Shown here piece after piece: positions 1 to 64,000 of a stretch of DNA of 64,000 nt. The number at the start of each line of letters is the position of its first letter. Within the stretch, counting starts at the first letter, position 1. Made by a program: the position numbers and the translations under genes. The notes below the pieces were generated by a model, which was given only the letters and a program-made list of their open reading frames with translations, was not told the origin of the DNA and searched no databases. Location: NCBI GenBank assembly GCA_003159975.1, contig PLPU01000446.1, positions 7,570 to 71,569 on the forward strand, in the 5' to 3' direction. This DNA is from Acidobacteriaceae bacterium. Lineage in GTDB: Bacteria > Acidobacteriota > Terriglobia > Terriglobales > Acidobacteriaceae.

Positions 1-1065
1 AATGCGATCGTCTTCGCAACGCCGTGGACGCCTCCAGCCACTTGGAAGCTTAATGGCACCAATACCACTGTTGGTGGCGTTGACTATAACGAAACCTTCA
101 ACAGCAGTTGCAGCCCAGCCGACTACTGCGGCGGTTACCTCGATCCAAATCACTATTCCGACTACGCCAACTATCTGGAGGATTTTGTCACCTACTTCAA
201 TTCCCAAAACTCCTTCAATCTCTACGCCATTTCGATGCAGAACGAACCGGAGGAGAATGTCTCCTATGAGTCCTGCGTGTGGACTCCTGCGCAGATGGAC
301 GCCTTCATTGACTCGCTGACTGCGGGCGGCGCAACGAACCCGCTGACGGCGAAGCTCATCATGCCGGAGTCAGATACCTTCAAAACGTCCTACACCAACC
401 CGATCTTCACCGGCTCGGCTGTTGTGGACTCGGCCGCGTACAACAACATCGGCGTCATTGGCGGCCACATCTATGGAACCACGCCCTTCCTCTATCCGCA
501 GCCGTCTGGAGTCACCCAGAAAGAAGTCTGGATGACCGAGTTCGGCCCCTTGAGCTCAGCGCAGCTTACCTGGCCCCAGGCCCTGACGTTTGCCCAGAGC
601 ATCCATCAAGCCATGACCATCGCCCAATACAACGCCTATGTCTGGTGGGGGATCTTCGGCGACTCCACCGGCAGTTGTGCAACCGCAGCCGGCACCTGTG
701 GCTTAGTCGACAACAGCGGGAATCCATCTGTGGTGGGCTACGTGATGGGCCAGTACTCCAAGTTCGTTCAGCCGGGCTATTCGCACGTGGGTGTGACGGC
801 CTCCGCAAACGAGTCCGCGAATGTGCTCGTCTCCGCCTACACCGGGACCGAGAGCGGGACTCAACACTACGTCATCGTGGCAATCAATATGGGCACAAGC
901 GCCGTGACCCAGGCCTTCGCAATTCAGAACGGAACCGTGACCTCGGTGACACCCTACCAGAGCACTTCGGCCGCCGGCTTGGCGCTGCAAACTGGGGTCA
1001 GCGTGACGGCCGGCCAGTTTACCTACACACTGCCCGCGCAGAGTATCACGACGTTTGTCGAGTAA
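1..1065 (+). CDS. Glycoside hydrolase family 30 (xylanase/glucuronoxylanase-like), 5'-truncated by window edge
   Basis: Frame 1 is open from base 1 (NAIVFATPWTPPATWK...). It has the GH30 acid/base motif LYAISMQNEP, nucleophile motif VWMTE, YNAYVWW, YSKFVQPG and a C-terminal beta-sandwich ending LPAQSITTFVE. Confidence 0.85.
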   Translation, partial: NAIVFATPWTPPATWKLNGTNTTVGGVDYNETFNSSCSPADYCGGYLDPNHYSDYANYLEDFVTYFNSQNSFNLYAISMQNEPEENVSYESCVWTPAQMDAFIDSLTAGGATNPLTAKLIMPESDTFKTSYTNPIFTGSAVVDSAAYNNIGVIGGHIYGTTPFLYPQPSGVTQKEVWMTEFGPLSSAQLTWPQALTFAQSIHQAMTIAQYNAYVWWGIFGDSTGSCATAAGTCGLVDNSGNPSVVGYVMGQYSKFVQPGYSHVGVTASANESANVLVSAYTGTESGTQHYVIVAINMGTSAVTQAFAIQNGTVTSVTPYQSTSAAGLALQTGVSVTAGQFTYTLPAQSITTFVE

Positions 1066-1482
1066 GCCGATTGTTCATCCAAACCGCGCTGAAGATTGTT
1101 CTAGCAGCAATGGAACGATCCTCAGCGTGGTTTTGTCTGCGCGCTGCGGAGAATGCTGCAAAGAGGCAGCCGCAAGGTTCGCGCCAAGGCGCCGCCAATG
1201 TTACTCGGGGAACCCCGCAAGAACAGAGTCTGAACCAGATCGCGGGCGGTTTCAGGGGCTATGCAGACGGCAGCCAGAAGTATGATCGCCGTACGGCAAT
1301 ACGTTACGTCCATGAGAAGGTCAACCATGTTGACCAAGATGTTCAGCGGCCAGGCTCCCACGCCAGACTTCAAGCCAGGCCGTTATCTCGATGAGCAGGT
1401 ATTCCGCTTAGCAGACGCTGACCGCTTGGCCCTAGTGCGCCGGTAAAGGAGGGGAGCTTACCTGGGACCGGCTTATCTTTCT

Positions 1483-2625
1483 TTATTGCGGTCGTTCGTT
1501 TGAGTTTGCGCTACCTGGGTGCGGTAAAGCTGCCAGCCCCTCTCGGATCTTCTCAGGCTCCGCACCGTATTTGCGCATGATGCGAGCCGCGAAACTGCTT
1601 TCTTCTCGCAAGAGCCCCAAGAGCAGGTGCTCGGGGCCGGCACGCGAAGACCACAGCATATCGGCCTCTTCCCGCGCATGGGTTTGAGCTCGTTTACATT
1701 CTTCGGAGAGGGGCGGTCTCATCGCCGTTGAGGATACTTCCAGCGGCAAAACGATCTCGCCAGTGCGCAGAGTCTCTTCGATTTCCGTTGAAACAGCCTC
1801 CTTCGAAATCGCCAGTGGCATGAAGAGGCTCCAATGCTTTTTCTGCTCACGGAGGATGACCAACAGGAGGTGTCCGGTTTCTACTTCTGGTGAACCGGAC
1901 CGTTTGGCTTCGAATTGAGCGAAGAAAATGAGCCGCCGCATCTTTTCACTGGTACGGTTAGACCAACCGCCGCCGTTTCCCGGGTCTCTACCGAGGCGAG
2001 CACCAGGCGCGGCCTTGTCCGCCATCATCTCCATAATCTGGTCGCCCAGGTCGCTGGCATCCTCGCCATCGGAGCATTCAAGCCGATTTCTGATCTCAGC
2101 GATCTTAGCGCTTTCAGAGGGATGAGAAGTGTCCAAGAGATTCACCATTCTGTTCAGCGCCCTGAGCTTATGCTCCTTTTCCGATGGTGGTTCGTAGGGA
2201 ACTGCCGTTAGTTGGAAGCGGATCAGATCGAGGTCCGCGCCGCGCTCGCGGAGCATTCGCGCCGCGGTGCTGTTCTTCTCACGCAAGATGGCAATGAGCA
2301 AATTGTCGATGCCGATGTTTTCCTGTCCTGCCCGCTCTGCCTCTTCAGCCGCCATCGCGATTACACGCTCGTATTCCTCGGTGCGTTCCGGCCGCGCCGC
2401 CGATTTGGGGATTTCCTCGCCCCTGGCAAAGTTCCGCCGAATCGCTTCGAGAAAAGGGTCGCCAGTAACTTCGGTCTTCATAAAACGGTTCAGGAACCCA
2501 GGATTTTCGCGCATGATTCCAATGAGCAAATGCTCCGTCTCGATGTTTTGTGAGGCAGACATTTTGGCAATGCCATAGGCAATGACAGCAGCTCCTCGCG
2601 CCTCGGGCGTCAGCCGTTCGGACAT
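1483..2625 (-). CDS. Protein of tandem Clp N-terminal (Clp-R) domains, no AAA+ ATPase
   Basis: Four Clp-N repeat motifs (IETEHLLIGIM, IGIDNLLIAIL, VETGHLLLVIL, AGPEHLLLGLL). No Walker A. AGGAG RBS upstream. Confidence 0.8.
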   Translation of the reverse strand: MSERLTPEARGAAVIAYGIAKMSASQNIETEHLLIGIMRENPGFLNRFMKTEVTGDPFLEAIRRNFARGEEIPKSAARPERTEEYERVIAMAAEEAERAGQENIGIDNLLIAILREKNSTAARMLRERGADLDLIRFQLTAVPYEPPSEKEHKLRALNRMVNLLDTSHPSESAKIAEIRNRLECSDGEDASDLGDQIMEMMADKAAPGARLGRDPGNGGGWSNRTSEKMRRLIFFAQFEAKRSGSPEVETGHLLLVILREQKKHWSLFMPLAISKEAVSTEIEETLRTGEIVLPLEVSSTAMRPPLSEECKRAQTHAREEADMLWSSRAGPEHLLLGLLREESSFAARIMRKYGAEPEKIREGLAALPHPGSANSNERPQ

Positions 2626-2818
2626 CTTCTCCTAACCTCCAGCCAGGAGCTTCCGCACAATGATGTTGCCAGTCAATGCGCTCGGAAAAACTCTCGGCGA
2701 AACGATCATTGTAATCTGCGTTCTCCTTATTTGACCCCAAGACCCGATCAGGCCGCCTGTCTGGAGGGCGAGGCCTGGACGCTTAGGGCCAATGGGCCCT
2801 GACGGGCGCACAAATTAA

Positions 2819-2844
2819 AGCGGGAGCGATGGCTCGCTCCCGCT
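2819..2844 (-). terminator. Intrinsic terminator after the NHL/Ig genes
   Basis: 11-bp stem AGCGGGAGCGA/TCGCTCCCGCT with a 4-nt loop, followed by a T-rich tract on the minus strand, 20 nt after the stop at 2864. Confidence 0.7.
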
Positions 2845-2863
2845 CGTTACAGTGTGGGTTCGG

Positions 2864-5800
2864 CTACTGACTAACTGTTACGTTGACGGTAAACGGCAGA
2901 GACACATCGTTTCCGTTCGCTTGCACGATGACGGTTTGCGCGCCAGAGGTTCCAGGATTTGTGGTAACCGTCAGAGACCCGGTTTCCTTGGCTGAAACCG
3001 TAACCCAGTAGCTCCCGGCCGGCGTAACACCGGTTGTTTTCGTCGAACCCAGAGTCGTGGTGCTGCATGCGGTGATGCCGGCCATAGCGGCTCCGCAAAG
3101 CAATAGACTGACGACCGTCAGAAGAACCCTCAATCGCGAGGCCCTCTTGCGGAATGCGAAGCCGAGGAAGCCCAACCCGAACAGCGTCGCGAGTGCGAGG
3201 CTGCTCTTGTCCGCTGCATTACGACTGGCAGTGAGATTTGGGCTTACGTTGGTATTGATGGTCACCAAAACCGTGCCGGGCCCAAGGCATCCATCAACGG
3301 CAGTGCAAGGCGTTGTCCCACTGCTCGAATGATTGGACGAATATCCATTTACGGACCCAGGCGCAGGGCCGATATCGATGGCGCAGTATGCGGGCGCCGC
3401 GGAAGTGCTCGTAGCGCATTCCAGTCCACCGGGGTTCGTCATGAAATTTGGATCTGCTGCATTCGGAGTTGGATAGGTAAAGGAGCACGTTGCGTACGCC
3501 GGCAGACCTTGGCACTGCAAGTCGATCGGCATCGACCAGTTAAGGTTGCTCGTGTCGTTGCGTCCCGCATATCCATATCCCAGGACCGAAGTTAACGTGA
3601 GCGTCGCCGACGCCGAGGATCCGGAAGCCACAGTCAGCGAGGCCGGGCTGGAGCTGATCTGGACCATCGGACTGCGCAGCGCCCATATTCCTATGGCGCT
3701 TCCCGTGACCTGCGTGAAGTTGGGATTGGTGCTGACAAGGTCGTTATAGGTCCCCGTATAGACCGGAGTAACCGTGTAATAGGTCATGATATCGGGGATT
3801 GTGGTGTTGCTTGTGCTGATCGTCGCGCATGAAAGTGCCATCGAGGCATCCCCGGTGTCAGACACGTCGATGATCGATGAGCTACCCGCATCGTTGCCGC
3901 AGAGGGACACGCCGCTCGCACTTTCATAGTTCACTGATCCATAGTTAAATCCTGTCTCCACATTCGAGCTATTGTAGATGGCTGTACCGATCATGGGAAA
4001 GCCGGCCTCTGTCGGCGCGACAGTAACAGGATAGGTGTAAAGCCAATCGTTGACCGATCCGTCGTATGGCTGATCGCCACCGCAACCCGCGGCGCACTCC
4101 CCTCCAAGGATCAGGTAACCCGAAGGATTCCCGGAGGGCTGCCCATAGCTATACGAGGTGGTGCAACTGGAGCCGGAGCCCGCCGTACACGGGAGCGTAT
4201 AGGCCTCCAGTGGAATCGAAGGGAGCCCGGTCTGGGGCAACGTTAAGGTTGTGGGCTGGGTTATCGTGACTGCTACCGCCGCAGTGATGGAGGCGGCCTC
4301 CGTGTTGCTGGAGTGCTCGTAAATGTAGGTCGCATCTCCGTTGTATTCGGCTGTGAACGAATACGACCCAATGGGAAGCATGGTTGGATTGAACGAGGCC
4401 GCCGCATTGGTGAGTGGCAGAGTGATTGTGTACGGGTCTGGCAGAGCTGGATTGGTAACAGGAACATTGCTACCGGGAATGACCGTAAGGGTCACGGTCC
4501 CCGTTAATGGTTGGGTGTTAGCCGCAGTGGGCGCGACGACCACCGAAATCGGGATCCCTTCGATGCTGCCGTTGGCGCCCACAGTCATCGTAGTCGTTGT
4601 AGCGGCCAACGTCGGAGCCACGCCTGTGCTGTTCACGCCCACGGGAGTATTGGCCACATCGCCCTGAACCAGAACCTCGCCTGTCAGAGTGCCTCCGTCG
4701 CCGATACCGGAGCTGAAGGTGATGGTCACTGTGCAGGTCGAGTTGATGGCGATCGAATTGCCGATGCATGTGTCCGCTGTCTCGCTATAGTCGGCGGTAT
4801 TTGAGTAACCCGTGACCGTCAGGGGTGCATTGCCATAGTTCAGGAGCGTCGCCGTTTGTGTCGTAGACGAACCTGCGGACGGAGCCGGATATGAGTCGGC
4901 GGTCAGGGTTCCGAAATTAATAGACGCGCTGGCGCTGGTCAGGTTGACGTCCAGCGCGCTCCCGTCCGCCACGTAAATGTTGCCCAGAGAATCCAGGGCC
5001 ACAGACGCCGGATTCGTGACGGCGCTCGCTACGTGTGTTTTGTCGGCGATGTTAAGACTGCCGCTCACGCTGGGAACACGAATCGTCCCGCCCGCCATGG
5101 CAACGTAAACCGAGCCCGAGGGATCGACCGCGAGGCCGGTCACGCCAGCGAGGCCGCTGAGCACTTGAGTCTGGGTTCCGGTCGGCGCGACTTCGTACAC
5201 GCTACCGCCGTCGACTACATAGAGATTATCGTTAGAATCCACCGCTATCGCAGAAGGTGTGCTCACCGCGGTACCGGAGACGTATACGATTTGCGAACTC
5301 AGCACGCCGGGCAGGCTGGTGTTCCAGCCTGTGCTGAAATTCTCCAGCTCATAGACTTTCTGGTTGCTCACGTCCGATACAAAGAGATTGCCAAGGCCGT
5401 CCGCAGCCAGCAGAACCTGTGAGCCGAAGGTCAAGCCGGTCTTCAGCGTCACCTGGCCCTTGGAATTCAGGCCCGCGGCGGTTTCCGGAACCTCATAGAG
5501 GCTGCCGCTGTCAGCGATGAAAACATCGCCGGCTCCATCGACCGCAACGCCCGTCGGAGCTTTGAGGCCTGTACCCACGGAAGTCCCCGCAGCGCCCGCT
5601 GCCGAACCCGCCGGGTACAACTCCACCGCGCCAAGGCCCGAATCAGCCACATAGAGATTGCCGGCCGCGTCCAGGGCTATTTGACTGGGCGTCTTGAGGC
5701 CGCCGGCGATTGTCGACTGCGCCGGCTCCATAAACTGCACAGCGGCGCTCGTTCCAGTGCCCCCAAGGGGGATGGAAGCCAGCAGATTGCCCTTCGCGTC

Positions 5801-7090
5801 CAGCATGACCAAGGTGGCGGAAACTTTACCCGCTGCGTGGGGATTGAAGCTTACAACAACAGGGCAGTACGTCAGTGCAGCATTAGCTGTACCGACGGCG
5901 CAGTTTGCCGAGCTGCTGCTGACGATCGTGAAGTCCAGATTACTCGAACCGGCTTCCAGCACCTCTATCGTGCCGGGAGTCGTGCTTGCATTGAAACTGA
6001 AGTTGATACTTTTCTGTGCGGGTTTGCTTGTCCCAACCGTCTCCGCGCCAAATGCGGCGGCGTTGAAGGCAACTTTCACGGGGTCGCTGGTGTTGTTCTG
6101 AATGGAAGGAACGAACACGTACCCGTCATTACCCGTCACCCCGACTGACCCTTGAGCGATCACAGAGGTCAGCAGCAGAGCCGCGCTGGACGAAGTTGAG
6201 CCGACGGGTAGCAAAAAGACGCCGTCCGTGCTGTCGCCGATATAAATATTCCCGGCACCATCGACGGTCACTCCCGTCACGCTGGGCAGACTGGGATCGA
6301 TTCGCTTGAGGCCCGAATCCGACGTCAGTCCGGTTGTTCCGGCGGGAATCTCGTAAGCGCCAACCAAAGCGCCCGAACCTTGCTCGACAAAATAGATATT
6401 GCCTGTCGGGTCCTCGGCAATCGAGATTGCCGTTCCCTTCAGGCCTGTGATGATTGAGGTCGCCGCTCCTGCCACCGGGGCGGCCGGCGATCCAGAGACC
6501 GCGATACTGGCGATCCCGTTCCCGGTCGAGCCGCTGGTTCCGATCAGGACACTGGTATTGCCGATTCCGATTCCCCACGTCTGCACCCCGGTCCCGAAAT
6601 TGTAGAAGCTGGGGGCGGTCGTGCCGCAGGCGCTTGAAGAAGGGGCTTTCGATGTTAACGCGGCCAGACCATCCCATGTGCCGGTGACAGTGTCGTAGGG
6701 ATATATCAGCACGCAAGTGCCGCCCTCGATATACAGATTGTTGGCGGTGTCGATGGCGATTCCCGGGGTCACAATGCTGTTGGTGGCGCTACTGCCGGCG
6801 AGGCCGCCGGAGCCAACGAGCGTCTTGAAAGTTACCCCGCCGGCAGGCAACTCATACAGCGCTCCGTTCGTATCGTCCTCGACGAGCCAGTCCCCGAAAG
6901 TATCGGTAGCGGTGTTCGCGATACTCCCAATGCTGGTTTGCGCCGGCTGAGCCAGCCCGGTGGCGAAACTCGCGATGGCCGTCGGCGTGGTCTGCGCCCA
7001 GGCTCCCGCGCAAAACCCTGCGGCTAGGAACAGGAACGTCAGCGCAAATCCGGAGAACCGGCGCAGCGACATGGATGAATTGCTGAACAT
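2864..7090 (-). CDS. Large secreted NHL-repeat beta-propeller / Ig-like surface protein
   Basis: Signal peptide ending AWA-Q. Many 'P.GVAVD.AG.vYvAD' NHL repeats and Ig-like domains. C-terminal membrane hairpin. Start moved to ATG 7090, which has an AGGGGG RBS. Confidence 0.8.
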   Translation of the reverse strand: MFSNSSMSLRRFSGFALTFLFLAAGFCAGAWAQTTPTAIASFATGLAQPAQTSIGSIANTATDTFGDWLVEDDTNGALYELPAGGVTFKTLVGSGGLAGSSATNSIVTPGIAIDTANNLYIEGGTCVLIYPYDTVTGTWDGLAALTSKAPSSSACGTTAPSFYNFGTGVQTWGIGIGNTSVLIGTSGSTGNGIASIAVSGSPAAPVAGAATSIITGLKGTAISIAEDPTGNIYFVEQGSGALVGAYEIPAGTTGLTSDSGLKRIDPSLPSVTGVTVDGAGNIYIGDSTDGVFLLPVGSTSSSAALLLTSVIAQGSVGVTGNDGYVFVPSIQNNTSDPVKVAFNAAAFGAETVGTSKPAQKSINFSFNASTTPGTIEVLEAGSSNLDFTIVSSSSANCAVGTANAALTYCPVVVSFNPHAAGKVSATLVMLDAKGNLLASIPLGGTGTSAAVQFMEPAQSTIAGGLKTPSQIALDAAGNLYVADSGLGAVELYPAGSAAGAAGTSVGTGLKAPTGVAVDGAGDVFIADSGSLYEVPETAAGLNSKGQVTLKTGLTFGSQVLLAADGLGNLFVSDVSNQKVYELENFSTGWNTSLPGVLSSQIVYVSGTAVSTPSAIAVDSNDNLYVVDGGSVYEVAPTGTQTQVLSGLAGVTGLAVDPSGSVYVAMAGGTIRVPSVSGSLNIADKTHVASAVTNPASVALDSLGNIYVADGSALDVNLTSASASINFGTLTADSYPAPSAGSSTTQTATLLNYGNAPLTVTGYSNTADYSETADTCIGNSIAINSTCTVTITFSSGIGDGGTLTGEVLVQGDVANTPVGVNSTGVAPTLAATTTTMTVGANGSIEGIPISVVVAPTAANTQPLTGTVTLTVIPGSNVPVTNPALPDPYTITLPLTNAAASFNPTMLPIGSYSFTAEYNGDATYIYEHSSNTEAASITAAVAVTITQPTTLTLPQTGLPSIPLEAYTLPCTAGSGSSCTTSYSYGQPSGNPSGYLILGGECAAGCGGDQPYDGSVNDWLYTYPVTVAPTEAGFPMIGTAIYNSSNVETGFNYGSVNYESASGVSLCGNDAGSSSIIDVSDTGDASMALSCATISTSNTTIPDIMTYYTVTPVYTGTYNDLVSTNPNFTQVTGSAIGIWALRSPMVQISSSPASLTVASGSSASATLTLTSVLGYGYAGRNDTSNLNWSMPIDLQCQGLPAYATCSFTYPTPNAADPNFMTNPGGLECATSTSAAPAYCAIDIGPAPGSVNGYSSNHSSSGTTPCTAVDGCLGPGTVLVTINTNVSPNLTASRNAADKSSLALATLFGLGFLGFAFRKRASRLRVLLTVVSLLLCGAAMAGITACSTTTLGSTKTTGVTPAGSYWVTVSAKETGSLTVTTNPGTSGAQTVIVQANGNDVSLPFTVNVTVSQ

Positions 7091-7217
7091 AACATTTCCC
7101 CCTGGAAGACTCATACCAACTTTGTTCGTAACCTCAAACCGCAGCATGAACGGACCTGAATTCCGCGGCTTGCGGAGGGCGGCTGCCCGCCCTCCATAAG
7201 CCACTTCGCACCGGCAT

Positions 7218-10200
7218 CTATTGGGCCGCCTGAATCGTCACGGGTATTGTGAAGGGCAGTGACTCCTGCGCACCCGACGATGGATCCGTGACCAAAATGC
7301 TGACCTTATAAGTACCGGCCGGAGTTGTGTACACCGGAACCTTGATTTGCTGCGTGTAACTGTTGTTGGTGCAACCGCCAAAGCCCATGACGGCCCCGAT
7401 CAGCAACAACGCAAGAGAGACACTGTTGAGCAGCTTGTGGTTGAAGATCGCCCTCCTTCGCAACGCCAGCCCGAAGAGTCCGAGACCGAGGAACCCAGCC
7501 GGAATCAGCGGTGAGGTGCCCGGCCGATTGGCCGGCACATTGGCTGCGGTCGCCGGCGGCAGGTTTACCGGGATGTTGGAGCTGATGGTAACCACGGTCG
7601 TAGTAATTCCGCTGCACGGAATCGCGGTTGTGCCGGGGGGCGCACAGATAACAGGGTTAGGAACGCTGAATGTACACTCGGAATAGTACGGAAGCGTGGA
7701 GTTGTTGCACGCGATGTTGGCGCCATTCGGGGCCGAGAACCCAGCAAGCGATTGCAAGGTGATGGTACTCGCCACCGGAGTCCCGGCTGAAGTCGAGACC
7801 GAAGTCGGGCTTGCCGTGATCAGCACGCTGCTCGGAATGACCTGGAACGCGATGGCCGAAGAAGTGACGGAAGCGAAATTCTGATCGCCGCTGAAGACGG
7901 CGGTGATAGAGTAGGATCCGTTCGCCAATGTGCTTGTGTTGAAGACTGCATTCCCGTTCGCATCCAGCGGGGCGGTTCCCACGGCCTGAGAGCCGTTCAT
8001 GAAGGTAAAGGTGCCCGACGGCGACCCGAGCGACGAGGAAACGTTAACCGCAAGGGTGATTGAGTTTTGTCCGGTCTCGACATAGTAGATGCCGTTGAAG
8101 CTGTTGGGGCTGACGCCGAGGGGCTCGCTCAGTGTGATTGTCGGCGCCGCCGGCGCAACAGTAAACGTCACGGCGCTGCTTGTGCTCTTTTGCATCAGTT
8201 GAGCAACATTTCCGCCATATTGGGCCGTCACGCTATACCCGCCGCCCTCGATCCCAGTCAGGTTGAATGTTGCGGTGGTGCCCGCATCGGTACCCGAGGC
8301 GGTCCCTGTTTGCGTAATGGGTTGTTGCGTGCAGCCCACGGCTGTGCAGGCGACCGTCAGTGTGACCGGCCCCGATGGAATGTTGGTATTGGGGGGGGTG
8401 GTGGAAGTCGGTTCCGGCGTGACGGTCACAGTGACCGTCGTGCCCCCAGGGTAAGTCGTGGTAGCCGGGTTGAGGCTGACGGCCGTTTGAGTCGGCTCGA
8501 GGTTGGCTGTGGCCTGGCCCTCCAGCGCGGCAGTGATGTCACCCGCAGGAACGTTACCCGCGTTCGTTGGGACCGTCATGGAATCGCCGGAATAAGCGCC
8601 TTTCGTCGGCGGCGTGAACCCGATTCCCAGCGTGCAAGACGAGCCGGTAGCCACGGGCGTCGCGCCCGTGGTATCGCATGCAGTCCCACTGTTGGAGGCT
8701 ACCACTGAGAAATCGGCGGCATCGTTACCGGAGAATGTGGGGTTTCCGGTCAACGTGAGAGGCTCGTTGCCGATGTCAAACAAGGGGACGTCCTGTTGGG
8801 TGAGAACAGTAGGGGTAAGGCCTACACCAAAATTCACCAATCCTGTGACGGCCAATTCGAACAGGTTCGGGGTACTGTTTGTCATGTCGGAAACATACAG
8901 ATTTCCCGTCTGATCCAGGGCCACGCTAGTGGGCGCAGTGATGGTGCTGTCCAATGAGCCCGCACTGTTGACGCTGAGAGTCCCGCTAATCGAGGGGATG
9001 CGAAGGATGCCGCCGCTTTCAGATACAAGCACCGACCCGGACGCATCCACAGCCAGGCCGGTAACAGAACCAGCCAGGGAAGTGGTGATTGGGGTCTGCA
9101 CACTCTCCGGCGTGACTTCATACAGAGTCGAACCATCGGCAACAAACAGGTCGCCGGAGGAGTCCATAGCGATCGCACTGGGTTGGTTGAATCCCGAGCC
9201 GACAGTGATGGTGGTTGAAGCGTTGATACCCGCCTCATCGCCGTTAGGAATCAAATTGGCTGTGGCGGGATTGGGAATCTTGACAACACGGGAGTTGTTG
9301 GGGTCCGCGACATATACGTTGCCGACGCCGTCCACCGCCAGATTGAGATCCTTTCCAAGGCCCGAGGCGACGACGGCCTGGCCCGCGGTGTTGAGGACGC
9401 CGTTTACCGCGGGAATCTCGATCACGTTTCCGGAGTCGGCAATATAAACATCGCCCGACCCGTCCACGGCAACGCCGGTGGGGGCCACCAACCCGCTCCC
9501 GATCGAAGTACCCGTTGCACTGGAGGAATTCGCCGGGAAGTAAAGAACTTTCTTGAGACCGGAATCGGCAAGATACGTATCGCCGAGGGAATCGGCAGCC
9601 ACCTGCGCGGGGGACTGGAGTCCGGAAGCGATTGCGGTTTGCATGGGAGAGTCAAGCATCGCCGCTTCCGCGCCTTGCCCGGTTCCGCTCAGATAGACCT
9701 TGCTGCCCTGAATCATGTTGTTACTCGAATCCAACATCGTCACCTGACCGGAGACAGCCCCTGGGGCGCGCGCATTCAACGCTACCCAAATCTGGCAGCT
9801 AGATTGCGCCGTGTATGCTGTTGCCGCAGTGCATGGAACTGCCGGCGTTCCCGATTGAGGAGGATTGGGGTTTGCCGATGCGGCCGCGAAATCCGTCCCG
9901 CCTGCTGTCTGCGAGTATTGAATGGATCCAGGCGTGACCGCCTGGTTAAAGGTCACAAATACAGTACCTGACGGTCCCGCGGTTCCCGACCCCGAGGAGC
10001 CAAGCGTGAAATTCACGCCGTTGCTCTGCAAGGCGCCCACGATAACTACCACATTCCCCGTGGTCGCGTCCGGCGGCACCACCGCCACGATCGACGTGGG
10101 GCTCCAACTGGTGATTGTGGTCGTCGACGTCTGATTGTTGAACAAGACCGTGCTGGTACCCTGCGCCGCACCGAAGTTCGCCCCGGAAATCGTCACCGAG

Positions 10201-11432
10201 CTGCCTGCCACGCCGAAGTTAGGATTGAGGCTCAAGATCGTCGGCGAGTTGCCCGAGACGCCCAGGTTGAGAGAGCCCGGAGCCCACACCACGATTGCCC
10301 ATTCGCCCGGATACGGCCCCGAGCCATTGGGAGTCCAATCATCATAAGAGGGGATCCAGAGGTATCCTCGCGGATCGATGGCAATGGCATTGTTGCTTCC
10401 CACGGGAGCGAGAAGGGAAATGTGATTGAAGTTCAGGCAGGAGGGGCTTGTCACCTTGCTTGGACTCCCGCATTCGTTGGGAATCATCCAGACCCCGTTG
10501 AAGGTCTCGTCATAGGTAGGGTTGTTCTCGGAGGCGAGATAGAGATTGCCGGCCGCATCCAGCGTCACGCCGCCGTACACGATCGTATTGGTGGGCGCAT
10601 CGATGCGCTGCAGAGTCGCCTCTACATCCCCATCACCCGTTCCCGTAAGGCCGGTGGTACCGGCGGGGATGAAGAAAATTCCGTTAACGCGCGCCGTGTT
10701 CTTTACGGCGCGATTCTCGGTGAAATAGATGTTTCCGTTCACATCGATCGCCAGCTTTCCCTGGTCGGCTTTCAGGCCGGTGACGATGGCGTTAGCCTTG
10801 ACAGATGTCTGGCTCGCGTTCCCCGTCTTATCCACCGCGAGCGAGTAGATGTTGTTCTGGGTCTCGGCCATCCAGTACAGCGTCCCGCTGCCATCCATCG
10901 CCGGGTTGTCCACCCACTCCACGTCGTCGGAGCCGTAGGAGTAGAGTTGGTCGCCCTGGGCATCAAATATATTGCCGCCCCAACCGTTGCTGGCCGTGGG
11001 TTGCCACGTGTTCTGACTGGCATTGTAGGGAACGCGCCAGAAAAGAGCGTCGGAGACGAACTTGGGTTCATAGCGAATGGTGAAATAGAGGGTGCCTTGG
11101 GCATCTATCGCCATGCCAATGGCGCTGTACCCGGTCCCGAAAATCCCAGGTGTTGCAGCAGTTCCGTCGACAAGGGTTGACCAGGATGTCGCGCCAGGGG
11201 AGAGCTGATACAGGGAGCCATTTCCCGCATCCAGCGCCAAAACGTTCCCCTTATAAAAGGCGATTTTGTAAATCTGGCTCCAGTTTTGGTCGGAGGGTAC
11301 GATAAACACCGAGCCAGTCGTCACTGGCGGAGCCTGAGCTCCAGCGGTTCCGCACACCGACAGTGCCCCCATCATTAAAACAACCCCGGTGCGCGCCAGC
11401 CGGCGAAAGTACGTCTTAGTCTCGATGGCCAT
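7218..11432 (-). CDS. Large secreted NHL-repeat / IPT-TIG / Ig-like surface protein (paralog of 2864-7090)
   Basis: Signal peptide ending AGA-Q. NHL repeats, IPT/TIG domain (PTILSLNP...VTISGANFG...SWSPTSI), Big-like domains and a C-terminal membrane hairpin. ATG 11432 has a GGGAGG RBS. Confidence 0.8.
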   Translation of the reverse strand: MAIETKTYFRRLARTGVVLMMGALSVCGTAGAQAPPVTTGSVFIVPSDQNWSQIYKIAFYKGNVLALDAGNGSLYQLSPGATSWSTLVDGTAATPGIFGTGYSAIGMAIDAQGTLYFTIRYEPKFVSDALFWRVPYNASQNTWQPTASNGWGGNIFDAQGDQLYSYGSDDVEWVDNPAMDGSGTLYWMAETQNNIYSLAVDKTGNASQTSVKANAIVTGLKADQGKLAIDVNGNIYFTENRAVKNTARVNGIFFIPAGTTGLTGTGDGDVEATLQRIDAPTNTIVYGGVTLDAAGNLYLASENNPTYDETFNGVWMIPNECGSPSKVTSPSCLNFNHISLLAPVGSNNAIAIDPRGYLWIPSYDDWTPNGSGPYPGEWAIVVWAPGSLNLGVSGNSPTILSLNPNFGVAGSSVTISGANFGAAQGTSTVLFNNQTSTTTITSWSPTSIVAVVPPDATTGNVVVIVGALQSNGVNFTLGSSGSGTAGPSGTVFVTFNQAVTPGSIQYSQTAGGTDFAAASANPNPPQSGTPAVPCTAATAYTAQSSCQIWVALNARAPGAVSGQVTMLDSSNNMIQGSKVYLSGTGQGAEAAMLDSPMQTAIASGLQSPAQVAADSLGDTYLADSGLKKVLYFPANSSSATGTSIGSGLVAPTGVAVDGSGDVYIADSGNVIEIPAVNGVLNTAGQAVVASGLGKDLNLAVDGVGNVYVADPNNSRVVKIPNPATANLIPNGDEAGINASTTITVGSGFNQPSAIAMDSSGDLFVADGSTLYEVTPESVQTPITTSLAGSVTGLAVDASGSVLVSESGGILRIPSISGTLSVNSAGSLDSTITAPTSVALDQTGNLYVSDMTNSTPNLFELAVTGLVNFGVGLTPTVLTQQDVPLFDIGNEPLTLTGNPTFSGNDAADFSVVASNSGTACDTTGATPVATGSSCTLGIGFTPPTKGAYSGDSMTVPTNAGNVPAGDITAALEGQATANLEPTQTAVSLNPATTTYPGGTTVTVTVTPEPTSTTPPNTNIPSGPVTLTVACTAVGCTQQPITQTGTASGTDAGTTATFNLTGIEGGGYSVTAQYGGNVAQLMQKSTSSAVTFTVAPAAPTITLSEPLGVSPNSFNGIYYVETGQNSITLAVNVSSSLGSPSGTFTFMNGSQAVGTAPLDANGNAVFNTSTLANGSYSITAVFSGDQNFASVTSSAIAFQVIPSSVLITASPTSVSTSAGTPVASTITLQSLAGFSAPNGANIACNNSTLPYYSECTFSVPNPVICAPPGTTAIPCSGITTTVVTISSNIPVNLPPATAANVPANRPGTSPLIPAGFLGLGLFGLALRRRAIFNHKLLNSVSLALLLIGAVMGFGGCTNNSYTQQIKVPVYTTPAGTYKVSILVTDPSSGAQESLPFTIPVTIQAAQ

Positions 11433-11620
11433 GATAACCCTCCCAAACAGTCTCATTCAAATGCCCCCGCGAACGGCATCGCCGCCAGCCCGCAATATTC
11501 AGGGTCACGCCAAAATGGCGGCCCTCTGATCCTTACCGTACAGCGGACAGACTTCCTGCCGCCGATTCACGCGCTCCAGGCGACCGTGCGATCAGCGCCG
11601 GGGCCGCCTGGAGCGATTTC

Positions 11621-14600
11621 TCAAAACGTGAACTTTCCACTCAGTTCCAGGAGGCGCGAACCGTACTTCACGTTCGCGATCCCGAAGTTCTTATGTCCCA
11701 GTTCCGACGTTGTAAGGGGCTGTCCCGCCCCCGCCTCCAGCAAGCCGCCCAGGCTCAGATTGGTACTGTCGTTGTTGTTGAAGGAAACCTCGGGGTGGTT
11801 GAGAAAATTGAAGGCGGCAGCTTTAAACTGGATCTTCTTGTTCTCTCCAACCCCGAATTCCTTAATCAGCGTCAGGTCGTTTTTCAGGAAGGCGGGACCG
11901 TGAATATAAGGAAGCCGATACTGGCCCTGCCCGCTGGGGTTCTTTGAGACCACATAACCCTTCCCCGAGGTGCCGCTGCCCGGCAGCGGGATACCGAAGC
12001 AGGTCGCCTGCATGTACTGATGCGTCGCTTTTCCACCTGCTGGATTGCAGTTCACTGTAGGCATCAACTGGTAATCGGGAGTGCCCATCCAGACCAGCGG
12101 GTTCAAGTTGGTTACGCAATACGTATGCCCGTCGGCGTCCGGTTGGACGCCATAGTTGTTAGCGCAGAATTTGTCGGCGTTGCCCGCCCCATCGATCTGC
12201 TGCTGCATGAAGACGCGGGTCCATTCAATACTGCCGTATCCAAATCCGAAGTTCTCGCCCTGCTCCGAGGGCAGGTCCGGACCGCTCGAAACCTGTGATA
12301 TACCCGAAATCTGCCAGCCGTTCGCGGCCTTGGATAGAATGCGACTTCCGCCGTGGTAGCGTGTTCCCAGATTGACCAGATAGTGGATGTTGAAGACGTG
12401 GGTGCGATCGAACGGGGCCGGGTTGTAGTCGTTCCGCAGATTCAGGGGATCCGCAAGCGTGTTGTTGTAGGATGCGGCCGTCGCAAGATCCTTCGAGAAG
12501 GTGTAGTTCGCTCCCCAGCTCACAAAGCCCGCTGCTTTGTTCCACGACACCTGCAGGCTGTTGTAGTTCGAGTAATAGTCGTGCTTCAGCGCGTAAATGT
12601 GCTGATAGAAGGGGTACGTCCTGAAGAAGTCCTGGCACTGCGTGGTCAAAGAGCTGAGGTCTGCGCAGCCCGTCCCCTTGAGTGCGGTTGGTATATTGCC
12701 GATTTCGAAGCCGGGCGCAAAGAATCCGCCCAGAGGAATCACATTCAGATCCGACGCGCCGTTGTAGCCGCTGGCCTGGGTGTTATAGGTTGGCAGGTTG
12801 ATGGATTTGTTTCCGACATAGGCGACCTCGAGCAGCGACTTCCACATCAGCCTCCGGTCAACGGTTACATTGAACTGATAGTAGATTGGCCGAACATTGT
12901 CAGTCGGAGAGACGGTGTAGACATTGATGTCTGGCGGGTTGATCGGCGACTGATTGTCTACCAGATCGAAGGTCAATTCCCCGATGGACTCGCTCGTCTT
13001 GTAGCCCTGCGCGCTCGCCGCTGCCAGAGCATAGGGCTGAAACTCCTCCTCGTTGCGATACATGCCCCATCCGCCGCGCAGAACGGTGTCGCCCCTCCCG
13101 AAGATGTCCCATGAGGCGCCGACCCGGGGAGTGAAATATACCGTGGGCGGGTTGCTTACCGAGTTCGAGACGGAGCTTTGTTGCCCGTGCCAGACGAGAC
13201 CGGGCAGCGCCAAACTGCTGCAGTTTCGAACCGTACATTCGTTGCTGTAGAGCGTGGGAGAAAAGGTGGCCAGGCCGTTGTTATGACGGTCGAACCACGG
13301 GCCCAGATGCTCCACGCGAGCCCCAAGCATCAGCGTGACCCGGTGCAACTTCCAGGAGTCGTTGAGAAAACCGGCCAATGTCGTGTACTGCATGTCCACG
13401 ATCGGCGAGAAGTTCGTCTGCGTGAAGCTATCTGTGTACCCCATATACATCATGGCCACGCCATTGATGCAGTTGCCGAAATACGCCGCACCCGAGCTGC
13501 GGCTCGTGCCATTCGGATCCGGGTTCTCGCAGTTGAGGTAATTCGCATTTTGACCCACGCTCGAGTTGTACTGGAAGTACCCATTGCCGGGATTGAACGT
13601 GTACTCTCCTTGCGGAAAAGCAGCCGCATAATCGGCGGTTCCATTCAGGATGCCCCGCTCGCCATAAATCCCGAACGAGAAGTTATGCGGTCCCTTCATC
13701 CAGTTCACCGTGTCCGCCAGCGTCGGGACGACCTTTTTCATCCTGATCTGGTTATTGTAGAAACCGCCCGGCATTAACATGTTGGGATAGCCGAGAGAGC
13801 TATAGTCCGAGAGCGCCGGCACCGAATAGTCCCCGTTGTTCTTGTATTCGCCAAGGTAGTTGAAACCCTGGGTGCCGCCACATGTACCCGCCGCCCGCTG
13901 CGTCGGATTCGCGCAGTCATACTGGCCCAACGAGAACCGGCTGACCGCGTTTGGGTTGCCCATATTACCCGGATCGCTGATGAAGGACATGGAGGCGCTG
14001 GCTTCGTTGGTCACGCTGGCGCCAAACGTCCGCATGTAGTGACCGGAGAAAATGTTGGAAAGATCGCCGGCTGTCACTTGCCCGGGATATTCCATGGCAT
14101 AGTTGGGAGCGTATCCCCAGGCGACCGGCTCATCGCTTACCTGCTGCTGGCGGCCCCAGGTTGCATAGAGCTTGTTGGAGTCGTTCAGGTTGTAATCCAT
14201 GCGGATATGAAGCTGATAGCCGTTCTGAGTCTGGATCACCGGCTGGACATAGTTGTAGCCCTGCTCGTTTATAAACGGATCGGCGTTTGGCAGCGGCAGC
14301 CAGTTGACCAGGGCCACGCCGGAAGAATTGGCATATGGACTCACGTTGCCATTGGCGATTGAGTTGCCGTTCGGCAGATAGTTGTTTGTTTCACACATCG
14401 GCAGGACCGCGTTCAGGTTCACGCCGCCGTCCGGACGCGCGCCGCAAAGCTGGGCGTTCAACGACTCCGCACTGAAATCACCGTTGCGCTCGGACATGGT
14501 CGGAACCCAGGAGCCAAGGGTTTCCGCCCAGAAATTCTGGTTGTAATATTCGTAGCCGGCAAAGAAGAACAGCTTCTCGTTGTGCGGGCCGAACCGGGTA

Positions 14601-15547
14601 TGGGGAATCCATACCGGGCCCCCCAGCTGCCCGCCTGGATAAAGATAACGTCCCGGAGGCCGGGTCTGCTGAAGATAGTTGTTGTACCAGTCATTGGCGT
14701 TGAGCAGCGTATCGCGGACATACATGTATGCATTACCGTGGTACGCAACCCCGCCGGCCTTGGTCGTGGCATTCAGTACAGCAGGGCCCTTCGCATACTC
14801 GGCGCTGAAGGTCGATGTCGTTGCCTTGATCTCCTGGATCATGTCGGAGTTCACCGTCTGCACGGTTCCGGCATTTGTATCGATATCCTGGATCGAGACG
14901 CCATCGATGATCGAGGCCAGCCCGGTTGGGCCGGCGCCGTTCGCGGAATAGGATCCGGTGGCGCCGCTCATGCCCACTACGGCTGTGTTCGGCGCCTGGT
15001 TGTTGACGCCCGGGCTGATCATCGCCATTCCCGGCAACATCTCGATCAGTTCCGTTGCGTCGCGGCCCTCAAGAGGCAGCGTCTCCAGATCTTTCGCCGT
15101 GATTACATCGCTGCGCTCGGCCGTATCCAATGGCTTAAGGGCTTGGTTGGCCTCCGCTTCCACTGTGACATCCGCGGCCGCCTGGGCGATGTGCATCTTG
15201 ATATCGGCGAAAGGAATTTGATCGCCGGGCCGCAGCGCAAAGGGCCGCGACTGCCACGTTTCAAAGCCCGGCGCCGTCACCCGAAGCTGGTATCGCAGCC
15301 CCGCCGTGACCGCCGTGAGCGCAAACTCTCCTACACCGTTGCTGACTGTCCTGCGCTCGGATCTGTTGTCGAGATTCGTCACTACCACGGTAGCGTTCGG
15401 AATCACAGCGCCAGTTTGGTCCTGCACTACGCCGGTCACGGTGCCTGTGGTGTCCTGCGCCAAAGCGGGCGATTGCCATAACAGCAGCACCGCGACGATA
15501 AGCCCCAAAAATGCGGATGCCGGCCTGAACCCAGGTAAAAACGTCAT
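11621..15547 (-). CDS. TonB-dependent receptor with N-terminal carboxypeptidase-regulatory-like domain (Oar-like)
   Basis: Signal peptide, GTVTGVVQDQTGAVIPNATV domain, plug motif LPLEGRD..EL, FSAEYAKG, and C-terminal barrel signal ELSGKFTF. ATG 15547 has an AGGGGG RBS. Confidence 0.9.
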   Translation of the reverse strand: MTFLPGFRPASAFLGLIVAVLLLWQSPALAQDTTGTVTGVVQDQTGAVIPNATVVVTNLDNRSERRTVSNGVGEFALTAVTAGLRYQLRVTAPGFETWQSRPFALRPGDQIPFADIKMHIAQAAADVTVEAEANQALKPLDTAERSDVITAKDLETLPLEGRDATELIEMLPGMAMISPGVNNQAPNTAVVGMSGATGSYSANGAGPTGLASIIDGVSIQDIDTNAGTVQTVNSDMIQEIKATTSTFSAEYAKGPAVLNATTKAGGVAYHGNAYMYVRDTLLNANDWYNNYLQQTRPPGRYLYPGGQLGGPVWIPHTRFGPHNEKLFFFAGYEYYNQNFWAETLGSWVPTMSERNGDFSAESLNAQLCGARPDGGVNLNAVLPMCETNNYLPNGNSIANGNVSPYANSSGVALVNWLPLPNADPFINEQGYNYVQPVIQTQNGYQLHIRMDYNLNDSNKLYATWGRQQQVSDEPVAWGYAPNYAMEYPGQVTAGDLSNIFSGHYMRTFGASVTNEASASMSFISDPGNMGNPNAVSRFSLGQYDCANPTQRAAGTCGGTQGFNYLGEYKNNGDYSVPALSDYSSLGYPNMLMPGGFYNNQIRMKKVVPTLADTVNWMKGPHNFSFGIYGERGILNGTADYAAAFPQGEYTFNPGNGYFQYNSSVGQNANYLNCENPDPNGTSRSSGAAYFGNCINGVAMMYMGYTDSFTQTNFSPIVDMQYTTLAGFLNDSWKLHRVTLMLGARVEHLGPWFDRHNNGLATFSPTLYSNECTVRNCSSLALPGLVWHGQQSSVSNSVSNPPTVYFTPRVGASWDIFGRGDTVLRGGWGMYRNEEEFQPYALAAASAQGYKTSESIGELTFDLVDNQSPINPPDINVYTVSPTDNVRPIYYQFNVTVDRRLMWKSLLEVAYVGNKSINLPTYNTQASGYNGASDLNVIPLGGFFAPGFEIGNIPTALKGTGCADLSSLTTQCQDFFRTYPFYQHIYALKHDYYSNYNSLQVSWNKAAGFVSWGANYTFSKDLATAASYNNTLADPLNLRNDYNPAPFDRTHVFNIHYLVNLGTRYHGGSRILSKAANGWQISGISQVSSGPDLPSEQGENFGFGYGSIEWTRVFMQQQIDGAGNADKFCANNYGVQPDADGHTYCVTNLNPLVWMGTPDYQLMPTVNCNPAGGKATHQYMQATCFGIPLPGSGTSGKGYVVSKNPSGQGQYRLPYIHGPAFLKNDLTLIKEFGVGENKKIQFKAAAFNFLNHPEVSFNNNDSTNLSLGGLLEAGAGQPLTTSELGHKNFGIANVKYGSRLLELSGKFTF

Positions 15548-15674
15548 GTAATACCCCCTTGGCTGCACAATTCTTTGCGAGATCGGGAGTTCGTGTGGCG
15601 CTAAACGGTTCGCCCCAGCGAAATTCGTGCGCGCCACATAATTCCGACCTACGCTCACTTTGTGAATCGGATAT

Positions 15675-15704
15675 ACGCTACTCGACATGATTCAACATTG
15701 TCAA
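15675..15704 (-). promoter_or_regulatory. Putative sigma70 promoter of the TonB receptor/NHL genes
   Basis: Minus strand TTGACA-N18-TAGCGT about 130 nt upstream of the start. Motif match only. Confidence 0.35.
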
Positions 15705-16086
15705 GAACTGCATAAAGCGATTTAATCAACCTTTGGTAACGCTACCTTGCGGGAAGTTCCTGCGATCTTCGTGTCGCACGCGGCGAAGCGGCAGGAATCA
15801 GGCTCCGCTTCCGATAAGTGGGGTAACTGGAGTCACTTGCGCTGGGACGGAAGGGAATTGCGGGATGCGCGCGCTGCCGCCGCGCGCGAATACGACAACC
15901 GCTTCTCGGGAATTCAATTCATGATCGCATTCGAGTCATGCACAGGGTTTAGAGACAAGCTCCGGCCGAGCATTCCAACAGTCTGAATTCCATGGTTCCG
16001 CGGAGTCTGAAACGACTGTGAATCAGGCCGCGAGATCTCAGAAACCCGCTGCCTGATTGCGCGCAACTGCGGAAGCCGGCCGCCGG

Positions 16087-19000
16087 CTACTGCGGGATCA
16101 CGAAGAGGGTGATCGACTGCGCAGGGAACGTGTAGTTGGCGATCGTGCCGGTCGAGCTTCCCCCAGCCGGCGGTGTTACGGTTACTGCCGGTTGCGCGGC
16201 AATCGCATTCAGATTGGCGTTGCTGTAAAGATAGGCTTGCGCCGTGGTTGCGCTGGCCGACAAGCCGGTGAGCGAGAGCGTGCTGGTGAGTGCCCCGTAA
16301 GTTTTGTTGATGACCACCACAGTCACCGTGCCGGTGGCGGCGCCGGCGGTGTGAATCGCCCCATAGACCGCGAGTTGCCCCTCGGCATCGGCATTGGACG
16401 AATTGGTGCTTGCGGAGGGAAGTACCGTGTCGCCAAACGTGGATTTGTTCCCGTCGTAGTTGCGATAAATAGCGAAGGCCATCATACCCGGGATCTGCTC
16501 CGACGGATCGGTTGTGGGCCACATGGTGCCCAGGTCGAGACCCTGGCGGCCAAAGATGCCCAGAATGTCGGCCTCCGTCAGTGCACCGTTGATGGCCTCC
16601 ATTCCGCCGAAGTTATATTCGTCGATGGCTGTTTTGGTGCCGGGATAATCTTTCGTAACCCAGGTCTTCATCATCGGAATCAGTTGCGGCGCCTGCTGTG
16701 GAGGTGAGCAGCTTGTGGTGTGGTTGGGGTCAGTGATGTAGTTCGGCTGCGGGTAATTATCACTGGGATCGGTATAGGTCGGATCCCAGAAGGCACGCGT
16801 TGCATTGAGCCGCGCCTGCTGCGCGCCGGTGTCTCCAGCCGGGGCCAGACCGAGGCCGGCGCCGTTGACAAAGGGATAATTGGGTGCGAAATACGTGTGC
16901 AGATCCACGTAATCAAGAAGGCGTATACCGTACGTAGCCTGCGCTGCCGCAAATTGCTGCAGATAGTACTCGATGAGCGGAACTCCGCCGTGCGCTTTGC
17001 GATCGACCGGATTGCTCCAAGGCTCATAGCAAGAGCCTGAGCTCCATCCGGACTCGATATCTTTCTTGGAATAGAAGTAGGCCCACCAGTAGTCGATCAC
17101 CGGTCCGCTCACCTGCGCGGTTGGATCGACGGTCTTGATGGCCAGGGCAGTGCCGATCCCGCCGTTGGTGACCTCGTCATATGTAAAGGGAAGCGGATGA
17201 ACGTCGCGATCTTCCGCGTCCCACCAGGTAGGCTCGTTGTCCAGATCGTAGATCGCCACGCCGGTGCTTGCTCCGGAAGCGGGATTCCCTGGGCCGAACT
17301 TGTTGACCAGGTAGTTTACCCAGCCGCCGGTCCATGTGGCGTCTGCCCATGCGGTGGTTACCGCGGAGGCGGCGGGTGGTGTTGGAGGAGGCTCGGAGAT
17401 GCTGGTGAGAGCGGCTATCGTGCTGTTGCCATAGATGTCGCACCCACCGGAGTCGGTACAGCCCGCGGTTCCGTCGGGGTATTCGCCGACACCGCAATTG
17501 CCGTTGTAGCTTACCTGGCCTGGGTATGTCGACTTCAGGAAGCTGCATGAGGTGCTGTCCTTTGCCACATAGCCCAGCACAGGCACTGTGCCCAGAGTCT
17601 TGATCCCGTCGCTGTTGTTGGTCTCGACAAGGTAGTCGAATGCTTTTGTTCCGCTTACTGCGGGCCAACCATCCCCGCCATTGCCGGTAGAGTTTTCAAA
17701 GTACCAGTCGGCGATGGAACTGGTCACATCCACCTGATAGTTGTAGCGCTCGGTGGAATCGCCTCCCCAGCGATCGATGGTGATGTTGGCTTTTGCGACC
17801 GCTGCGGTATCAGCCGAAGTGGCATCGAGAAGATACGCGTCCATGCCGTAGATTTCGGGGCTGATGGGATTGCCGGGGCTGGCCACATTTACGGTCAGCG
17901 CCGGCCCGGTGGCCGTGGCCGGGGAATTGAGAGTTACGGTTGTGCTGCCGCTGATGTTCGTGAATCCGGTCTCGGTGCTGGTGGCCTTAACGGTAACGGT
18001 TGCCGGAGCCGGATAGGGCGTTGTATATAAGCCGCTGGAACTCAGCGTGCCTGGGCTCAGGCTTCCGCACGAAGGGCACGTGAGTGCCCAACTCACTGCG
18101 CTGCTGAAATTGCCGGTGCCGTTTACCGTGGCCACCATTTGGACCGTGTCTCCAATCGTCGCGGTATTGGGCGTAACCGTGATCGATGAGATGTTCGGCT
18201 CGCTGTACATGGCCGTAACGGTCGTATTGGCGTTCATCGTCACGTCGCAGGTGACGGTGCTGCTGCTGGCGCATCCATTCCACACAACAAAGCTATAACC
18301 GTCCGATGGGCTGACCGCGGTGAGCGTAACGGAGGTTCCCGACTTGTAGGTGCGCGTGAGCGGGGTCGTGCCGGAGCCGTTCCCATTCACATCCGAGGGG
18401 GACGCCTGGATTTCTACGCCGCTTGCGGGACTAGCCGAGTCAATGGTGAGAGAGTAAGTTGCCGGCGCCGCATAGTTGGCTGTCACGGTCATATTGCCGT
18501 TCAACGTTACTTTGCAGGTGACGGTGCTTGACGAGGTGCAACCGGTCCACGACAAAAACGCGTTGCCGCTTGAATTTGCCGGCGCCGTCAATACCAGTTG
18601 CGTGCCGGCCGCCGCGGTTTGCGTAAAGCTCGTGGTCCCCACGAAGGGATCGATGGGGGGAGGGTAGTCGACCTGGATCTGGACCCCGCTGGCAGGGTTG
18701 ATCGAATTCACAGTGAGCACATACACCGGAGTAACAGTTACCGGACTCGTTCCCGAAGTACTGTTATAGGTCGGTGAACTTGCCGCATCTGGCGTGTAGG
18801 TGACGGTGAGCGTGTCGGTCCCCGTTGCCAGCGAGCCGGCGGCGACACTGATTGTCGCCGTGCCGCCGATCAGCGTGGCTGTCGCCGATGTATAGCTGCC
18901 GCTGCTCAGTGTAACCGCGCCGGTAGGCGTCGGGTTGCCGCTTCCGCCACTGACAGCAACGGTCACCGAGAGCGCTTGCGCCGGCGTGATGCTCGCCGGA

Positions 19001-19701
19001 GACGGCGTGACCGTTACCGTCGGAGTACTCTTTGCTACCGTGACCGAAGCAGTTCCCGAAGCGCCGGTGTAAATGGAGGAGCTCGTTGCATCCGGCGTAT
19101 AGGTCACGGTCAGCGTATCGGTGCCGACCGGCAGTGTTCCGGCGGCAACAATAAAGGTTGCTCCGCCCCCGCTCAGCGTTGCCGCGGCGGAGGTGTAACT
19201 CCCGCTGGTCAAAGTTACCGTGCCGGTGGGTGTTGGATTGCCGCTTCCTCCGTTGACGGCCACCGTCACCGTCAGTGCCTGCGCGGTTGTAATGCTTGAG
19301 GAAGACAATGTAGCTGTCACCGTCGGTGTGACGATCACGGCATAGTTGGCCGTGACCGTTGTGTTGGCATTCAAAGTTACTGTACAGGTGACGGTGCTGG
19401 CGGACGTGCATCCGGTCCATGAACTGAATGGATTGCTGCCAGCCGTGTTAGGAGCGGTGAGCGTGACCGAGGCGCCGGAGTCATATGTGCGGGCGAAACT
19501 TGTCGTTCCAGATGTTGCGCCGTTGTTGTCCTGCGGAGTTACACCGATGGATACGCCGGTAGCCGGGTTGGCCGAATCCACAGTGACCACATAGGTCGTT
19601 GGAGGCGGAGGCGGTGGCGAGCCGCTGCCCCCGCAGGCGGTCAAGAAAAGGCTTATCCCGATGGCTGCGAAGGCCGCTGCTTTCCATTGCAAATTCCTCA
19701 T
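16087..19701 (-). CDS. Lipoprotein glycoside hydrolase family 44 (endoglucanase/xyloglucanase) with N-terminal Ig-like repeat stalk
   Basis: Lipobox LTAC-GG. GH44 motifs ISPEIYG, RWGG...RYNY, YDLDNEP.WW, RDVHP, LLDYVDLH and AIDEYNFGG. Repeated Ig-like modules N-terminal to the catalytic domain. Confidence 0.85.
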   Translation of the reverse strand: MRNLQWKAAAFAAIGISLFLTACGGSGSPPPPPPTTYVVTVDSANPATGVSIGVTPQDNNGATSGTTSFARTYDSGASVTLTAPNTAGSNPFSSWTGCTSASTVTCTVTLNANTTVTANYAVIVTPTVTATLSSSSITTAQALTVTVAVNGGSGNPTPTGTVTLTSGSYTSAAATLSGGGATFIVAAGTLPVGTDTLTVTYTPDATSSSIYTGASGTASVTVAKSTPTVTVTPSPASITPAQALSVTVAVSGGSGNPTPTGAVTLSSGSYTSATATLIGGTATISVAAGSLATGTDTLTVTYTPDAASSPTYNSTSGTSPVTVTPVYVLTVNSINPASGVQIQVDYPPPIDPFVGTTSFTQTAAAGTQLVLTAPANSSGNAFLSWTGCTSSSTVTCKVTLNGNMTVTANYAAPATYSLTIDSASPASGVEIQASPSDVNGNGSGTTPLTRTYKSGTSVTLTAVSPSDGYSFVVWNGCASSSTVTCDVTMNANTTVTAMYSEPNISSITVTPNTATIGDTVQMVATVNGTGNFSSAVSWALTCPSCGSLSPGTLSSSGLYTTPYPAPATVTVKATSTETGFTNISGSTTVTLNSPATATGPALTVNVASPGNPISPEIYGMDAYLLDATSADTAAVAKANITIDRWGGDSTERYNYQVDVTSSIADWYFENSTGNGGDGWPAVSGTKAFDYLVETNNSDGIKTLGTVPVLGYVAKDSTSCSFLKSTYPGQVSYNGNCGVGEYPDGTAGCTDSGGCDIYGNSTIAALTSISEPPPTPPAASAVTTAWADATWTGGWVNYLVNKFGPGNPASGASTGVAIYDLDNEPTWWDAEDRDVHPLPFTYDEVTNGGIGTALAIKTVDPTAQVSGPVIDYWWAYFYSKKDIESGWSSGSCYEPWSNPVDRKAHGGVPLIEYYLQQFAAAQATYGIRLLDYVDLHTYFAPNYPFVNGAGLGLAPAGDTGAQQARLNATRAFWDPTYTDPSDNYPQPNYITDPNHTTSCSPPQQAPQLIPMMKTWVTKDYPGTKTAIDEYNFGGMEAINGALTEADILGIFGRQGLDLGTMWPTTDPSEQIPGMMAFAIYRNYDGNKSTFGDTVLPSASTNSSNADAEGQLAVYGAIHTAGAATGTVTVVVINKTYGALTSTLSLTGLSASATTAQAYLYSNANLNAIAAQPAVTVTPPAGGSSTGTIANYTFPAQSITLFVIPQ
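18730..19330 (-). repeat. Intragenic tandem duplication of an approximately 100-aa Ig-like domain in the GH44 gene
   Basis: Two near-identical modules TPTVT...AQALxVTVAVxGGSGNPTPTGxVTLxSGSYTSAxATLxGG...GTDTLTVTYTPDA. Boundaries approximate. Confidence 0.75.
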
Positions 19702-19986
19702 CACGATGCTCCTGATTCTCTCGATCGTGGGGCCTCTGCAAGGTTGCCTTTGCAAGTACGGAGATACTCCAGCGGAATCGATTTAATTCGACACAATCCT
19801 ATAACACAGATGAGGATTCCGGCTGTGTCGAAAACGACTGACGACTTTTGCAGGATCAAATCCGAGGCATGCGATGGATTTGCCCGTGAAGCGGGCCGGC
19901 GGGATCGAGCCGGCAAGATCGAGTAAGCCCCATAGCCCGTGCATGCGCAGCCGTGGTATAGTCTTCGAGTTTTGGTGTGAGGCGCG

Positions 19987-21726
19987 ATGAAGGGCGATTT
20001 GAAGCTTGACAACGACCTTGGGTCGAAACCGGATTTGGATGCCCCGCGGTTCAGGGCAAACCGGGAGGCGCTCCTGGCTTTGATGACGGCCGTGCGCGCG
20101 GAGGAGGATTCGATACGCCTGGGCGGTGGCGCCAAGGCGGCCGAGGCCCAGCGGGCCAAGGGGCGTCTTCCTGTTAGGGAGCGTCTGAAATTGCTGCTCG
20201 ATGACGGGACGGAGTTTCTGGAGCTCGGGCTCTGGGCCGCGCATGGAATGTACGGCGAATATGGGGGCGCTCCGGGTGCGGGAGTCGTCACGGGGTTGGG
20301 ACGAGTCTGCGGGCGGTTGTGCATGATCATCGCCAATGACGCCACCGTGAAAGCAGGCGCATTCTTTCCCATGACGGCAAAGAAGGTTCTGCGCGCGCAG
20401 ACCATTGCTCTCGACAACCGGATTCCGACGCTCTACCTGGTGGATTCGTCCGGCGTATTTCTGCCCTTGCAAGAGGATGTATTTCCGGATACCGACGATT
20501 TTGGAAGAGTCTTTCGCAACAATGCGGTGATGAGCTCGCTGGGGATTCCGCAGATCACGGCGATCATGGGCATGTGCGTCGCGGGAGGCGCGTATCTGCC
20601 GGTCATGACGGACACTGTCCTGATGACCGAGGGTTCGGGATTGTTTCTGGCCGGGCCATCGCTGGTGCAAGCTGCCATTGGTCAGAAGACGGAGCCGGAG
20701 GAGTTAGGTGGAGCGGCGATGCACGCTGAGATCTCCGGCACAGTGGACTTCAAGGAGCCCAACGATCATCTCTGCCTGGCGCGCCTGCGGTCCCTGGTTG
20801 GGAAGATCGGTGAACGGCATGGTGGGTCCACCGCAACCGGAAAGGAAACCTTTAGCAGAATCGCGTTTGACGCGGAGGTTGATGCGCCGAAGTTTGCGGC
20901 AGAGGAGTTGTACGGATTTTTGAATCCCGCACCGGGATCGAGCAACGTGTACGACATGCGCGAGGTCATTGCTCGCATCGTCGATCGCAGCGAGTTCGAT
21001 GAATACAAAGCGGAGTTCGGCAGGACGGTCCTTTGCGGCTATGCGCGGATCGGCGGCAGGGCAGTCGGGATTGTCGCCAATCAGAAAACCAACCAGACTC
21101 AGATCGTCGCCATGGGGCCATCCGCGGGGATGAAACGAATCGAAGTAGGCGGCGTGATTTATACGGAAGGCGCGCAAAAAGCAGCGCGTTTCATCATGGA
21201 TTGCAATCAGAACCTCGTCCCGCTGGTGTTTCTCCACGATGTGAATGGGTTCATGGTGGGCAAGGATGCGGAGTGGTCGGGCATCATTCGCGCAGGGGCC
21301 AAGATGGTTTCGGCAGTGAGCACAAGCGTAGTCCCCAAGATATCGGTCATCGTTGGCGGCAGCTTTGGCGCCGGCCATTACGCCATGTGCGGCAAGGCTT
21401 ACGATCCGCGCTTCGTGTTTGCCTGGCCTACGGCGCGCTACGCGGTCATGAGCGGCGCATCGGCGGCGAATACGCTGGCCGAGGTGCGTGCCAAACAAAT
21501 GGAGCGCGGCGGAAAGACCCTGTCGGATGCGGAGAAGAAAGCTCTTTATGACGAGATCAAGGATGCGTACGATGCCCAGGCCGATCCGCGCTATGGTGCT
21601 GCGCGGCTTTGGATTGACGCGATCATCGATCCGGCAAAGACGCGAGAAGTGTTGATCGCGGCGCTCGAGGCCTGCGCTTTGAATCCAGACGTGCCACGAT
21701 TCAATCCTGGGGTGCTGCAGACCTGA
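19987..21726 (+). CDS. Acyl-CoA carboxylase carboxyltransferase subunit (methylcrotonoyl-CoA carboxylase beta-like)
   Basis: [47 protein letters not shown] motifs. Clustered with leucine catabolism genes. Confidence 0.9.
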
Positions 21727-21814
21727 ATTGAGCATGCCTCGAAGACTTTGGACGGCATCTCAACAAGATAAGAGCGGCAATGCATCGAAGCGGAATCAGA
21801 GAGGGAGCGCGATC

Positions 21815-23005
21815 ATGAGTCTTGCGGTTGAATCGGCAGCGAGTCTGTATCCATTTGTCCTCACGGAAGATCAGGAGCATCTCCGTCGTGAGATTCGCGA
21901 GTTTGCGGCGCGGGAGATTGCGCCCAACGTGATGACATGGGACGAAGCCAGCGAGTTCCCGATGGCGGTGATGAAAAAGCTCGGCACGATGGGATTGCTG
22001 GGCGTGATCTTCCCCCCCGAGTATGGCGGCTCGGGGCTCGGATATGTGGACTACGTGCTGGCCATCGAGGAACTCTCCGCGGTTGACGGATCGATCGGGA
22101 TCACGGTTGCCGCGCATAACTCGCTGGGCACGAATCATATCTTCCTCGCCGGCAACGAGGCGCAGAAAAAGAAGTACGTGCCGCGGCTCGCGAGCGGCGA
22201 AAGCCTCGCTGCGTGGGGTCTGACGGAGCCTGGTTCTGGATCGGACGCCAGCGCGGCACGCACGACAGCAGCGAAGAAAGGTGATCGCTATATTCTGAAC
22301 GGAAACAAGACATTCATCACCAATGGTCGTTATGCCGACGTCGCGGTGGTCATCGCTGTCACCGACAAGACCAAAGGCACGCACGGGCTGTCGGCGTTCA
22401 TTGTCGAGAAGGGCACGCCGGGATTCCGTCCGGGCAAAAAAGAGAACAAGCTCGGACTGCGCGCCAGCGATACCAGCGAGCTGATCTTTGAGGACTGCGA
22501 GATTCCAGCGGAAAACCTGCTGGGTGCGGAAGGCGAAGGATTTGTCGATGCCATGCGGGTTCTCGATGGCGGCAGGATTTCGATTGCCGCCCTGGCATTG
22601 GGAATTGGTCGCGGCGCGCTTGATGCCGCGCTAAAGTACGTGAAGGAACGTCGCCAGTTTGGAAAAGCAATTGCCGAGTTTCAGGGAATTCAGTGGAAGC
22701 TTGCGGACATGGCGACAGAGTTGGATGCGGCTCGGCTGCTGACGCAGCGTGCGGCGGTTCTTAAGGATGCCGGGCGGAAGGTGACGCGCGAATCTGCGAT
22801 GGCCAAGTTGTTCGCGAGCGAAGTTGCGGTACGGATCTGCGATGAAGCAGTGCAATTGTTCGGTGGCTATGGCTTCATCAAGGATTATCCTGCGGAGAAG
22901 TACTATCGCGACGTGAAGCTATGCACCATTGGCGAAGGCACAAGCGAGATTCAGCGAATGGTTATCGCAAGAGAGATTCTCAAGGTACATCCTTCGCGTG
23001 GGTGA
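21815..23005 (+). CDS. Acyl-CoA dehydrogenase (probable isovaleryl-/short-chain)
   Basis: [49 protein letters not shown] 21815 follows a GGGAG RBS. Confidence 0.9.
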
Positions 23006-23033
23006 GTTACAAGCCGCGATTTGGTGAAGATGC

Positions 23034-23906
23034 ATGGGTGACCTGGTCAAGATCGTTGAGTGTCCGCGCGATGCGTGGCAGGGTCTGCCGTCGCAGATTC
23101 CGGCCGAAGCGAAGGCGGACTATCTGCGCAAGCTGGTAACGGCGGGCTTCAGGCACATCGATGCGGTGAGCTTTGTTTCGCATGCGGCTGTGCCGCAGAT
23201 GGCGGACTCGGAACGCGTGCTGGCCTATCTCAACCCTCCGGAAGAGGTGGAGATCGTCGGGATCGTGGTGAACGTGAAAGGAGCGGAGCGGGCCATCGCG
23301 ACCGGCGCTGTGCAGACTCTGGGGTTTCCTTATTCCATCTCACCGCAGTTTCTGGCGCGCAATCAGCGGCAAACGCCCGAGGAGTCGCTGGACATGCTGG
23401 AGGCGATCGGCGCGCTGGCCTACAAGGCAGGGTTGGATCTGGTGGCGTATGTCTCGATGGCCTTCGGCAATCCGTATGGCGATGCTTGGAACATCGAAGA
23501 AGTGGCGGGCGCTTGCGATCTGCTGGCTGGTTTCGGCGTGCAACAGATTTCGCTGGCCGATACAGTCGGTCTTGCGACACCCGGGCAAATCACAGATACA
23601 TTGGCTCATGTCCTTTCGCTGTATGAGGGAATTGAGATTGGCGTGCATTTGCATGCGCGGCTCGACGATGCGCCGGCGAGGATTCGCGCGGCGTACGAGG
23701 CGGGGTGCCGGCGATTCGATGCGGCCATCGGCGGATTAGGTGGGTGTCCGTTCGCGCAGGATGCGCTGGTGGGAAACATTCCGACGGAGACATTGCTTGC
23801 GGAGTTGAAGGCATTGGGAGCCCAGACGCCAAAGCTGCGGCGGCTGGATGATCTGATTCAAGCCAGCGCTGAGATAGCTCGGCGGTTTGGCGCCACAGTG
23901 CAGTGA
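23034..23906 (+). CDS. Hydroxymethylglutaryl-CoA lyase
   Basis: VECPRDAWQG, SFVS..AVPQMAD, LADTVG, HLH, GGLGGCPFA...GN motifs. Confidence 0.9.
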   Translation: MGDLVKIVECPRDAWQGLPSQIPAEAKADYLRKLVTAGFRHIDAVSFVSHAAVPQMADSERVLAYLNPPEEVEIVGIVVNVKGAERAIATGAVQTLGFPYSISPQFLARNQRQTPEESLDMLEAIGALAYKAGLDLVAYVSMAFGNPYGDAWNIEEVAGACDLLAGFGVQQISLADTVGLATPGQITDTLAHVLSLYEGIEIGVHLHARLDDAPARIRAAYEAGCRRFDAAIGGLGGCPFAQDALVGNIPTETLLAELKALGAQTPKLRRLDDLIQASAEIARRFGATVQ

Positions 23907-23952
23907 TCGACGGCTTTCGCAGAAGGATCGGCGCAAGCATGGGGAGATTGAT

Positions 23953-24732
23953 TTGAGTTATCAGACGATATTGGTGGTGGAAGAAGGCGATGTTCGGACG
24001 ATAACTCTGAATCGTCCCGAGCGCCGCAACGCGATGACTCCAGAGATGCAGACGGAGTTGATCGCGGCGATGGAAGATACGGCTGCAGGGAGTTGCCGCG
24101 TTGTTGTTTTCAGAGGTGCCGGCGAGGCGTTTTGCGCAGGCCTGGATTTGACGTCGCTGCAAGCGATGAACGAGAAAGGCGCGGCAGAGCATCGAGCCGA
24201 CGCGGAGCGCATCGCAAAGCTGTTCCAGACATTGTACGAGTTACCCAAGCCTACTATTGCGGCAGTGCAAGGAGCGGCTATCGCCGGAGGAACGGGACTC
24301 GCGACTATCTGCGATTTCACTCTCGCTGTTCCGTCGGCTAGGTTTGGATACACAGAGGCGCGCATCGGATTTGTGCCGGCACTTGTGTCGGCGTACCTTG
24401 CTCTTCAAATTGGAGACAAGCGGGCTCGCGATCTGCTGCTGTCCGCGCGACTCTTCGATGCAGCGGAAGCATACCGGCTTGGACTTGTGAATGAGGTCGT
24501 GTCGCCGGAATCGCTGAATGACCGCGTGCACTCATTGGCGCAGACGCTTGCTGCCAATAGTCCTGAATCAATGAAAGCCACCAAGCAGCTCCTGGCCGCA
24601 CAGAATAAAGTCTGGCTCGATGCGGCGATTGAGCACGCAATGGATGCGAATGCGGTTTCCCGCGAAACAGCGGATTTTCGCGAGGGCGTTGCTTCTTTCC
24701 TGGAAAAACGCAAGCCTGTCTGGACGAAGTGA
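23953..24732 (+). CDS. Enoyl-CoA hydratase family (probable methylglutaconyl-CoA hydratase)
   Basis: ITLNRPERRNAM, FCAGLDL, AIAGGTGL, EARIGFVPA, FLEKRKPVW. TTG start at 23953 after GGGGAG. Confidence 0.88.
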   Translation: MSYQTILVVEEGDVRTITLNRPERRNAMTPEMQTELIAAMEDTAAGSCRVVVFRGAGEAFCAGLDLTSLQAMNEKGAAEHRADAERIAKLFQTLYELPKPTIAAVQGAAIAGGTGLATICDFTLAVPSARFGYTEARIGFVPALVSAYLALQIGDKRARDLLLSARLFDAAEAYRLGLVNEVVSPESLNDRVHSLAQTLAANSPESMKATKQLLAAQNKVWLDAAIEHAMDANAVSRETADFREGVASFLEKRKPVWTK

Positions 24733-24744
24733 GCTGGTCCGCAG

Positions 24745-25386
24745 CTACGTGATCGCATCGCTGAAGCGCACCTCAGCTTCAGTCTGCTGCACCACTTGCT
24801 CCCGTGTAACACCGGTTGCCAGCTCAATCACTTCGAATCCCGACGGCGTCACATCGAGCACGCACAAATCTGTGATCACGCGGTTCACCACGCCGGCGCC
24901 GGTAAGCGGCAAGGTGCAATGTCGCAGAAGCTTGGGGCTGCCCTGTGCCGTGTGCTCCATCAGGACAATGACGCGCTGAACGCCCGACACAAGATCCATC
25001 GCGCCGCCCATCCCTTTGACCCGCTTGCCGGGAATCATCCAGTTGGCCAGGTCGCCCCGCTCTGACACTTGCATCGCTCCGAGGATTGCAAGGTTGATAT
25101 GCCCGCCGCGAATCATCGCAAATGAGTCCGCGCTCGAAAAGGTCGCCGCGCCGGGCAGGAAGGTCACAGTCTCTTTTCCCGCGTTGATCAGGTCGGCATC
25201 CACTTCGCTTTCGCCCGGAAATGGACCGAGGCCCAGCAGTCCGTTTTCCGACTGCAACGTGACATTGATTCCCTCTGGAATGTAACTGGCTACAAGCGTG
25301 GGGATGCCGATTCCGAGGTTCACATAGAAGCCATCCTGCAGCTCTTTGGCGGCGCGAGCAGCCATCTGTTGACGAGTCCAGGCCAC
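24745..25386 (-). CDS. scoB: 3-oxoacid CoA-transferase subunit B
   Basis: [18 protein letters not shown] (catalytic Glu), [12 protein letters not shown] start at 25386. Confidence 0.88.
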
Positions 25387-25390
25387 TGGT

Positions 25391-26122
25391 TTATCCCTCT
25401 CGCGTGGTTTTCTTCTCAATCCGCTTTTCAGGATTGGGGTTGTGGATGAGCCGATGAACAAAAATGCCCGGCGTATGAATCTCGTCCGGATCGAGTTCCC
25501 CCGGCTCGACAACGATCTCCGCTTCGGCGACCGTGATCTTGCCGCATGTGGCTGCATTGGGATTGAAGTTGCGCGCCGTCCGCCGATAAATCAGGTTCCC
25601 GTGCAGATCGGCTTTCCAGGCCTTCACCAGCGCCAGGTCGGCCTGAATCCCGCGCTCCAGGATGAAGGTGTGTCCGTCGAATTCCTTGTGCTCCTTGCCC
25701 TCGGCAACCAAAGTACCGACACCGGTGCGCGTATAGAAACCTGGAATCCCTGCGCCGCCAGCTCTCATCCGTTCGGCGAGCGTGCCCTGCGGACAGAATT
25801 CAACCTCAAGCTCGCCGGATAAGAACTGTCGTTCAAACTCGCCGTTTTCGCCCACATAGCTGGAAATCATTTTCTTGACCTGCCGTGTCCGCAGCAGCAA
25901 ACCAAGTCCCCAATCATCGACGCCCGCGTTATTGCTTGCAATGGTGAGTTCGCGTACGCCGGTGTCCCGCAACGCCACGATTAAGGCCTCCGGGATGCCG
26001 CACAGGCCGAAGCCGCCGATTGCCAACAGCATGCCATCCCGCACAATGCCATCGAGTGCGGCTCGTCCGTCGGGATAGAGCTTTGTCAGGGAAGATCGAT
26101 TCTCGCTTTGAGGTTCGGCCAT
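25391..26122 (-). CDS. scoA: 3-oxoacid CoA-transferase subunit A
   Basis: [36 protein letters not shown]. Start at ATG 26122. Confidence 0.88.
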
Positions 26123-26303
26123 TGGGGAGGTTCTCTCTCGCGGGCGTTGCGCACATGCAATTCTATCTCGACCCCAGACAGTCAGGGCACAGCCTGATGT
26201 CGAGAGAGAATTGGTCCCCGAGAAGGGAATTGTATCCGGTGCGGCCGTCCAGTTTCTCCTGCGATGTTTACCGATGGGCTCGCCGCATGAAAGCTTGTCG
26301 ACC

Positions 26304-28220
26304 CTACCGCACTTCATACACTGTCAGCGATTGTGCGGGCTCTTCGATATGCAGCGTCTGACCGTGCAAGGCTGGAGCGGTTCCCAATGCCGGGGCCGCG
26401 CCTTGAAACTCCGTACACCCCGCCAGGGCAGTCTGTTCCGTCGGCAAGTCGAAGGTCGCTCTTTGCATCCCTTTGTTCACCACGATCAGGAACCGCTCAT
26501 TTCCGATACCGGACGCATGATCGGGTGAGCAACCCGCCTCGCTCGGTGTGCGAAGAAAGGCGAAAACATTTTCATCGGCGAAGAGGTTTTGCTCAAACCC
26601 GGTTTCGAGCGCCGGATGCGTGTGGCGCAGCGCCAGCAAGCCGGAGGTCCAGGAATGGACTTCCTCTTCGGTTGCGGTACGGTCAGCCTTGATAAAGGCG
26701 TTGTTCGCGTCACCCGAAAAGCCGCCCGGGAAATCATGACGGTCGTCGGGATCGCCGCCGCCCGTCATCCCGATTTCGTCTCCGGAATAAATCTGCGGGA
26801 TGCCGCGCAGCGTGGCCACCAGGCCAAGCCCCAGTTTGAGCGCCGGCACCGAGTCATGGACCTCAGTGAGAAAGCGCACTGTATCGTGATTGCCAAGGAA
26901 CGGCACCAGCCGCTCGGGATGCGGATAGAGCGCGTCCTGGCTCAGGACTTTGGCCAGATCCGTCATCGGCTTCCCATGTGCGAGCACGTCGCAGAGAGTG
27001 AAGTAGACCGGAAAGTCGAACGGTGTGTCGAGGCCGGTATCGATGCCGCGGTGGGTCACGCCTCCGGCAAAGAACGAGGTAATCTCCGGATCGCGATTGA
27101 AGACTTCGCCGACGGTGGTCAGATGCGGATAGACACTATGCAGCACTGCATGGAAATCATGCCAGAAGGCGCGATCCACGTAGGGGAACGTATCCAGGCG
27201 AATTCCATCTAGGTTGGCCGTCTCAACCCACCATAATGCGTTCTGGATGAGGTAGCGCGAGACGAGAGGATTCTCCTGATTCAAATCCGGCATTGCGTCG
27301 GTAAACCAGCCCTTGATGACGGCGTTCCATGCTTGCCGGGGAGCATGCGGGTCGACAAGCTCTTGAAAGTCGCTCTGCGTTTGGATATGGTGCTGCAACG
27401 TCCCGTGAAACCACTCGGGCGCGGGAGGATCGAGCACCCAGGGATGCTGAATGCCGATATGATTGGGCACCAGGTCGATGACCAGCTTCATCCCTCGTGC
27501 GTGCAGCGCGTCGGAGAGATGGCGATAATCGCCCAGTGTGCCGAAGTGTGCGTCGACTTGATAGAGATCGGTGGCCGCATAGCCATGATAGGCATTGGGC
27601 ATCGCGCCATTGCTTGCGACCGGCGTAGTCCACAGCGCCGTCACGCCAAGATCGTGCAGGTAATCCAGGTGCTGCGTAATGCCAGCCAGGTCGCCGCCAT
27701 GCCAGCCGCGAGGTGCTGCGCGATCATAGCCGGCCCGATCGTAGCTGGGCTGGTCGTTCGCAGGATTTCCATCGGCGAAGCGGTCGGTCATGATGAGGTA
27801 AAGGACATCGGAGGAAGAGAACCCGCTGTGCGCATCGGCATCGTCGGAACGTGCAGCCAGTTGAAAAGGCGCACGAACCTTCCCTTGATTGCCGCTGGCC
27901 GTAATCCACAATGTCTGCGGACCGGCGCGCGCGGTATCAAGCCAGAGAAAAGCCCAGTGGCCATTCTCGGAAAACTGGGTACGGATCAGTTTTACATCCG
28001 CGCCATCGACGGAGAATTGCGCGTGGTCGAGGTTCCGGCCATTCACCAGCAACATAGGGTCGGGCATACCGGCCCACCATCCTGGCGGATCGATCTTGTC
28101 AATGCATGGAGCGCTCGCGCCATTGGGCCACGGGCAGGTTGACTGAGCTTGCAACGAAGACAAAGCACCGCAGGCGAATATGAAGACAGCGATCACGAGC
28201 AGGCGCCTGGACAGCGTCAT
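26304..28220 (-). CDS. Secreted GH13 alpha-amylase family enzyme (cyclomaltodextrinase/neopullulanase-like)
   Basis: Signal peptide, [11 protein letters not shown]-domain, [37 protein letters not shown]. Confidence 0.9.
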
Positions 28221-28351
28221 TGCATCACCTTTCGTTTAGGCATAGAGATACCGGATGTGCGCTCTGGCACTTGTGTCCGGGGTCGTGAAAGGATCTCTCC
28301 GCGCCGCGGCATCTGGAAAGCCGCCGCGGCGCGGAGAGAGCAAAGACGAGA

Positions 28352-31300
28352 TCAGAAGGTGAATCGAGCTGCCAACTGAATCTGGCGGTTGGTATAGAGC
28401 TGGGTTCCACCAATTTGCGCGAAGTTTCCGTCGTGAAGACCGCCATCCGGGTTGGTGAATTCCGGCGTGTTGAAGAGGTTGAAGGCGTCGCCGTGCAGTT
28501 CCATCGTGTACTTGTCGTTCAGATGGATGTTCTTCTGCAGGCTGAAGTTGACTTCGCGGAATCCGGGTCCATGGATCTGATTGCGGTGCAGGGTTCCCAA
28601 ACGAGCGAATATCGTGCAGCCGCCGCAGTCCACTCCTCCCCCGGGGGTTTCAGGCGGATCAGCAAAGGCGGAACGATTGAACCAGTACGATCCAGCGCTT
28701 CCGCTCGTGCCCTTGGGGTAGGTGATAGGACCAATTACGTCGGGGCGATTTGTCGGTGATGCATTCCCATCGGAAAGATCGACCGGAGTTCCCGTCTGTA
28801 GCAAAGCAATCAGGTTGGTCTGCCATCCGCCGACCAGCCAGTCCACCGGCCGCGAAATGTTGCCGCCAAACTGCTGGCCGCGTCCGAAGGGCAGCTTGTA
28901 GAGGATCGAGGTGCTGAAGATCTGACGCTGGTCCTCGTTGGAGTTGCCCCAATCCAACATCGGGTCGTAGTAGAGCGCTACGGTCTGTCCCTGGAAGGCG
29001 CCGGTAGAATCGTCCAGCGCGTGTCCCCAGGCATAGGAGACGGTGGTTACAAGGTTTTGGCCCTGACGGTGTTCCGCATGCGCCTGCAAACCGGCGTAGT
29101 TGGACTTGCCGTCGTAGTTGTTGTAGTTGAGGCTGCCCAGGGTGGGGAAGGGCTGCGCTCCTGTCTGGAATACCTGGTTGTTGTAGGGGTAGTAGGAGGA
29201 GAGGTGGCCTCCCTTGGTGCCCACGTAGGAAATTGTGACCACGTCGTGGCTACCGATCTGCCGTTCCAACTGCAGGTTCCACTCCTGCACCTGGCTGTCC
29301 TCGTTCTTGGGGTTGACGGCGATCATGCTCAGGCCAGCCGGCGGGCTGAGGGGATTGAGGGGAACAACCTGCCGGCTAGGCAGGGCCGTGGTTACCGTGG
29401 CCGGGGTGGTGTAGCCGCTGCAGTTGTAGCCGTGGGCGGCGGGGTTTGGCGTCACACTGGAGAGCTGGCCGGTGAAGGTGACGCAATAGCCATTCGAACC
29501 GTAATAGTCGGAGTGGCCGGCGAAGGGCAGTTGCTCGCCGAGTTGGTTGCCGATGCCGCCGTAGTCGAGGAAGTAAAAGAGCCCATAGCCGCCACGGAGT
29601 ACGGTTTTTCCGTTCCCTGACAGGTCGTAGGCAAAGCCCGCGCGCGGGCCAATGGCGTGATAGTCCTGATTGACGATGCTGTCGGATATGCCGTTTTTCC
29701 CGGCTTCCATGACGGTCCCGTTGGTAACGTTGAAAGCTGCCTGCTGGTTGTGCGCTTCATAGGGACGAGTGAGAAGATCCCAGCGAAGGCCCAGGTTGAC
29801 GGTCAGCCTATGGCTGACGCGCCAGTCGTCCTGTGCAAAGAGGCCGTCTTCCTGGCCGATATTGGCAAAGTACCCGGCCTGGGAACCGAGCTCATAGTCA
29901 TACATGCCGCCAGCCAGCAGCTCGGAGGTTTCAAAACCGGTAAAGGAGACGACGTTTTCGTCGATCCAGAAGTAGCCTTTGCCCTCTTGCGGGTTGAAGT
30001 ACTCGACCTGACGGCGCATGAACGTGCCGCCGTATTTGAAGGAGTGCTTGCCTTTTTCCCAGCTCAGCGAATCCGTCAATTCATAGGTGTTTTGGGGCAC
30101 GGAATAGAGACCGTAATCGCCGGTGTATTCCAGATCGCCCTTCCAGCCGCCGATGAGCGCGCCGCCGCTGGTTTCCTGGTTGATGTTGGCATTCACGATG
30201 CCGAGGTTCTTGGAGACATAGTCGCCATACATCGGCGGGGCGTAGCCGTAGTTGTCGCGGTTATAGGCCAGATGGGCCTCATTGACCACGGTGTTCGAGA
30301 AGATGTGTGTGTAGCCAAAGTCCCAGCCGCGCGCATGGGTGGGATTGGTGCCAGTGCCGCCGCCAGCGGGAAGCATGGTGAACTCGGAAGTCTTGGCATT
30401 GATCGAGTTGTCGTAACTGAAACGGGCGAACGCCCTGTCCTTGGAACTGGCATTCCAGTCCATGCGAACGTCGAAGGTGTTGTATTTGTTGGTTTCAGAC
30501 TGGCTGTCGAGGTAATTGTTGTGGTAGCGATCGGTCCGCGAGGGTGTAGGGAAAGCATTCAGGTAGTTCACAGCGGCCGGATTCAAACGGCCGGTCGGGA
30601 TCATATTGTTCGCGAAGGGTTTGCAGGTCGTGGGATCGAAGATGTCGCCGGCATACGCCCCGTCGGTGGAGTTGCCGGCAAATGGGTTGCCCGTGACAGG
30701 GTCGGTGCCAACCATGCACTGCGGAAACTGGGTGAGGTTACCGCTCAGTGCCACCTGGCTAGCATTCTGCAACTCGGAAAAGTTTCCTGTGCGCATCAGA
30801 GTGGTGGGAACCGAGAGGTAATGGTTGGGAACCGCAAGGGTCTCGCGCAGCGCCTGGTAATCGCCGAAGATAAAGAGCTTATTCTTCAGCTGGGGCAGGA
30901 CCGGTCCACCGATGGCGAAGCCCGGTTGCTGGCGCAGAAAACCGCCCGCAGCGGATGGCGGTGCGCCGTTGAATTGGTAGTTGGGATTGGAATCGAAGTT
31001 CTTATCGCGATAGAACCAGAAGGCCGAACCGTGATACTGGTTGGTGCCCGACTTGAGGGAGCTGACGACGATTGCGCCGCCGGCGCGGCCATACTCGGCC
31101 GGGGCAACGCTGGTGCTGACCTTGAACTCCTGCGTAGCATCGACGTTGGGGAAAAAGAGAATTCCGTTGATCAGGCCGTCGTTGTTGTCCACGCCGTCGA
31201 GGATGTAGTTGTTGGCCTGGGGGCGGAGTCCATTGATGGAGAGGGCGGCGTTGCCGCTCTCGTTGTCGCGGATGGTCTCGGCCATATTGGAGCTGCCGCC

Positions 31301-31810
31301 GCCGCTCGCAATATCGCCATAGTTGCCGCGGGTCACGCCCGGAGTCAGCAGGGCAAGCTGGGTGAAGTTGCGGCCGTCCAAGGGAAGGTCCGTGACCTGC
31401 TCGCCCTGGATCGTCGCTCCAATGGTAGCGTCCGAGGTGTTCACCATCGGAGCTGCGCCGCTAACCTCTACGGTAACCGCTCCCCCGGCGGCCTTGAGCT
31501 GGAAGACCACGGTTTGCGTGTTGGTTACGGTCACGGTTACCACCGCGGACTCCGACTGAAACCCCGGTGCTGAGATCAGGACCGTGTAGTCGCCGCGGGG
31601 CACCGCAAGAATCGTGAACTCGCCGGCGCCATTCGATACGGCAGTGAGCTTGAGTCCGTTTTCCGTATTCGTCGCAGAAACGGTTGCACCCTGGATGACC
31701 GCGCCGGTCGAATCCGTCGCCGTTCCCGTGATGGTTCCGGTGTCGGTCTGCGCGAACAAACGAGGCACCATCAGGCAAGTCAGCAGGATCGCTAGCGCCA
31801 CGAACGACAT
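28352..31810 (-). CDS. TonB-dependent receptor (carboxypeptidase-regulatory-like N-domain), probable maltodextrin importer
   Basis: LFA-Q signal end, GTITGTATDSTGAVIQGATV, LPLDGRNFTQLALLTPGV, APAEYGRAGG, C-terminal RQIQLAARFTF. Start uncertain (see findings). Substrate inferred from the adjacent GH13. Confidence 0.9.
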   Translation of the reverse strand: MSFVALAILLTCLMVPRLFAQTDTGTITGTATDSTGAVIQGATVSATNTENGLKLTAVSNGAGEFTILAVPRGDYTVLISAPGFQSESAVVTVTVTNTQTVVFQLKAAGGAVTVEVSGAAPMVNTSDATIGATIQGEQVTDLPLDGRNFTQLALLTPGVTRGNYGDIASGGGSSNMAETIRDNESGNAALSINGLRPQANNYILDGVDNNDGLINGILFFPNVDATQEFKVSTSVAPAEYGRAGGAIVVSSLKSGTNQYHGSAFWFYRDKNFDSNPNYQFNGAPPSAAGGFLRQQPGFAIGGPVLPQLKNKLFIFGDYQALRETLAVPNHYLSVPTTLMRTGNFSELQNASQVALSGNLTQFPQCMVGTDPVTGNPFAGNSTDGAYAGDIFDPTTCKPFANNMIPTGRLNPAAVNYLNAFPTPSRTDRYHNNYLDSQSETNKYNTFDVRMDWNASSKDRAFARFSYDNSINAKTSEFTMLPAGGGTGTNPTHARGWDFGYTHIFSNTVVNEAHLAYNRDNYGYAPPMYGDYVSKNLGIVNANINQETSGGALIGGWKGDLEYTGDYGLYSVPQNTYELTDSLSWEKGKHSFKYGGTFMRRQVEYFNPQEGKGYFWIDENVVSFTGFETSELLAGGMYDYELGSQAGYFANIGQEDGLFAQDDWRVSHRLTVNLGLRWDLLTRPYEAHNQQAAFNVTNGTVMEAGKNGISDSIVNQDYHAIGPRAGFAYDLSGNGKTVLRGGYGLFYFLDYGGIGNQLGEQLPFAGHSDYYGSNGYCVTFTGQLSSVTPNPAAHGYNCSGYTTPATVTTALPSRQVVPLNPLSPPAGLSMIAVNPKNEDSQVQEWNLQLERQIGSHDVVTISYVGTKGGHLSSYYPYNNQVFQTGAQPFPTLGSLNYNNYDGKSNYAGLQAHAEHRQGQNLVTTVSYAWGHALDDSTGAFQGQTVALYYDPMLDWGNSNEDQRQIFSTSILYKLPFGRGQQFGGNISRPVDWLVGGWQTNLIALLQTGTPVDLSDGNASPTNRPDVIGPITYPKGTSGSAGSYWFNRSAFADPPETPGGGVDCGGCTIFARLGTLHRNQIHGPGFREVNFSLQKNIHLNDKYTMELHGDAFNLFNTPEFTNPDGGLHDGNFAQIGGTQLYTNRQIQLAARFTF

Positions 31811-32139
31811 GCGCAGGCGATTCTGACTGTTGGATAGTAAGCTCTCTTGAACATTACAAAGTCCTCCAAAGTACCCATGCAAGCTATGGCCCGCGAATTC
31901 GGCAAATCCAATGCCTCTCCTTGTAGCCACGCATGACATCACGCCTTTGAGCTAACGATGGTCAATCCACGCAGAGCCAATTCGACGTCATTTGATCTTC
32001 TCCGGATAAGGCGCTTGTTTTCAAATATTAAGAGGTATACATCTCCTCGGATTTTGGCAGTTGCTCCGGCTGTCGAAGCTCAAATGGAGCCTTCTTGCCC
32101 CCTTCCGCTATACTGAGGGGCGGGATTTTGCCGGATCTT

Positions 32140-34305
32140 ATGGCAGCGCAGCAAAACAGCAACGGCGTCAGGCGGGTGCGGTTCGGTCTCTTTGAGGCCG
32201 ACCTGATGACAGGAGAGTTGCGCCGCTCCGGAATACTAGTCCGCCTGCAAAGCCAACCCTTCAAGCTGCTGGCGGCCCTGCTGGAGGAGCCAGGCCAGGT
32301 AGTTTCCCGCGAGGCTCTGCAACAGCGGCTTTGGGGCGCGGACACGACCGTTGATTTCGACCACAGCCTGGGAATCGCCGTGAATAAGCTCCGCGAAGCC
32401 CTGGGCGACCACGCCGAGAACCCTCGTTTTGTCGAAACCCTGGCCAAACGGGGTTACCGCTTCATCGCACCGGTCAAGACAATCGATCCGGAACCTTCCG
32501 CGCCGTCCGCTGAAACTCACGTGGCCTCGCCCGCTTCCTTCCGGCGCAACTTGGGCATCCTCCGCTGGGGCTGGATTGCGGCTGCGCTGGCCTGCATTTG
32601 CCTGGCGCTGGGGCTTTTTATGCTGCGCTCGCCTTCCCACCGTCCCTATCGCGTGGTGCAGGTCACCCACTCCGGACATGTTCTTACCAATAATCTCGAC
32701 GATCTGGATGTGGAGAGCTTTTCCAGTTCCGTCAGCGACGGCATGCGCCTCTACTTCTCTCACATGGACAATGGCAACCCCGTGCTTGCGGTTGCATTGG
32801 CTGCCAATGGCGAGATCAGCCACTTCAACCTGCCTTCTGAGATTGGCGCTCCGTTAATTGGATCGTTGGCTCCGGACGGATCGAAGCTGATTGTTCACAG
32901 TCACTTACAGGCGGAACCCGAGCAGCCGTTGTGGATTGTGCCCACGCTCGGCGGCGATGTTCGCCGCGTGCCCAACGTGCTGGCTCACGACGCGACCTGG
33001 ATGCCCGACGGGCGCCGCCTGCTCATCGCCAACGGCAATGAACTGACAATTGTGGGATCGGACGGAAGCGATCCCCGGAAACTGATCAGCACGCCCGGCA
33101 TGGCCTTTTGGCTGCGCTGGTCCCCGGATGCAAAGCGTTTGCGCTTCACCTTGCGCGACCCTAAGCGCCAGACCACCGAGTTGTGGGAAGTGGCGGCGGA
33201 CGGCAGCGATCCGCATCCTCTGCTGCCGGACTGGAGCCAGCCGGCCTCGGAGTGCTGTGGTAGTTGGACCTACGATGGTAAGGACTTCGTCTTTCAGTCC
33301 TGGCACAACGGTGACCGGCATAGCGATATCTGGGCCCTGCGCGAGCGACCCTGGTTCCTCAGGGAGCGTGAGCCGAGACAAATTACCAACGGCCCGCTCG
33401 ACTATGAGGCGCCCACCACGTCGCCGCTGAGCGATCGCATCTACTTTATTGGTGTCAACTCGCAGATTGAGTTGCTCCACGCGCTCCCGAAATCCTCAGT
33501 CTTTACGCCGTTGGATCAGGAACTGAGCACTGCGGGCCTGGCCGAATACTCCCCTGACGGCCAGTGGGTTGCATGGCTCAATGGCTCGGATGGTTCGCTG
33601 TGGCGGAGCCGCGCCGATGGCCGCGACCGCATCGAACTGGCGACTCCGCCCCTCCACATCTTCACCATGAAGTGGTCGCCGGACGACAAGCGTCTGGCCC
33701 TTATGGCTGAGGAACCAGGCGTGCCCTGGAAAATTTATCTGATCGACGCGGAGGGCGGAAAGCCTGTTCCCCTGCTCAATGAAGACCGCAACGAAGCCGA
33801 TCCGGACTGGTCCGCCGATGGCCAGTCGATCGTGTTTGGCCGCCTGCCCGACAGAATGGACTCGCGGCAACCAAAAGCCATTTACCTGATCGACATCCAG
33901 ACCCACAAGGTTACTGAAATCCCTGGTTCCACCGGGCTCTTCAGTCCGCGGCTTTCACCCGACGGCCGTTACATCGCTGCGATGCGCCTGGATCAGAAAG
34001 CGCTGTTGCTGTTCGACCGGACACAGGAACGGTGGACCACGCTGACCACCCACGGCGCTGGCGACCCGGCCTGGTCGCACGACGGACATTGGCTCTATTT
34101 TCAGGATTTCCTTGAGGCGGGCAAGCCAATCTACCGCATGGCCGTTCCCGCGGGAAACATCGAGCCGGTAGCCACCATCGATAACCTGCGCCCGATTGCC
34201 GCGACGGACTACCGTCTGATCGGTTTTGCGCCCGGCGATCTGCCCATCGTCAGCGCCCGCACTTCAACCGTCAACCTTTACAGTGTGAACCTGGACGAGC
34301 GCTGA
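32140..34305 (+). CDS. CadC/ToxR-like winged-helix transmembrane regulator with extracytoplasmic PD40/TolB-like beta-propeller
   Basis: N-terminal RFGLFEADL...LQSQPFKLL..LLE.PGQVVSRE.L...W...KLREALGD.AENPRF.ET...RGYRFI, then one TM helix, then WSPDG-type repeats. Confidence 0.85.
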   Translation: MAAQQNSNGVRRVRFGLFEADLMTGELRRSGILVRLQSQPFKLLAALLEEPGQVVSREALQQRLWGADTTVDFDHSLGIAVNKLREALGDHAENPRFVETLAKRGYRFIAPVKTIDPEPSAPSAETHVASPASFRRNLGILRWGWIAAALACICLALGLFMLRSPSHRPYRVVQVTHSGHVLTNNLDDLDVESFSSSVSDGMRLYFSHMDNGNPVLAVALAANGEISHFNLPSEIGAPLIGSLAPDGSKLIVHSHLQAEPEQPLWIVPTLGGDVRRVPNVLAHDATWMPDGRRLLIANGNELTIVGSDGSDPRKLISTPGMAFWLRWSPDAKRLRFTLRDPKRQTTELWEVAADGSDPHPLLPDWSQPASECCGSWTYDGKDFVFQSWHNGDRHSDIWALRERPWFLREREPRQITNGPLDYEAPTTSPLSDRIYFIGVNSQIELLHALPKSSVFTPLDQELSTAGLAEYSPDGQWVAWLNGSDGSLWRSRADGRDRIELATPPLHIFTMKWSPDDKRLALMAEEPGVPWKIYLIDAEGGKPVPLLNEDRNEADPDWSADGQSIVFGRLPDRMDSRQPKAIYLIDIQTHKVTEIPGSTGLFSPRLSPDGRYIAAMRLDQKALLLFDRTQERWTTLTTHGAGDPAWSHDGHWLYFQDFLEAGKPIYRMAVPAGNIEPVATIDNLRPIAATDYRLIGFAPGDLPIVSARTSTVNLYSVNLDER

Positions 34306-34442
34306 GAAATTCAAGAGAATGCCCGCGCCAAGGCGTGATCCGACTCTTCGGCCGCTGCTGTATCCAACGTGAATTACGCGTTGGAGCGCATCCTCAAGAA
34401 AGGGCACTGCGTCGTCGGGAGCCCGTGTGGTACATTGGCGCC

Positions 34443-35351
34443 ATGATATTCAAAGCTCTGGTGATATGCGCGGTGCTGCTGGCGCTTCCGCAGGCGCCGG
34501 CGACAGCACAAGTCTCCAGACCCAAAACCACCCAACCCGCCGCCGCCCCGCCTTCGACGGATTCCGCTCAGTCGGCTCCAACTTCACAAGGTGAGTCCAG
34601 CCCAGCCCCCAAAGCCGATTGCGATGGCTTCCCGTGTGACGATCAGCAGCACCGCCCGGTTGTGGTCAACATTCCTGCTCCTGCTCCGGCTCCCTGGCTG
34701 ATGCGCGAGCGCATCACGTGGGGAGCAAATCTGCTGCTCGCCCTTTTTGCTTACATCGGCATCATGGTTGCACTGTCTGTATTAAAAAAGATTGAACGCC
34801 AGACACGTTCCTCTGAAGCCGCCGCCGCCGCCGCTGCCGTCAGCGCCCAGGCTGCGTTGCTCAATGCGCAGGCCATCATCGATTCGGAAAGACCCTGGCT
34901 ATTGGTATCGGTCGAACCAACCCTGGGAGCGGAAAACAGCTTTATCGTTATGGTCACAAACCGCGGCCGTACCCCCGCATCGATCGTAGCCACCTCGGAG
35001 CAGGTAAGGATTGCAATCGATGAGTCGCATCTTCCCAGTTCTCCTGTATACGACAAGGAGGAGCCGTCTGCTCCGCTGGTTCCTATCATTCTGCTGCCCG
35101 GTGAATCCTCTGGCATCAAACCGTTCCGCAGGGAAGAGGCGCGGGGAGTTTGTGATTCGGAGGAGCGGTTCAAGCACGTGGAAAACTGGGATGAGAAGAT
35201 CTTTCTCTATGGAAGGATCGTCTACAGGAATTTAATTGCCCCCGCCGACCAGCAGATGCACGAAACAAGCTGGTGCTGCTGGTACATTCATGGACGGCAA
35301 AAGAGCGGCTTAGTCATCGCCGGACCGACTGGGTATAACTTGCACACTTAG
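34443..35351 (+). CDS. Hypothetical membrane protein
   Basis: Signal peptide, P/S/T-rich linker, one TM helix, Ala-rich helix and a globular beta-rich C-terminal domain. Confidence 0.65.
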   Translation: MIFKALVICAVLLALPQAPATAQVSRPKTTQPAAAPPSTDSAQSAPTSQGESSPAPKADCDGFPCDDQQHRPVVVNIPAPAPAPWLMRERITWGANLLLALFAYIGIMVALSVLKKIERQTRSSEAAAAAAAVSAQAALLNAQAIIDSERPWLLVSVEPTLGAENSFIVMVTNRGRTPASIVATSEQVRIAIDESHLPSSPVYDKEEPSAPLVPIILLPGESSGIKPFRREEARGVCDSEERFKHVENWDEKIFLYGRIVYRNLIAPADQQMHETSWCCWYIHGRQKSGLVIAGPTGYNLHT

Positions 35352-35437
35352 TCCAGTGTTATAAGCCGCCCAAACTCGCGAGAGGCAAGTTAGTGGACGA
35401 GCTTGCAATTGGGAAGGTGCGTTCTTCAGGAAGAAAC

Positions 35438-36850
35438 TCAGGCAGTGATCGACTGGCGAAGATCGTTCTCGAAGAGTGGCTCCGGTTCGGCCAGCCTGAT
35501 CAGGCGATGAAGATAGGCTCGCGAGATACACAGGCTGCGTGCAGCCAGCGTCTTGTTCCCGTTGTGCTCGCGTACCGCCGAGACGGCCAGTTTGATCTTA
35601 TAGTCGCGAAGCTGCCGCTCAAAGGAGCCTGCGGGATTGTAATCGCCAATGTCGACAACATCGCCGATGTCCACAATATCGTCGTCCTGGCTGTGAAGCG
35701 TAATATCCTCCGCGCGAACCGTGGGCCCGGCGGAAAGGATGATGGCCCGTTGCATCGCATTTTCCAGTTCGCGCACATTTCCAGGCCAGGAGTAATTCTG
35801 CAGCAGGGACAGTGCGTCCGGATCAATATCCTCCATTGGCTTCTGAAAGACCTTCGAATAGTGGTCAAGAAAGTGCATGGCAATCTGCGGGATGTCCTCA
35901 GGGTGCTCCTGCAGTGCCGGCGATTCAATGCGCATGACGTTGATGCGGTAGTAAAGATCCTGGCGGAATTTACCTTCGGCCACTAACTTCCCCAAATCCT
36001 GATGCGTGGCGAAGATCAGCCGTGCACGCAATGGGATGAGCCGGTTGCTGCCCAGGCGGTTGAACTCCATCTGCTGCAGCACGCGCAGGAGTTTCACCTG
36101 CGTAAACAGGCTCAGATCTCCGATTTCATCCAGAAAGAGCGTTCCGTCACCAGCCTGCTCGAAGTAGCCCTCGCGCGCCCCAACCGTGCCGGTAAATGCG
36201 CCCTTCTCATGTCCGAACAACTCGGCTTCGATCAGGGTTTCAGGGATCGCGCCGCACGATACGGCCACAAAGGGGCGGCTGGCGCGAGATCCCAGGTTGT
36301 GAATGGCGCGAGCAATCAATTCCTTGCCGGTTCCACTTTCGCCGGTTATAAGCACCGAGGCGTTGAGATTGGTGACCCGCCGCACCAACTGATACACGCG
36401 CTGCATATGCGTGCTCGATCCGATCAGCCGGTCGCAACCGGCTGGCTTTTCCAGCCGATGCTGCGCGGTTTGCAATTGCTGCTTCAGCGAGGAGTTTTCG
36501 TATGCCCGGCTGAGCATGGTCTTCAGATCGCGAATCGAGGGCGGTCTGCGACAGTAGCCGAAGGCTCCGCTCCGCACCAGTTCGAATGCCGTAGACCGCA
36601 GGCCATCGTCCGCCATCACCACTGAGGGAAGATTGGATGCGATTAACTCCCGCGAAAAACCGATGCGCTCCTGCAACGAACCATGATTCGAATTCAGGTC
36701 CAGAATCATGACATCGCAATCACCGTTCGAGATCAGGTGATTCATGCCTTCCTCATCCGATTCGAGCAGAACCTGGAAATCCTTCCCGAGGACAGAGGAA
36801 AGAAGCGGGTGCAGCGTGCGATCTTCCGAGTACAGTCCGATCCTGATCAT
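35438..36850 (-). CDS. Sigma54-dependent transcriptional activator (NtrC/Fis family, degenerate receiver domain)
   Basis: GESGTGKE Walker A, ELFGHEKGAFTGT, LFLDEI, FRQDLYYRIN, WPGNVRELEN, C-terminal Fis-type HTH (GNKTLAARSL.ISR). Confidence 0.92.
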   Translation of the reverse strand: MIRIGLYSEDRTLHPLLSSVLGKDFQVLLESDEEGMNHLISNGDCDVMILDLNSNHGSLQERIGFSRELIASNLPSVVMADDGLRSTAFELVRSGAFGYCRRPPSIRDLKTMLSRAYENSSLKQQLQTAQHRLEKPAGCDRLIGSSTHMQRVYQLVRRVTNLNASVLITGESGTGKELIARAIHNLGSRASRPFVAVSCGAIPETLIEAELFGHEKGAFTGTVGAREGYFEQAGDGTLFLDEIGDLSLFTQVKLLRVLQQMEFNRLGSNRLIPLRARLIFATHQDLGKLVAEGKFRQDLYYRINVMRIESPALQEHPEDIPQIAMHFLDHYSKVFQKPMEDIDPDALSLLQNYSWPGNVRELENAMQRAIILSAGPTVRAEDITLHSQDDDIVDIGDVVDIGDYNPAGSFERQLRDYKIKLAVSAVREHNGNKTLAARSLCISRAYLHRLIRLAEPEPLFENDLRQSITA

Positions 36851-36974
36851 GAATGAGCGATCTCCATCATCGTCTACGACTGTGCCGCCTCAGGAGGAAG
36901 CGGAAGGTTTGTCTCCATCATCCGGAATCCAAGGCAAGAAAGACAATGGCTGTTTAGTGTTAGTGCAAGGGAAG

Positions 36975-36990
36975 TGCAATGTTGGTACCA
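36975..36990 (-). promoter_or_regulatory. Putative sigma54 -24/-12 promoter of the activator gene
   Basis: Minus strand TGGTACCAACATTGCA (GG-N10-GC), about 125 nt upstream of the ATG. Confidence 0.5.
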
Positions 36991-37487
36991 GGTTGCGTTC
37001 AAAAACCGTTCGTCGGATCCGCGTGTTCACTCACATTGGCCGCCTGCGCCCTTCACGCGAGGACACACTCCGGCTGGAAACAAGCCTTAAGGCGCTTAAA
37101 AAACTCCAGCTGATCGATGCCTGTTGTTCCATTCCAACCATCGTAGATACCGTTCCTGGGCCGGTCAATGCCACATTGGTAACGAATCATGTTCCCACCG
37201 CGGGTGTGAACGCCTGGCACGGAGGGCGACGAAACGATGGCGGTAATGAGGTTTCTTCTTCGGCATGCCCTGGTGTTGCGCACATAAATTATTCATTTAA
37301 AACACTTTGAATTGATCATCCCCGGGCATTACATCGAACCGGGGCACATCTTGAGCACGAAATCGGAGATATTGTCCATATCCCACTTGCGGTACTCGCC
37401 GCCGACAAGGGTAACGTTTTATCGAGTACCTACGTTTTTTGGTTATCCTGGCGGGTTACTACTTTTTATGTTGTTTACATTGACAAG

Positions 37488-37503
37488 TGGCACGTCAATT
37501 GCA
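37488..37503 (+). promoter_or_regulatory. Sigma54 -24/-12 promoter upstream of the cpaA-tad genes
   Basis: TGGCACGTCAATTGCA matches the TGGCACG-N4-TTGC consensus. Confidence 0.7.
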
Positions 37504-37913
37504 CGCAATGAGCATGTCGAATTCGAGAAGGGCCGAAATTCCCCTCGTGGCTTGCGCCGCTGCCCGCAAAGCTGTGTCCATCGGCATTTGAGTCGACGTA
37601 CGCTGGCGATTCCGGAGAATTCGCCGGACGACCGGGCGTTTTGATGCTCGAGTGCACCCGCACAGCCTGTCCGGGCGACGATCCGCTGGCGTGGCCTTAT
37701 TCTTCGCACGCGCTGCTTCCTGCCGGCGCGGCCTGTGTATACGTCCTGCTTCACCACGTGAAACCCTTCGTAAACATCCGTGTACACCGGACGGGCATAG
37801 AGTTCCGTTATCTTCATGAATTCAAGCTGTTTCGCTTTCCAGCGATTTGGTTGGACAATTGCATTACAATAGTGTTCTCTTGATAATATGGGGGGCGGAG
37901 AAGGAGCCGGGGC

Positions 37914-38453
37914 ATGCACTCGTTCGCCTGGTGGCCGACGTTGATTGTTCTCACTGTGGCGACCTTCACTGACTTGCGCAGCCGCCGCATCCCGAATTGG
38001 CTGGTGTTTCCCTTCCTGGTGGCGGGGATACTTGTCTCACCCTGGCGCCAGGACTGGCACGGGAGCAGCCATGGATTTGGCTGGCATGGGGTCGGCCAAT
38101 GTTTTGAAGGTCTTGGTCTTGGCTTGTTGATTTACGGCATACTTTTTTTTGTCGGCGGAATGGGAGCGGGGGACGTCAAGCTGTGCGCCGCAATTGGCGC
38201 GTGGATTGGCCCGGCCCAAATGATTTTTGCGCTGGTGATCACAGCCATGGCAGGAGGAATCATCATTTTGTGCTGGGCGGCAGGCGCGTTTGCAGTTGCC
38301 CAGTTCAAACGAATACGCATTCACTTCTCCGATTCGAAAGAGGGTGAATTGCGAGGCGATCCGGAACCGGTTCTCCCTGGTCTGCTGAAGCGCAAGATGC
38401 CTTACGCTCCGGCCATCGCAGTTGGGACGCTGATTTCGTTCTTTGCACGTTGA
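37914..38453 (+). CDS. cpaA: Prepilin peptidase, A24 family (CpaA/TadV)
   Basis: TDLRSRRIPNWL, GGMGAGDVKL, MPYAPAIAVG. AAGGAG RBS. Confidence 0.9.
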   Translation: MHSFAWWPTLIVLTVATFTDLRSRRIPNWLVFPFLVAGILVSPWRQDWHGSSHGFGWHGVGQCFEGLGLGLLIYGILFFVGGMGAGDVKLCAAIGAWIGPAQMIFALVITAMAGGIIILCWAAGAFAVAQFKRIRIHFSDSKEGELRGDPEPVLPGLLKRKMPYAPAIAVGTLISFFAR

Positions 38454-38470
38454 GTAGGGAAAGGAACATC

Positions 38471-39763
38471 ATGCCCAACGCGCCGAGGTTCGATCAAGGG
38501 GAAGTTAATTCGGAAGTGAAGAATCACGCAAAATGGAGCAGTAATTCAGTGAGTTCAGACTCTTTCCCGTATATCGACTCTCATTCCCCCGATTCCTTCG
38601 GCTCGGATCCCTTGTCGATCGCGTTGGTTGGCCCGGACGAAGAGCGCCGAAAGGCGGCAGCAAGCGCGCTCGCGGAATGCCAGGGAGCGGAAGTTCGCGA
38701 GTTCTCCGCTTATCCCCCCGGCCTGGACGATTTGCCAAGGTTGCTCGAACAGCGCTACGACGTGATTATCATCGACCTCGACAGCAACCCTGAATACGCC
38801 CTTGAGCTTGTGGAGAGCATCTGCGCAAACGGCGCGGTGACGGTGATGGTCTATTCGTCAAAGACCGACCCGGACCTGCTGGTACGTTGCATGCGGGCCG
38901 GCGCCCGCGAGTATCTGACGCTTCCTTTCTCCCACACCATCATGGCCGAGGCGTTGGTTCGCGCCGCTGCGAGGCGCCCCGCCCACCGTCCGTCGCGAAA
39001 AGTCGGCGGCAGGCTGTTGGTATTCTTCGGCGCAAAGGGTGGCACCGGCGTCACCACGATATCCTGCAATTTTGCGGTGGCCCTGGCTCAGGACACTTCC
39101 CAGAGCACCCTGCTGATCGATCTCGACCTCCCGCTGGGAGACGCCGCGCTCAACCTTGGGCTGGTCGCCGACTTCTCGACGATTAACGCTCTTCAGGATT
39201 CCGGCCGTCTGGATGCCAGTTTTCTTAACAAGCTCCTGATCAAGCACAGCTCGGGGCTGTCCGTGCTTGCCGCTCCGGGCAAGTTCCCCAACTTCACGGC
39301 ATCCAACGAGTCCATCGACAAGTTGATTTCGGTTGCGCGTCAGGACTTCGACAACGTGGTGGTCGATGTGGGATCCAGGCTTGATCTGGCGGGAACCGCC
39401 CTGTTCAGAGATGCGAGTACGATCTATCTAGTGACCCAGGCCGGAATTCCCGAACTCCGCAATTCCAATCGCCTGATCAGCCAGTTCTTCCCCTCGGGCG
39501 GCCCTAAAGTGGAGATCGTGATCAACCGCTATCAGCCTCGCGCGCTGGGGGTCGGCGATGAGCATGTTACGAAGGCCCTGACCAGGCCCGCGCAGTGGAA
39601 GATTCCCAATGATTTCGCGGCGGTGCGGCGCATGCAGAACACGGCCACCCCGCTGGTGCTCGAAGATTCGCCCATTTCCCGGCAGATCAAGGAAATGGCG
39701 CGATCCGTTACCGGGCAGCAGGAGGCTCCGGCAAAGAAAAAAGGTTTTAGTCTGTTTGGATGA
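38471..39763 (+). CDS. cpaE: Pilus assembly protein CpaE/TadZ (receiver-like domain + MinD/ParA-like domain)
   Basis: Receiver-like N-domain (CMRAGAREYL), deviant Walker A GAKGGTGVTT, LIDLDL, IPND, C-terminal amphipathic KKGFSLFG. Start uncertain. Confidence 0.85.
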   Translation: MPNAPRFDQGEVNSEVKNHAKWSSNSVSSDSFPYIDSHSPDSFGSDPLSIALVGPDEERRKAAASALAECQGAEVREFSAYPPGLDDLPRLLEQRYDVIIIDLDSNPEYALELVESICANGAVTVMVYSSKTDPDLLVRCMRAGAREYLTLPFSHTIMAEALVRAAARRPAHRPSRKVGGRLLVFFGAKGGTGVTTISCNFAVALAQDTSQSTLLIDLDLPLGDAALNLGLVADFSTINALQDSGRLDASFLNKLLIKHSSGLSVLAAPGKFPNFTASNESIDKLISVARQDFDNVVVDVGSRLDLAGTALFRDASTIYLVTQAGIPELRNSNRLISQFFPSGGPKVEIVINRYQPRALGVGDEHVTKALTRPAQWKIPNDFAAVRRMQNTATPLVLEDSPISRQIKEMARSVTGQQEAPAKKKGFSLFG

Positions 39764-39805
39764 TGTCTTACTGAACGCCATCTTGCGCTCGACGGAAGGT
39801 CAACC

Positions 39806-41086
39806 TTGGAACTGCTGAATCTGGAAAAATACAAAGCGGAAATACATCGGACCCTGATCTCCAAGCTGGATCTGGAGAAACTGTCGCGGGTCAACACCAG
39901 CCAGGCCCGGCAGGCAGTATCAGGCATTGTCAAAGAGATCATCGCCGACCAGCGGGTTCCCCTGAACTTCGACGAACAGGAAAAGATCCAGGCCGACCTG
40001 CTGGACGAAGTCTTTGGCCTCGGTCCGCTTGAGCCGCTGCTCAGGGACCCGAAGATTTCCGACATCCTGGTCAACGACAAGGATCACGTTTTCGTTGAAA
40101 AGGGTGGACTTCTTATGAAGGTCAACACCACCTTTCGCGACGATCGCCATCTGCTCCAGATCATCGACCGCATCGTTTCGCGCGTCGGCCGCAGAGTGGA
40201 CGAGTCCTCGCCCATGGTCGATGCCCGCCTGCCCGACGGCTCGCGTGTGAACGCCATCATCCCCCCTCTGGCGCTCGACGGCCCCTCCCTGTCCATCCGC
40301 CGCTTCGGCACCGGCCCCATCGCCGCCAATCAGCTGGTGGTCCTCAAGAGCATTTCGGCGGAGATGATGGAGGTGCTTGCCTCCGCGGTGAAAGCCCGCA
40401 TCAGCATCGTCATCTCCGGCGGCACCGGCTCCGGTAAAACCACGCTCCTGAACATTCTTTCCCAGTACATTCCCAACAGCGAGCGCCTGGTCACCATTGA
40501 GGACGCCGCTGAACTCCGGCTGGCCCAGGAAAACATCGTGCGCCTCGAAACCCGGCCGCCCAACATTGAAGGACAGGGCGCCATCCGTCAGCGCCAGTTG
40601 CTGATCAACTGCCTCCGCATGCGTCCCGACCGCATCATCATGGGCGAGATCCGCGGCGAGGAAGCCTTTGACATGTTGCAGGCCATGAATACCGGCCACG
40701 AAGGCTCGATGACCACGATTCACGCCAATACGCCGCGTGACGCGATCTCCCGCCTGGAGTCCATGGTGGCCATGGGCAATATGAATATGCCGGAGAAATC
40801 CGTGCGCCAGCAGATTGCCTCAGCCATCACCATCGTCATTCAGGCCTCGCGCATGAGCGACGGCTCGCGCAAGGTTACCAGCGTCTCCGAAATTACCGGC
40901 ATGGAAGAAAACGTGATCAGCATGCAGGAGATATTTGCCTTCAACAAAAAAGGAATTGGGCCCGACGGCAAGGTCATTGGCGCCTTCCAGCCGACACATA
41001 TCCGTCCCCGCTTCCTCGACAAGCTCCGCGTCGCGGGCATTATCCTGCCCCCAAGCCTGTTCGAGCGCGAAACGCTGGTCAACTAA
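39806..41086 (+). CDS. cpaF: Tad secretion ATPase CpaF/TadA
   Basis: [64 protein letters not shown]. Confidence 0.95.
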
Positions 41087-41107
41087 AAAGAGAGGAGGTC
41101 GATCGTT

Positions 41108-42076
41108 ATGATGTTGATTCTTGTTCTTGTATTTGTCGGAGTGTTTTTGGTTGTTGCATTGGTGGTGAGCGCCTCCATGGGCGGAGACCGGCAGGCAAAG
41201 CAGGTCATCGCCACCCTCGACTCGGCTCTGGCCACCGAAAGCGTGGAAGCGCGCAACGAGATTCTCAATCTTCGCAAGAGCGACAAGCTCAGCACCATTC
41301 CCTGGCTCAATCATCGGCTGCTCAAACTCCAGATCGGACCGCTGCTGCGCGGCCTGCTCGCACAGGCCGATCTCAAGTGGACAGTGGGCGGCATGCTCTC
41401 GATGTGCCTCCTCTGTTTTGTTGTTCCGGCCTACGTGCTCTATTGGCGCACGGGCTCCGTGCCGCTGGCCCTTCTGGTCGGAGCGTTCCTGGGCTTCATG
41501 CCGATCGCCATTGCGATGTTCAAACGCAGTAAACGCTTCGGCAAGTTCGAGAAGGGGCTCCCGGAAGCTCTCGATATGATGGTCAGCGCCCTCCGCGCCG
41601 GACACAGCCTCATCGCCGCGATGGGCCTGGTGGCTCGCGAAAGTCCCGATCCCATCGGGACCGAGTTCAGGATATGTTTCGAAGAGCAAAACTACGGCCT
41701 TGAAATGAAAACCGCCATCGACAACCTGCTCAACCGCATTCCCATGCAGGATCTTAGAATCGTTGCGACTGCGATCATGATCCAAAAGGAGACCGGCGGC
41801 AATCTTGCCGAGGTGCTCGACAAGACCTCCTGGGTGATCCGGGAACGGTTCCGTCTCAAGCGGCAGGTGGCGACGCACACCGCGCAGGGCCGCATGACCG
41901 GGATCGTCCTGACTCTTCTTCCCATTATCCTGGGAATCGCTTTGTATTTCGTGAACCCGACATTGATGAGCATCCTGTGGACGCGACCGATCGGCATCAA
42001 GCTGCTTTGGGTGGCCAGCATCATGATCGTGATCGGCGGCTTGATCATCCGGCACATTGTCAATATGGAGGTCTGA
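41108..42076 (+). CDS. tadB: TadB (T2SS F-family) inner-membrane platform protein
   Basis: LPEALDMMVSALRAGHS, IQKETGGNLAEVL, TAQGR. Follows cpaF. Confidence 0.9.
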   Translation: MMLILVLVFVGVFLVVALVVSASMGGDRQAKQVIATLDSALATESVEARNEILNLRKSDKLSTIPWLNHRLLKLQIGPLLRGLLAQADLKWTVGGMLSMCLLCFVVPAYVLYWRTGSVPLALLVGAFLGFMPIAIAMFKRSKRFGKFEKGLPEALDMMVSALRAGHSLIAAMGLVARESPDPIGTEFRICFEEQNYGLEMKTAIDNLLNRIPMQDLRIVATAIMIQKETGGNLAEVLDKTSWVIRERFRLKRQVATHTAQGRMTGIVLTLLPIILGIALYFVNPTLMSILWTRPIGIKLLWVASIMIVIGGLIIRHIVNMEV

Positions 42077-42085
42077 AGAGGGCTT

Positions 42086-43000
42086 ATGGGCTTTGCGGTG
42101 ATTTCGTTCTTCATCATGTTCCTGCTGATCGCGAGCGGGGGGCTGCTGCTGTTCTATCGCGAAGCCATGCTCCAGCGGATTTCCGAGGTGATCAACCCGC
42201 AGGCTAAGCCGAAAACCCTGTTGAGCACCATTCAACAAACGGGCTTTTCGATTGGCGGCGTGGTGGAGCACTTCGAAAATGTCCTCCCCAAGAGCCAGGC
42301 CGAGGTCGGAGTCGCCATGAAGCGCCTCACCCGAGGCGGCCTCCGCAATGAGTCCGCGGTCAAGGTCTTCTACGGCGCCAAGGTAGTGGTTCCCGTGATT
42401 CTTTGCATCCTCGCCTTAGTCAGCGGACTGGCGCACCTCATCGGCCCCTTCATCTATTTGCTGTGCCTTGGCCTCGGGTTCCTGATCCCGGACTTCTGGC
42501 TGGGCGCGCGGATCAAGGGCCGCCAGAAACGGATGCGGCGAGGGCTGCCGGACGTCCTCGATCTGCTGATCATCTGCGTTGAGGCCGGACTCAGCCTGGA
42601 CCAGGCGACCGCGCGCACTTCAGTTGAATTGGCTCTGGCGCAGCCCGAGTTGTGCGACGAATTGAATATCGTCGTCCTGGAGCAGCGCGCCGGGCGCGCC
42701 CGTTCTGAAGCCTGGAAAAACCTCGCGGAGCGCACCGGCGAGGACAGCATTCGAAGCCTGGTCAACATGCTGGTTCAGTCGGAACAGTTTGGAACCAGCA
42801 TCGCCAAGACATTGCGCGTTCATTCCGATACCCTGAGAACCCAGCGCGTGCAGCAGGTTGAAGAAGCGGCGGCAAAGACCACCATTAAATTGATCTTTCC
42901 GCTTGTCTTTTTCATCTTTCCCTCGCTCTTCCTGGTTACTCTGGGGCCTGCGATCATTATCATGGTCGATTCGTTCTCATCCACGTTCGGGGCTAAGTGA
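42086..43000 (+). CDS. tadC: TadC (T2SS F-family) inner-membrane platform protein
   Basis: LPDVLDLLIICVEAGLSLDQA, QSEQFGTSIAKTLR, KLIFPLVFFIFP. Confidence 0.9.
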   Translation: MGFAVISFFIMFLLIASGGLLLFYREAMLQRISEVINPQAKPKTLLSTIQQTGFSIGGVVEHFENVLPKSQAEVGVAMKRLTRGGLRNESAVKVFYGAKVVVPVILCILALVSGLAHLIGPFIYLLCLGLGFLIPDFWLGARIKGRQKRMRRGLPDVLDLLIICVEAGLSLDQATARTSVELALAQPELCDELNIVVLEQRAGRARSEAWKNLAERTGEDSIRSLVNMLVQSEQFGTSIAKTLRVHSDTLRTQRVQQVEEAAAKTTIKLIFPLVFFIFPSLFLVTLGPAIIIMVDSFSSTFGAK

Positions 43001-43014
43001 AAGGAGTTGGCAGA

Positions 43015-43110
43015 ATGGACAGTACTACCATTATTCAGATTGTCGCCGGCGTCTTATTTGTCGTCGTGTTGATCGTTCTGATTCAGCGCCGTCGCACCCG
43101 CGTTAAATAG
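43015..43110 (+). CDS. 31-aa single-pass membrane micro-protein, copy 1 (MDSTTIIQIVAGVLFVVVLIVLIQRRRTRVK)
   Basis: Translated by hand and absent from the ORF track. AAGGAG RBS. Paralogous to copy 2 with mostly synonymous differences. Confidence 0.85.
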   Translation: MDSTTIIQIVAGVLFVVVLIVLIQRRRTRVK

Positions 43111-43284
43111 CGGGTCTGGCGGAGAAGTTTTCAGCGGCGCCTTGCAAAGGCCAGGGATTCCGCTGACAAGTGCCGCGTTGAACAGAATCGGGAACACCGC
43201 CGCTTTGCCCGGCGCGTGTCGCTCGCGTTCTGTCATGACTCGGAAGCGGAAATAGCAGCTTGTTCACCGAAAGGGGAGTTTTCC

Positions 43285-43380
43285 ATGGATAGCACTACGA
43301 TTATCCAAATCGTCGCCGGAGTGTTGTTTGTCATCGTACTGATCATTCTGATTCAGCGCCGCCGAACCAGGGTCAAGTAG
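43285..43380 (+). CDS. 31-aa single-pass membrane micro-protein, copy 2 (MDSTTIIQIVAGVLFVIVLIILIQRRRTRVK)
   Basis: Translated by hand. AAGGGGAG RBS. 29/31 aa identical to copy 1. Confidence 0.85.
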   Translation: MDSTTIIQIVAGVLFVIVLIILIQRRRTRVK

Positions 43381-43710
43381 TACGGGATTTGCAAAAGCGC
43401 CGGAGGAGCCGCGCAGGTGCGCGGTTGCCCTCGGCCAGATTCGATAGTCCCATCTGCCCAAAATGGCTGCCCACTGGCATTGATTGTCTCTGGGAGATGC
43501 TCTCGGCAGGGGAAGTAGGTGGCGTACGCCCTTGCGCGGCCCAACTGGGCACCGCACCGCGGCCTGCATTGGGTATGCATTTTTAAACCCGGCGATCGCC
43601 GTCTGAGATGCTGGTTCGTAGCTTTCACCGGCTGCACCGATGTCGAATTGACAACTGGGATGCCCTCACAACACCCGGTTGCCGGGTAACCGCCGCGGGC
43701 GGGAGGCTTT

Positions 43711-44679
43711 ATGGATTCACAAAAGGTTTGCGCGTACAACCAAACTCGCGAGTGCTTTCTCGGCCTGGAGGTCACCGCGGCCGACGTTCCCTACGCGAGC
43801 CTCAAAGACATGCTGTTGACGCTTGCATTGCAGTCCGGCGAGGGCCTCTGGATGAATCCGTTCCGGGGCATCCCGGATTCAGGCGTCAGCGCCCCGCTCG
43901 ATCTCATCTATCTGGACGAGGATTGCCGGGTTACCGACCTGGTCGAGTCGTTCCCGACATTTCGCATCACCCCATTGAGCCCCCAGCCCGCCAGCGTCCT
44001 GGCGCTGCCCACCCACTCGATCTATTCGTCCCAGACCCAGACCGGCGATCAGCTCATGCTCTGCCCCGCCGATGAAATGGAGCGCCGCCTCGAAGGATTC
44101 TCCAGTTCCAGCATCACCGGAGCCGTGCAAGGCGCGGTGCTCCTGAGAGAAAAACCGCTGTGGAGCGGTGGCCCGGGAGTCTTGCAGCTAAAGCCCCGCT
44201 CCGACGAAGTCGAGATCGACCTGAATCCCGAAAAGCCGCATGAAATGGAGCTGATCGAACCGGGTATGACCGACGTCAAGCCGCCCAAGCACTGGCTGGA
44301 ACGCTGGTGGTCTCCCGATCCCAGGAAGGCGCCTCGGATACCGGCCTCCGGCCTGGCTGCATATTATTGGACCGGCGCCGCTCCCCAGGCGCGCAACATC
44401 AAGGACATCAGTTCCACCGGCCTCTATGTGGTCACCGAAGAGCGCTGGTACCCCGGCACCCTGGTCCTCATGACCCTGCAACGGACAGACCTCGGAGATG
44501 AATCCGCCGAGCGCTCCATCTCTGTGCATTCCCGCGCGGTCCGCTGGGGAAATGACGGCGTAGGCCTCCAATTCGTGATGAAAAGCTCCCTGACCCCCGA
44601 GCAGGGAAGAAACGCTCTCGTTGACGGGGTCAACAGAAAAGAGCTGGAAAGGTTCCTGAGACTTCTGAAAAAGGGCTGA
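43711..44679 (+). CDS. DUF192-like domain fused to a C-terminal PilZ domain
   Basis: N-domain GEGLWMNP...PLDLIYLD...SVLALP resembles DUF192. C-domain has RKAPR (RxxxR), DISSTG (DxSxxG) and AVRW...GVGLQF. Confidence 0.75.
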   Translation: MDSQKVCAYNQTRECFLGLEVTAADVPYASLKDMLLTLALQSGEGLWMNPFRGIPDSGVSAPLDLIYLDEDCRVTDLVESFPTFRITPLSPQPASVLALPTHSIYSSQTQTGDQLMLCPADEMERRLEGFSSSSITGAVQGAVLLREKPLWSGGPGVLQLKPRSDEVEIDLNPEKPHEMELIEPGMTDVKPPKHWLERWWSPDPRKAPRIPASGLAAYYWTGAAPQARNIKDISSTGLYVVTEERWYPGTLVLMTLQRTDLGDESAERSISVHSRAVRWGNDGVGLQFVMKSSLTPEQGRNALVDGVNRKELERFLRLLKKG

Positions 44680-44829
44680 ATCTCCCACATTCTCGAGAGT
44701 TTGTACCAAAAGTAACCACAATATCAATCTATGGTAATATGGTGTCATTACGATTGGCGGGTCAATTTGACGCTAACGAGGGATTGTGGAGTCGGACTAT
44801 TCAGTGAACAGTAGATGAAGGGGAACAAT

Positions 44830-45402
44830 ATGTCTGCACGAAATGGTTTTGGGCGACAAGCCAGGATCTCCGCTCAAGGGGGTAAGCCTCCCGCGGACTC
44901 CAAAGGTGTGCGTGTCCAGACCCGGTCGCGAGTGGCCAGGGTCGGCGCTTTCCTTCGCTCCCGCAACGAGGGGCAGGCACTGGTTGAGATCGCCATTGCG
45001 CTCCCGTTGTTGCTGATTCTGCTCACGGGCATTTTCACATTCGGAATCGCGTACATCAATGAAATGACACTGCAAAGTGCCGTGGGGTCGGCGGCGCAGT
45101 TGGTCGCGGTCAGCCGCGGGTCCAGTACAGATCCTTGTGCCACAGCGTATGGGGCGCTGAAGGAAGCGGCGCCGAACTTCAACGCAACAAACTTGGGCGC
45201 CGGCCTGACGGTCACGGTCAATGGGACAGCTTCTACAAAAGGAGAAACCGCCTGCGCCACAGACTTGGGGACCACGTATGGTGCGAGCTCGGGGAAATCC
45301 GTCTCGGTTTCCGCGACCTATCCTTGCACTATCGGTGTTTACGGAAGAAACTTTGCACCAACCTGCCAGCTTGCGGCAACAGTATCGGAGTTGGAGTACT
45401 GA
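44830..45402 (+). CDS. tadE: TadE-family minor pilin
   Basis: Prepilin cleavage motif EG/QALVEIAIALPLLLILLTGI. Start uncertain (44815 or 44830). Confidence 0.85.
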   Translation: MSARNGFGRQARISAQGGKPPADSKGVRVQTRSRVARVGAFLRSRNEGQALVEIAIALPLLLILLTGIFTFGIAYINEMTLQSAVGSAAQLVAVSRGSSTDPCATAYGALKEAAPNFNATNLGAGLTVTVNGTASTKGETACATDLGTTYGASSGKSVSVSATYPCTIGVYGRNFAPTCQLAATVSELEY

Positions 45403-45445
45403 ATCGGAGTTTGAGTACTAACGCAAAACCATCGAGGTCAACGCA

Positions 45446-47287
45446 ATGAAAATGATTTCTAAGTCGTCCTTTACCGAAAAGTTCCTCAATAACCAGAGCG
45501 GGCAGGTGCTTATCTGGGTCGTTTTGGGATTTCTCTCTTTGGTTGCCATGGCCGGCCTCGTTATTGACGGCGGCTTGGCCTATGCCGATAACGCAAACCT
45601 TCAGAACACCGCCAATGCGGCGGCCCTGGCCGCGGCTGGCGAGGTGTACTTGTCTTCAGGAAGCGGCGACGCAACCGCTTTCGGAAACCAGTATAGTGCC
45701 TCGGCCGGAGAAACGAACTCCAGCAGCACGCTGCGGGAAACGGGCACTGTCGCGACCGTCATCACGCCGGTTTGCCTGAACCTGCTCGAGCCGAATGGTG
45801 AAACCTGCGGAACCAGTTCGCCCAAAAACGCTGTCCACGCCTACCAGACGAACACCATCAACACATTCTTCATGAGGTTCTTCGGCGTTCCTACGCTGAC
45901 AGTCAAAGCCGAGGCGACGGCGACGATGAATAGCGTTGCGAATAATTGGAATGTAGCCATCATTGAAGATGCTTCGGGGTCGATGTCCACCACCGACTCC
46001 AACTGTACCGGCAGCCCCACGGAATTCCAGTGCGCGCTGCAGGGAATTCAGACGCTGCTGGGATCCATCAACCCGTGCCAATTTGGCCAGACCACCTGCA
46101 CCAACGCGGACGCAAACTTCCACGTCAGCCTTTGGACATTCCCCAACATCATCACGACGGATCTCCCGGTGGCCAACGCTTGCAGCGGCACAACCTATAC
46201 TGAGCCTTTGCCGTATCAGGTGCTGACCCTTCCAACTCCCGGAGTCACGGGCTACACGCCGCTCACATACGCCTATCCAAACGGGACCAAATGGTCTGCG
46301 AGCTATGAGGTCACATACGGAGCGAGCGATGCGGACGCCAATGGCTTTGTGAGCGACTACTACCAAGCCAACTCCCCATCCACGGGGAATCTGAATCCCA
46401 GTTCCTCCATCGTGAAGGCGGTGGGAAATGGCGGCAACGGAGGAACGGTCGGCTGCTTGCCCGTCTCCCCAAACGGTATTGCTCTGAACGGCGCTACGGG
46501 TACCGGCACTTCCAACTCCATCGTCAACACCGTGAACGTCGGCGAGGGCATCACCTACTACGCGGCCGTACTCTATGCGGCGCAGTCGGCATTGCTCGCC
46601 GAGCAAGCCGTGCCCGGCAATACGAACTCGCAGAACGCGATCATCCTGCTCAGCGACGGACAGGCGAACACCCAGTGGATTTATTTTCCGCAGGGTTCTC
46701 TCTCGCAGACGCCGTCGGCCAACACTTCCACGAAGTCCACAATTGTGACCGGCACGGGATATCCAACCGGGTACGACACGTTGAAAAGCACTCCGAACAC
46801 GAGCGCATATGTAGCTGCCCATTACACGACCCCAACCTCGGAAGCCACCGGGTCGGTCTCCGGTCTGTATCCTGACTTCTTCGATGAATGCCAGCAGGCA
46901 ATTCTGGCTGCCCAGGCCGCCACAAAGGCGGGAACCACGGTCTACGCGGTCGCCTATGGCTCGGAGCAGTCGGGATGCGGCTCCGGAAGCCACGCCGACG
47001 ACTTTACCGATGTCACGATGACGGCCACCGGGTCTAACCTCCTTGTGCCTCTGAACGCATCTTTCTCGTCGGCTTCGGCGCTTACGCCGTGCATCACGAT
47101 GGAGAATATTGCCTCCTCTATTGCCACCGGCTCGAGCACTTTCTACTCCGACTATCTTCAAAGCGGTTCCGGAGTCAGTACCAGTTGCCAGTCGGCGTCG
47201 AATCCGGAAACTCAGATAGCCGACATCTTCTCGGCAATCGCGGCCAGCTTTACCAAGCCGCGGTTGATTCCCAACACTGCCACGTAG
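45446..47287 (+). CDS. tadG: TadG-like minor pilin/adhesin with vWA domain
   Basis: SG/QVLIWV...GLVIDGG...LQNTANAAALAAA Tad N-terminus. MIDAS-like DASGSMS and IILLSDG. Cys- and Ser/Thr-rich. Confidence 0.8.
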   Translation: MKMISKSSFTEKFLNNQSGQVLIWVVLGFLSLVAMAGLVIDGGLAYADNANLQNTANAAALAAAGEVYLSSGSGDATAFGNQYSASAGETNSSSTLRETGTVATVITPVCLNLLEPNGETCGTSSPKNAVHAYQTNTINTFFMRFFGVPTLTVKAEATATMNSVANNWNVAIIEDASGSMSTTDSNCTGSPTEFQCALQGIQTLLGSINPCQFGQTTCTNADANFHVSLWTFPNIITTDLPVANACSGTTYTEPLPYQVLTLPTPGVTGYTPLTYAYPNGTKWSASYEVTYGASDADANGFVSDYYQANSPSTGNLNPSSSIVKAVGNGGNGGTVGCLPVSPNGIALNGATGTGTSNSIVNTVNVGEGITYYAAVLYAAQSALLAEQAVPGNTNSQNAIILLSDGQANTQWIYFPQGSLSQTPSANTSTKSTIVTGTGYPTGYDTLKSTPNTSAYVAAHYTTPTSEATGSVSGLYPDFFDECQQAILAAQAATKAGTTVYAVAYGSEQSGCGSGSHADDFTDVTMTATGSNLLVPLNASFSSASALTPCITMENIASSIATGSSTFYSDYLQSGSGVSTSCQSASNPETQIADIFSAIAASFTKPRLIPNTAT

Positions 47288-47312
47288 ACTCCGGCATAAC
47301 TCAAGGCATCGC

Positions 47313-47350
47313 AACCGGCGGGCTTGTTCATCGAGCCCGCCGGTTTTTTT
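47313..47350 (+). terminator. Intrinsic terminator between convergent tadG and the TonB-like gene
   Basis: 12-bp stem AACCGGCGGGCT/AGCCCGCCGGTT running into a T7 tract. Confidence 0.85.
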
Positions 47351-47351
47351 G

Positions 47352-48830
47352 TTACTCGATGTCAGGAATAATCAGCATCACTTCTACCCGCTTCGGCTGG
47401 CCACCTTGTAGCGCGGCCCGAAACTCCCACTGAGCCAGCGAATCCAGCACGAATCTAGACTGGGGAAACTCCGGCGGGAAGACGATTTTAAGTTGCTCGA
47501 AACGGCCGTCCGTATTCACAAAGCCATGAATGATAAGTGCATCGGCATTCAAGTCTTCCGAAGCAATGTTAGGCCGCACAATGCTATAGGCCCACGGCGC
47601 CTCCAGGTGCGCCGTGTTACCCCCCGATGCCGCATCGTCGGAGCGGGGAAGCGAGTACTGGAAGATCCAGCTCTTGGCAAGACCTACATGCAGGTAAACC
47701 GTGTAGGCCATCCTGCCGCCCCATAACCTCGCAGTCTCGGGATACTTATCCTCCAGCGAAACTCCCACTACCACCGAACTAAACTGGCCGGTCCTGGGCA
47801 GAGTAATATGCGTAGTTGCGGGCCGCGCTGCCGGGCCTTCATCCGTATCTGACTCCTTCGCGGTCCCCGTGTCGTTCCCGTTTCCAGTTCCGTTGCCGGG
47901 AGTTGGCCAGATCTTTGCGCCCGTTCCATTGGCTGCGGCTCCGGCGGGAGCTGTCGCGCCTTTCGCATTGCCTGTCCCCGTCCCCACTGTCATTGTTCCA
48001 CCGCTGCCGTTCGGGCTGGTGCTGATGTTAGTGCGCGCGGAGGCATTTCCCTGTCCCTGCATCAGCATTCCAGGAGCGGAATCGGAGGAGCTTGCGTTCG
48101 CCGGTGGAAGGATAACTTTCCCTTCCGTCATGCGCACATCGGAGATAGATACCACCGCGGTAGGAGTCGGTTGCGCCGATGACACCGAGCTGGTGGTTGG
48201 CACCGCTTGCGGAAGCTCCGGTCCCTTCACAACCACCGGAGATGTTGTGCTGGGTAGAATGGGAATCTTCTGCTGAGACAGATCGGTGGCCGAGATACGA
48301 ACGTCAGCCAGCCTCGCCTCTCGATTGGGTAGTACGGGTGAAGCAAGAACCTGAGCGGCAGTTAGCTTTACCGGTGGGGGCGGAATGATGCTCTTTACCG
48401 GTAATTGCTCGGGCGACCAGAGGACGACGGTCGGAAGCGGAATATCCTGCGGGAGTTTCAGAAGGTTCTTGAGTTTCGGCTGCAGTAATGTCTGGTGTGC
48501 AACCGGTGCTTCCGTGGCCTGCCGCAGCACTGCTTCCTGTTGGGCGGAACTCACACCCTCGGGAATCTTCTTCGCGTTGGGATAAGGGCTGGGAGAGTCT
48601 GAGCCGCTGGCTGGATGCTGCCTCGCCGGCTCGGGCAAATGCAGCTCCAGGTTGCGTACGGTCAATCGCTCGTCGAGTATGCGATTCCTCAATGGCGGCG
48701 GGTGCAGGAGGCCATACGCTACCAGAGCGATAACCGCTCCGTGCACCAGAATCGATACAGCAAACGAAGGCGACTTCCGGCCCAGCTCGGGTCGTTCCGA
48801 AAACAGCGTGATCGTTTGGGAAGACCTCAT
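47352..48830 (-). CDS. Membrane-anchored Pro-rich protein with TonB-C-like C-terminus
   Basis: N-terminal TM with SxxxH (SILVHG), Pro-rich and Gly/Thr-rich spacer, C-terminal VNTDG...LAQWEFRAA..GGQPKRVEV. Confidence 0.6.
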   Translation of the reverse strand: MRSSQTITLFSERPELGRKSPSFAVSILVHGAVIALVAYGLLHPPPLRNRILDERLTVRNLELHLPEPARQHPASGSDSPSPYPNAKKIPEGVSSAQQEAVLRQATEAPVAHQTLLQPKLKNLLKLPQDIPLPTVVLWSPEQLPVKSIIPPPPVKLTAAQVLASPVLPNREARLADVRISATDLSQQKIPILPSTTSPVVVKGPELPQAVPTTSSVSSAQPTPTAVVSISDVRMTEGKVILPPANASSSDSAPGMLMQGQGNASARTNISTSPNGSGGTMTVGTGTGNAKGATAPAGAAANGTGAKIWPTPGNGTGNGNDTGTAKESDTDEGPAARPATTHITLPRTGQFSSVVVGVSLEDKYPETARLWGGRMAYTVYLHVGLAKSWIFQYSLPRSDDAASGGNTAHLEAPWAYSIVRPNIASEDLNADALIIHGFVNTDGRFEQLKIVFPPEFPQSRFVLDSLAQWEFRAALQGGQPKRVEVMLIIPDIE

Positions 48831-49206
48831 GATCGGCTGAACTCCCTATGCGGAATCGTCTGGAAAATGGATAGTGATCCCATTCTATACACACTCTGCA
48901 AAGACGGCATGAATGAAGCTCCATCCCCCGTTAGTAATCAATAAGTAATCTTGTTTTGCGCTCGTTAGGTCTGGGTGCTCATAGCTCTCTTGATACCTCT
49001 TGCATTTGATTCAGCCTTCGTGACTTATTTGTGTGGACAGTAAGGAAAAAAGTGTACACTGGTCACACGCTAGCCCTTGCTTGACTCTCTGTTTACGCTA
49101 CCCTCAGGGTCCAGCGCGGAACCTAAACTCGACTCATGGGTCTTGCAATCGACCCAAGGGCCAGCAAGGATGAACTGGCCAGGTTACCAGTTCAAACAGG
49201 CTTTCT

Positions 49207-50058
49207 ATGAACCGAAGACTACTTACGATTCTCCTCCTGGCTTTCGTGATTGCCTCGGCATGCGGCTTCCTCGTATGGCGGCTCGTGGGCAAGCAATTGA
49301 ACCAGGCCAAACCGGTGCCCTCCACGAAAGTGGTTGCGGCTGCCACCGACATCAAACTCGGAGCGGTTCTCACTGCGGCTAACCTGTCCACCATCGAGAT
49401 CAACGGAGCGCTGCCCAAGGGCGTTCTGCTTCGGCCGGAAAATGCGATTGGCCGGGGCGTGATCTCCGACATCTATGCGGGCGAGCCGATTAACGAAAAC
49501 CGCCTTGCCGCGGTTGGTTCAGGCGGTGGATTGGCAGCCACCATTCCTCAGGGGATGCGAGCGACCGCAGTCAAGGTCGACGATGTCGTGGGCGTGGCCG
49601 GCTTCGTCACTCCGGGAATGCGCGTGGACGTTCTCATCTCGGGCAATCCCCCGGGAGATCAGGCTCGCAACCTGGAAACCGGCACATTGACCCAGACGCT
49701 GCTGCAAAACATTCAGGTTTTGTCGGCCGGTCAGGATATTCAAAAGGACGCCGAGGGCAAACCGCATCCGGTTCAAGTCGTTAACCTGCTCGTGACGCCG
49801 GAGCAGGCCGAAACGCTGAGCCTGGCGAGCAACCAGACAAAAATCCAGCTTGTGTTGCGGAACCCGCTCGATACCACGATCAACCAGGTTCCCGGTACCG
49901 CCATGGTCAACCTCTTTGCGGGCCAGGCGCCGCCCAAGGTCGTGAAAGTCGCGGCAAAGCCAAAGGTCGTGAAAGCCCCCCCGGCCTTTTCAATCGAAGT
50001 CATTAACGGTAACAAACGGAGTGAAGCAAAATTCGGTACTCCCGGGGGAACGCAGTGA
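49207..50058 (+). CDS. cpaB: Flp pilus assembly protein CpaB/RcpC
   Basis: SAF domain VVAAATDIKLG, IPQGMRA.AVKVDDVVGVAGF..PG.RVDVL, LLQNIQVL, LVTPEQAE.L, LVLRNP.D. Confidence 0.92.
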   Translation: MNRRLLTILLLAFVIASACGFLVWRLVGKQLNQAKPVPSTKVVAAATDIKLGAVLTAANLSTIEINGALPKGVLLRPENAIGRGVISDIYAGEPINENRLAAVGSGGGLAATIPQGMRATAVKVDDVVGVAGFVTPGMRVDVLISGNPPGDQARNLETGTLTQTLLQNIQVLSAGQDIQKDAEGKPHPVQVVNLLVTPEQAETLSLASNQTKIQLVLRNPLDTTINQVPGTAMVNLFAGQAPPKVVKVAAKPKVVKAPPAFSIEVINGNKRSEAKFGTPGGTQ

Positions 50059-51620
50059 GATCGAAAGCTGGAATCAACATCGCTTCTCTCAGCGCATTGT
50101 GTGTTTTCCTCTGCGCTGTGTCGGGCCTGCAGGCTCAAACTTCTCCGGCACTGGCGCCGGCGGCTCAGGCAGGAGCTTCCCTTCAGGACTCGGCGAATGA
50201 GCTTTCAGTTGCCGTTGGAAAAATGGTACTGGTGGATACCGCTCAGCCGATCGCCCGCGTAGCACTTGGGCTGGCTGAGGTGGCCGAAGTTCAAGCGCTC
50301 AACCCGACCGAGGTCATGGTAACCGGCAAGACTGCTGGAGAAACCAGCCTCATTATCTGGGATGTCAAGGGTGGCCGTCAGTTCTTCAATGTGACGGTGC
50401 GGGCGAGTACGACTGGATTGGACGACAGCCTCGAAGGCATTCGCCGCGAACTTAGAGCCGAGCTCCCCGGACAAGCTCTCAAGGTCACCTCCGACAACGG
50501 CATCATCTTCCTGCGCGGCACGGTCAAGAATCTCAATAACTCCGCGCGCGCGGAAAAGATTGCCTCCACGGGCGGAAAAGTTGTCAACCTGCTCAACGTC
50601 GATGTGCCACCGGCAGACCCGCAAATCCTGCTCAAGGTTCGCTTTGAAAGCGTCGACCGCACCAAAGAGACTCAATTGGGCATCAACCTGTTCAGCAGCG
50701 GGTTCGGAAACACGATCGGCGCAGTCACCACCGGCCAATTCTCGCCGCCAGGGCTTAACCTTCCCACAGGAGGTACTTCGGCGGTGGCGCCGACCATTTC
50801 GAATCAGTTGAATCTGTTTGCGTTCTTGCCCGGCCTGAATCTCGGCGCGACCTTGCAGGCCCTTGAGCAGAGACAGTTGGCTGAAGTTCTTGCGCAGCCC
50901 AATATCATTGCCGCGAACGGCAAGGAAGCCAGCTTCCTGGCCGGCGGAGAGTATCCGTATCCGCAGGTTCAGGGCTCTTCTTCCGCGGTCGGCGGAGCAG
51001 TTACCATCCAGTTCAAGGAGTATGGCGTTCGGCTCAATTTCATTCCGACCATTACTCCCCGCGGAACCATCCGGCTTCAGGTAGCCCCGGAAGTCAGCAC
51101 ACTTGACTTCACCAATGGCATCGAGATATCGGGATTCGATGTGCCCGGCATAGACACCCGGAGGGTGAACACCGAGGTCGAATTGGCAGATGGTCAAAGT
51201 TTTGCTATCGGCGGACTGCTGGACGACACCGACAACGAAACCTTCATGAAAATCCCTTTCCTGGGAGATATTCCGATCCTGGGCAAGTTTTTCCAATCGA
51301 TGCAGAAAACCAAGGTCAGCACTGAGCTGATCGTGATTGTGACGCCGGAGATCGTGACGCCCATCGAAGCCGGGGCAACCCTGCCCGAGCCAAAGTACCC
51401 AGGAAAGTTCCTGCCGCCTAACTCCGGCATCCCAATGAACAATCCTGACGCAAAGACCGCCGCTAACACCCCGGCGCCCGCACCGCCATCCCTTCCCGTC
51501 GAGAAGCTGATTGACAGCATGAGACCCGAGAGGCCGTTGATCATTGAAAGTGGTTCTGGAACCTTTGGCGCCTCATCGGGCAGCGGGGCCAGTGCCGCGT
51601 CGAGCGCTCCGCCGCAGTAG
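50055..51620 (+). CDS. cpaC: Tad secretin CpaC/RcpA
   Basis: Signal peptide, GK.AGETSLIIW, BON-like segment, ASFLAGGEYP, KEYGVRL.F.P, IPFLGDIPILGKFF, ELIVIVTP. Confidence 0.92.
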   Translation: MRSKAGINIASLSALCVFLCAVSGLQAQTSPALAPAAQAGASLQDSANELSVAVGKMVLVDTAQPIARVALGLAEVAEVQALNPTEVMVTGKTAGETSLIIWDVKGGRQFFNVTVRASTTGLDDSLEGIRRELRAELPGQALKVTSDNGIIFLRGTVKNLNNSARAEKIASTGGKVVNLLNVDVPPADPQILLKVRFESVDRTKETQLGINLFSSGFGNTIGAVTTGQFSPPGLNLPTGGTSAVAPTISNQLNLFAFLPGLNLGATLQALEQRQLAEVLAQPNIIAANGKEASFLAGGEYPYPQVQGSSSAVGGAVTIQFKEYGVRLNFIPTITPRGTIRLQVAPEVSTLDFTNGIEISGFDVPGIDTRRVNTEVELADGQSFAIGGLLDDTDNETFMKIPFLGDIPILGKFFQSMQKTKVSTELIVIVTPEIVTPIEAGATLPEPKYPGKFLPPNSGIPMNNPDAKTAANTPAPAPPSLPVEKLIDSMRPERPLIIESGSGTFGASSGSGASAASSAPPQ

Positions 51621-51797
51621 GCATAAGCATTCCGGCTGTCTTAACAGGCAGCAGGGCTGCTGTACAGGCAAAAACCTGGAATTCTCGGCTATCTCTTGAA
51701 GGGCGCGTTGTCTGCGCCCTTCAAAGTGTCTCAAGCTAGAAATGATACCCGCCTGAGATTTCCGTTCGAGACAGGCGAGAGGTTTCGAGGCAACCGG

Positions 51798-52265
51798 ATG
51801 AATCCGCTTACCAGGATAAGAACGGCAGTGCGTGATCGCCTTTCTCGGCGCCGCAACATTCCCCCGGAAGTTCGCCTGCGGGTTTCCAATCTCACGCGCC
51901 ACACTATTCTTGCTACATGCATGGAGGTGGCCGATAGCGGCGAAAAACGCAACAAAGGCCTGCTGGGGCGCAAGCATCTCGCTCCCGGAGAGGGTCTGTG
52001 GATCATCCCGTGCGAGTCCGTGCACACTTTCTTCATGCGGTTTCCCATCGACCTTGTCTATCTGGACCGCAAGAAGCAAATCAGGAAGCTCAGGAGCGCC
52101 GTGCCCGCCTGGCGGCTCTCTGCCTGCCTGTCCGCGCACTCCATCCTGGAGCTTCCCGCCGGCACCATCCGCAATACTCACACCGAATGCGGCGATGCAC
52201 TTGAGTTCTCGCCTGTCCCGTTGCCGAATGAGGGCTCAGCGGGCATGGAGACTCGAGCCGAATAG
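51798..52265 (+). CDS. DUF192 family protein
   Basis: VADS...R.KGLLGR..L.PGEGLWI.PCESVHTFFMRFPIDLVYLD...SILELPAG. Start uncertain. Confidence 0.85.
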   Translation: MNPLTRIRTAVRDRLSRRRNIPPEVRLRVSNLTRHTILATCMEVADSGEKRNKGLLGRKHLAPGEGLWIIPCESVHTFFMRFPIDLVYLDRKKQIRKLRSAVPAWRLSACLSAHSILELPAGTIRNTHTECGDALEFSPVPLPNEGSAGMETRAE

Positions 52266-52293
52266 ATTGTGAAGACCGATTGATCATCCGGCC

Positions 52294-53619
52294 CTAGCTC
52301 GTCGCTTGGCTCCGCTCTGGCGGTGAATCGGAAGCGAAACTCCGTGACACATAGACCCACAGATAGAAAACTCCCATGATCAAAAGGATCAGTGGGGCAG
52401 AGAAGATCTGCACATTGATCAGTATCTGCCCGCCAAATCCATTCCCCGGCGGAAACAACTTGTTGATGGCGCCGAGAATCGCTAACCACGAAATATCCCC
52501 GATCAAAACGAATGCCGCTGCGTTCAGAAGAAGTGCGAGCCAGCCGGCAATGCCTCGTTCAGCCCACAGCAGGGCGCAGGCGGGAACCGTGAGAAGCAAG
52601 AGCTTGGCGTCATATTGATGATGATAGATAGGCAGCATGGAGAGAGCTGCAATGGACGCGAGCGCCAGCGCCGCCCGTGCCTGCGACGATCGAGTTTTCA
52701 GAGTGACGAATGCCCATACCAGGATGGGCGGTGCACAGATCAGGTAGGTGACTGGATTGTAGATGCCTGGGTCGTTCCAGAAGGCGCTCACCACCGTTTG
52801 CAGATTAATCATCATGCCCAGGCCGTGCCAGCCCGCTGAAGCTTGTCCGGGGTCGGTGAGTCCGCCGCGTTCCGCAAATGCCAGGATATTGGAGTGAAGC
52901 TCCTCGATCCAATGGGGCGATATCACCCATGTCCACAGTAACCCGGGCAGACTCAGGGCGACTGTCACCATGAGGGTTTGCAGTGCGCGTCTCCGGTAGA
53001 TTCCGCCTGCCAATAAGAAGTAAAGCCAGACCAGGCCCGAATCGTGCGGCTTGATTGCCAGGCTGATCGCAAGGCAGAATATGCCGGCCGCCACATATCG
53101 CTCTCGAAGAAAGCACCAGACGGCAACAACGCAAAGACCGATCGCAACGCCGGCCATATTGCCAAGAACAATCAGTAACTCGCAGTTGGCGAGAAAAAAA
53201 CCAATAAGTGCCCCACAGACCACCGGCGACGAGTCAGCCCCGAGATCCCACATGAGAAAAGCGGCAAGAATCAGTCCGCCCGCGATGAGTCCCATCCACA
53301 ACGTGTGTGCCAGACCCCATGGCAGCATCGCGAAGGGAACCGTGAGAAAGAATGCGGTCGGCAAATACAGATAACGTGCGAAGTGGTTAGCGTGAGTTAC
53401 ATCTCCCGGTCGCGTTCCCCCCTCTGCGCCAGCTACCTGAAGGACCGCGCTTTCGTTATACGGATCGCAATGTTGAATGAGGCACCGCGCGGGATAGTAG
53501 ACGACTCTGAAATCGACCATTGCGACGGAGGAGCCATTCGATAGCACAGAGCCCAGCAATACAAGCACCAGGCTTCCCAGCAAGAAAAGATACAGACCGT
53601 CAAGCCTGGCCTTTTTCAT
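52294..53619 (-). CDS. GT87/DUF2029-like GT-C glycosyltransferase (1)
   Basis: Polytopic. DFRVVYY...DPY...YLYLP..F...P..MLP, LGN, IKPH. Start ATG 53619 has GGAGG and overlaps the upstream gene's end. Confidence 0.8.
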   Translation of the reverse strand: MKKARLDGLYLFLLGSLVLVLLGSVLSNGSSVAMVDFRVVYYPARCLIQHCDPYNESAVLQVAGAEGGTRPGDVTHANHFARYLYLPTAFFLTVPFAMLPWGLAHTLWMGLIAGGLILAAFLMWDLGADSSPVVCGALIGFFLANCELLIVLGNMAGVAIGLCVVAVWCFLRERYVAAGIFCLAISLAIKPHDSGLVWLYFLLAGGIYRRRALQTLMVTVALSLPGLLWTWVISPHWIEELHSNILAFAERGGLTDPGQASAGWHGLGMMINLQTVVSAFWNDPGIYNPVTYLICAPPILVWAFVTLKTRSSQARAALALASIAALSMLPIYHHQYDAKLLLLTVPACALLWAERGIAGWLALLLNAAAFVLIGDISWLAILGAINKLFPPGNGFGGQILINVQIFSAPLILLIMGVFYLWVYVSRSFASDSPPERSQATS

Positions 53620-54925
53620 CTTTAGCCTCCCTGCGCGATGCATAAACCCACAGATAGAAAGCACTCATGATCAGCAGTATGGTTGGGGCAGGGAACACCA
53701 CGATGGCCGTCAGCACCCACCCTGACAGCCACGGCGTGGTCGGGCGCAGGTGGCTGATCACGCCGAAGACAAGCGCCCAGGGAAGATCTCCGGTAAGCAC
53801 GAATGCCGCGGCATTCACCAGGAGCGCGAGCCGCCCAAGCATGCGGCCTTCAGACCACAGCATGGCGCAAGCGGGAACCGTGAGCAGCAGAAGCTTGGAA
53901 TCGTAAATCCGATGATAGACAGGCAGCATGGAGATCGCTGCGATTGCCGCGAGCGCCAGCCAGGCTCTCTCCGGCGAGAAGCGCGACCGCAGCGTGACCA
54001 CAATCCAAACCAGGATCGGCGCTCCGCCGATCAGGTAAGACACTGGGTTGTAGAAGCTCGCATCGTCTCTGAAAAGGCTGACGACCGTTTGCAGGCTGAT
54101 CACCATGCCAAGGGTATGAGCGCCCATCGATGAGGGTCCAGGGTCGTTCAAATCGCCGCGCGCCGAGGTTGCAGCCAGATTGGAGTGCAGTTCCTGCATC
54201 CAATGCGGCGCTACCTGCGACACCCACAGAACGGCCAGCAGGCTCAGGACCGCGGCGAGTCCGAGAGATTTGAGCGCACTCTTTCGGTATGCGCCTCCAG
54301 CCAGCAGGAAATAAAGCCAGACGAGTCCCCCGTCATGAGGCTTGAAGGCCAGGCTGATTGCGAGGCACACCACGCCGACCGCAACAAAACGATTCTTGAT
54401 GAAGCACCAGACGGCAATCAGGCAAAGGCTGATCACAATTCCCGCCGCGTTGCCGATAATCACCAGCACTTCGCTGTTGGCCAGAACAAACGCGATCAAG
54501 ACGCCTGCGACCGCCGGCGCATAGTCGGCCCCGAGGTCCCACATCAGGAACGAGGCAAACATCAGGCTTCCAGCCATGAGGATCATCCACACCACATAGG
54601 CGTGGCCCCACGACAGAATGGCAAGGGGAGCAACAAGGAAAAGCGCTGTCGGCAGATTGATACAGACGACGATTGCCCTGCGCGCCGATCGGGCAAGGAT
54701 CGGGTCCGATGGGAATTGCCCTCCGTCGGCCTCATACATGCGGAGGATTTCTCCATCCTGGTAAGGATTGCTATGTTGAAGAACGCAGCGCGCCCCGTAA
54801 TAGATTGCCTTGAAATCCGACATCGGCGCCGGGTTACCCCTCTCAAGAATGGCGCCAAGCATGAGAAAAATCATGCCTCCCAAAAGCAGCAGATAAAGAC
54901 CGTCGAGCCGCGCTTTTGTCATCAC
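53600..54925 (-). CDS. GT87/DUF2029-like GT-C glycosyltransferase (2)
   Basis: DFKAIYY...NPY...NLP...P.A.L, IGN, FKPH, YDSKLLLL. Close paralog of (1). Confidence 0.8.
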   Translation of the reverse strand: MMTKARLDGLYLLLLGGMIFLMLGAILERGNPAPMSDFKAIYYGARCVLQHSNPYQDGEILRMYEADGGQFPSDPILARSARRAIVVCINLPTALFLVAPLAILSWGHAYVVWMILMAGSLMFASFLMWDLGADYAPAVAGVLIAFVLANSEVLVIIGNAAGIVISLCLIAVWCFIKNRFVAVGVVCLAISLAFKPHDGGLVWLYFLLAGGAYRKSALKSLGLAAVLSLLAVLWVSQVAPHWMQELHSNLAATSARGDLNDPGPSSMGAHTLGMVISLQTVVSLFRDDASFYNPVSYLIGGAPILVWIVVTLRSRFSPERAWLALAAIAAISMLPVYHRIYDSKLLLLTVPACAMLWSEGRMLGRLALLVNAAAFVLTGDLPWALVFGVISHLRPTTPWLSGWVLTAIVVFPAPTILLIMSAFYLWVYASRREAKDEKGQA

Positions 54926-55122
54926 GATCCTCTCTGCTTTCTTCCGATGCCGCTGCGGCTGTTCAATCGGCCGCCGGCTCGCACGCGAGAAGGCTGCTCC
55001 GGTCGTTTGGCCCGTATAGAATCCAACCGGATAAGCGAGCTGATTCCGCTGCGGGAGTTATGCATTTCTAACACTCTAGACGAAGGTCGCGGGATGGTCC
55101 AATGCGGGCAGGCGGCCGGCTG

Positions 55123-56346
55123 CTATGGAAGCACCGGGGCAGTAACTGCCGCGTGCTTTTCAGGCTCCTCCGCGCTTGTTTTCTTGAATCCGATTGCGAG
55201 CAGATACCACGCCAGCCAGGCTGCCGCGGTCCAAAGAAACTGGGCCGAGTGTATCTTGACGCCGCAGATCAATTCAGCCTCCACCACGATACTGGAAAGC
55301 GCGAGAATCACCAGCAGCGTGCGGGACCGTGTACGATATGCGCCATCGAGCAAGCCGGGTATGACCAGCCCCTGGTCGTAAAGAAAACAATACGGCGCCG
55401 CGAAGATCGAAACCACCATCAGCATCCCGCCCTCATTCAACCAGTCCCAGCGGTGGCGGCGGCGCCAGTAATAGATCAGCGCCCACGAGCAGGCCAAAGC
55501 CGGCGCCACGTACTGAATCCACATCGTCTTCTCGCTGATCCAGAACCGCAGCACAATACTGAGGCAGGGAATGAATTCCGCCTCGACTCCCACCGTGCGG
55601 ATCATATGCATGTATTGGCTGAATGCCATTGGGTCAATGCAATAGACGAGCGCGCAACTCGCGGCCATGGCAACGACGGTACCTGCCAGCAGCTTGTAGC
55701 TCCTGGTCACAACGATCCACGCCAGCAGGACAACGCCGAAGGGCAGAAACAGGTGAGGCTTCAGCATGCACAGCCAAAGCGAGGCGCCGGCCAGAAAGGG
55801 ACGCGCGCGATGCAGTCGCAGAAACAGCACGAACCCCAGGAGGGGAAAAAGGGAAGTCTGGCCCATCATCAGGCACAGAAGCGCCGGTCCGAACGAAAGC
55901 CCAAGCCAGTGCAACTGGTTTGCGGGCCGTCCATGCATAATCCAGAGCAAATGCACCGAGTACAGCAGGCAGCCGAGCAGAACGAGGGACCAAAGCAGCG
56001 TCGCCAGGCGCAGCGGCAGGAACCCCAACGGCATGGCGAGTGGCAGGCTCCACGGCGGGTTGCGCATGAAGCCCACTGTGTATGCATCGGGAAGCCCCGC
56101 GCCATGCTCGATCCGCGTCATGGCCTCTGCGTCAAAGGGATTGGCGTGATGAACAAGCTGCTGGCCGGTCGCCCAATACACAACAAAATCGCGCGCCCCT
56201 GAAATGTGGTTTGTCAGCGGCGCAGCGCAAATAAATATCGAGACCAACGCAAGCGCCAGCCCGCTTACCAGGGCGATCGCCATTTCAACAATATCGGGGT
56301 TTGCCTTCGCTGCGGGAATCCCCGCTCCGCTTGCCATGAACGACAT
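55123..56346 (-). CDS. GT87/DUF2029-like GT-C glycosyltransferase (3)
   Basis: DFVVYW.TG...NPF...RNPPW...PLGFLP, MGQ, LKPHL, PY..LYD. Start uncertain. Confidence 0.8.
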   Translation of the reverse strand: MSFMASGAGIPAAKANPDIVEMAIALVSGLALALVSIFICAAPLTNHISGARDFVVYWATGQQLVHHANPFDAEAMTRIEHGAGLPDAYTVGFMRNPPWSLPLAMPLGFLPLRLATLLWSLVLLGCLLYSVHLLWIMHGRPANQLHWLGLSFGPALLCLMMGQTSLFPLLGFVLFLRLHRARPFLAGASLWLCMLKPHLFLPFGVVLLAWIVVTRSYKLLAGTVVAMAASCALVYCIDPMAFSQYMHMIRTVGVEAEFIPCLSIVLRFWISEKTMWIQYVAPALACSWALIYYWRRRHRWDWLNEGGMLMVVSIFAAPYCFLYDQGLVIPGLLDGAYRTRSRTLLVILALSSIVVEAELICGVKIHSAQFLWTAAAWLAWYLLAIGFKKTSAEEPEKHAAVTAPVLP

Positions 56347-56421
56347 TCTACCCTGCTGTATGGACACTGGTGCGTTTCTTCTCCATGCTCAAGCGCGGCG
56401 CGGAGTTCGCTCCGCTACCTG

Positions 56422-57753
56422 TCACCGAGCCTCCAACATCGCTGGTGCTCGGTTCATTCGATACAGAAGATAGAGCTGCGCAAATCCAAGAACCGCCAGC
56501 GCGAGCGACAGCAATTGAATTCCATGCTTCATCGCGATCGGAAGAGTCACCCACGATGCCGCAAAAATCAAGAAGGACATGAACGCTGTCCAGCGCGTGC
56601 CAGCGCTCCAATGCATTTCCTTCACCGCGCCGAGAGTCAGTACCACGGCGACCGCAACCAGGATGGAGTCATACATCGGGACATAGACATTCAAGAGCAG
56701 GGTCCAGGTAAGTGTTGCAGCCCAGGCCAGAGTTTGTTGGGGTCCGCCGCCTCTGGCAGACTTCCACAGCAGCACGGCAAGCCCTCCCGCAATGATCGTG
56801 ACTACGGCGATCATCAAGGCCACACCCAACCCGGACCGGCCGCCGTCAACCGCCTGCAGGCATGAGCCGATGTCGATGAACTTCCAGAGTTGAACAGTCC
56901 TTTGGCCCTCAAGGCCGGCCACTCGGCCGAACAAGGCGAGGAACCGCGAGTAGACTTGCCAGATCTGGATTCCACCGAAACCCGTTGACACCAATGCGAG
57001 GGCGGCGATGCCGGTCATGAACCCGGCCAGCGTGCGAAATCTGCGCGTCAGCAGCAGCATGGGAACAAACAGCAGCAGCAGTGTCGGCTTATACGCCAGC
57101 ATTGAGAGCGCCAAACCGCTCAGCATCAGTCTGGAATGCCTCTCCAGATAAATGGCAATCCCCACCGAACAAACTGCGATGGCGCTCAGTTGACCATTCA
57201 CGAAGATGCCCCAGAAAAACGGATAGAACGCCAAAGACAGGCAGAGGATCAACGAGACTTTAATCCTATCTCCGGACCAGGCGCCTCTCGCAGCGGCGGT
57301 AATCCCCACCATGTAGAGAATCAACGAGCAGGCAGTCCAAAGGAAGAAAGCCACGCGAAATGAAACCCGCGCAAAGAGACTGAAGAACAGGCCCACGAAT
57401 GGCGGATATGGGCTGGGCCCGTAAACATAGCTGGGAGCGGAGTAAATCGCGTTGAATGTCTTTTGTTGCAGGCCGTAATCGTAGAGACTTGCGGCTGGAT
57501 AGTCCTTCACAATATGACCGATTCCATAGAAATAGACGAAGTCATTCGGCTGCAGGGGGATTGAAATTATTCCGGCTTTGAACTGAATCCAGACTGGAAT
57601 GCAAAATCGCGTAAGGAATATGGCTCCTGCCAAAACCCAGCAGGCCAGGTTGATCTCCTTCAGCCCAGGCATCGGACCGAGGATTTTGCCGAACCATACC
57701 GAAAATGACTTACTCCCGCGTCCCGCCTCAGCCGGTCGATTCCCGCTGTCCAT
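56422..57753 (-). CDS. GT87/DUF2029-like GT-C glycosyltransferase (4)
   Basis: NDFVYFY...LYD...PYPPF, NGQ, YKP, YD. ATG 57753 has a GAGGAG RBS. Confidence 0.8.
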   Translation of the reverse strand: MDSGNRPAEAGRGSKSFSVWFGKILGPMPGLKEINLACWVLAGAIFLTRFCIPVWIQFKAGIISIPLQPNDFVYFYGIGHIVKDYPAASLYDYGLQQKTFNAIYSAPSYVYGPSPYPPFVGLFFSLFARVSFRVAFFLWTACSLILYMVGITAAARGAWSGDRIKVSLILCLSLAFYPFFWGIFVNGQLSAIAVCSVGIAIYLERHSRLMLSGLALSMLAYKPTLLLLFVPMLLLTRRFRTLAGFMTGIAALALVSTGFGGIQIWQVYSRFLALFGRVAGLEGQRTVQLWKFIDIGSCLQAVDGGRSGLGVALMIAVVTIIAGGLAVLLWKSARGGGPQQTLAWAATLTWTLLLNVYVPMYDSILVAVAVVLTLGAVKEMHWSAGTRWTAFMSFLIFAASWVTLPIAMKHGIQLLSLALAVLGFAQLYLLYRMNRAPAMLEAR

Positions 57754-58166
57754 GCCATCTCCTCGATCGCGGCCATCCGCTGATCGGGCTCCCGATTCAA
57801 TATGCTGAGTTGAAGGAAACTTGTCTAGGTACACAATACATGAACAACTGACTGCGTCAAGATTTGCCGCATGGAACCATTGAAAATAAACCTCAAGTTG
57901 CTTGCAGCCTTCAACTCCACTTATACGTCAAAGCAAATGGACTTACTAACTGCCAAATCAACCGGTGTCGATCCGAACCGGCTGCAGAGATTCCGCTATC
58001 CCGCCATCCCACTTTTGCGCCACGGTAATACACTTTTCGGTCATGTATACGAGCCCGGTCTTCCCACCGCATGCTGTATACAAATGTTTACACCCCACTC
58101 GGCCGCACTTTATTGTTGATTCCGCCAAGTTATTGAGTTATAAGAAGAAATGTCCAGCTTCCAGAT

Positions 58167-58182
58167 TGGCACACCACTTGCT
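58167..58182 (+). promoter_or_regulatory. Sigma54 -24/-12 promoter of flp
   Basis: TGGCACACCACTTGCT, 55 nt upstream of the flp ATG. Confidence 0.8.
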
Positions 58183-58236
58183 GTATTGAGGGTGTTCCGG
58201 TCTATAGCCGGAAAAAATCAACCTAGGGAGATTCAA

Positions 58237-58431
58237 ATGAACAATCTGCTTCTGAAGATGTATGTTAAGTTCCAGGACCTGGCGAGCCGTGAAGAAGGTC
58301 AGGATCTCGTGGAATATGCGTTGGTCGTTGCTCTCATCGCTTTCGGCGCAGTTGCCGGCATGAACGCTCTGGCCAAGGGCCTCAACACCGCCTTCAACAC
58401 CATCAGCACCACGCTGTCCACCTCGGTCTAG
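58237..58431 (+). CDS. flp: Flp major pilin 1
   Basis: MNNLL...REEG/QDLVEYALVVALIA Flp motif. AGGGAG RBS. Start is ATG 58237. Confidence 0.92.
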   Translation: MNNLLLKMYVKFQDLASREEGQDLVEYALVVALIAFGAVAGMNALAKGLNTAFNTISTTLSTSV

Positions 58432-58433
58432 TC

Positions 58434-58453
58434 CTTGCCGGGTGACCGGCAAG
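58434..58453 (+). terminator. Stem-loop after flp1 (mRNA-stabilising or attenuating)
   Basis: CTTGCCGG-GTGA-CCGGCAAG with no U-tract. Confidence 0.5.
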
Positions 58454-58570
58454 CGAACTATGTCCCCTAACTTCGCGCCTTGTGGGAGAGCTCGACGTCC
58501 ACCCCAGCATCGGGACGTACTCTCCCCAGCAAGGGTCGACTCCCAGCAATAGATTTGTTGAGGCAGCCCG

Positions 58571-58768
58571 ATGCGGCCTGAATACCTGAAACTTCTCCTT
58601 TGCCTGCGCCGCCTGATTACACTCGACCACGGGCAAGATCTGGTCGAATACGCACTGGTTGTCGCTTTGATCGCATTCGCTGCGACCGCCAGCATGAAAG
58701 CCTTAGCCACCGGTATTAGCACCGCGTTCGACACGTTGAGCGTCGAGCTTCATAACAACGCGATCTAA
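58571..58768 (+). CDS. flp: Flp pilin 2
   Basis: DHG/QDLVEYALVVALIAF Flp motif. GAGG RBS. Confidence 0.88.
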   Translation: MRPEYLKLLLCLRRLITLDHGQDLVEYALVVALIAFAATASMKALATGISTAFDTLSVELHNNAI

Positions 58769-58957
58769 ACCCTGGCAAGGCAGGCCTTCGTTGTCAAACT
58801 CTTCACCATCGTTTCTCGCGGGAGAGCTATGCTGGGCAAGCCAATTGCCGACGCAAGCTCTCCCCTTCCTTTAGACCCGCATATAATTGCCGTCCATGTT
58901 TTCCCCTCGGCACTGGCTTGTGTTCCGGGAAATCAAGGTTTGAGAGTGAAGCAGAGC

Positions 58958-60337
58958 ATGACAACCCCTCGCAGGACTAGTCTGGCTCTGTTCCTCTTTT
59001 GTTGCGGGATATCTATTTGGTGGGGTTTGGCGCTCTCTACGCGCGCCGCTGACGGGTCGTCCGGCTTTCAAGCCGTCTATTACGGGACGCGATGCCTCCT
59101 GCAAAGTCAGAACCCATACAAGCAAACCGAATTGGAGAAGGTTTACCGCGCGGAAGGCGGGGCGTATTCATCCCAGTCACACGCTGTCCACGAGTCGGTG
59201 ACCTTGTATGTCAATCTGCCCACCACATTTATCTTCCTGCTCCCTTTCGCGCTTTTGCCCTATGGCGCCGCGCATGCGCTTTGGATGATTCTGCTCGCCG
59301 CGCTCTTTACCCTCGCCGCTTTTCTGGCTTGGAATCTTGGAGCTGGCTATGCGCCACGCGTTTCCCTCTTTCTCGTTTGTATCCTGGTTGCCAACGCGGA
59401 AATCATCTTCAGCAGCGGCAATACCGCGGGCATTGTTGTGAGCCTCTGCGTGGTAGCCGCGTGGTGCCTCCTCAAGAACAGGTTTGTGCCGGCGGGCATT
59501 CTTTGCCTGGGAATCGGCCTCGCCATCAAGCCCCATGACGTGGGCCTCGTTTGGCTCTATTTCCTTCTCGCGGGTGAAATGCTTCGCAAGCGTGCTCTTC
59601 AATCCCTTCTGATTCCCGTTTTTTTCGGCCTGGCAGCCTTTCTGTGGGTCTCTCATGTCGCGCCGCATTGGATTGAGGACTGGCGTTCCAATCTCTCTGC
59701 CATTTCGGCGCCGGGCGGCATCAATCAACCCGGCCCTCATTCCCTGACCAGCCGATCTCCCGACATGATCGTCGATCTCCAGGCAGCTGTGAGCGTCTTC
59801 AAAGACGATCCGCGCCTCTACAATCCGGTCAGCTATCTGGTCTGTGGAGCGCTCCTTCTCCTGTGGGCCGTTCGCTCGTTCAGAGCGCGCTTCTCGCACC
59901 AGGGAGCACTGCTCGCGTTGGCGGCTGTCATTCCTCTTACCATTCTTGTCACCTATCATCGTGCATACGACGCGAAACTTCTCCTTCTCACCATCCCCGC
60001 CTGTGCAATGTTGTGGAGCGCGGGTGGCCGGATCGCGCGTATTGCGCTCCTGGTGACGACCGCGGCGATTCTATTGACTGCGGATATTCCATTGGCGATT
60101 CTGGTCGTGCTCGCTGCTAAACTGCATGTGGGAACAGACGGTGTCTTCGGAAAGATTCTGACTGTGTCAATCTTGCGGCCCGCCCCGATCGCATTGTTTG
60201 CAATGGCTATCTTCTATCTGTGGGCGTATCTGCGGTTTCCCGGGCCGGACACGCTGAGATGTTATCGAGAACCCGATGCCATGGTTGAAACAGCCGGACC
60301 GGCAACGAGCAATTCCTTACCGCTGCGCCCAGCCTGA
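58958..60337 (+). CDS. GT87/DUF2029-like GT-C glycosyltransferase (5)
   Basis: GFQAVYYG.RC...NPY...YVNLP, SGN, IKPHD, YDAKLLLL. Paralog of (1) and (2). Start uncertain. Confidence 0.78.
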   Translation: MTTPRRTSLALFLFCCGISIWWGLALSTRAADGSSGFQAVYYGTRCLLQSQNPYKQTELEKVYRAEGGAYSSQSHAVHESVTLYVNLPTTFIFLLPFALLPYGAAHALWMILLAALFTLAAFLAWNLGAGYAPRVSLFLVCILVANAEIIFSSGNTAGIVVSLCVVAAWCLLKNRFVPAGILCLGIGLAIKPHDVGLVWLYFLLAGEMLRKRALQSLLIPVFFGLAAFLWVSHVAPHWIEDWRSNLSAISAPGGINQPGPHSLTSRSPDMIVDLQAAVSVFKDDPRLYNPVSYLVCGALLLLWAVRSFRARFSHQGALLALAAVIPLTILVTYHRAYDAKLLLLTIPACAMLWSAGGRIARIALLVTTAAILLTADIPLAILVVLAAKLHVGTDGVFGKILTVSILRPAPIALFAMAIFYLWAYLRFPGPDTLRCYREPDAMVETAGPATSNSLPLRPA

Positions 60338-60411
60338 ACCTTCACCCTCCGCCTCGCAGTGATTGATCTGCAAGCCAGCTATCGAACCAAACGCACTCGG
60401 AAGGCGTGTTC

Positions 60412-61200
60412 ATGATTAACGGAAAACGAATTGCGGTTGTGATGCCCGCCTACAACGCCGAAAAGACTCTGGAAATGACCGTTCAGGAGTTGTCCGACGT
60501 CGTCGACATCAAAATCCTCGTCGACGATTCGAGCAAGGATCAGACCGCGACCCTCTCAAGAAAGCTTGGCGTATTGACCTTTGTCCACGACGCCAATTAC
60601 GGTTATGGGCGCAATCAGCAGACCTGCTATCGCGAGGCCCTGGCCGCCGGTGCCGACATCGTCGTGATGGTGCATCCTGACTACCAATACACGCCATTGC
60701 TGGTTCCGGCTATGGCCGGCATGGTGGCCAGCGGCGTTTATGACATGGTCCTCGGCTCCCGCATTCTCGGAAGAGGCGCGCTCAGAGGCGGCATGCCCCT
60801 CTATAAGTACATCGCCAACCGCTTCCTCACCGCATTTCAGAACCTGTTTCTGGGAGTGAAGCTGTCGGAGTATCACACCGGGTTTCGCGCCTTCTCGCGC
60901 GAGTTGCTCAAGACTCTCCCCCTGCTCGAAAACTCCGACGATTTTGTCTTCGATAACCAGATGATCGCCCAGGCCGTTATGTTCGGCTTCAACATCGGAG
61001 AGATATCCTGCCCGACGAAATACTTTAAAGAAGCCTCGTCGATCAACTTCAAGCGAAGTGTCGAATACGGTTTAGGAGTGCTGGCCACCACAGGCAGCTT
61101 TGTTGCGCATAAGTGGGGAATCATTCACGTAAGAAGATTCCATGCCAGCGGAAGAAAAGTAACTCAGGAGCCTGACGCCCGAACCGAGCATGGTTCCTGA
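60412..61200 (+). CDS. GT2 glycosyltransferase, DPM1/polyprenol-phosphate sugar synthase-like
   Basis: [44 protein letters not shown]. Confidence 0.85.
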
Positions 61201-61227
61201 GGAATTCGATTTGCATCAAGCAAGGGC

Positions 61228-63429
61228 ATGTTGACTCTGGTTTCGCTCTGGGAGGTCAGGATTCTGAACGCGGGCTCGATCACCACGCAGCAAATCATCG
61301 GCAGCCTCCTGGCCATCCTCGCCTTTCTGCCGGCAAGCCTGTGCACAGGCTACCTCGCTGCCTGGTTTACCAATCTTCACGGATTCCGGCGACGCTCGAT
61401 CGTGGAGCGTGTCTTCTGGAGTGTGCCGCTGTCCATGGCCGTCTCCACCATCGCCGCCGTGCTGATCGGCAGGTTTCTCTCGCTCACTGCCGTCGTCGCA
61501 TTCTTCGTTGCCACGACTGTGCTCTGGCTGGTCGTAGTCGGCAGGGAAGCTCTCCATCTGCGGCGTTCCCGCGGGAAATGGAATATCGGCTGGAATCCGT
61601 TGGGCGGCGCGGCGTCCGTGCTGGCAGTCCTCTGGATTGTCGTTGCGGTTCTCTCGCTCGTCGATCTTCAAGGCAACCACAAGCTATTCATGAACACCGC
61701 CATGCTCGATCAGAGCTATCGCGTCAACTGGACCCAGGATGTCCTGCGAACCGGCGTTCCACCCGTCAATCCGCAATACTTCTACAAGCATTCCGCCCCC
61801 ATGCGCAATTACTACTTCTGGTATGTCGTCTGTGCCGCGGTAGCTAAAAGGTCGCATCTCTCCGTGCGTGTTGTTTTCATAGCCAGCACTGTCTGGGCGG
61901 GGTTTGTCCTTGCCGCTCTGATCGGCCTCTACTTGAAACACCTCCTCGAGGTCGGAGCCCGATTGCGCAAGCAGTTTCTCCGTGCCATCGCATTGCTCAT
62001 GGTCACCGGCCTTGATCTCTGCGTCGCACTCTGGGGAGTTTTCTACTCTCATCGGGCGCCGACTGGCGATCTCGAAGCATGGTCAAAGGATGCCATCGTC
62101 AGTTGGCTTCATACCCTTCTATGGGCCCCGCATCATGTCGTGGCCATGGTGTGCTGCATGTTCGCATTTCTGCTGGCTTGGATGGGCGGCAGGGACGGCG
62201 AGCACAACCGTATCGTAACCATCCTCTTGATTGCCGTTTCGCTGGCCAGCGCCTTTGGTCTCTCGATTTATGTAACCTTTGCCTTCTTCCTGGTGATGCT
62301 GTTCTGGGCGCTGTGGCAGATCGCCATTGAACGCACTCCTCGACCTGTAATGCTGCTCGCGGCCGGCGGCGCGGGCTCCATTGTCCTGCTCCTCCCTTAC
62401 TTGGCGGACCTGATGCAACCCGCATCGCAGCAGGTGGAAGGTGGCTCCGGTTCGCTGTTCTCGTTCGCCGTTCGCGAAATGATTCCCCCTGGCGGCCTGT
62501 TGGCGACACCCTTCTTTCAGCACATTGCCGAGAGCCATTCCCTTGCCGCGCTTAACCTTGCCAAGCTGATTCTTCTGGTGCCGGGTTATGCCCTCGAACT
62601 GGGATTCTATTTCGCCGTCTTCCTCATCTACCTTGTTCCCGCCTGGCGCGGACGCACCCCCCTCAGCCCCGCGCATCGCGCGCTTCTCTTCATCTGCGCC
62701 GCCACGCTCCCCATCATCTCCCTGATCCGCTCAGGGATTCTAAATACCAACGACTTCGGCTGGAGAGGAGCCCTGCTGGTGCAGTTTCCCTTGCTCCTTC
62801 TGGCGTCCGAGGTCGTCACGGGTTGGAAAATCGCAGACAGCAAAACCAGTGCGCCTGCTGACTTGGCCGGCCTGCCTCACAACACCCCGCAATGGTTGCG
62901 ATCGATAGCCGCTCTCGCGCTGGTGATCGGCGCAATGGGCACATTTTGCCAGGCGCTGATGCTGCGCTTCGGTGTCCCATTTGTCGAGTGGCAAATGACC
63001 GTGGCCCACACGTCTGAGAAGCGCAGCTTCTCGCACAACGCATACATCTCGTCTCTCGGCTACGCCCAACTGGACTCGCTGATTCCCAACGATGCCATCG
63101 TGCAATTCAATCCCAGGCACGAAGATCCGTTCTGGACCGCTGCGGATTTGCTCGGGGTCGACCATCAGGTGGCCATCCTGCACGACGGCATGGGGTGTGG
63201 CTCTGAATTGGGGGGCGATTCCAGCGGTTGCAAAGCGATGGCTGCCGACATCGGTGCGCTCTTCCACGGCGCATCCGCGGATCAGGCACGCTCAACATGC
63301 CGCAAATACGCTATCCAGTACCTCGTCGTCCGCAACTTCGATCCCGCGTGGGACGATAAAGCCGGCTGGGTGTGGACCCTGAACCCCGTCGTTGCTGATA
63401 AAGATTTTCGAGCTCTCGATTGCCGCTGA
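61228..63429 (+). CDS. Large polytopic membrane protein, possibly GT-C fold
   Basis: More than 12 hydrophobic segments. First large loop carries D...R...GVPPVNP.F...YY.WY. Soluble C-terminal domain ending KYAIQYLVV. Confidence 0.6.
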   Translation: MLTLVSLWEVRILNAGSITTQQIIGSLLAILAFLPASLCTGYLAAWFTNLHGFRRRSIVERVFWSVPLSMAVSTIAAVLIGRFLSLTAVVAFFVATTVLWLVVVGREALHLRRSRGKWNIGWNPLGGAASVLAVLWIVVAVLSLVDLQGNHKLFMNTAMLDQSYRVNWTQDVLRTGVPPVNPQYFYKHSAPMRNYYFWYVVCAAVAKRSHLSVRVVFIASTVWAGFVLAALIGLYLKHLLEVGARLRKQFLRAIALLMVTGLDLCVALWGVFYSHRAPTGDLEAWSKDAIVSWLHTLLWAPHHVVAMVCCMFAFLLAWMGGRDGEHNRIVTILLIAVSLASAFGLSIYVTFAFFLVMLFWALWQIAIERTPRPVMLLAAGGAGSIVLLLPYLADLMQPASQQVEGGSGSLFSFAVREMIPPGGLLATPFFQHIAESHSLAALNLAKLILLVPGYALELGFYFAVFLIYLVPAWRGRTPLSPAHRALLFICAATLPIISLIRSGILNTNDFGWRGALLVQFPLLLLASEVVTGWKIADSKTSAPADLAGLPHNTPQWLRSIAALALVIGAMGTFCQALMLRFGVPFVEWQMTVAHTSEKRSFSHNAYISSLGYAQLDSLIPNDAIVQFNPRHEDPFWTAADLLGVDHQVAILHDGMGCGSELGGDSSGCKAMAADIGALFHGASADQARSTCRKYAIQYLVVRNFDPAWDDKAGWVWTLNPVVADKDFRALDCR

Positions 63430-63586
63430 CAGGAATGGCGTCGTATTACGCCAGTAATCGCGAGCATGCCGGCTTCTTCGGCATGCCAGGCGTTCAGGAT
63501 GATCCACCATTCAAGAATGTTAGAATTCGAGCCAATCTGTGCAGGGGAACCCACAGAACGAGCCGTCGAAAGCGAAGGTCCCGTTG

Positions 63587-64000
63587 ATGCCCACCAGCCT
63601 GCCCGTCACCGGCAACACCGAACGCACGATGCCCGAAAATCGTGCCTTTTATCCCGCGCTTGACGGTCTCCGCGCCATCGCATTCCTCATGGTGTTCTTT
63701 CAGCACTACTACTCCATCCCGTGGGGTTGGACGGGTGTAAACATCTTCTTTGTCCTCTCCGGCTTTCTGATTACCGGCATCCTCTTCGACTCCCGTAACG
63801 ATGCTCACCGTGCCCGCAACTTTTATATCCGCCGCACGCTGCGCATCTTTCCCCTCTATTACGGTGTCTTCTTCGCAATCCTCCTGCTTGAGCCGATCTT
63901 TCATTGGCGCTGGTCTCTTGACTGGCTCGCGTGGCCGCTCTATTTCGCCAACTACCTTCGCTTCGTTTCCCCCGATTTCATGTCAGTCGGGACCCCGTTG
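63587..64000 (+). CDS. Acyltransferase family 3 (OafA-like O-acyltransferase), 3'-truncated by window edge
   Basis: Hand translation (not in the ORF track): YPALDGLRAIAFLMVFFQH...GVNIFFVLSGFLITGIL...FYIRRTLRIFPLYY. Confidence 0.88.
   Translation, partial: MPTSLPVTGNTERTMPENRAFYPALDGLRAIAFLMVFFQHYYSIPWGWTGVNIFFVLSGFLITGILFDSRNDAHRARNFYIRRTLRIFPLYYGVFFAILLLEPIFHWRWSLDWLAWPLYFANYLRFVSPDFMSVGTPL

Follow-up and report, generated by a model that had tools for sequence, protein, structure and literature searches.

Two giant exported proteins of an Acidobacteriaceae bacterium share a predicted C-terminal anchoring module: a lipobox-bearing membrane hairpin within the last Ig-like domain

The window analysed here is a single stretch of 64,000 nucleotides from an Acidobacteriaceae bacterium (GCA_003159975.1, PLPU01000446.1:7570-71569), whose genome assembly is of the metagenome type, broken into 616 contigs and 76% complete. 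Three genes on the minus strand of the window make up a conserved cassette, in the order P0003, P0002, P0001, and the last two encode exported giant proteins. The features of the cassette are as follows, in window coordinates.

11621..15688, minus strand: P0003, a TonB-dependent-receptor-like outer-membrane barrel (CarboxypepD_reg, Plug, OMP_b-brl_4)
7218..11456, minus strand: P0002, exported giant protein of 1412 aa (1404 in the database entry), with a signal peptide, TIG, NHL/SBBP repeats, Big_3_5 Ig domains and a lipo-invert tail
7563..7829, minus strand: P0002, strands A-E of the last Ig-like domain (aa 1210-1298)
7461..7508, minus strand: P0002, TM1 (aa 1317-1332), FLGLGLFGLAL
7434..7460, minus strand: P0002, basic loop RRRAIFNHK (aa 1333-1341), predicted to be cytoplasmic
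7371..7433, minus strand: P0002, TM2 (aa 1342-1362), ending in the lipobox FGGC (Cys1362)
7221..7370, minus strand: P0002, post-Cys tail (aa 1363-1412), a conserved C-T-N-S linker and then the F and G strands; model pLDDT >90
2864..7204, minus strand: P0001, exported giant protein of 1446 aa (or 1408 aa from a downstream ATG), with a Sec signal peptide, NHL/SBBP propeller repeats, Ig-like domains and a lipo-invert tail
3248..3667, minus strand: P0001, strands A-E of the last Ig-like domain (aa 1180-1319), which has conserved Cys pairs and carries a long insertion
3152..3205, minus strand: P0001, TM1 (aa 1334-1351), Gly-rich, FGLGFLGF
3128..3151, minus strand: P0001, basic loop RKRASRLR (aa 1352-1359), predicted to be cytoplasmic
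3065..3127, minus strand: P0001, TM2 (aa 1360-1380), ending in the lipobox ITAC (Cys1380)
2867..3064, minus strand: P0001, post-Cys tail (aa 1381-1446), with linker, F strand, two-strand insert and G strand; model pLDDT 89-96

At their true N-termini both giants carry signals of the signal-peptidase-I type (AWA-Q in P0001 and AGA-Q in P0002), and both close with one order of parts: Ig strands A-E, a linker, TM1, an Arg/Lys cluster, TM2, the lipobox Cys, another linker, Ig strands F-G and the stop codon. The linker between the Ig part and TM1, which joins the hairpin to the passenger, is variable (14-18 residues). The motifs quoted in a preliminary description of this DNA were all located in the two translations where it had placed them. 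P0001 and P0002 are paralogues (36% identity over 648 aa) whose tails align colinearly, so the two tails are not independent of each other.

The preliminary description took this arrangement for a new surface-anchoring signal, but such tails are already catalogued as NCBIfam NF058595 (invert_tail, lipo-invert putative C-terminal anchoring domain, release 20.0), an entry that is itself a curated prediction. The model matches both tails at the border of its curated cut-off of 37 bits: P0001 scores 39.5 bits as a fragment, 35.9 as a whole protein, and 41.6 in a six-frame genome search, and P0002 scores 36.3 as a fragment and 38.2 in the six-frame search, which makes membership by score marginal. 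The matches cover positions 2-107 and 2-112 of the 113 in the model and stop 30 residues (P0001) and 6 residues (P0002) short of the stop codon, at the extreme C-terminus of proteins with signal peptides. Both tails share with the family a C-terminal helix, a basic cluster, a helix with the lipobox Cys, and a short beta tail, as well as the home taxon Acidobacteriaceae. They differ from it in their divergence (36-42 bits against the cut-off of 37), in their length (66 and 50 residues past the Cys in P0001 and P0002, against a genome median of 43), in extra strands or inserts, in a Gly-rich TM1 of their own, and in Thr/Ser at position +2, which is Gly in the majority of the genome's other copies. 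We regard both tails as borderline-scoring members of NF058595. The genome-wide HMM count that the preliminary description had called for gave about 25 true copies in this genome. All 15 genomes sampled from the same taxonomic family carry NF058595, as does the one genome sampled from a sister family (1/1), and matches are partial or absent in the genomes sampled from other families within the phylum. A literature search found no paper on lipidation, cleavage, or localisation of any NF058595 member.

That the strands after the Cys complete an upstream Ig fold, as had been suggested along with a call for structure prediction, is supported by the AlphaFold2 (AF2) models of the two split domains (mean pLDDT 80.7 and 83.0), in which two helices separate the halves and the strands of the tail, at a pLDDT of roughly 90 and above (89-96), are predicted to share an Ig sandwich of about 100 residues with the upstream strands. 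For both models the top structural match is one Ig-like domain (1eut_A 403/404-502), aligned across both halves, with Z 10.8, rmsd 2.0, and 99 residues over model range 5-205 for P0002, and Z 9.1, rmsd 2.1, and 100 residues over model range 4-271 for P0001; in each protein the modelled sandwich holds pre-hairpin and post-Cys strands alike. An Ig-repeat HMM built from intact 100-aa repeats in the same genome matches canonical split domains in other tail genes there as two colinear, complementary pieces: the piece ahead of the hairpin covers HMM positions 1 to about 75, and the one behind the Cys covers about 70-99. This HMM hardly recognises the divergent copies in P0001 and P0002 and is uninformative for them, so the case for a split domain in these two rests on the AF2 models and fold matches. 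The module is predicted to be a two-helix membrane hairpin placed in the E-F loop of the last Ig-like domain. In AF2 the uncut chain folds without strain, with flexible linkers of 16-23 residues flanking the hairpin on both sides.

Every homologue keeps the lipobox Cys (64/64 of the P0002 type and 120/120 of the P0001 type, 184/184 together), as expected in the preliminary description, and the residues leading up to and including it follow [FVILM][GTSA][GSA]C. A PROSITE-style lipobox rule, with the added demand that TM1 be uncharged, is passed by both proteins, by 62/64 P0002-type and 118/120 P0001-type homologues (180/184), and by 23 of the 25 tails in the same genome; genome-wide it is passed by 38 of 6,961 ORFs of at least 200 aa, 23 of which are lipo-invert tails. 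Because the Cys is invariant in homologues and the rule is rarely passed outside tails, the tail pattern in P0001 and P0002 exceeds chance. The TM2 segment of the NF058595 model also matches genuine N-terminal lipoprotein signal peptides in the same genome, which, together with the lipobox rule, lends computational support to the earlier proposal that basic cluster, second helix, and Cys mimic an internal lipoprotein signal. Once the conserved Cys pairs of the Ig part are counted off, the lipobox Cys is the unpaired, odd one. Mean column identity in the homologue alignments is 0.59-0.60 for TM2 versus 0.74-0.83 for TM1, the F strand, and the G strand; TM2 appears to evolve like the disposable core of a signal peptide, with TM1 the more conserved of the two helices. 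TM1 contains a Gly-zipper-like FGLGLLGL motif, and its conservation, which exceeds what a stop-transfer segment needs, hints at a step outside the mechanism set out next.

As the best explanation, which we consider slightly more likely than not, we propose that an NF058595 hairpin sits in the E-F loop and that the cut, lipidated tail serves as a C-terminal anchor. The N-terminal Sec signal would export the passenger of about 1300 residues until TM1 halts transfer, with the Arg/Lys cluster remaining in the cytoplasm according to the positive-inside rule. TM2 would then re-insert with its N-terminus in and C-terminus out, in the manner of a signal peptide, and the final 50-66 residues would be exported. 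Strands F-G are predicted, with high model confidence, to join strands A-E and close the Ig sandwich beside the membrane. Lgt would add diacylglycerol to the lipobox Cys, which lies where TM2 ends on the outer side, and LspA would cut before it. The short peptide so formed, lipidated at its N-terminus, would stay wedged in the Ig fold as a lipid anchor at the C-terminal end of the passenger. Anchoring of this kind would need housekeeping enzymes only. The genome contains lspA, lgt, lolA, and a lolC/E-like gene, and no lnt was found above cut-off in this 76%-complete genome. Plausible steps, in our view, are lipidation of the Cys, a cut by LspA, and a tether formed through strand complementation.

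Because an LspA-cut passenger would stay covalently joined to the TM1-loop-TM2 hairpin, the lipopeptide would not be the sole tether, and its lipid would be redundant, unless a second cut took place. The preliminary description overlooked that the hairpin stays on the passenger after LspA cleavage. If the linker before TM1 is cut, the Lol system could bring the complex to the outer membrane. This genome (76% complete) yielded neither a protease nor a cleavage motif that would account for such a cut. A fuller version of the mechanism, a two-piece, sortase-free anchor, would combine the LspA cut, a lipidated F-G peptide locked in the Ig domain, a second cut in the linker before TM1, Lol delivery, and a SusD-like role for the giants beside the TonB-dependent receptor; we offer it tentatively and think it unlikely. 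A trans-binding prediction for the Ig part with the cut tail scored 0.56, against 0.00 for the best of three controls, with contact agreement between runs of at least 96% and partner pLDDT of at least 67. Among 80 solved complexes 58 attain the pass mark, and among 110 mismatched pairs 2 do so; passes with scores of 0.60 or less comprise just 7 of the 80 solved complexes plus both mismatched passes; the prediction thus gives weak support to binding of the cut tail in trans. Since the partners are two halves of one Ig fold, the pass may merely mirror likeness to solved Ig domains.

The chain may instead stay uncut, the two-helix insertion in the E-F loop tethering a periplasmic protein to the inner membrane and the Cys being lipidated without cleavage or kept for some other reason. 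Such an anchor would suit the strain-free AF2 fold of the uncut chain with its 16-23-residue linkers, the strong conservation of TM1, whose FGLGLLGL motif fits stable helix packing, and the failure of our searches to turn up a hairpin-removing enzyme in the 76%-complete genome. It sits less well with a full lipobox kept in 180/184 homologues and resembling N-terminal lipoprotein signals of the same genome. LspA acts on lipoboxes that Lgt has modified, and in their usual geometry these sit where an N-in/C-out helix ends on the outer side. With TM2 seeming to evolve like a disposable signal-peptide core, and an operon with outer-membrane barrels better suited to an outer-membrane destination, we regard an inner-membrane hairpin as a serious but fairly unlikely alternative. 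The chance that the pattern is an artefact (a coincidence, an assembly error, or a giant-protein gene fused with a small lipoprotein gene) is negligible: the assembly is indeed fragmented and of the metagenome type, but the same uninterrupted frame recurs in 184 homologues from many independent assemblies and in about 25 paralogues in the same genome, no internal start codon has a consistent ribosome-binding site, and the tail is needed to make the upstream Ig domain whole. The conservation among homologues and paralogues rules this reading out.

Quite improbable, in our view, is a reading in which TM1 and the Arg cluster act as a sorting signal like PEP-CTERM, GlyGly-CTERM, or MYXO-CTERM, cut by a dedicated intramembrane enzyme, and the lipoprotein-like tail is a separate second product. 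TM1 followed by RRR does resemble the transmembrane and basic parts of such signals, TM1 is unusually conserved, the genome has a generic rhomboid gene, and GGG or GG stands directly ahead of TM1 in many paralogues; GG is also common there in P0001-type homologues and absent from P0001 and P0002 themselves. MYXO-CTERM (TIGR03901) matches the TM1 of P0002 weakly (E 0.027), but at 14.8 bits it lies under the cut-off of 20, and P0001 has no match. Neither protein has a PEP motif before the helix or an NCBIfam PEP-CTERM match at E <=1, and no signature motif ahead of TM1 is common to the tails. The genome, at 76% completeness, which leaves absence of an enzyme unproven, has no match to exosortase PF09721, and the search with rhombosortase TIGR03902 returned only the generic rhomboid gene (40.5 bits against a cut-off of 84). 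Moreover, the invariant Cys follows TM2 instead of preceding a helix, and without the tail the last Ig domain of the passenger misses strands F-G, which makes the two parts interdependent.

The favoured mechanism resembles several known systems in part. Like a classical lipoprotein signal peptide (Lgt/LspA/Lnt; PROSITE PS00013-type), the tail combines a basic n-region with 17-20 residues of hydrophobic core and [LVIFM][GTSA][GSA]C, and its Cys lies 29-30 residues past the first Arg in P0001 and P0002, within the 15-35 after a basic n-region that the lipoprotein pattern allows. Unlike that signal, it is placed about 1,350 residues in, behind another membrane helix, with the Cys at residue 1380 of 1446 in P0001 and 1362 of 1412 in P0002, and the predicted cut would free a 50-66-residue lipopeptide in place of a functional protein. 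With MYXO-CTERM/myxosortase, PEP-CTERM, and GlyGly-CTERM it would share C-terminal membrane fixing of large Gram-negative surface proteins, and with MYXO-CTERM and other tags it shares an invariant Cys, a membrane helix, an Arg-rich cytoplasmic stretch, and dozens of substrates per genome. According to Guo, Haft and Wall (2025, PMC11980579), MYXO-CTERM has its Cys ahead of a single helix and is cut by a dedicated CPBP protease. The tails described here differ in having two helices, a Cys behind the second, and a folded beta tail behind the Cys. We know of no dedicated enzyme for the lipo-invert tail, and none was found in this 76%-complete genome.

In the donor-strand complementation of chaperone-usher pili, an Ig-like fold missing its last strand or strands is completed by a separate polypeptide, giving a very stable non-covalent joint. 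An incomplete Ig-like fold would likewise be completed here by added strands, although these would come from the same precursor, be separable by cleavage only, and number two (F and G) instead of one. In the SusC/SusD systems of Bacteroidota, a TonB-dependent transporter is paired with surface lipoproteins. Similarly, a TonB-dependent barrel gene here directly precedes genes whose large products are predicted to be lipid-anchored; the cassette has glycoside hydrolase and LacI genes in its vicinity, and a gene for a GH44 glycanase adjoins it. The differences are that no SusD-like fold is present, the partners being NHL/Ig giants, and that the anchor would be C-terminal and non-covalent. If the giants do reach the outer membrane, the adjoining TonB-dependent receptor suggests that they may act there as substrate-binding partners.

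What is new here is the mapped insertion point, the conservation of TM1 above that of TM2, and the conserved cassette of a TonB-dependent receptor and two giants. The two giants, annotated as 'Ig-like domain repeat' or 'hypothetical', become readable as predicted C-terminally anchored envelope proteins. Acidobacteriaceae are abundant in soil, and their display of large enzymes or binding proteins on the envelope has hardly been studied. If the tail works as predicted, it would achieve C-terminal lipid anchoring through housekeeping lipoprotein enzymes and a complemented split Ig domain, and could be of interest for research on protein sorting and for protein engineering. If the two-piece reading is true, it would represent a non-covalent C-terminal lipid anchor and a design for polysaccharide uptake specific to the Acidobacteriaceae.

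The minus strand of the window carries three large genes arranged head to tail, which encode a putative receptor (P0003) and two giant exported proteins (P0002 and P0001):

11621-15688, minus strand: P0003, TonB-dependent-receptor-like barrel with CarboxypepD_reg, Plug, and OMP_b-brl_4 domains
7218-11456, minus strand: P0002, 1412 aa, with signal peptide, NHL/SBBP, and Big_3_5 or TIG domains
2864-7204, minus strand: P0001, 1446 aa, with signal peptide, NHL/SBBP, and Big_3_5 or TIG domains

The N-terminal Sec signal peptides end in AWA-Q in P0001 and AGA-Q in P0002, and are followed by NHL/SBBP propeller repeats and Big_3_5 or TIG Ig-like domains. Neither start codon is certain (window 7091-7204 for P0001 and 11433-11456 for P0002). 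Database versions are shorter (P0068, 1408 aa, for P0001; P0004, 1404 aa, for P0002), which places the starts 38 and 8 codons downstream of those of the longest ORFs and leaves the signal peptides unaffected. The two proteins are paralogues (36% identity over 648 residues) whose C-terminal regions are colinear in the alignment, so the C-terminal module seen in both represents one event inherited twice.

All of the motifs quoted for this module in the preliminary description were found in P0001 and P0002. In each protein, Ig strands A to E are followed by a variable linker of 14-18 residues, a hydrophobic helix (TM1), an Arg/Lys cluster, and a second helix (TM2) that ends in ITAC in P0001 and FGGC in P0002. 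After another linker, of 13-15 residues, the tail consists of a TPAG(S/T)Y strand, a loop or insert, and a SLPFT..VT strand, followed by the stop codon.

The suggestion that these last strands complete the Ig fold begun upstream is borne out by AlphaFold2 models and a fold search. Models of P0002:1205-1412 and P0001:1175-1446, computed with homologue alignments, have mean pLDDT values of 80.7 and 83.0, respectively; the upstream and tail strands reach about 90 or more, and between them lie two helices of lower confidence. In an exhaustive fold comparison, the top match of both models is the Ig-like domain of about 100 residues of a sialidase (1eut_A 403/404-502). The P0002 model aligns over 99 residues (Z 10.8, rmsd 2.0, model range 5-205) and the P0001 model over 100 (Z 9.1, rmsd 2.1, model range 4-271), moderate Z values that reflect a shared sandwich in the models and have no bearing on function. 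These ranges mean that a single small domain spans both halves. A hidden Markov model (HMM) made from uninterrupted 100-residue Ig repeats of the same genome matches that genome's canonical split domains as two complementary segments in colinear order, positions 1 to about 75 preceding TM1 and about 70-99 following the Cys, which places the insertion in the E-F loop. The same HMM matches P0002 weakly, with unclear colinearity, and does not match P0001. Both proteins are too divergent for it, and it is from structure prediction that their Ig domain is taken to be split by the TM1-loop-TM2 hairpin.

Homologues of the P0002 tail (n = 64) and the P0001 tail (n = 120), with lowest identities of 36-41%, were collected chiefly from Terracidiphilus and other Acidobacteriaceae assemblies, names which suggest a Terracidiphilus-like acidobacterium as the source of the window. 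The lipobox Cys is invariant in all 184 (64/64 and 120/120), and the residues up to it conform to [FVILM][GTSA][GSA]C. A PROSITE-style lipobox rule, which also required an uncharged helix ahead of the basic cluster, is satisfied by 62/64 P0002-type tails, 118/120 P0001-type tails, and 23 of the 25 tails in the organism's own genome. Genome-wide, only 38 of 6,961 ORFs (at least 200 aa) satisfy it, and 23 of these are the tails; the others look like out-of-frame noise. The invariance of the Cys and the rarity of the rule in the genome argue that the tail pattern did not arise by chance.

The conserved Cys residues of the Ig part form pairs, which leaves the lipobox Cys without a partner. In the P0001-type split Ig domain (window 3248-3667), the pair C1231/C1240 is present in 120/120 homologues and C1300/C1306 in 116-118/120, and C1263/C1274 are both present in 75 and both absent from 45. 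This pattern fits disulfides in an extracytoplasmic domain.

The reading of the basic cluster, TM2, and Cys as an internal lipoprotein signal is upheld by the lipobox rule and by the behavior of NCBIfam model NF058595 ("lipo-invert putative C-terminal anchoring domain"). Within the organism's genome, the middle part of this model also matches genuine N-terminal lipoprotein signal peptides and its last 35 positions match the ends of ordinary Ig repeats, so the model evidently joins a type II signal peptide to Ig strands F-G. Mean column identity is lower in TM2 (0.59-0.60) than in TM1 and the F and G strands (0.74-0.83), as would be expected of a signal-peptide core. TM1 itself (window 3152-3205 and 7461-7508) is conserved at 0.74-0.76, level with the Ig strands and clearly above TM2, and shares a Gly-rich FGLGLLGL-type motif between the two paralogue families; such conservation could stem from helix packing or from TM1 being recognized by an intramembrane protease. 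The genome encodes lspA, lgt, lolA, and a lolC/E-like gene; no match to lnt exceeds the cut-off in the assembly, which is 76% complete.

The arrangement of the parts, both helices, the positively charged loop, the lipobox, and the completed Ig fold are established or strongly predicted. We propose that TM1 would act as a stop-transfer helix and that TM2 would re-insert N-in/C-out; the Cys would then be lipidated by Lgt and the chain cut ahead of it by LspA, leaving a lipidated peptide of 50-66 residues bound as strands F-G. A two-chain prediction, in which the Ig part and the cut tail were supplied separately, scored 0.56, against 0.00 for the best of three controls, with at least 96% contact agreement between runs and a partner pLDDT of at least 67. 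The pass mark is reached by 58/80 solved complexes and 2/110 mismatches, and at scores of 0.60 or below just seven of those 80 complexes passed, along with both mismatches. Because the two chains together make up one fold, the score could be no more than a sign of their similarity to solved Ig domains, and the prediction lends weak support to binding of the cut tail by the Ig part.

After cleavage by LspA, the large exported passenger would still be joined to TM1-loop-TM2, and the lipid would serve as its anchor only given a cut in the variable linker ahead of TM1. Neither a motif nor an enzyme for such a cut emerged, and the searches of the 76% complete genome for an exosortase or rhombosortase and the comparison of Lgt matches described below yielded no candidate. 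The main rival explanation is that the tail is an uncut inner-membrane hairpin anchor; the conserved Gly-rich TM1, if it reflects helix packing, would favor such a permanent hairpin. Given this conservation and the gap at linker cutting, the uncut hairpin retains roughly one quarter of the probability. Other readings were rejected. Lgt matches number 1-4 per genome, the same in the tail-bearing family as in other families of the phylum (a sample that took in one unpublished genome, G024, on which none of our claims depends), which argues against a dedicated paralogue. As to a dedicated sortase, the 76% complete genome has no exosortase match and no rhombosortase above cut-off. Internal translation of the tail is disfavored because neither gene has a start codon at consistent spacing; the Shine-Dalgarno-like strings present arise from AGG-rich Arg codons, and across 24 paralogues the basic loops show no excess of AGA/AGG codons (16% vs 25% elsewhere in the same genes).

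The cassette order receptor, P0002-like, P0001-like is repeated in distant Acidobacteriaceae assemblies with different flanks (loci L036-L039), near LacI-type regulators and glycoside hydrolases. In the window, a GH44 glycoside hydrolase with Big_3_5 Ig domains (16087-19755) lies just upstream of P0003, and the region 2864-19755 looks like a polysaccharide-utilization-type locus without SusD. Three more tail genes of this genome directly adjoin receptors of the CarboxypepD_reg type, which lie upstream on contigs C243 and C339 and downstream on C245 (L017, L024, and L025). The receptor/tail-gene pairing thus recurs, possibly from duplication of whole loci, and the outer-membrane barrels as neighbors hint at an outer-membrane destination of the tail proteins. 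A second receptor of the P0003 type (28352-31942, minus strand) stands beside an alpha-amylase/cyclomaltodextrinase-like gene (26304-28220, minus strand), forming another glycan-uptake pair (26304-31942).

Two tail genes of the genome, on contigs C345 and C103, are followed after 10-12 bases by ORFs of about 200 aa that are homologous to each other (36% identity, E 6e-22):

L004:864-1487, minus strand: ~200-aa ORF with signal peptide, after a tail gene
L007:1771-2358, plus strand: ~200-aa ORF with signal peptide, after a tail gene

Neither has a Pfam match; both are similar to the N-terminal barrel of an OmpA-like protein on C299, and one has an aromatic last residue, as in outer-membrane barrels. 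With just these two cases, and a Clp_N protein encoded after P0001, a small barrel gene does not follow tail genes as a rule. Stray pieces of the module also occur. A YD/RHS-repeat-like ORF at L020 (G000:C534:683-784, minus strand) ends in an orphan Ig F-G tail (TTAGAYTITVTGTSG...TVNLTVQ) lacking hairpin, lipobox, and upstream Ig half, and may be left over from a recombination. Hairpin-lipobox-tail modules that are degenerate and lack a passenger, at L019 (C543:18320-18529) and L022 (C536:5539-5775), in ORFs of 103 and 132 aa, are likely decayed copies.

NF058595 matches the tails of P0001 and P0002 with scores around its 37-bit cut-off, and about 25 genes of the genome, 19 over cut-off. In a phylum-wide sample of 201 genomes it is present in 15/15 of the same family and 1/1 of a sister family; matches in the remainder are partial (the Ig end) or absent. 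Our literature searches found no paper mentioning lipo-invert or NF058595, and nothing relevant on internal or C-terminal lipoboxes or on the acidobacterial TonB/NHL context. The feature described at the outset is thus real, conserved, and correctly read, but it had been put forward as a candidate new surface-anchoring signal, and NCBIfam had already catalogued it. P0001 and P0002 are a new pair of members of the NF058595 family, whose function as an anchor is a prediction from sequence.

Follow-up and report, generated by a model that had tools for sequence, protein, structure and literature searches.

The stretch of DNA analysed here (hereafter, the window) comprises 64,000 nt of contig PLPU01000446.1 from the Acidobacteriaceae bacterium assembly GCA_003159975.1 and harbours a complete Tad (Flp pilus) locus, in which two tandem micro-ORFs are embedded (Table 1). 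The product of copy 1 consists of a short polar N-tail, a single hydrophobic helix and a tail terminating in LIQRRRTRVK, and its ATG is located 14 nt past the stop codon of tadC, in tight packing within the operon. In the translation of the downstream fusion of DUF192-like and PilZ domains the motifs RKAPR and DISSTG were recognised, the PilZ part thus retaining RxxxR and DxSxxG. The whole genome yielded two matches to PF02643 (DUF192), both inside this Tad locus. The flp genes are situated 15 kb from the tadZABC operon, both Flp proteins carry Ser/Thr-rich C-termini, and five GT87-like genes together with one GT2 gene surround the pair.

Table 1. Features of the Tad locus and of the two micro-ORFs, with positions counted from the first nucleotide of the window.
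Feature	Position	Strand	Details
cpaA, prepilin peptidase	37914-38453		
tadZ/cpaE	38450-39763		
tadA	39806-41086		
tadB, second platform protein	41108-42076	+	same operon; PF00482, E 1.6e-17
tadC, T2SSF-domain platform protein	42086-43000	+	PF00482, E 2.9e-15
Shine-Dalgarno GGAG, copy 1	43003-43006	+	8 nt 5' of ATG
Micro-protein, copy 1	43015-43110	+	31 aa, ATG start, TAG stop
Shine-Dalgarno GGAG, copy 2	43275-43278	+	6 nt 5' of ATG
Micro-protein, copy 2	43285-43380	+	31 aa, ATG start, TAG stop
GC-rich stem-loop without U-tract	43399-43435	+	MFE fold; 19 nt past the copy 2 stop
DUF192-like/PilZ fusion, cytoplasmic	43711-44679	+	PF07238, E 5.8e-5; PF02643, E 0.0048
tadE	44815-45402		
tadG	45446-47287		
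rcpC	49207-50058		
Secretin	50055-51620		
Second DUF192	about 51921-52208		
flp gene 1	58150-58431		canonical Flp, G/QDLVEY site
flp gene 2	58571-58768		canonical Flp, G/QDLVEY site

The original prediction, made from the sequence of the window, described two near-identical membrane micro-proteins with strong ribosome-binding sites and a signature of purifying selection. Both starts indeed combine an ATG with a GGAG motif, and two V/I positions are the sole residue differences between the peptides. A recount of the codons returned the same 16 synonymous changes and two V/I substitutions that had been counted by hand; the 19 base differences are distributed as 4, 0 and 15 over codon positions 1, 2 and 3, and the NG86 estimates are dN 0.045 and dS 1.65 (dN/dS 0.027). 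The flanks had been described as dissimilar, and in ungapped comparison of 60 nt on either side 16/60 upstream and 13/60 downstream positions were identical, which corresponds to chance level.

The spacer of 177 nt between the copies showed no structure when folded (z +0.8). The 70 nt following the stop of copy 2 gave a folding z of -2.6, and across 173 family copies the post-stop region averaged z -1.5, with 36% of values below -2. The stem-loop downstream of copy 2 is a possible 3' stabiliser or attenuator. Scanning of positions 42800-43900 for intrinsic terminators revealed no canonical terminator near the micro-ORFs, and a sigma-70 promoter scan of the same interval returned nothing above expectation.

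Pooling of all loci gave 174 distinct copies of the micro-protein, of which 162 have exactly 31 residues (range 29-39 aa). An ATG start is present in 170 of these copies, and a strong and exposed Shine-Dalgarno site precedes 173 of them at a distance of 5-16 nt, against a background of 10%. In a set of 31 copies from 20 genomes, all having 31 codons, an ATG and a strong Shine-Dalgarno site, the median pairwise dN/dS was 0.14, so that the selection on the peptide proposed for the window pair is also seen across the family, and the column entropy was 0.24 at codon position 2 versus 1.24 at position 3. The Arg codons of the tail are invariant as residues yet synonymously variable, hence it is the peptide, rather than the RNA, that is constrained. 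Taken together, the codon patterns identify the micro-ORFs as real protein-coding genes.

The genes had also been called unannotated, a description which is not generally valid, since the exact peptides are called on 115 (copy 1) and 149 (copy 2) public contigs. In relatives they bear the name 'hypothetical protein'. As the exact peptides sit in public protein collections, the genes should be regarded as uncharacterised rather than uncalled. Searches of Pfam, NCBIfam, PHROGs, PDB sequences and Rfam gave no match above threshold for the micro-protein, and the ESM Atlas returned only unnamed clusters of 31-aa proteins, with 639, 76 and 583 members. In around half of the best database matches, which measure 40-90 aa, the family segment occupies the C-terminal end, therefore gene callers appear to choose often an upstream in-frame start. 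Entries of 175-245 aa, considered as candidate fusions, turned out to be partial, frameshifted TadC sequences reading into the peptide, and no natural fusion of the micro-protein to TadC, TadB or DUF192 was found among the long database matches. Literature searches brought up no account of a small protein encoded behind tadC and none that connects DUF192 with pili.

A resemblance to a stand-alone sorting-signal-like anchor, also put forward in the original prediction, persists at the level of composition and does not extend further. Two sorting-signal profiles scored below their cut-offs (TIGR01167, 14.4 bits vs 15.9; PVV-CTERM, 13.4 vs 27), no LPXTG or PEP motif is present, and instead of a signal attached to secreted cargo we observed a stand-alone gene with its own Shine-Dalgarno site and start in 174 copies.

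The closest loci belong to Terracidiphilus and to Acidobacteriaceae MAGs of peat, bog and fen. Using tblastn, the peptide was found in 31 of 36 same-genus genomes, as 1-5 tandem copies, and the five genomes without it also lacked an orthologous tadC. In all relatives' loci (19/19) the micro-protein gene is placed between tadC and the DUF192/PilZ gene; among the best 80 public Terracidiphilus/Acidobacteriaceae loci, 78 have tadC upstream and DUF192-PilZ downstream, the other two being contig ends. tadC was directly upstream in 100/100 complete loci inspected, and the micro-protein gene starts 14-180 nt after it, nearly always within the Tad cluster. More distant members are found in a second locus type, with the gene order rcpC-secretin-tadZ-tadA-tadB-tadC-peptide-DUF192-tadG.

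A family profile was built from both locus types and searched in a 301-genome sample of Terriglobia (Acidobacteriota), where it matched 133 genomes, representing 68/131 genera and at least nine families. Among about 360 genomes from the rest of the phylum, only two gave a match. The TadC profile, applied to the same 301 genomes at a cut-off of E <= 1e-40, matched 175 of them, and 131/132 peptide-positive genomes were TadC-positive (the window's own genome excluded, tables compared by hand), figures which partly reflect vertical inheritance, as synteny within one class does and as the sampled genomes are kin. The sole TadC-negative exception (G665, locus L187) carries the gene between cpaA and DUF192, within a Tad cluster. 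In eight other families 20/20 sampled matches lie directly after tadC; the linkage to tadC, a check of which was suggested with the original prediction, holds even where TadC is only 37-50% identical to that of the window. In one genome (G443, locus L147) approximately 5 kb separate the gene from the upstream tadC-DUF192 pair, and it follows the gene of a Pro/Gly-rich protein of 625 aa. In locus L145 (G338), a look-alike of 39 aa runs convergently to an orphan tadA; its homology is uncertain, and it was left out of the supporting cases. A profile search of the whole library returned 808 cluster representatives at 50% identity.

The arrangement itself is wider than the recognisable sequence family, since micro-ORFs also occur in profile-negative families. 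Seven loci (L188-L194) were read from family f100 and part of f5, which are profile-negative and TadC-positive, and in all seven a micro-ORF of some 30-33 aa stands just behind tadC, preceded by a Shine-Dalgarno site and encoding a TM segment and a basic tail; it begins 39 nt past the tadC stop in L189 and 17 nt past it in L192, where a second copy is present at +243. Either these micro-ORFs are homologues that have diverged very far, or they are analogues that arose by convergence. On the other hand, seven Acidobacteriaceae genomes (L158-L164) have DUF192 immediately after tadC, without room for a micro-protein gene, and contain no copy elsewhere in the genome; some Tad loci of this type, at least, can therefore do without the micro-protein. 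In loci without the peptide, no TM segment fused to DUF192 was found. It should be added that in one of the seven (L159) a look-alike ORF of 25 aa, whose product combines a TM segment with a basic tail, lies 9 nt after tadC. The seven loci represent natural 'deletion' cases, which may be compared for compensating changes in TadC.

Regarding the peptide itself, the consensus begins with Met-Asp and three variable polar residues, often Thr, which are followed by two aliphatic residues and Arg8 (Gln8 in the lineage of the window), a 15-residue aliphatic stretch with an invariant Gly12 and a basic cluster from Arg25-Arg26 onwards. The hydrophobic core spans 15-19 residues, beginning 5-8 residues past Met1. 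Among the 31 copies from 20 genomes, the invariant residues (G12, L14, L22 and Q24-R25-R26-R27) are all in the helix and the basic tail. Across the pooled copies, positions 3-5 vary (S/T/N/Q, T/V/A and T/M/S/L, respectively). The N side has a net charge of 0 to +1 and the C side of about +4; because of this charge balance (positive-inside rule), the micro-protein is predicted to insert N-out/C-in, without a signal peptide, as a single-pass protein of the inner membrane.

Variability over positions 6-24 peaks at 100 degrees per residue, a periodicity of marginal significance (permutation p 0.03 with 61 representatives and 0.07 with all distinct peptides). The conserved face of the helix comprises R8 (R/Q8), G12, F15, L19 and L22, and the variable face positions 6, 9, 13, 17, 20, 21 and 24. 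This one-sided conservation is suggestive of packing against another helix, without being decisive. The tail is near-invariant within a lineage and switches type between lineages: QRRRTRVK is found in the lineage of the window, YRRK... and QRRKKK... in the second locus type, WRRRR..EE in family f3, MRRKSRNAEE in f5 and RRKKKASKDDW in f101, f104, f105 and f84. Such a pattern would fit a tail that makes its contact in the cytoplasm and evolves together with a partner particular to the lineage.

As for the copy number, duplicates from the same genome share 0.826 nucleotide identity (dN 0.05, dS 0.70), and between genomes same-position and cross-position copies share 0.758 and 0.752, respectively. 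Since copies within a genome are more alike than copies at the same position, the duplicates must turn over or become homogenised, and they resemble a means of raising dosage more than paralogues that have diverged. The idea of old, fixed paralogues each with a role of its own was considered and rejected, same-position copies (0.758) being no closer than cross-position ones (0.752).

It is also conceivable that the gene is no Tad component at all. It would then encode a small hydrophobic peptide of toxin or stress type, or else a leader (uORF) whose sole function is to regulate the next gene, and would simply have been inherited within the operon. Its size and composition are like those of type I toxins, sub-threshold matches to holin and anchor profiles were obtained, although these are compositional, and stable hairpins often follow the stop. 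However, type I toxins have a locus of their own, operon-independent and with an antisense RNA, and the gene is almost never found away from the Tad cluster, its Shine-Dalgarno site is strong and exposed, and Rfam searching returned no match near threshold and no antisense RNA family. A leader peptide is contradicted by selection that spans the whole peptide, including one helix face, rather than a few codons, and by the geometry to the next gene, which is not fixed, there being 1-5 copies and a distance that ranges from 0 to 330 nt, and the next gene itself differing between lineages. We hence consider this explanation very unlikely.

The same applies, in a still stricter wording, to the proposal of the original prediction that the periplasmic Ser/Thr N-tail serves as an acceptor for GT-C (GT87-like) glycosyltransferases encoded near flp, which we judge extremely unlikely. 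With an N-out topology the tail would face the periplasm, the site of GT-C action; Thr occupies position 5 in 99/133 distinct peptides, and the window does contain the five GT87-like genes. Nevertheless, positions 3-5 are the least conserved of the peptide and in some members lack Ser/Thr, the loci read tie the family to tadC rather than to GT87 genes, and the Ser/Thr-rich C-termini of the Flp proteins offer more obvious acceptors.

Flp/Fap pilins (PF04964) are likewise tiny proteins with a hydrophobic helix, encoded in tandem copies in Tad loci. The micro-protein differs from them by the absence of a leader and of the G/XXXXEY site, and by an opposite distribution of charge. No Glu or Tyr follows G12, and the prepilin motif, said in the original prediction to be missing, is indeed present in neither peptide. 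PF04964 did not match the micro-protein even at E 10, and when the family alignment was compared with the window's Flp by hhalign, the probability was 0.05%. Moreover, the locus encodes two canonical Flp proteins with the G/QDLVEY site, therefore the role of pilin is already filled. A different relation to pilins can be envisaged, in which the micro-protein would not belong to the platform and would act as an abundant membrane partner that handles mature Flp pilins or pseudopilins, its membrane-proximal arginines pairing, for instance, with the buried Glu5 of pilins in the inner-membrane pool. Tandem amplification (1-5 genes, each with a strong Shine-Dalgarno site) and turnover are more reminiscent of pilin than of machine genes, the Flp pilins of the window carry the VEY motif and, in the tad loci of actinobacteria, the place behind tadC is taken by flp. 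This speaks for such handling; linkage to tadC, rather than to flp some 15 kb away, and the lack of profile similarity to Flp speak against it, and we regard it as a live alternative, albeit a distinctly unlikely one.

Another live alternative would make the micro-protein a membrane tether or adaptor, whose basic tail recruits the cytoplasmic DUF192 protein, here the DUF192-PilZ fusion, a likely c-di-GMP receptor, to the platform or the membrane. In the rcpC-first locus type, DUF192 begins 0-26 nt past the peptide stop in 8/10 loci, closer than tadC, and the stand-alone DUF192 proteins (about 115-130 aa) have neither a signal peptide nor a TM segment. The confinement of both DUF192 matches of the genome to the Tad locus is in line with this view, as is the tail, the most conserved part within a lineage: RRRTRV(K/R) accompanies the PilZ fusion and other tails the stand-alone DUF192, although this link may represent a single evolutionary event. 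Against recruitment, 7/20 loci of other families have no DUF192 within 3 kb, therefore DUF192 is a frequent associate and tadC the universal one; furthermore, the seven gene-less loci described above keep tadC-DUF192 without the peptide, and no peptide-DUF192 fusion occurs among the database matches. On balance, tethering of DUF192 appears rather unlikely as the primary role.

What the data show is a gene under peptide-level purifying selection, maintained class-wide beside tadC and co-occurring with it. We propose that the micro-proteins probably serve the Tad (Flp, type IVc) pilus machine of Terriglobia as an accessory component specific to this lineage, encoded in the window as a paralogous pair and residing in the inner membrane with a single pass, a reading suggested by sequence comparison and held with moderate confidence. 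The undescribed small Tad accessory subunit or regulator anticipated by the original prediction accordingly stands as the best-supported reading, drawn from synteny and co-occurrence only and of somewhat better than even probability.

The micro-proteins would be translated from the cpaA-tadZ-tadA-tadB-tadC transcript and would insert without a signal peptide, with the acidic/polar N-tail in the periplasm and the basic tail in the cytoplasm, as the charge balance suggests. The helix face formed by R/Q8, G12, F15, L19 and L22 may then pack on a membrane helix, most probably of the TadB/TadC platform, as conservation and linkage would imply; packing on the platform is favoured because tadC is the universal neighbour. 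The basic tail would be positioned at the cytoplasmic surface of the membrane, where the platform meets TadA, TadZ and the DUF192-PilZ protein, and may there stabilise or tune the platform. The presence of 1-5 tandem genes, each with a strong ribosome-binding site, suggests that several copies may be needed per machine. Co-folding of TadB, TadC and the micro-protein gave an ipSAE of 0.00 in two runs without controls, on alignments of 50-59 rows, a result that weighs on neither side as regards binding. As a more tentative extension, to which we assign a low probability, several copies of the micro-protein might ring TadB/TadC with their tails docking the DUF192-PilZ c-di-GMP receptor, in this way linking the second messenger to extension or retraction of the pilus. 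If this were true, the micro-protein would be a stoichiometric part of the machine and the first subunit of such small size to be described among type IV filament machines.

The proposed component may be compared with known small membrane proteins, none of which is homologous to it. KdpF of KdpABC, AcrZ of AcrB and CydX of cytochrome bd are likewise shorter than 50 residues, with one TM helix, are encoded in the operon of the complex they serve, act as accessory and not catalytic parts and have often been missed or left unnamed. The micro-protein shares these attributes, with its 29-39 residues, one TM helix, position within the Tad operon and co-occurrence with TadC (131/132 genomes). There is no sequence relation, none of the three comes from a type IV filament machine, and binding to the complex, shown for all three, is inferred for the micro-protein. 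It should be added that KdpF, AcrZ and CydX are single-copy, in contrast to the 1-5 tandem copies seen here, and such a multi-copy dosage is unusual and counts against the subunit reading.

PilN, the bitopic alignment protein of type IVa pili, binds PilM through a short motif that is conserved and cytoplasmic. It similarly combines a short conserved cytoplasmic peptide with one TM helix and thus offers a model for a tether. PilN differs, however, in being N-in, in having a folded periplasmic domain and a length of about 200 aa, and is not a homologue; in the micro-protein, the cytoplasmic motif is C-terminal and almost nothing is periplasmic. The major coat protein of the filamentous phage Pf3, in turn, also has no signal peptide, a short acidic N-tail out, one helix and a basic C-tail in, and a high gene dosage or expression, a likeness suggestive of YidC-type insertion. 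It is nonetheless 44 aa long, phage-encoded and DNA-binding, whereas the micro-protein is chromosomal and inherited with tadC; no phage genes were seen near the micro-ORFs, and no PHROG match rose above noise.

Tad pili drive adhesion and biofilm formation, and the TadB/TadC platform in the inner membrane is, to our knowledge, the least understood part of the Tad machine. Here a gene has been kept beside tadC through the history of the class and is better conserved than the genes around it, which hints at a part or regulator still missing from the picture of this machine and overlooked at 31 codons. The family has 808 clusters and no Pfam or NCBIfam model, and its definition would help to annotate thousands of acidobacterial genomes better. 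Should the micro-protein touch the platform or recruit DUF192-PilZ, it would provide a handle on the role of DUF192 and on a c-di-GMP route to Tad machines.

Follow-up and report, generated by a model that had tools for sequence, protein, structure and literature searches.

A Tad pilus locus of an acidobacterium with a possible built-in module of GT87 enzymes for glycosylation of its Flp pilin

Background

The closest described arrangement comes from group IV of Pseudomonas aeruginosa/paraeruginosa, in which TfpW, a GT-C enzyme encoded beside pilA, glycosylates the type IVa pilin; the system comprises pilA-tfpW-tfpX, genes for the D-Araf donor and a GtrA-like component, modifies Ser/Thr residues of the pilin at several sites, and is limited to some lineages (bioRxiv 10.1101/2020.04.19.049825). 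Among Tad pilins, Flp1 of A. actinomycetemcomitans is reported to be glycosylated, with a mass of ~6.2-6.5 kDa in place of ~5.1 kDa, in a paper that cites earlier work for this and does not name the responsible enzyme (PMC6182317). In Caulobacter, the Tad pilus has no additional density (PMC10710030), so glycosylation is no general property of such pili. We found no paper in the literature that describes a glycosylation arrangement of Tad flp and GT87 genes.

GT-C enzymes use donors linked to polyprenol phosphate and are active on the extracytoplasmic face, and the characterised GT87 enzymes (PimE and its relatives) have lipid-linked glycans as acceptors. To our knowledge, no GT87 enzyme has a protein acceptor.

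The window analysed here is a stretch of 64,000 nucleotides, and the host is a peat acidobacterium. We consider, with about even confidence, that the Tad (type IVc) pilus locus in the window includes a module for periplasmic glycosylation, which would O-glycosylate the Flp pilin from polyprenol-phosphate sugars in a TfpW-like manner; that the pilin is the acceptor we infer from the gene context.

Glycosyltransferase genes within a Tad locus

The genes of the Tad locus and of the glycosyltransferase block are the following.

37914..47287, plus strand: cpaA prepilin peptidase, cpaE/tadZ, cpaF/tadA ATPase, tadB, tadC, PilZ protein, tadE and tadG (Pfam Peptidase_A24, AAA_31/CbiA, T2SSE, T2SSF twice, PilZ, TadE, Tad/Tad_C)
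49207..52265, plus strand: rcpC/cpaB, secretin rcpA/cpaC and a DUF192 gene (Pfam RcpC, Secretin, DUF192)
52294..53664, minus strand: GT87_1, PimE-family GT-C glycosyltransferase (PF09594, 34.1 bits; DF-motif Asp present)
53600..54925, minus strand: GT87_2 (PF09594, 30.8 bits; DF-motif Asp present)
55123..56367, minus strand: GT87_3, a distinct subfamily (PF09594, 48.2 bits; 21% identical to GT87_4)
56422..57834, minus strand: GT87_4, candidate pilin-proximal transferase (PF09594, 64.6 bits)
58237..58431, plus strand: flp1, Flp prepilin of 64 aa (PF04964, Flp_Fap, 33.7 bits, above the 32.2 cut-off)
58571..58768, plus strand: flp2, second Flp prepilin, 65 aa (PF04964, 22.7 bits, below the 32.2 cut-off; G/QDLVEYAL processing motif as in flp1)
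58829..60337, plus strand: GT87_5, paralogue of GT87_1 and GT87_2 (PF09594, 38.6 bits)
60406..61200, plus strand: GT2 (GT-A) enzyme of ~262 aa (PF00535, Glycos_transf_2, 58.8 bits; membrane helix not obvious)
61228..63429, plus strand: 733-aa polytopic protein with a GT-C fold in its predicted structure, distantly like DUF2298/'YYY' proteins
63539..64000, plus strand: start of an AT3 acyltransferase, 425 aa in full on the contig (PF01757, 78.6 bits over the full length)

The complete Tad locus occupies 37.9-52.3 kb, directly upstream of the GT87/flp stretch (52294-64000), and runs in the order cpaA, cpaE, cpaF, tadB, tadC, PilZ, tadE, tadG, rcpC, secretin, DUF192, GT87 genes, flp. The GT87 block, which lies between secretin-DUF192 and the sole flp genes of the same locus, is within a complete Tad locus and not beside one; rcpC-secretin-DUF192 forms its conserved left border, an order common to relatives. 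For 52294-64000 the first-pass annotation had listed two Flp pilin genes, five GT87 genes (four of them on the strand opposite to flp), a GT2, a 733-aa polytopic protein and an acyltransferase-3, and all these gene calls hold. Five ORFs exceed the GT87 (PF09594) gathering cut-off of 25 bits, with scores from 30.8 to 64.6 bits, and these are the only GT87 matches in the genome (5.74 Mb, 76% complete), where, by tblastn, the GT2 and the 733-aa gene are likewise single-copy. No flippase is encoded at the locus, and three GtrA-like genes are present elsewhere in the genome.

Like TfpW, the locus has a GT-C membrane glycosyltransferase gene directly adjoining a pilin gene and, as proposed here, would draw on a polyprenol-phosphate monosaccharide donor of cytoplasmic origin for transfer in the periplasm. 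The two differ in the acceptor, which is a type IVa pilin with a globular head there and a candidate 43-aa all-helical Flp (type IVc) here, and in the enzymes, likened by description: a single multifunctional one there, with a motif said to be common with Emb proteins, and five PimE-like GT87 paralogues plus a DUF2298-like GT-C here. In addition, the Tad locus has neither DprE1/2-type donor genes nor a GtrA gene. What the locus has in common with Aggregatibacter Flp1 is a pilin of the Flp/Tad type, which in Aggregatibacter is reported to bear a glycan.

Linkage of flp and GT87 genes in relatives

We surveyed 59 species-level loci of the GT87_4 homologue, counting as linked those with flp within 4 kb. 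GT87_4 is the paralogue kept beside flp across species, with flp at most 4 kb away in 33 of the 59 loci and in 27 of the 47 in which the sequence extends 4 kb or more to either side. The linked layouts are divergent, or co-directional in the order GT87_4, flp, GT2, and the minimal modules hold these three genes alone. GT2 follows flp in 22-24 of the 33 linked loci and accompanies GT87_4 in 1 of 21 unlinked ones; GT2 thus goes with flp, not with a lone GT87_4. Among metagenome loci (52-70% identity), the GT87_4 homologue and flp diverge in all four, and next come GT-C or unknown membrane genes and a 262-aa GT2; the metagenome locus L026 keeps the flp-GT87_4 linkage without Tad machinery within 10 kb. 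On the whole, the synteny survey proposed in the first-pass annotation has a positive outcome: the flp-GT87-GT2 linkage turns up in many Acidobacteriaceae and extends to Bryobacteraceae, and linkage is also found in one unclassified Terriglobia genome. Other GT87 paralogues flank flp in genomes G007, G009, G018, G020, G071 and G147, the GT87_4 homologue being lone or not found there. An unselected sample of one genome per genus has a GT87 gene within 1.5 kb of flp in 3 of ~21 flp loci, with a chance estimate of ~0.3%, and most flp loci in the family have no adjacent GT87.

The linkage might have no functional meaning, if the flp side were a recombination or insertion hot spot that collects variable envelope-glycan genes and if close relatives simply shared it by ancestry. 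The survey loci belong mostly to one family and so are not independent, and close relatives differ greatly in GT content: their GT-C genes vary in number and identity, GT87 genes range from one to ~7, and AT3/SGNH, present here, was not detected in L033, a relative with 85-92% identity. We nevertheless judge this explanation improbable, since the linkage extends to Bryobacteraceae and the unclassified Terriglobia genome, is kept in two opposite gene orders, and has different GT87 paralogues in the flp-adjacent position in different genomes.

A further possibility is that the array of GT-C enzymes, together with GT2 and AT3/SGNH, assembles or modifies a non-protein glycoconjugate of the envelope (lipoglycan, glycolipid, side chains of LPS or exopolysaccharide), which would share only location and regulation with Tad pili within an adhesion programme, with the pilin not the acceptor. 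Consistent with it, 21 of the 59 GT87_4 homologues, from three clades, are lone, having no flp within 10 kb (the three inspected, L044, L047 and L053, lie in unrelated contexts), and no Flp match was found in eight Acidobacteriota genomes of other genera carrying GT87 arrays; therefore GT87 arrays have other uses. However, genes for an initiating phosphoglycosyltransferase, Wzx/Wzy, a synthase or export are all missing from the locus, nothing besides GT87_4, flp and GT2 makes up the minimal modules, and the linkage follows the pilin gene even where Tad machinery is absent, as in L026, and persists through inversion of GT87_4 relative to flp. Taken together with the enzymes described below, this possibility appears rather unlikely to us.

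Pilins, promoters and transcripts

The flp1 product has a 21-aa leader, a G/QDLVEY cleavage motif and a mature pilin of 43 aa ending NTISTTLSTSV. The C-termini quoted in the first-pass annotation are correct for flp1, while that of flp2 runs past the quoted end to ...TLSVELHNNAI. These Ser/Thr-rich tails had been taken to support glycosylation, which fails, as they occur equally in Flp paralogues of the same genome without a GT87 neighbour (second Tad locus C438; orphan flp1-like C130, C341). Judging from these sequences, the tails are general to Flp and are no evidence for glycosylation of the linked pilins.

Three further elements were identified around the operons.

37488..37502, plus strand: perfect sigma-54 -24/-12 element (TGGCAC-N5-TTGC), preceding cpaA and the operon for Tad assembly
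58167..58181, plus strand: perfect sigma-54 promoter element, whose 3' end precedes the flp1 ATG by 56 nt
58429..58460, plus strand: stable hairpin without a T-run, which overlaps the stop codon of flp1 (-18.4 kcal/mol, z -4.83; 0 of 200 shuffles as stable)

Perfect sigma-54 elements number only two in the 64 kb (mean of shuffles 0.32), and a sigma-54 activator gene lies at 35438-36850 on the minus strand. Of 26 related loci, 21 have the element, with at most one mismatch, 70-79 nt before the GT87-proximal flp. The hairpin is a possible attenuator or mRNA stabiliser. The flp contigs are very deep in four peat/permafrost RNA libraries (flp1 depth 137-3900), with RNA contigs joining flp1 and flp2 in three runs and others, from two studies, extending from flp2 into GT87_5; the GT genes have low depth in RNA libraries, indistinguishable from DNA carry-over. 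The flp1 gene is probably transcribed from a sigma-54 promoter of its own, and the genes downstream of flp2 probably get attenuated read-through.

Enzymes of the locus

GT87_1 is a close paralogue of GT87_2 and GT87_5. The true start of GT87_4 is likely Met28 (57753), giving 443 aa, because the database homologues have 443 aa. As the first-pass annotation expected of GT87 proteins, the AF2 model of GT87_4 folds like PimE, its best fold match (9dm5/9dm7, TM 0.63-0.69). There is no sequence-level match to PimE chains in the PDB. A conserved Asp is present in the first periplasmic loop region of four of the five paralogues. In GT87_5, Gly replaces this DF-motif Asp, which occupies the position in 94 of 98 GT87 ORFs of related loci, and because of this replacement GT87_5 may be inactive or altered. 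The resemblance to PimE and the other Mycobacteriales GT87 mannosyltransferases, which depend on polyprenol-phosphate-mannose, thus covers the Pfam GT87 family of all five proteins, the GT87_4 structure and the loop Asp; the differences are a Gram-negative acidobacterium, no PIM/LM/LAM pathway context seen at the locus, genes embedded around pilin genes and a protein as proposed acceptor. That known GT87 acceptors are lipid-linked glycans, and that PimE is the best fold match, would agree with a non-protein glycoconjugate.

The GT2 enzyme is a candidate polyprenol-phosphate sugar synthase and would be the donor maker. It had been called DPM1-like, an assignment that is weaker than it seemed: its best NCBIfam models are dolichyl-/polyprenyl-phosphate hexose/HexNAc transferases, but its 55 bits fall far below the cut-offs of 370-375; its PDB matches are GpgS and DPMS at 5e-5. 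It is 85-92% identical in congeners, far more conserved than the neighbour genes, as would also be the case for a general donor synthase serving a glycoconjugate.

The 733-aa protein has no match in Pfam, NCBIfam or PDB sequences, and its 960 representative homologues form an uncurated family. Its AF2 model (pLDDT 92) matches STT3/AglB/AftA/DPY19/ArnT at ~1e-6 in Foldseek, with VIA Z of 16.9 for STT3, 16.7 for AglB and 16.4 for ArnT over ~450-460 residues; 49 GT-C rows head the ranking, after which the next value drops to 3.4. The nearest predicted-structure family (Atlas) is the uncharacterised YYY/DUF2298 (TM 0.72). Besides the fold, it shares with STT3/AglB/PglB and ArnT, GT-C enzymes that have a periplasmic domain at the C-terminus, conserved acidic residues (D146/D161/R165 in the conserved set) after the helix aligning to TM1 of STT3/ArnT. 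It differs from them in that sequence similarity and the WWD(Y)G motif are absent, and ~115 additional residues at its N-terminus have hardly any counterpart in the structural matches. On its model, the protein is a candidate additional periplasmic glycosyltransferase, the sixth GT-C enzyme at the locus. It occurs in 11 of the 33 flp-linked loci only and is therefore accessory, not the conserved initiating enzyme; its distant homologues lie in unrelated gene contexts.

The AT3 gene is followed, on the contig beyond the window, by an SGNH/GDSL gene (PF13472, 82.9 bits), the usual O-acetylation pair, which supports the acylation step of the first-pass annotation. Then come, convergently, a CDP-glucose 4,6-dehydratase (TIGR02622, 411 bits) and a glucose-1-phosphate cytidylyltransferase (TIGR02623, 440 bits), both above the equivalog cut-offs. 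The AT3-SGNH pair with these neighbours is typical of O-antigen-type pathways, again as a non-protein glycoconjugate would have it.

The enzymes might also glycosylate other Tad components or broader periplasmic/outer-membrane proteins (TadE/TadG pseudopilins, secretin, the 492-aa protein) instead of the major pilin, given that the GT87 block is inside the Tad locus, adjoining secretin-DUF192, and that the closest folds of the 733-aa protein include the protein-acceptor enzymes STT3, AglB and DPY19. We find this very improbable: flp, not the machinery, stays adjacent in all layouts, ArnT with its lipid acceptor scores like STT3 (Z 16.4 vs 16.9), and a WWD motif is missing from the 733-aa protein, as is an N-x-S/T sequon from flp1 and flp2.

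A possible pathway of Flp glycosylation

Glycosylation of Flp, the reading we prefer, suits the enzymology, as a PimE-like GT87_4 and a 733-aa protein of GT-C fold fit periplasmic glycosylation from lipid donors. The soluble GT2 would load a hexose-type sugar on polyprenol phosphate at the cytoplasmic face, and the lipid-linked sugar would then be flipped. The Flp prepilin would sit in the inner membrane with its Ser/Thr-rich C-terminal segment periplasmic, later surface-exposed in the assembled filament, and the lipid donor would supply the first sugar(s), which GT87_4 would attach to this segment. The remaining GT87 paralogues and the 733-aa enzyme may lengthen or branch the glycan, which the AT3 and SGNH pair may O-acetylate. 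Such a course of donor synthesis, transfer, elongation and acylation, already put forward in the first-pass annotation, agrees with the folds, the synteny and the AT3-SGNH pair, but less well with the limited occurrence of the 733-aa protein (11 of 33), the GT87_5 without Asp and the arrays without flp. The variation of GT-C content among relatives would be expected of a strain-variable surface glycan.

Glycosyltransferase genes inside the Tad locus

The window covers positions 7570-71569 of contig C440 in a metagenome-assembled genome of 5.74 Mb (76% complete), and its nearest database relatives carry the labels Terracidiphilus, Acidobacteriaceae or Terriglobales. A complete Tad locus lies at 37.9-52.3 kb, and the genes studied here are arranged as follows.

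37.9-52.3 kb: Tad genes in the order cpaA, cpaE, cpaF, tadB, tadC, PilZ protein, tadE, tadG, 492-aa unknown (on the opposite strand, between tadG and rcpC), rcpC, secretin, DUF192
52294-57834, - strand: four GT87 genes (GT87_1 to GT87_4), directly after DUF192
58237-58431, + strand: flp1
58571-58768, + strand: flp2
58829-60337, + strand: GT87_5, the fifth GT87 gene
60406-61200, + strand: GT2
61228-63429, + strand: 733-aa ORF
past the 733-aa ORF, + strand: AT3 gene, extending off the window end

The contig extends 3.4 kb past the window and then ends. The cognate Tad machinery of the pilins is present in the locus, with prepilin peptidase, TadA ATPase, TadB/C, RcpC, secretin and pseudopilins. 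Since flp1 and flp2 are the sole flp genes of this Tad locus and are set among glycosyltransferase genes, the GT87 block is part of the locus itself, bordered by secretin-DUF192 on one side and the pilins on the other. Genome-wide, the only GT87 matches are the five in the window, and tblastn finds GT2 and the 733-aa gene just once each. Five further flp genes are present in the genome, three in a Tad locus on contig C438 and two orphans (C130 and C341), none of them with a GT87 neighbour. This second Tad locus (near-duplicate on C113) is classical, having three flp genes, cpaA, rcpC, secretin, cpaE and cpaF, and is free of GT87. The orphans, C130:14678-14869 and C341:21300-21491, are 77-80% identical to flp1 and have an NTISTTLSTSV-type tail.

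Conservation of the flp-GT87 linkage

The first-pass annotation placed the flp genes in a candidate GT-C glycosylation cassette decorating Tad pili or a co-regulated surface glycoconjugate, an idea on which the linkage in relatives bears. Our survey of it was restricted to Acidobacteriota and covered 59 loci from species representatives (Terracidiphilus, other Acidobacteriaceae, Silvibacterium, Bryobacteraceae and Terriglobia). On the whole, the linkage recurs: the homologue of GT87_4, the paralogue that stays beside flp across species, has flp no more than 4 kb away in 33 of the 59 loci, or in 27 of 47 when only loci flanked by 4 kb or more on each side are counted. Among the 33 linked loci, GT2 is found in 24, the 733-aa family in 11 and Tad genes in 29, while the loci without flp (n = 21) have GT2 in one case and the 733-aa family in none. 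Two layouts are seen among the linked loci, one divergent (GT2 < flp < followed by GT87_4 >) and one co-directional (GT87_4 > flp > GT2 > 733-aa), and the minimal versions consist of GT87_4, flp and GT2 only. Four metagenome contigs with a GT87_4 homologue of 52-70% identity give the same picture, all four being divergent from one to three flp genes and continuing with more GT87 genes or unknown membrane proteins of 430-620 aa and then a 262-aa GT2; at one of them (L026) the module has no Tad machinery within 10 kb.

In the GT87_4 tree, the deep branches (Bryobacteraceae and Terriglobia) are flp-linked and three well-supported clades are unlinked, the linkage label needing at least seven changes. 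The three unlinked homologues whose neighbours were inspected (L044, L047 and L053) lie in unrelated contexts. Genomes G007, G009 and G018, in which the GT87_4 homologue is either solitary or not detected, have other GT87 paralogues flanking flp. Three congeners drawn blind by a phylum search have the sole GT87 gene (G071), three of six (G147) and three of three (G020) adjoining flp. A family-level sample of one genome per genus, unselected, has flp in 16 of 60 genomes, with GT87 within 1.5 kb in 3 of about 21 flp loci and GT2 at a fourth; flp loci outside the genus of the window are mostly without GT87. By a rough estimate, chance would give flp-GT87 adjacency of about 0.3%, so that the linkage is patchy yet over estimated chance adjacency. 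That the glycosyltransferase genes hitch-hike in an insertion hot spot is improbable. A GT-C glycosyltransferase gene stands beside a pilin gene and is conserved there across carriers, as for TfpW.

Meanwhile, GT87 cannot be taken as a family dedicated to pilins, since eight genomes of other Acidobacteriota genera carry GT87 arrays and a Flp HMM search matches nothing in them, bearing in mind that a short divergent Flp may escape the HMM. Such arrays without flp favour the main rival explanation, a non-protein glycoconjugate co-regulated with the pilus, as do the O-antigen-like genes nearby and the known acceptors of the family, GT87 enzymes being to our knowledge so far known only with lipid-linked glycan acceptors. 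We consider this rival unlikely, if still to be taken seriously. The phylum tally comprises 151 genomes, of which one (G063) is unpublished, and no claim depends on it.

The GT87 paralogues

All five GT87 proteins exceed the Pfam cut-off of 25 for PF09594 (30.8-64.6 bits), and no NCBIfam model matches any of them. GT87_1, GT87_2 and GT87_5 are close paralogues of 45-55% mutual identity; GT87_3 and GT87_4 are each distinct, GT87_4 having 21-25% identity to the other four. GT87_4, the only paralogue folded, gives an AF2 model with pLDDT 74.9 and pTM 0.79, for which the top Foldseek matches are PimE (9dm5/9dm7, E 3e-4, TM 0.56-0.69), followed by PIGU, GPI mannosyltransferase I (GPI-MT-I), ALG6 and ALG3. 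The GT87/GT-C assignment made at first reading is thus borne out by the Pfam scores and by this PimE-like model. PDB sequence searches with the GT87_4 profile and a five-paralogue profile return nothing meaningful, hence the catalytic Asp of PimE is not mappable residue by residue onto these proteins. The Asp of a DF motif, located in the loop that succeeds the first helices and a possible counterpart of the catalytic Asp of PimE, is shared by GT87_1 to GT87_4 and by 94 of the 98 GT87 ORFs from related loci. GT87_5 has Gly in place of this Asp, likewise L032 and L064, and the closest relative (L033) retains Asp; judging from the replaced residue, GT87_5 may be catalytically dead or working differently. 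A predicted complex of GT87_4 with Flp scored 0.00 and gives no verdict, weighing neither for nor against binding. In one congener, the flp-adjacent GT87_4 homologue (L017, G001:C6:85019-86286) is broken over three reading frames, which may reflect a pseudogene or frameshift errors of the assembly.

The 733-aa protein, GT2 and neighbouring sugar genes

The 733-aa protein has no sequence match in Pfam, NCBIfam or PDB (the last searched with the protein and a family profile), and its family counts 960 representatives with E values of 0.001 or below. The AF2 model, a confident one (pLDDT 92.2, pTM 0.94), has a GT-C fold, with STT3, AglB, AftA, DPY19 and ArnT leading the Foldseek matches at E of about 1e-6. 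VIA-align gives Z scores of 16.9 for STT3, 16.7 for AglB, 16.4 for ArnT and 11.4 for PglB; the first 49 rows are all of GT-C fold (glycosyltransferases and the PIGU subunit of GPI transamidase), and the next Z is 3.4. The predicted structure combines the GT-C fold with a C-terminal periplasmic domain, as in STT3/AglB/PglB, but as the top Z scores of STT3, AglB and ArnT are tied, the fold cannot tell a protein from a lipid acceptor. The helix aligned to TM1 of STT3/AglB/ArnT is followed by D146 (conserved to at least 90%), D161 (invariant) and R165. The nearest named family by predicted structure is the uncharacterised 'YYY'/DUF2298 (TM 0.72 over 629 residues); the PF10060 (DUF2298) HMM does not match the protein of the window, and out of 45 family members only a single one gets to E 0.008. 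The modelled fold makes the 733-aa protein a distant structural relative of DUF2298/'YYY', not a member. N-glycosylation by an OST-like 733-aa enzyme is rejected for this window, as neither a WW[DE] nor a W.D.G motif occurs in the protein and N-x-S/T sequons are absent from flp1 and flp2; a role as conserved initiating transferase is rejected as well, the protein being found in just 11 of the 33 linked loci. Four homologues of 28-35% identity are found either on short contigs or among genes that include neither flp nor GT87 nor GT2.

GT2, a protein of about 262 aa, lacks any obvious membrane helix and has a VDDSS motif and a PF00535 score of 58.8 bits. It had been described as DPM1-like, which is too strong: its best NCBIfam models are dolichyl- or polyprenyl-phosphate sugar synthases (dolichyl-phosphate hexose transferase, PpgS and AglJ), but at 52-56 bits they are far under the cut-offs of 325-375, and the PDB match to DPMS (5e-5) equals that to GpgS. 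A role as donor synthase is therefore plausible, not established. Among congeners (G001, G007, G009, G010 and G024) GT2 is 85-92% identical, and this strong conservation suggests a general-purpose donor synthase. The G009 copy of GT2 lies away from flp. GT87_4 is just 37-51% identical in G001, G009 and G010, three congeners also holding a distant homologue.

The AT3 protein (425 aa, PF01757 78.6 bits) is followed 19 nt downstream by an SGNH/GDSL gene (PF13472 82.9 bits), the adjacent genes carrying the domains of an AT3 + SGNH glycan O-acyltransferase pair. On the contig extension past SGNH (L001:2173-3925), two convergent genes encode CDP-glucose 4,6-dehydratase and glucose-1-phosphate cytidylyltransferase, both over their equivalog cut-offs, and these are genes of the CDP-deoxyhexose pathway. 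They adjoin the module in the close relative L033 too.

The Flp pilins

PF04964 matches flp1 with 33.7 bits (cut-off 32.2) and flp2 with 22.7 bits, under the cut-off. Their processing motifs, EEG/QDLVEYAL or HG/QDLVEYAL, leave short hydrophobic mature peptides of 43-44 aa. The Ser/Thr-rich C-termini of the two pilins had been noted at first reading; as evidence they have to be dropped, since the tails are equally Ser/Thr-rich in Flp proteins without a GT87 neighbour (C438, C130, C341, L039 and L072). In the co-directional clade with GT87_4 > flp > GT2 (> 733-aa), the last residues of the pilins form an N-x-S/T sequon, as in ...SNIT, ...ANVT, ...SNIS and ...TNVS (L060, L061, L063, L069, L074, L075, L077, L078, L080, L081 and L083).

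Regulation and RNA libraries

The sigma-54 -24/-12 element in its perfect form TGGCAC-N5-TTGC occurs just twice in the 64 kb, at 37488-37502 before cpaA and at 58167-58181 before flp1. The 3' end of the latter is separated from the ATG by 56 nt. Allowing for one mismatch, the flp element is kept in 21 of 26 related loci (L027-L081), and a sigma-54 activator gene lies at 35438-36850 on the - strand. From these motifs, the Tad pilus of the window looks sigma-54 dependent. A hairpin at 58429-58460 spans the flp1 stop codon and has no T-run (-18.4 kcal/mol, z -4.8, none of 200 shuffles as stable); a promoter/terminator scan of 57700-59100 gives no intrinsic terminator.

The RNA data are assembled contigs of four peat or permafrost metatranscriptome libraries (X1, X2, X3 and X6), each from another study. 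Contigs over flp (58015-58816) have a depth of 137-5515, 10 to 1000 times that of the neighbours, against about 0-35 over the glycosyltransferase genes, where contigs with a depth of about 1-35 are indistinguishable from DNA carry-over. Contigs in three runs bridge flp1 and flp2, and in two runs contigs pass from flp2 into GT87_5 (58622-59439, depth 502; 58622-59243, depth 400). As contig depth is a coarse measure that gives no strict gene ranking, bins without cover carry no meaning and DNA carry-over is possible in the low-depth parts, we read the RNA only as very high pilin representation with some GT87_5 read-through. Loose contig ends at 58415 suggest that there are related flp copies whose downstream sequence differs.

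A candidate glycosylation module for the Flp pilin

GT-C enzymes work on the extracytoplasmic face, with donors linked to polyprenol phosphate. The Flp prepilin resides in the inner membrane, its C-terminal segment reaching into the periplasm, and this segment is exposed on the filament. These two points, together with the minimal conserved set, which would provide a candidate donor synthase, one GT87 and the pilin, lead to periplasmic O-glycosylation of Flp as the best and most economical reading, for which we put the chances at about even. More specifically, the GT87 GT-C enzymes might be protein O-glycosyltransferases acting on the 43-aa Flp and so the first identified glycosylation machinery of a Tad (type IVc) pilus, a proposal that we advance tentatively and with somewhat less assurance. 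Other protein acceptors are less likely than the non-protein rival, and marginally less so than hot-spot hitch-hiking.

The module would work like the TfpW system, which glycosylates pilin in P. aeruginosa group IV strains (bioRxiv 10.1101/2020.04.19.049825), although the enzyme family and the pilus class differ. For Flp1 of A. actinomycetemcomitans, glycosylation has long been reported (PMC6182317), while the Caulobacter Tad pilus structure has no extra density (PMC10710030), which fits an accessory, lineage-specific trait. Our literature searches on Flp/Tad pilin glycosylation returned no paper tying GT87, DUF2029 or GT-C enzymes to Flp pilins, and the papers searched name no enzyme for the glycosylation of A. 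actinomycetemcomitans Flp1.

Tad pili are widespread organelles of adhesion and colonisation. A dedicated module would offer a genetic handle on Tad pilin modification, add proteins to the acceptors of the PimE family, give a function to an uncurated 700-aa GT-C family, and explain why Acidobacteriota abundant in peat and soil carry variable glycosyltransferase islands in their Tad loci. If pilin contig depth mirrors transcription, the pilus is made in nature, as represented by the peat and permafrost RNA libraries. And if GT87 enzymes do act on Flp, the pilus glycans would differ from strain to strain along with the variable GT87/GT-C arrays, perhaps as a defence against pilus-specific phages or peat proteases.
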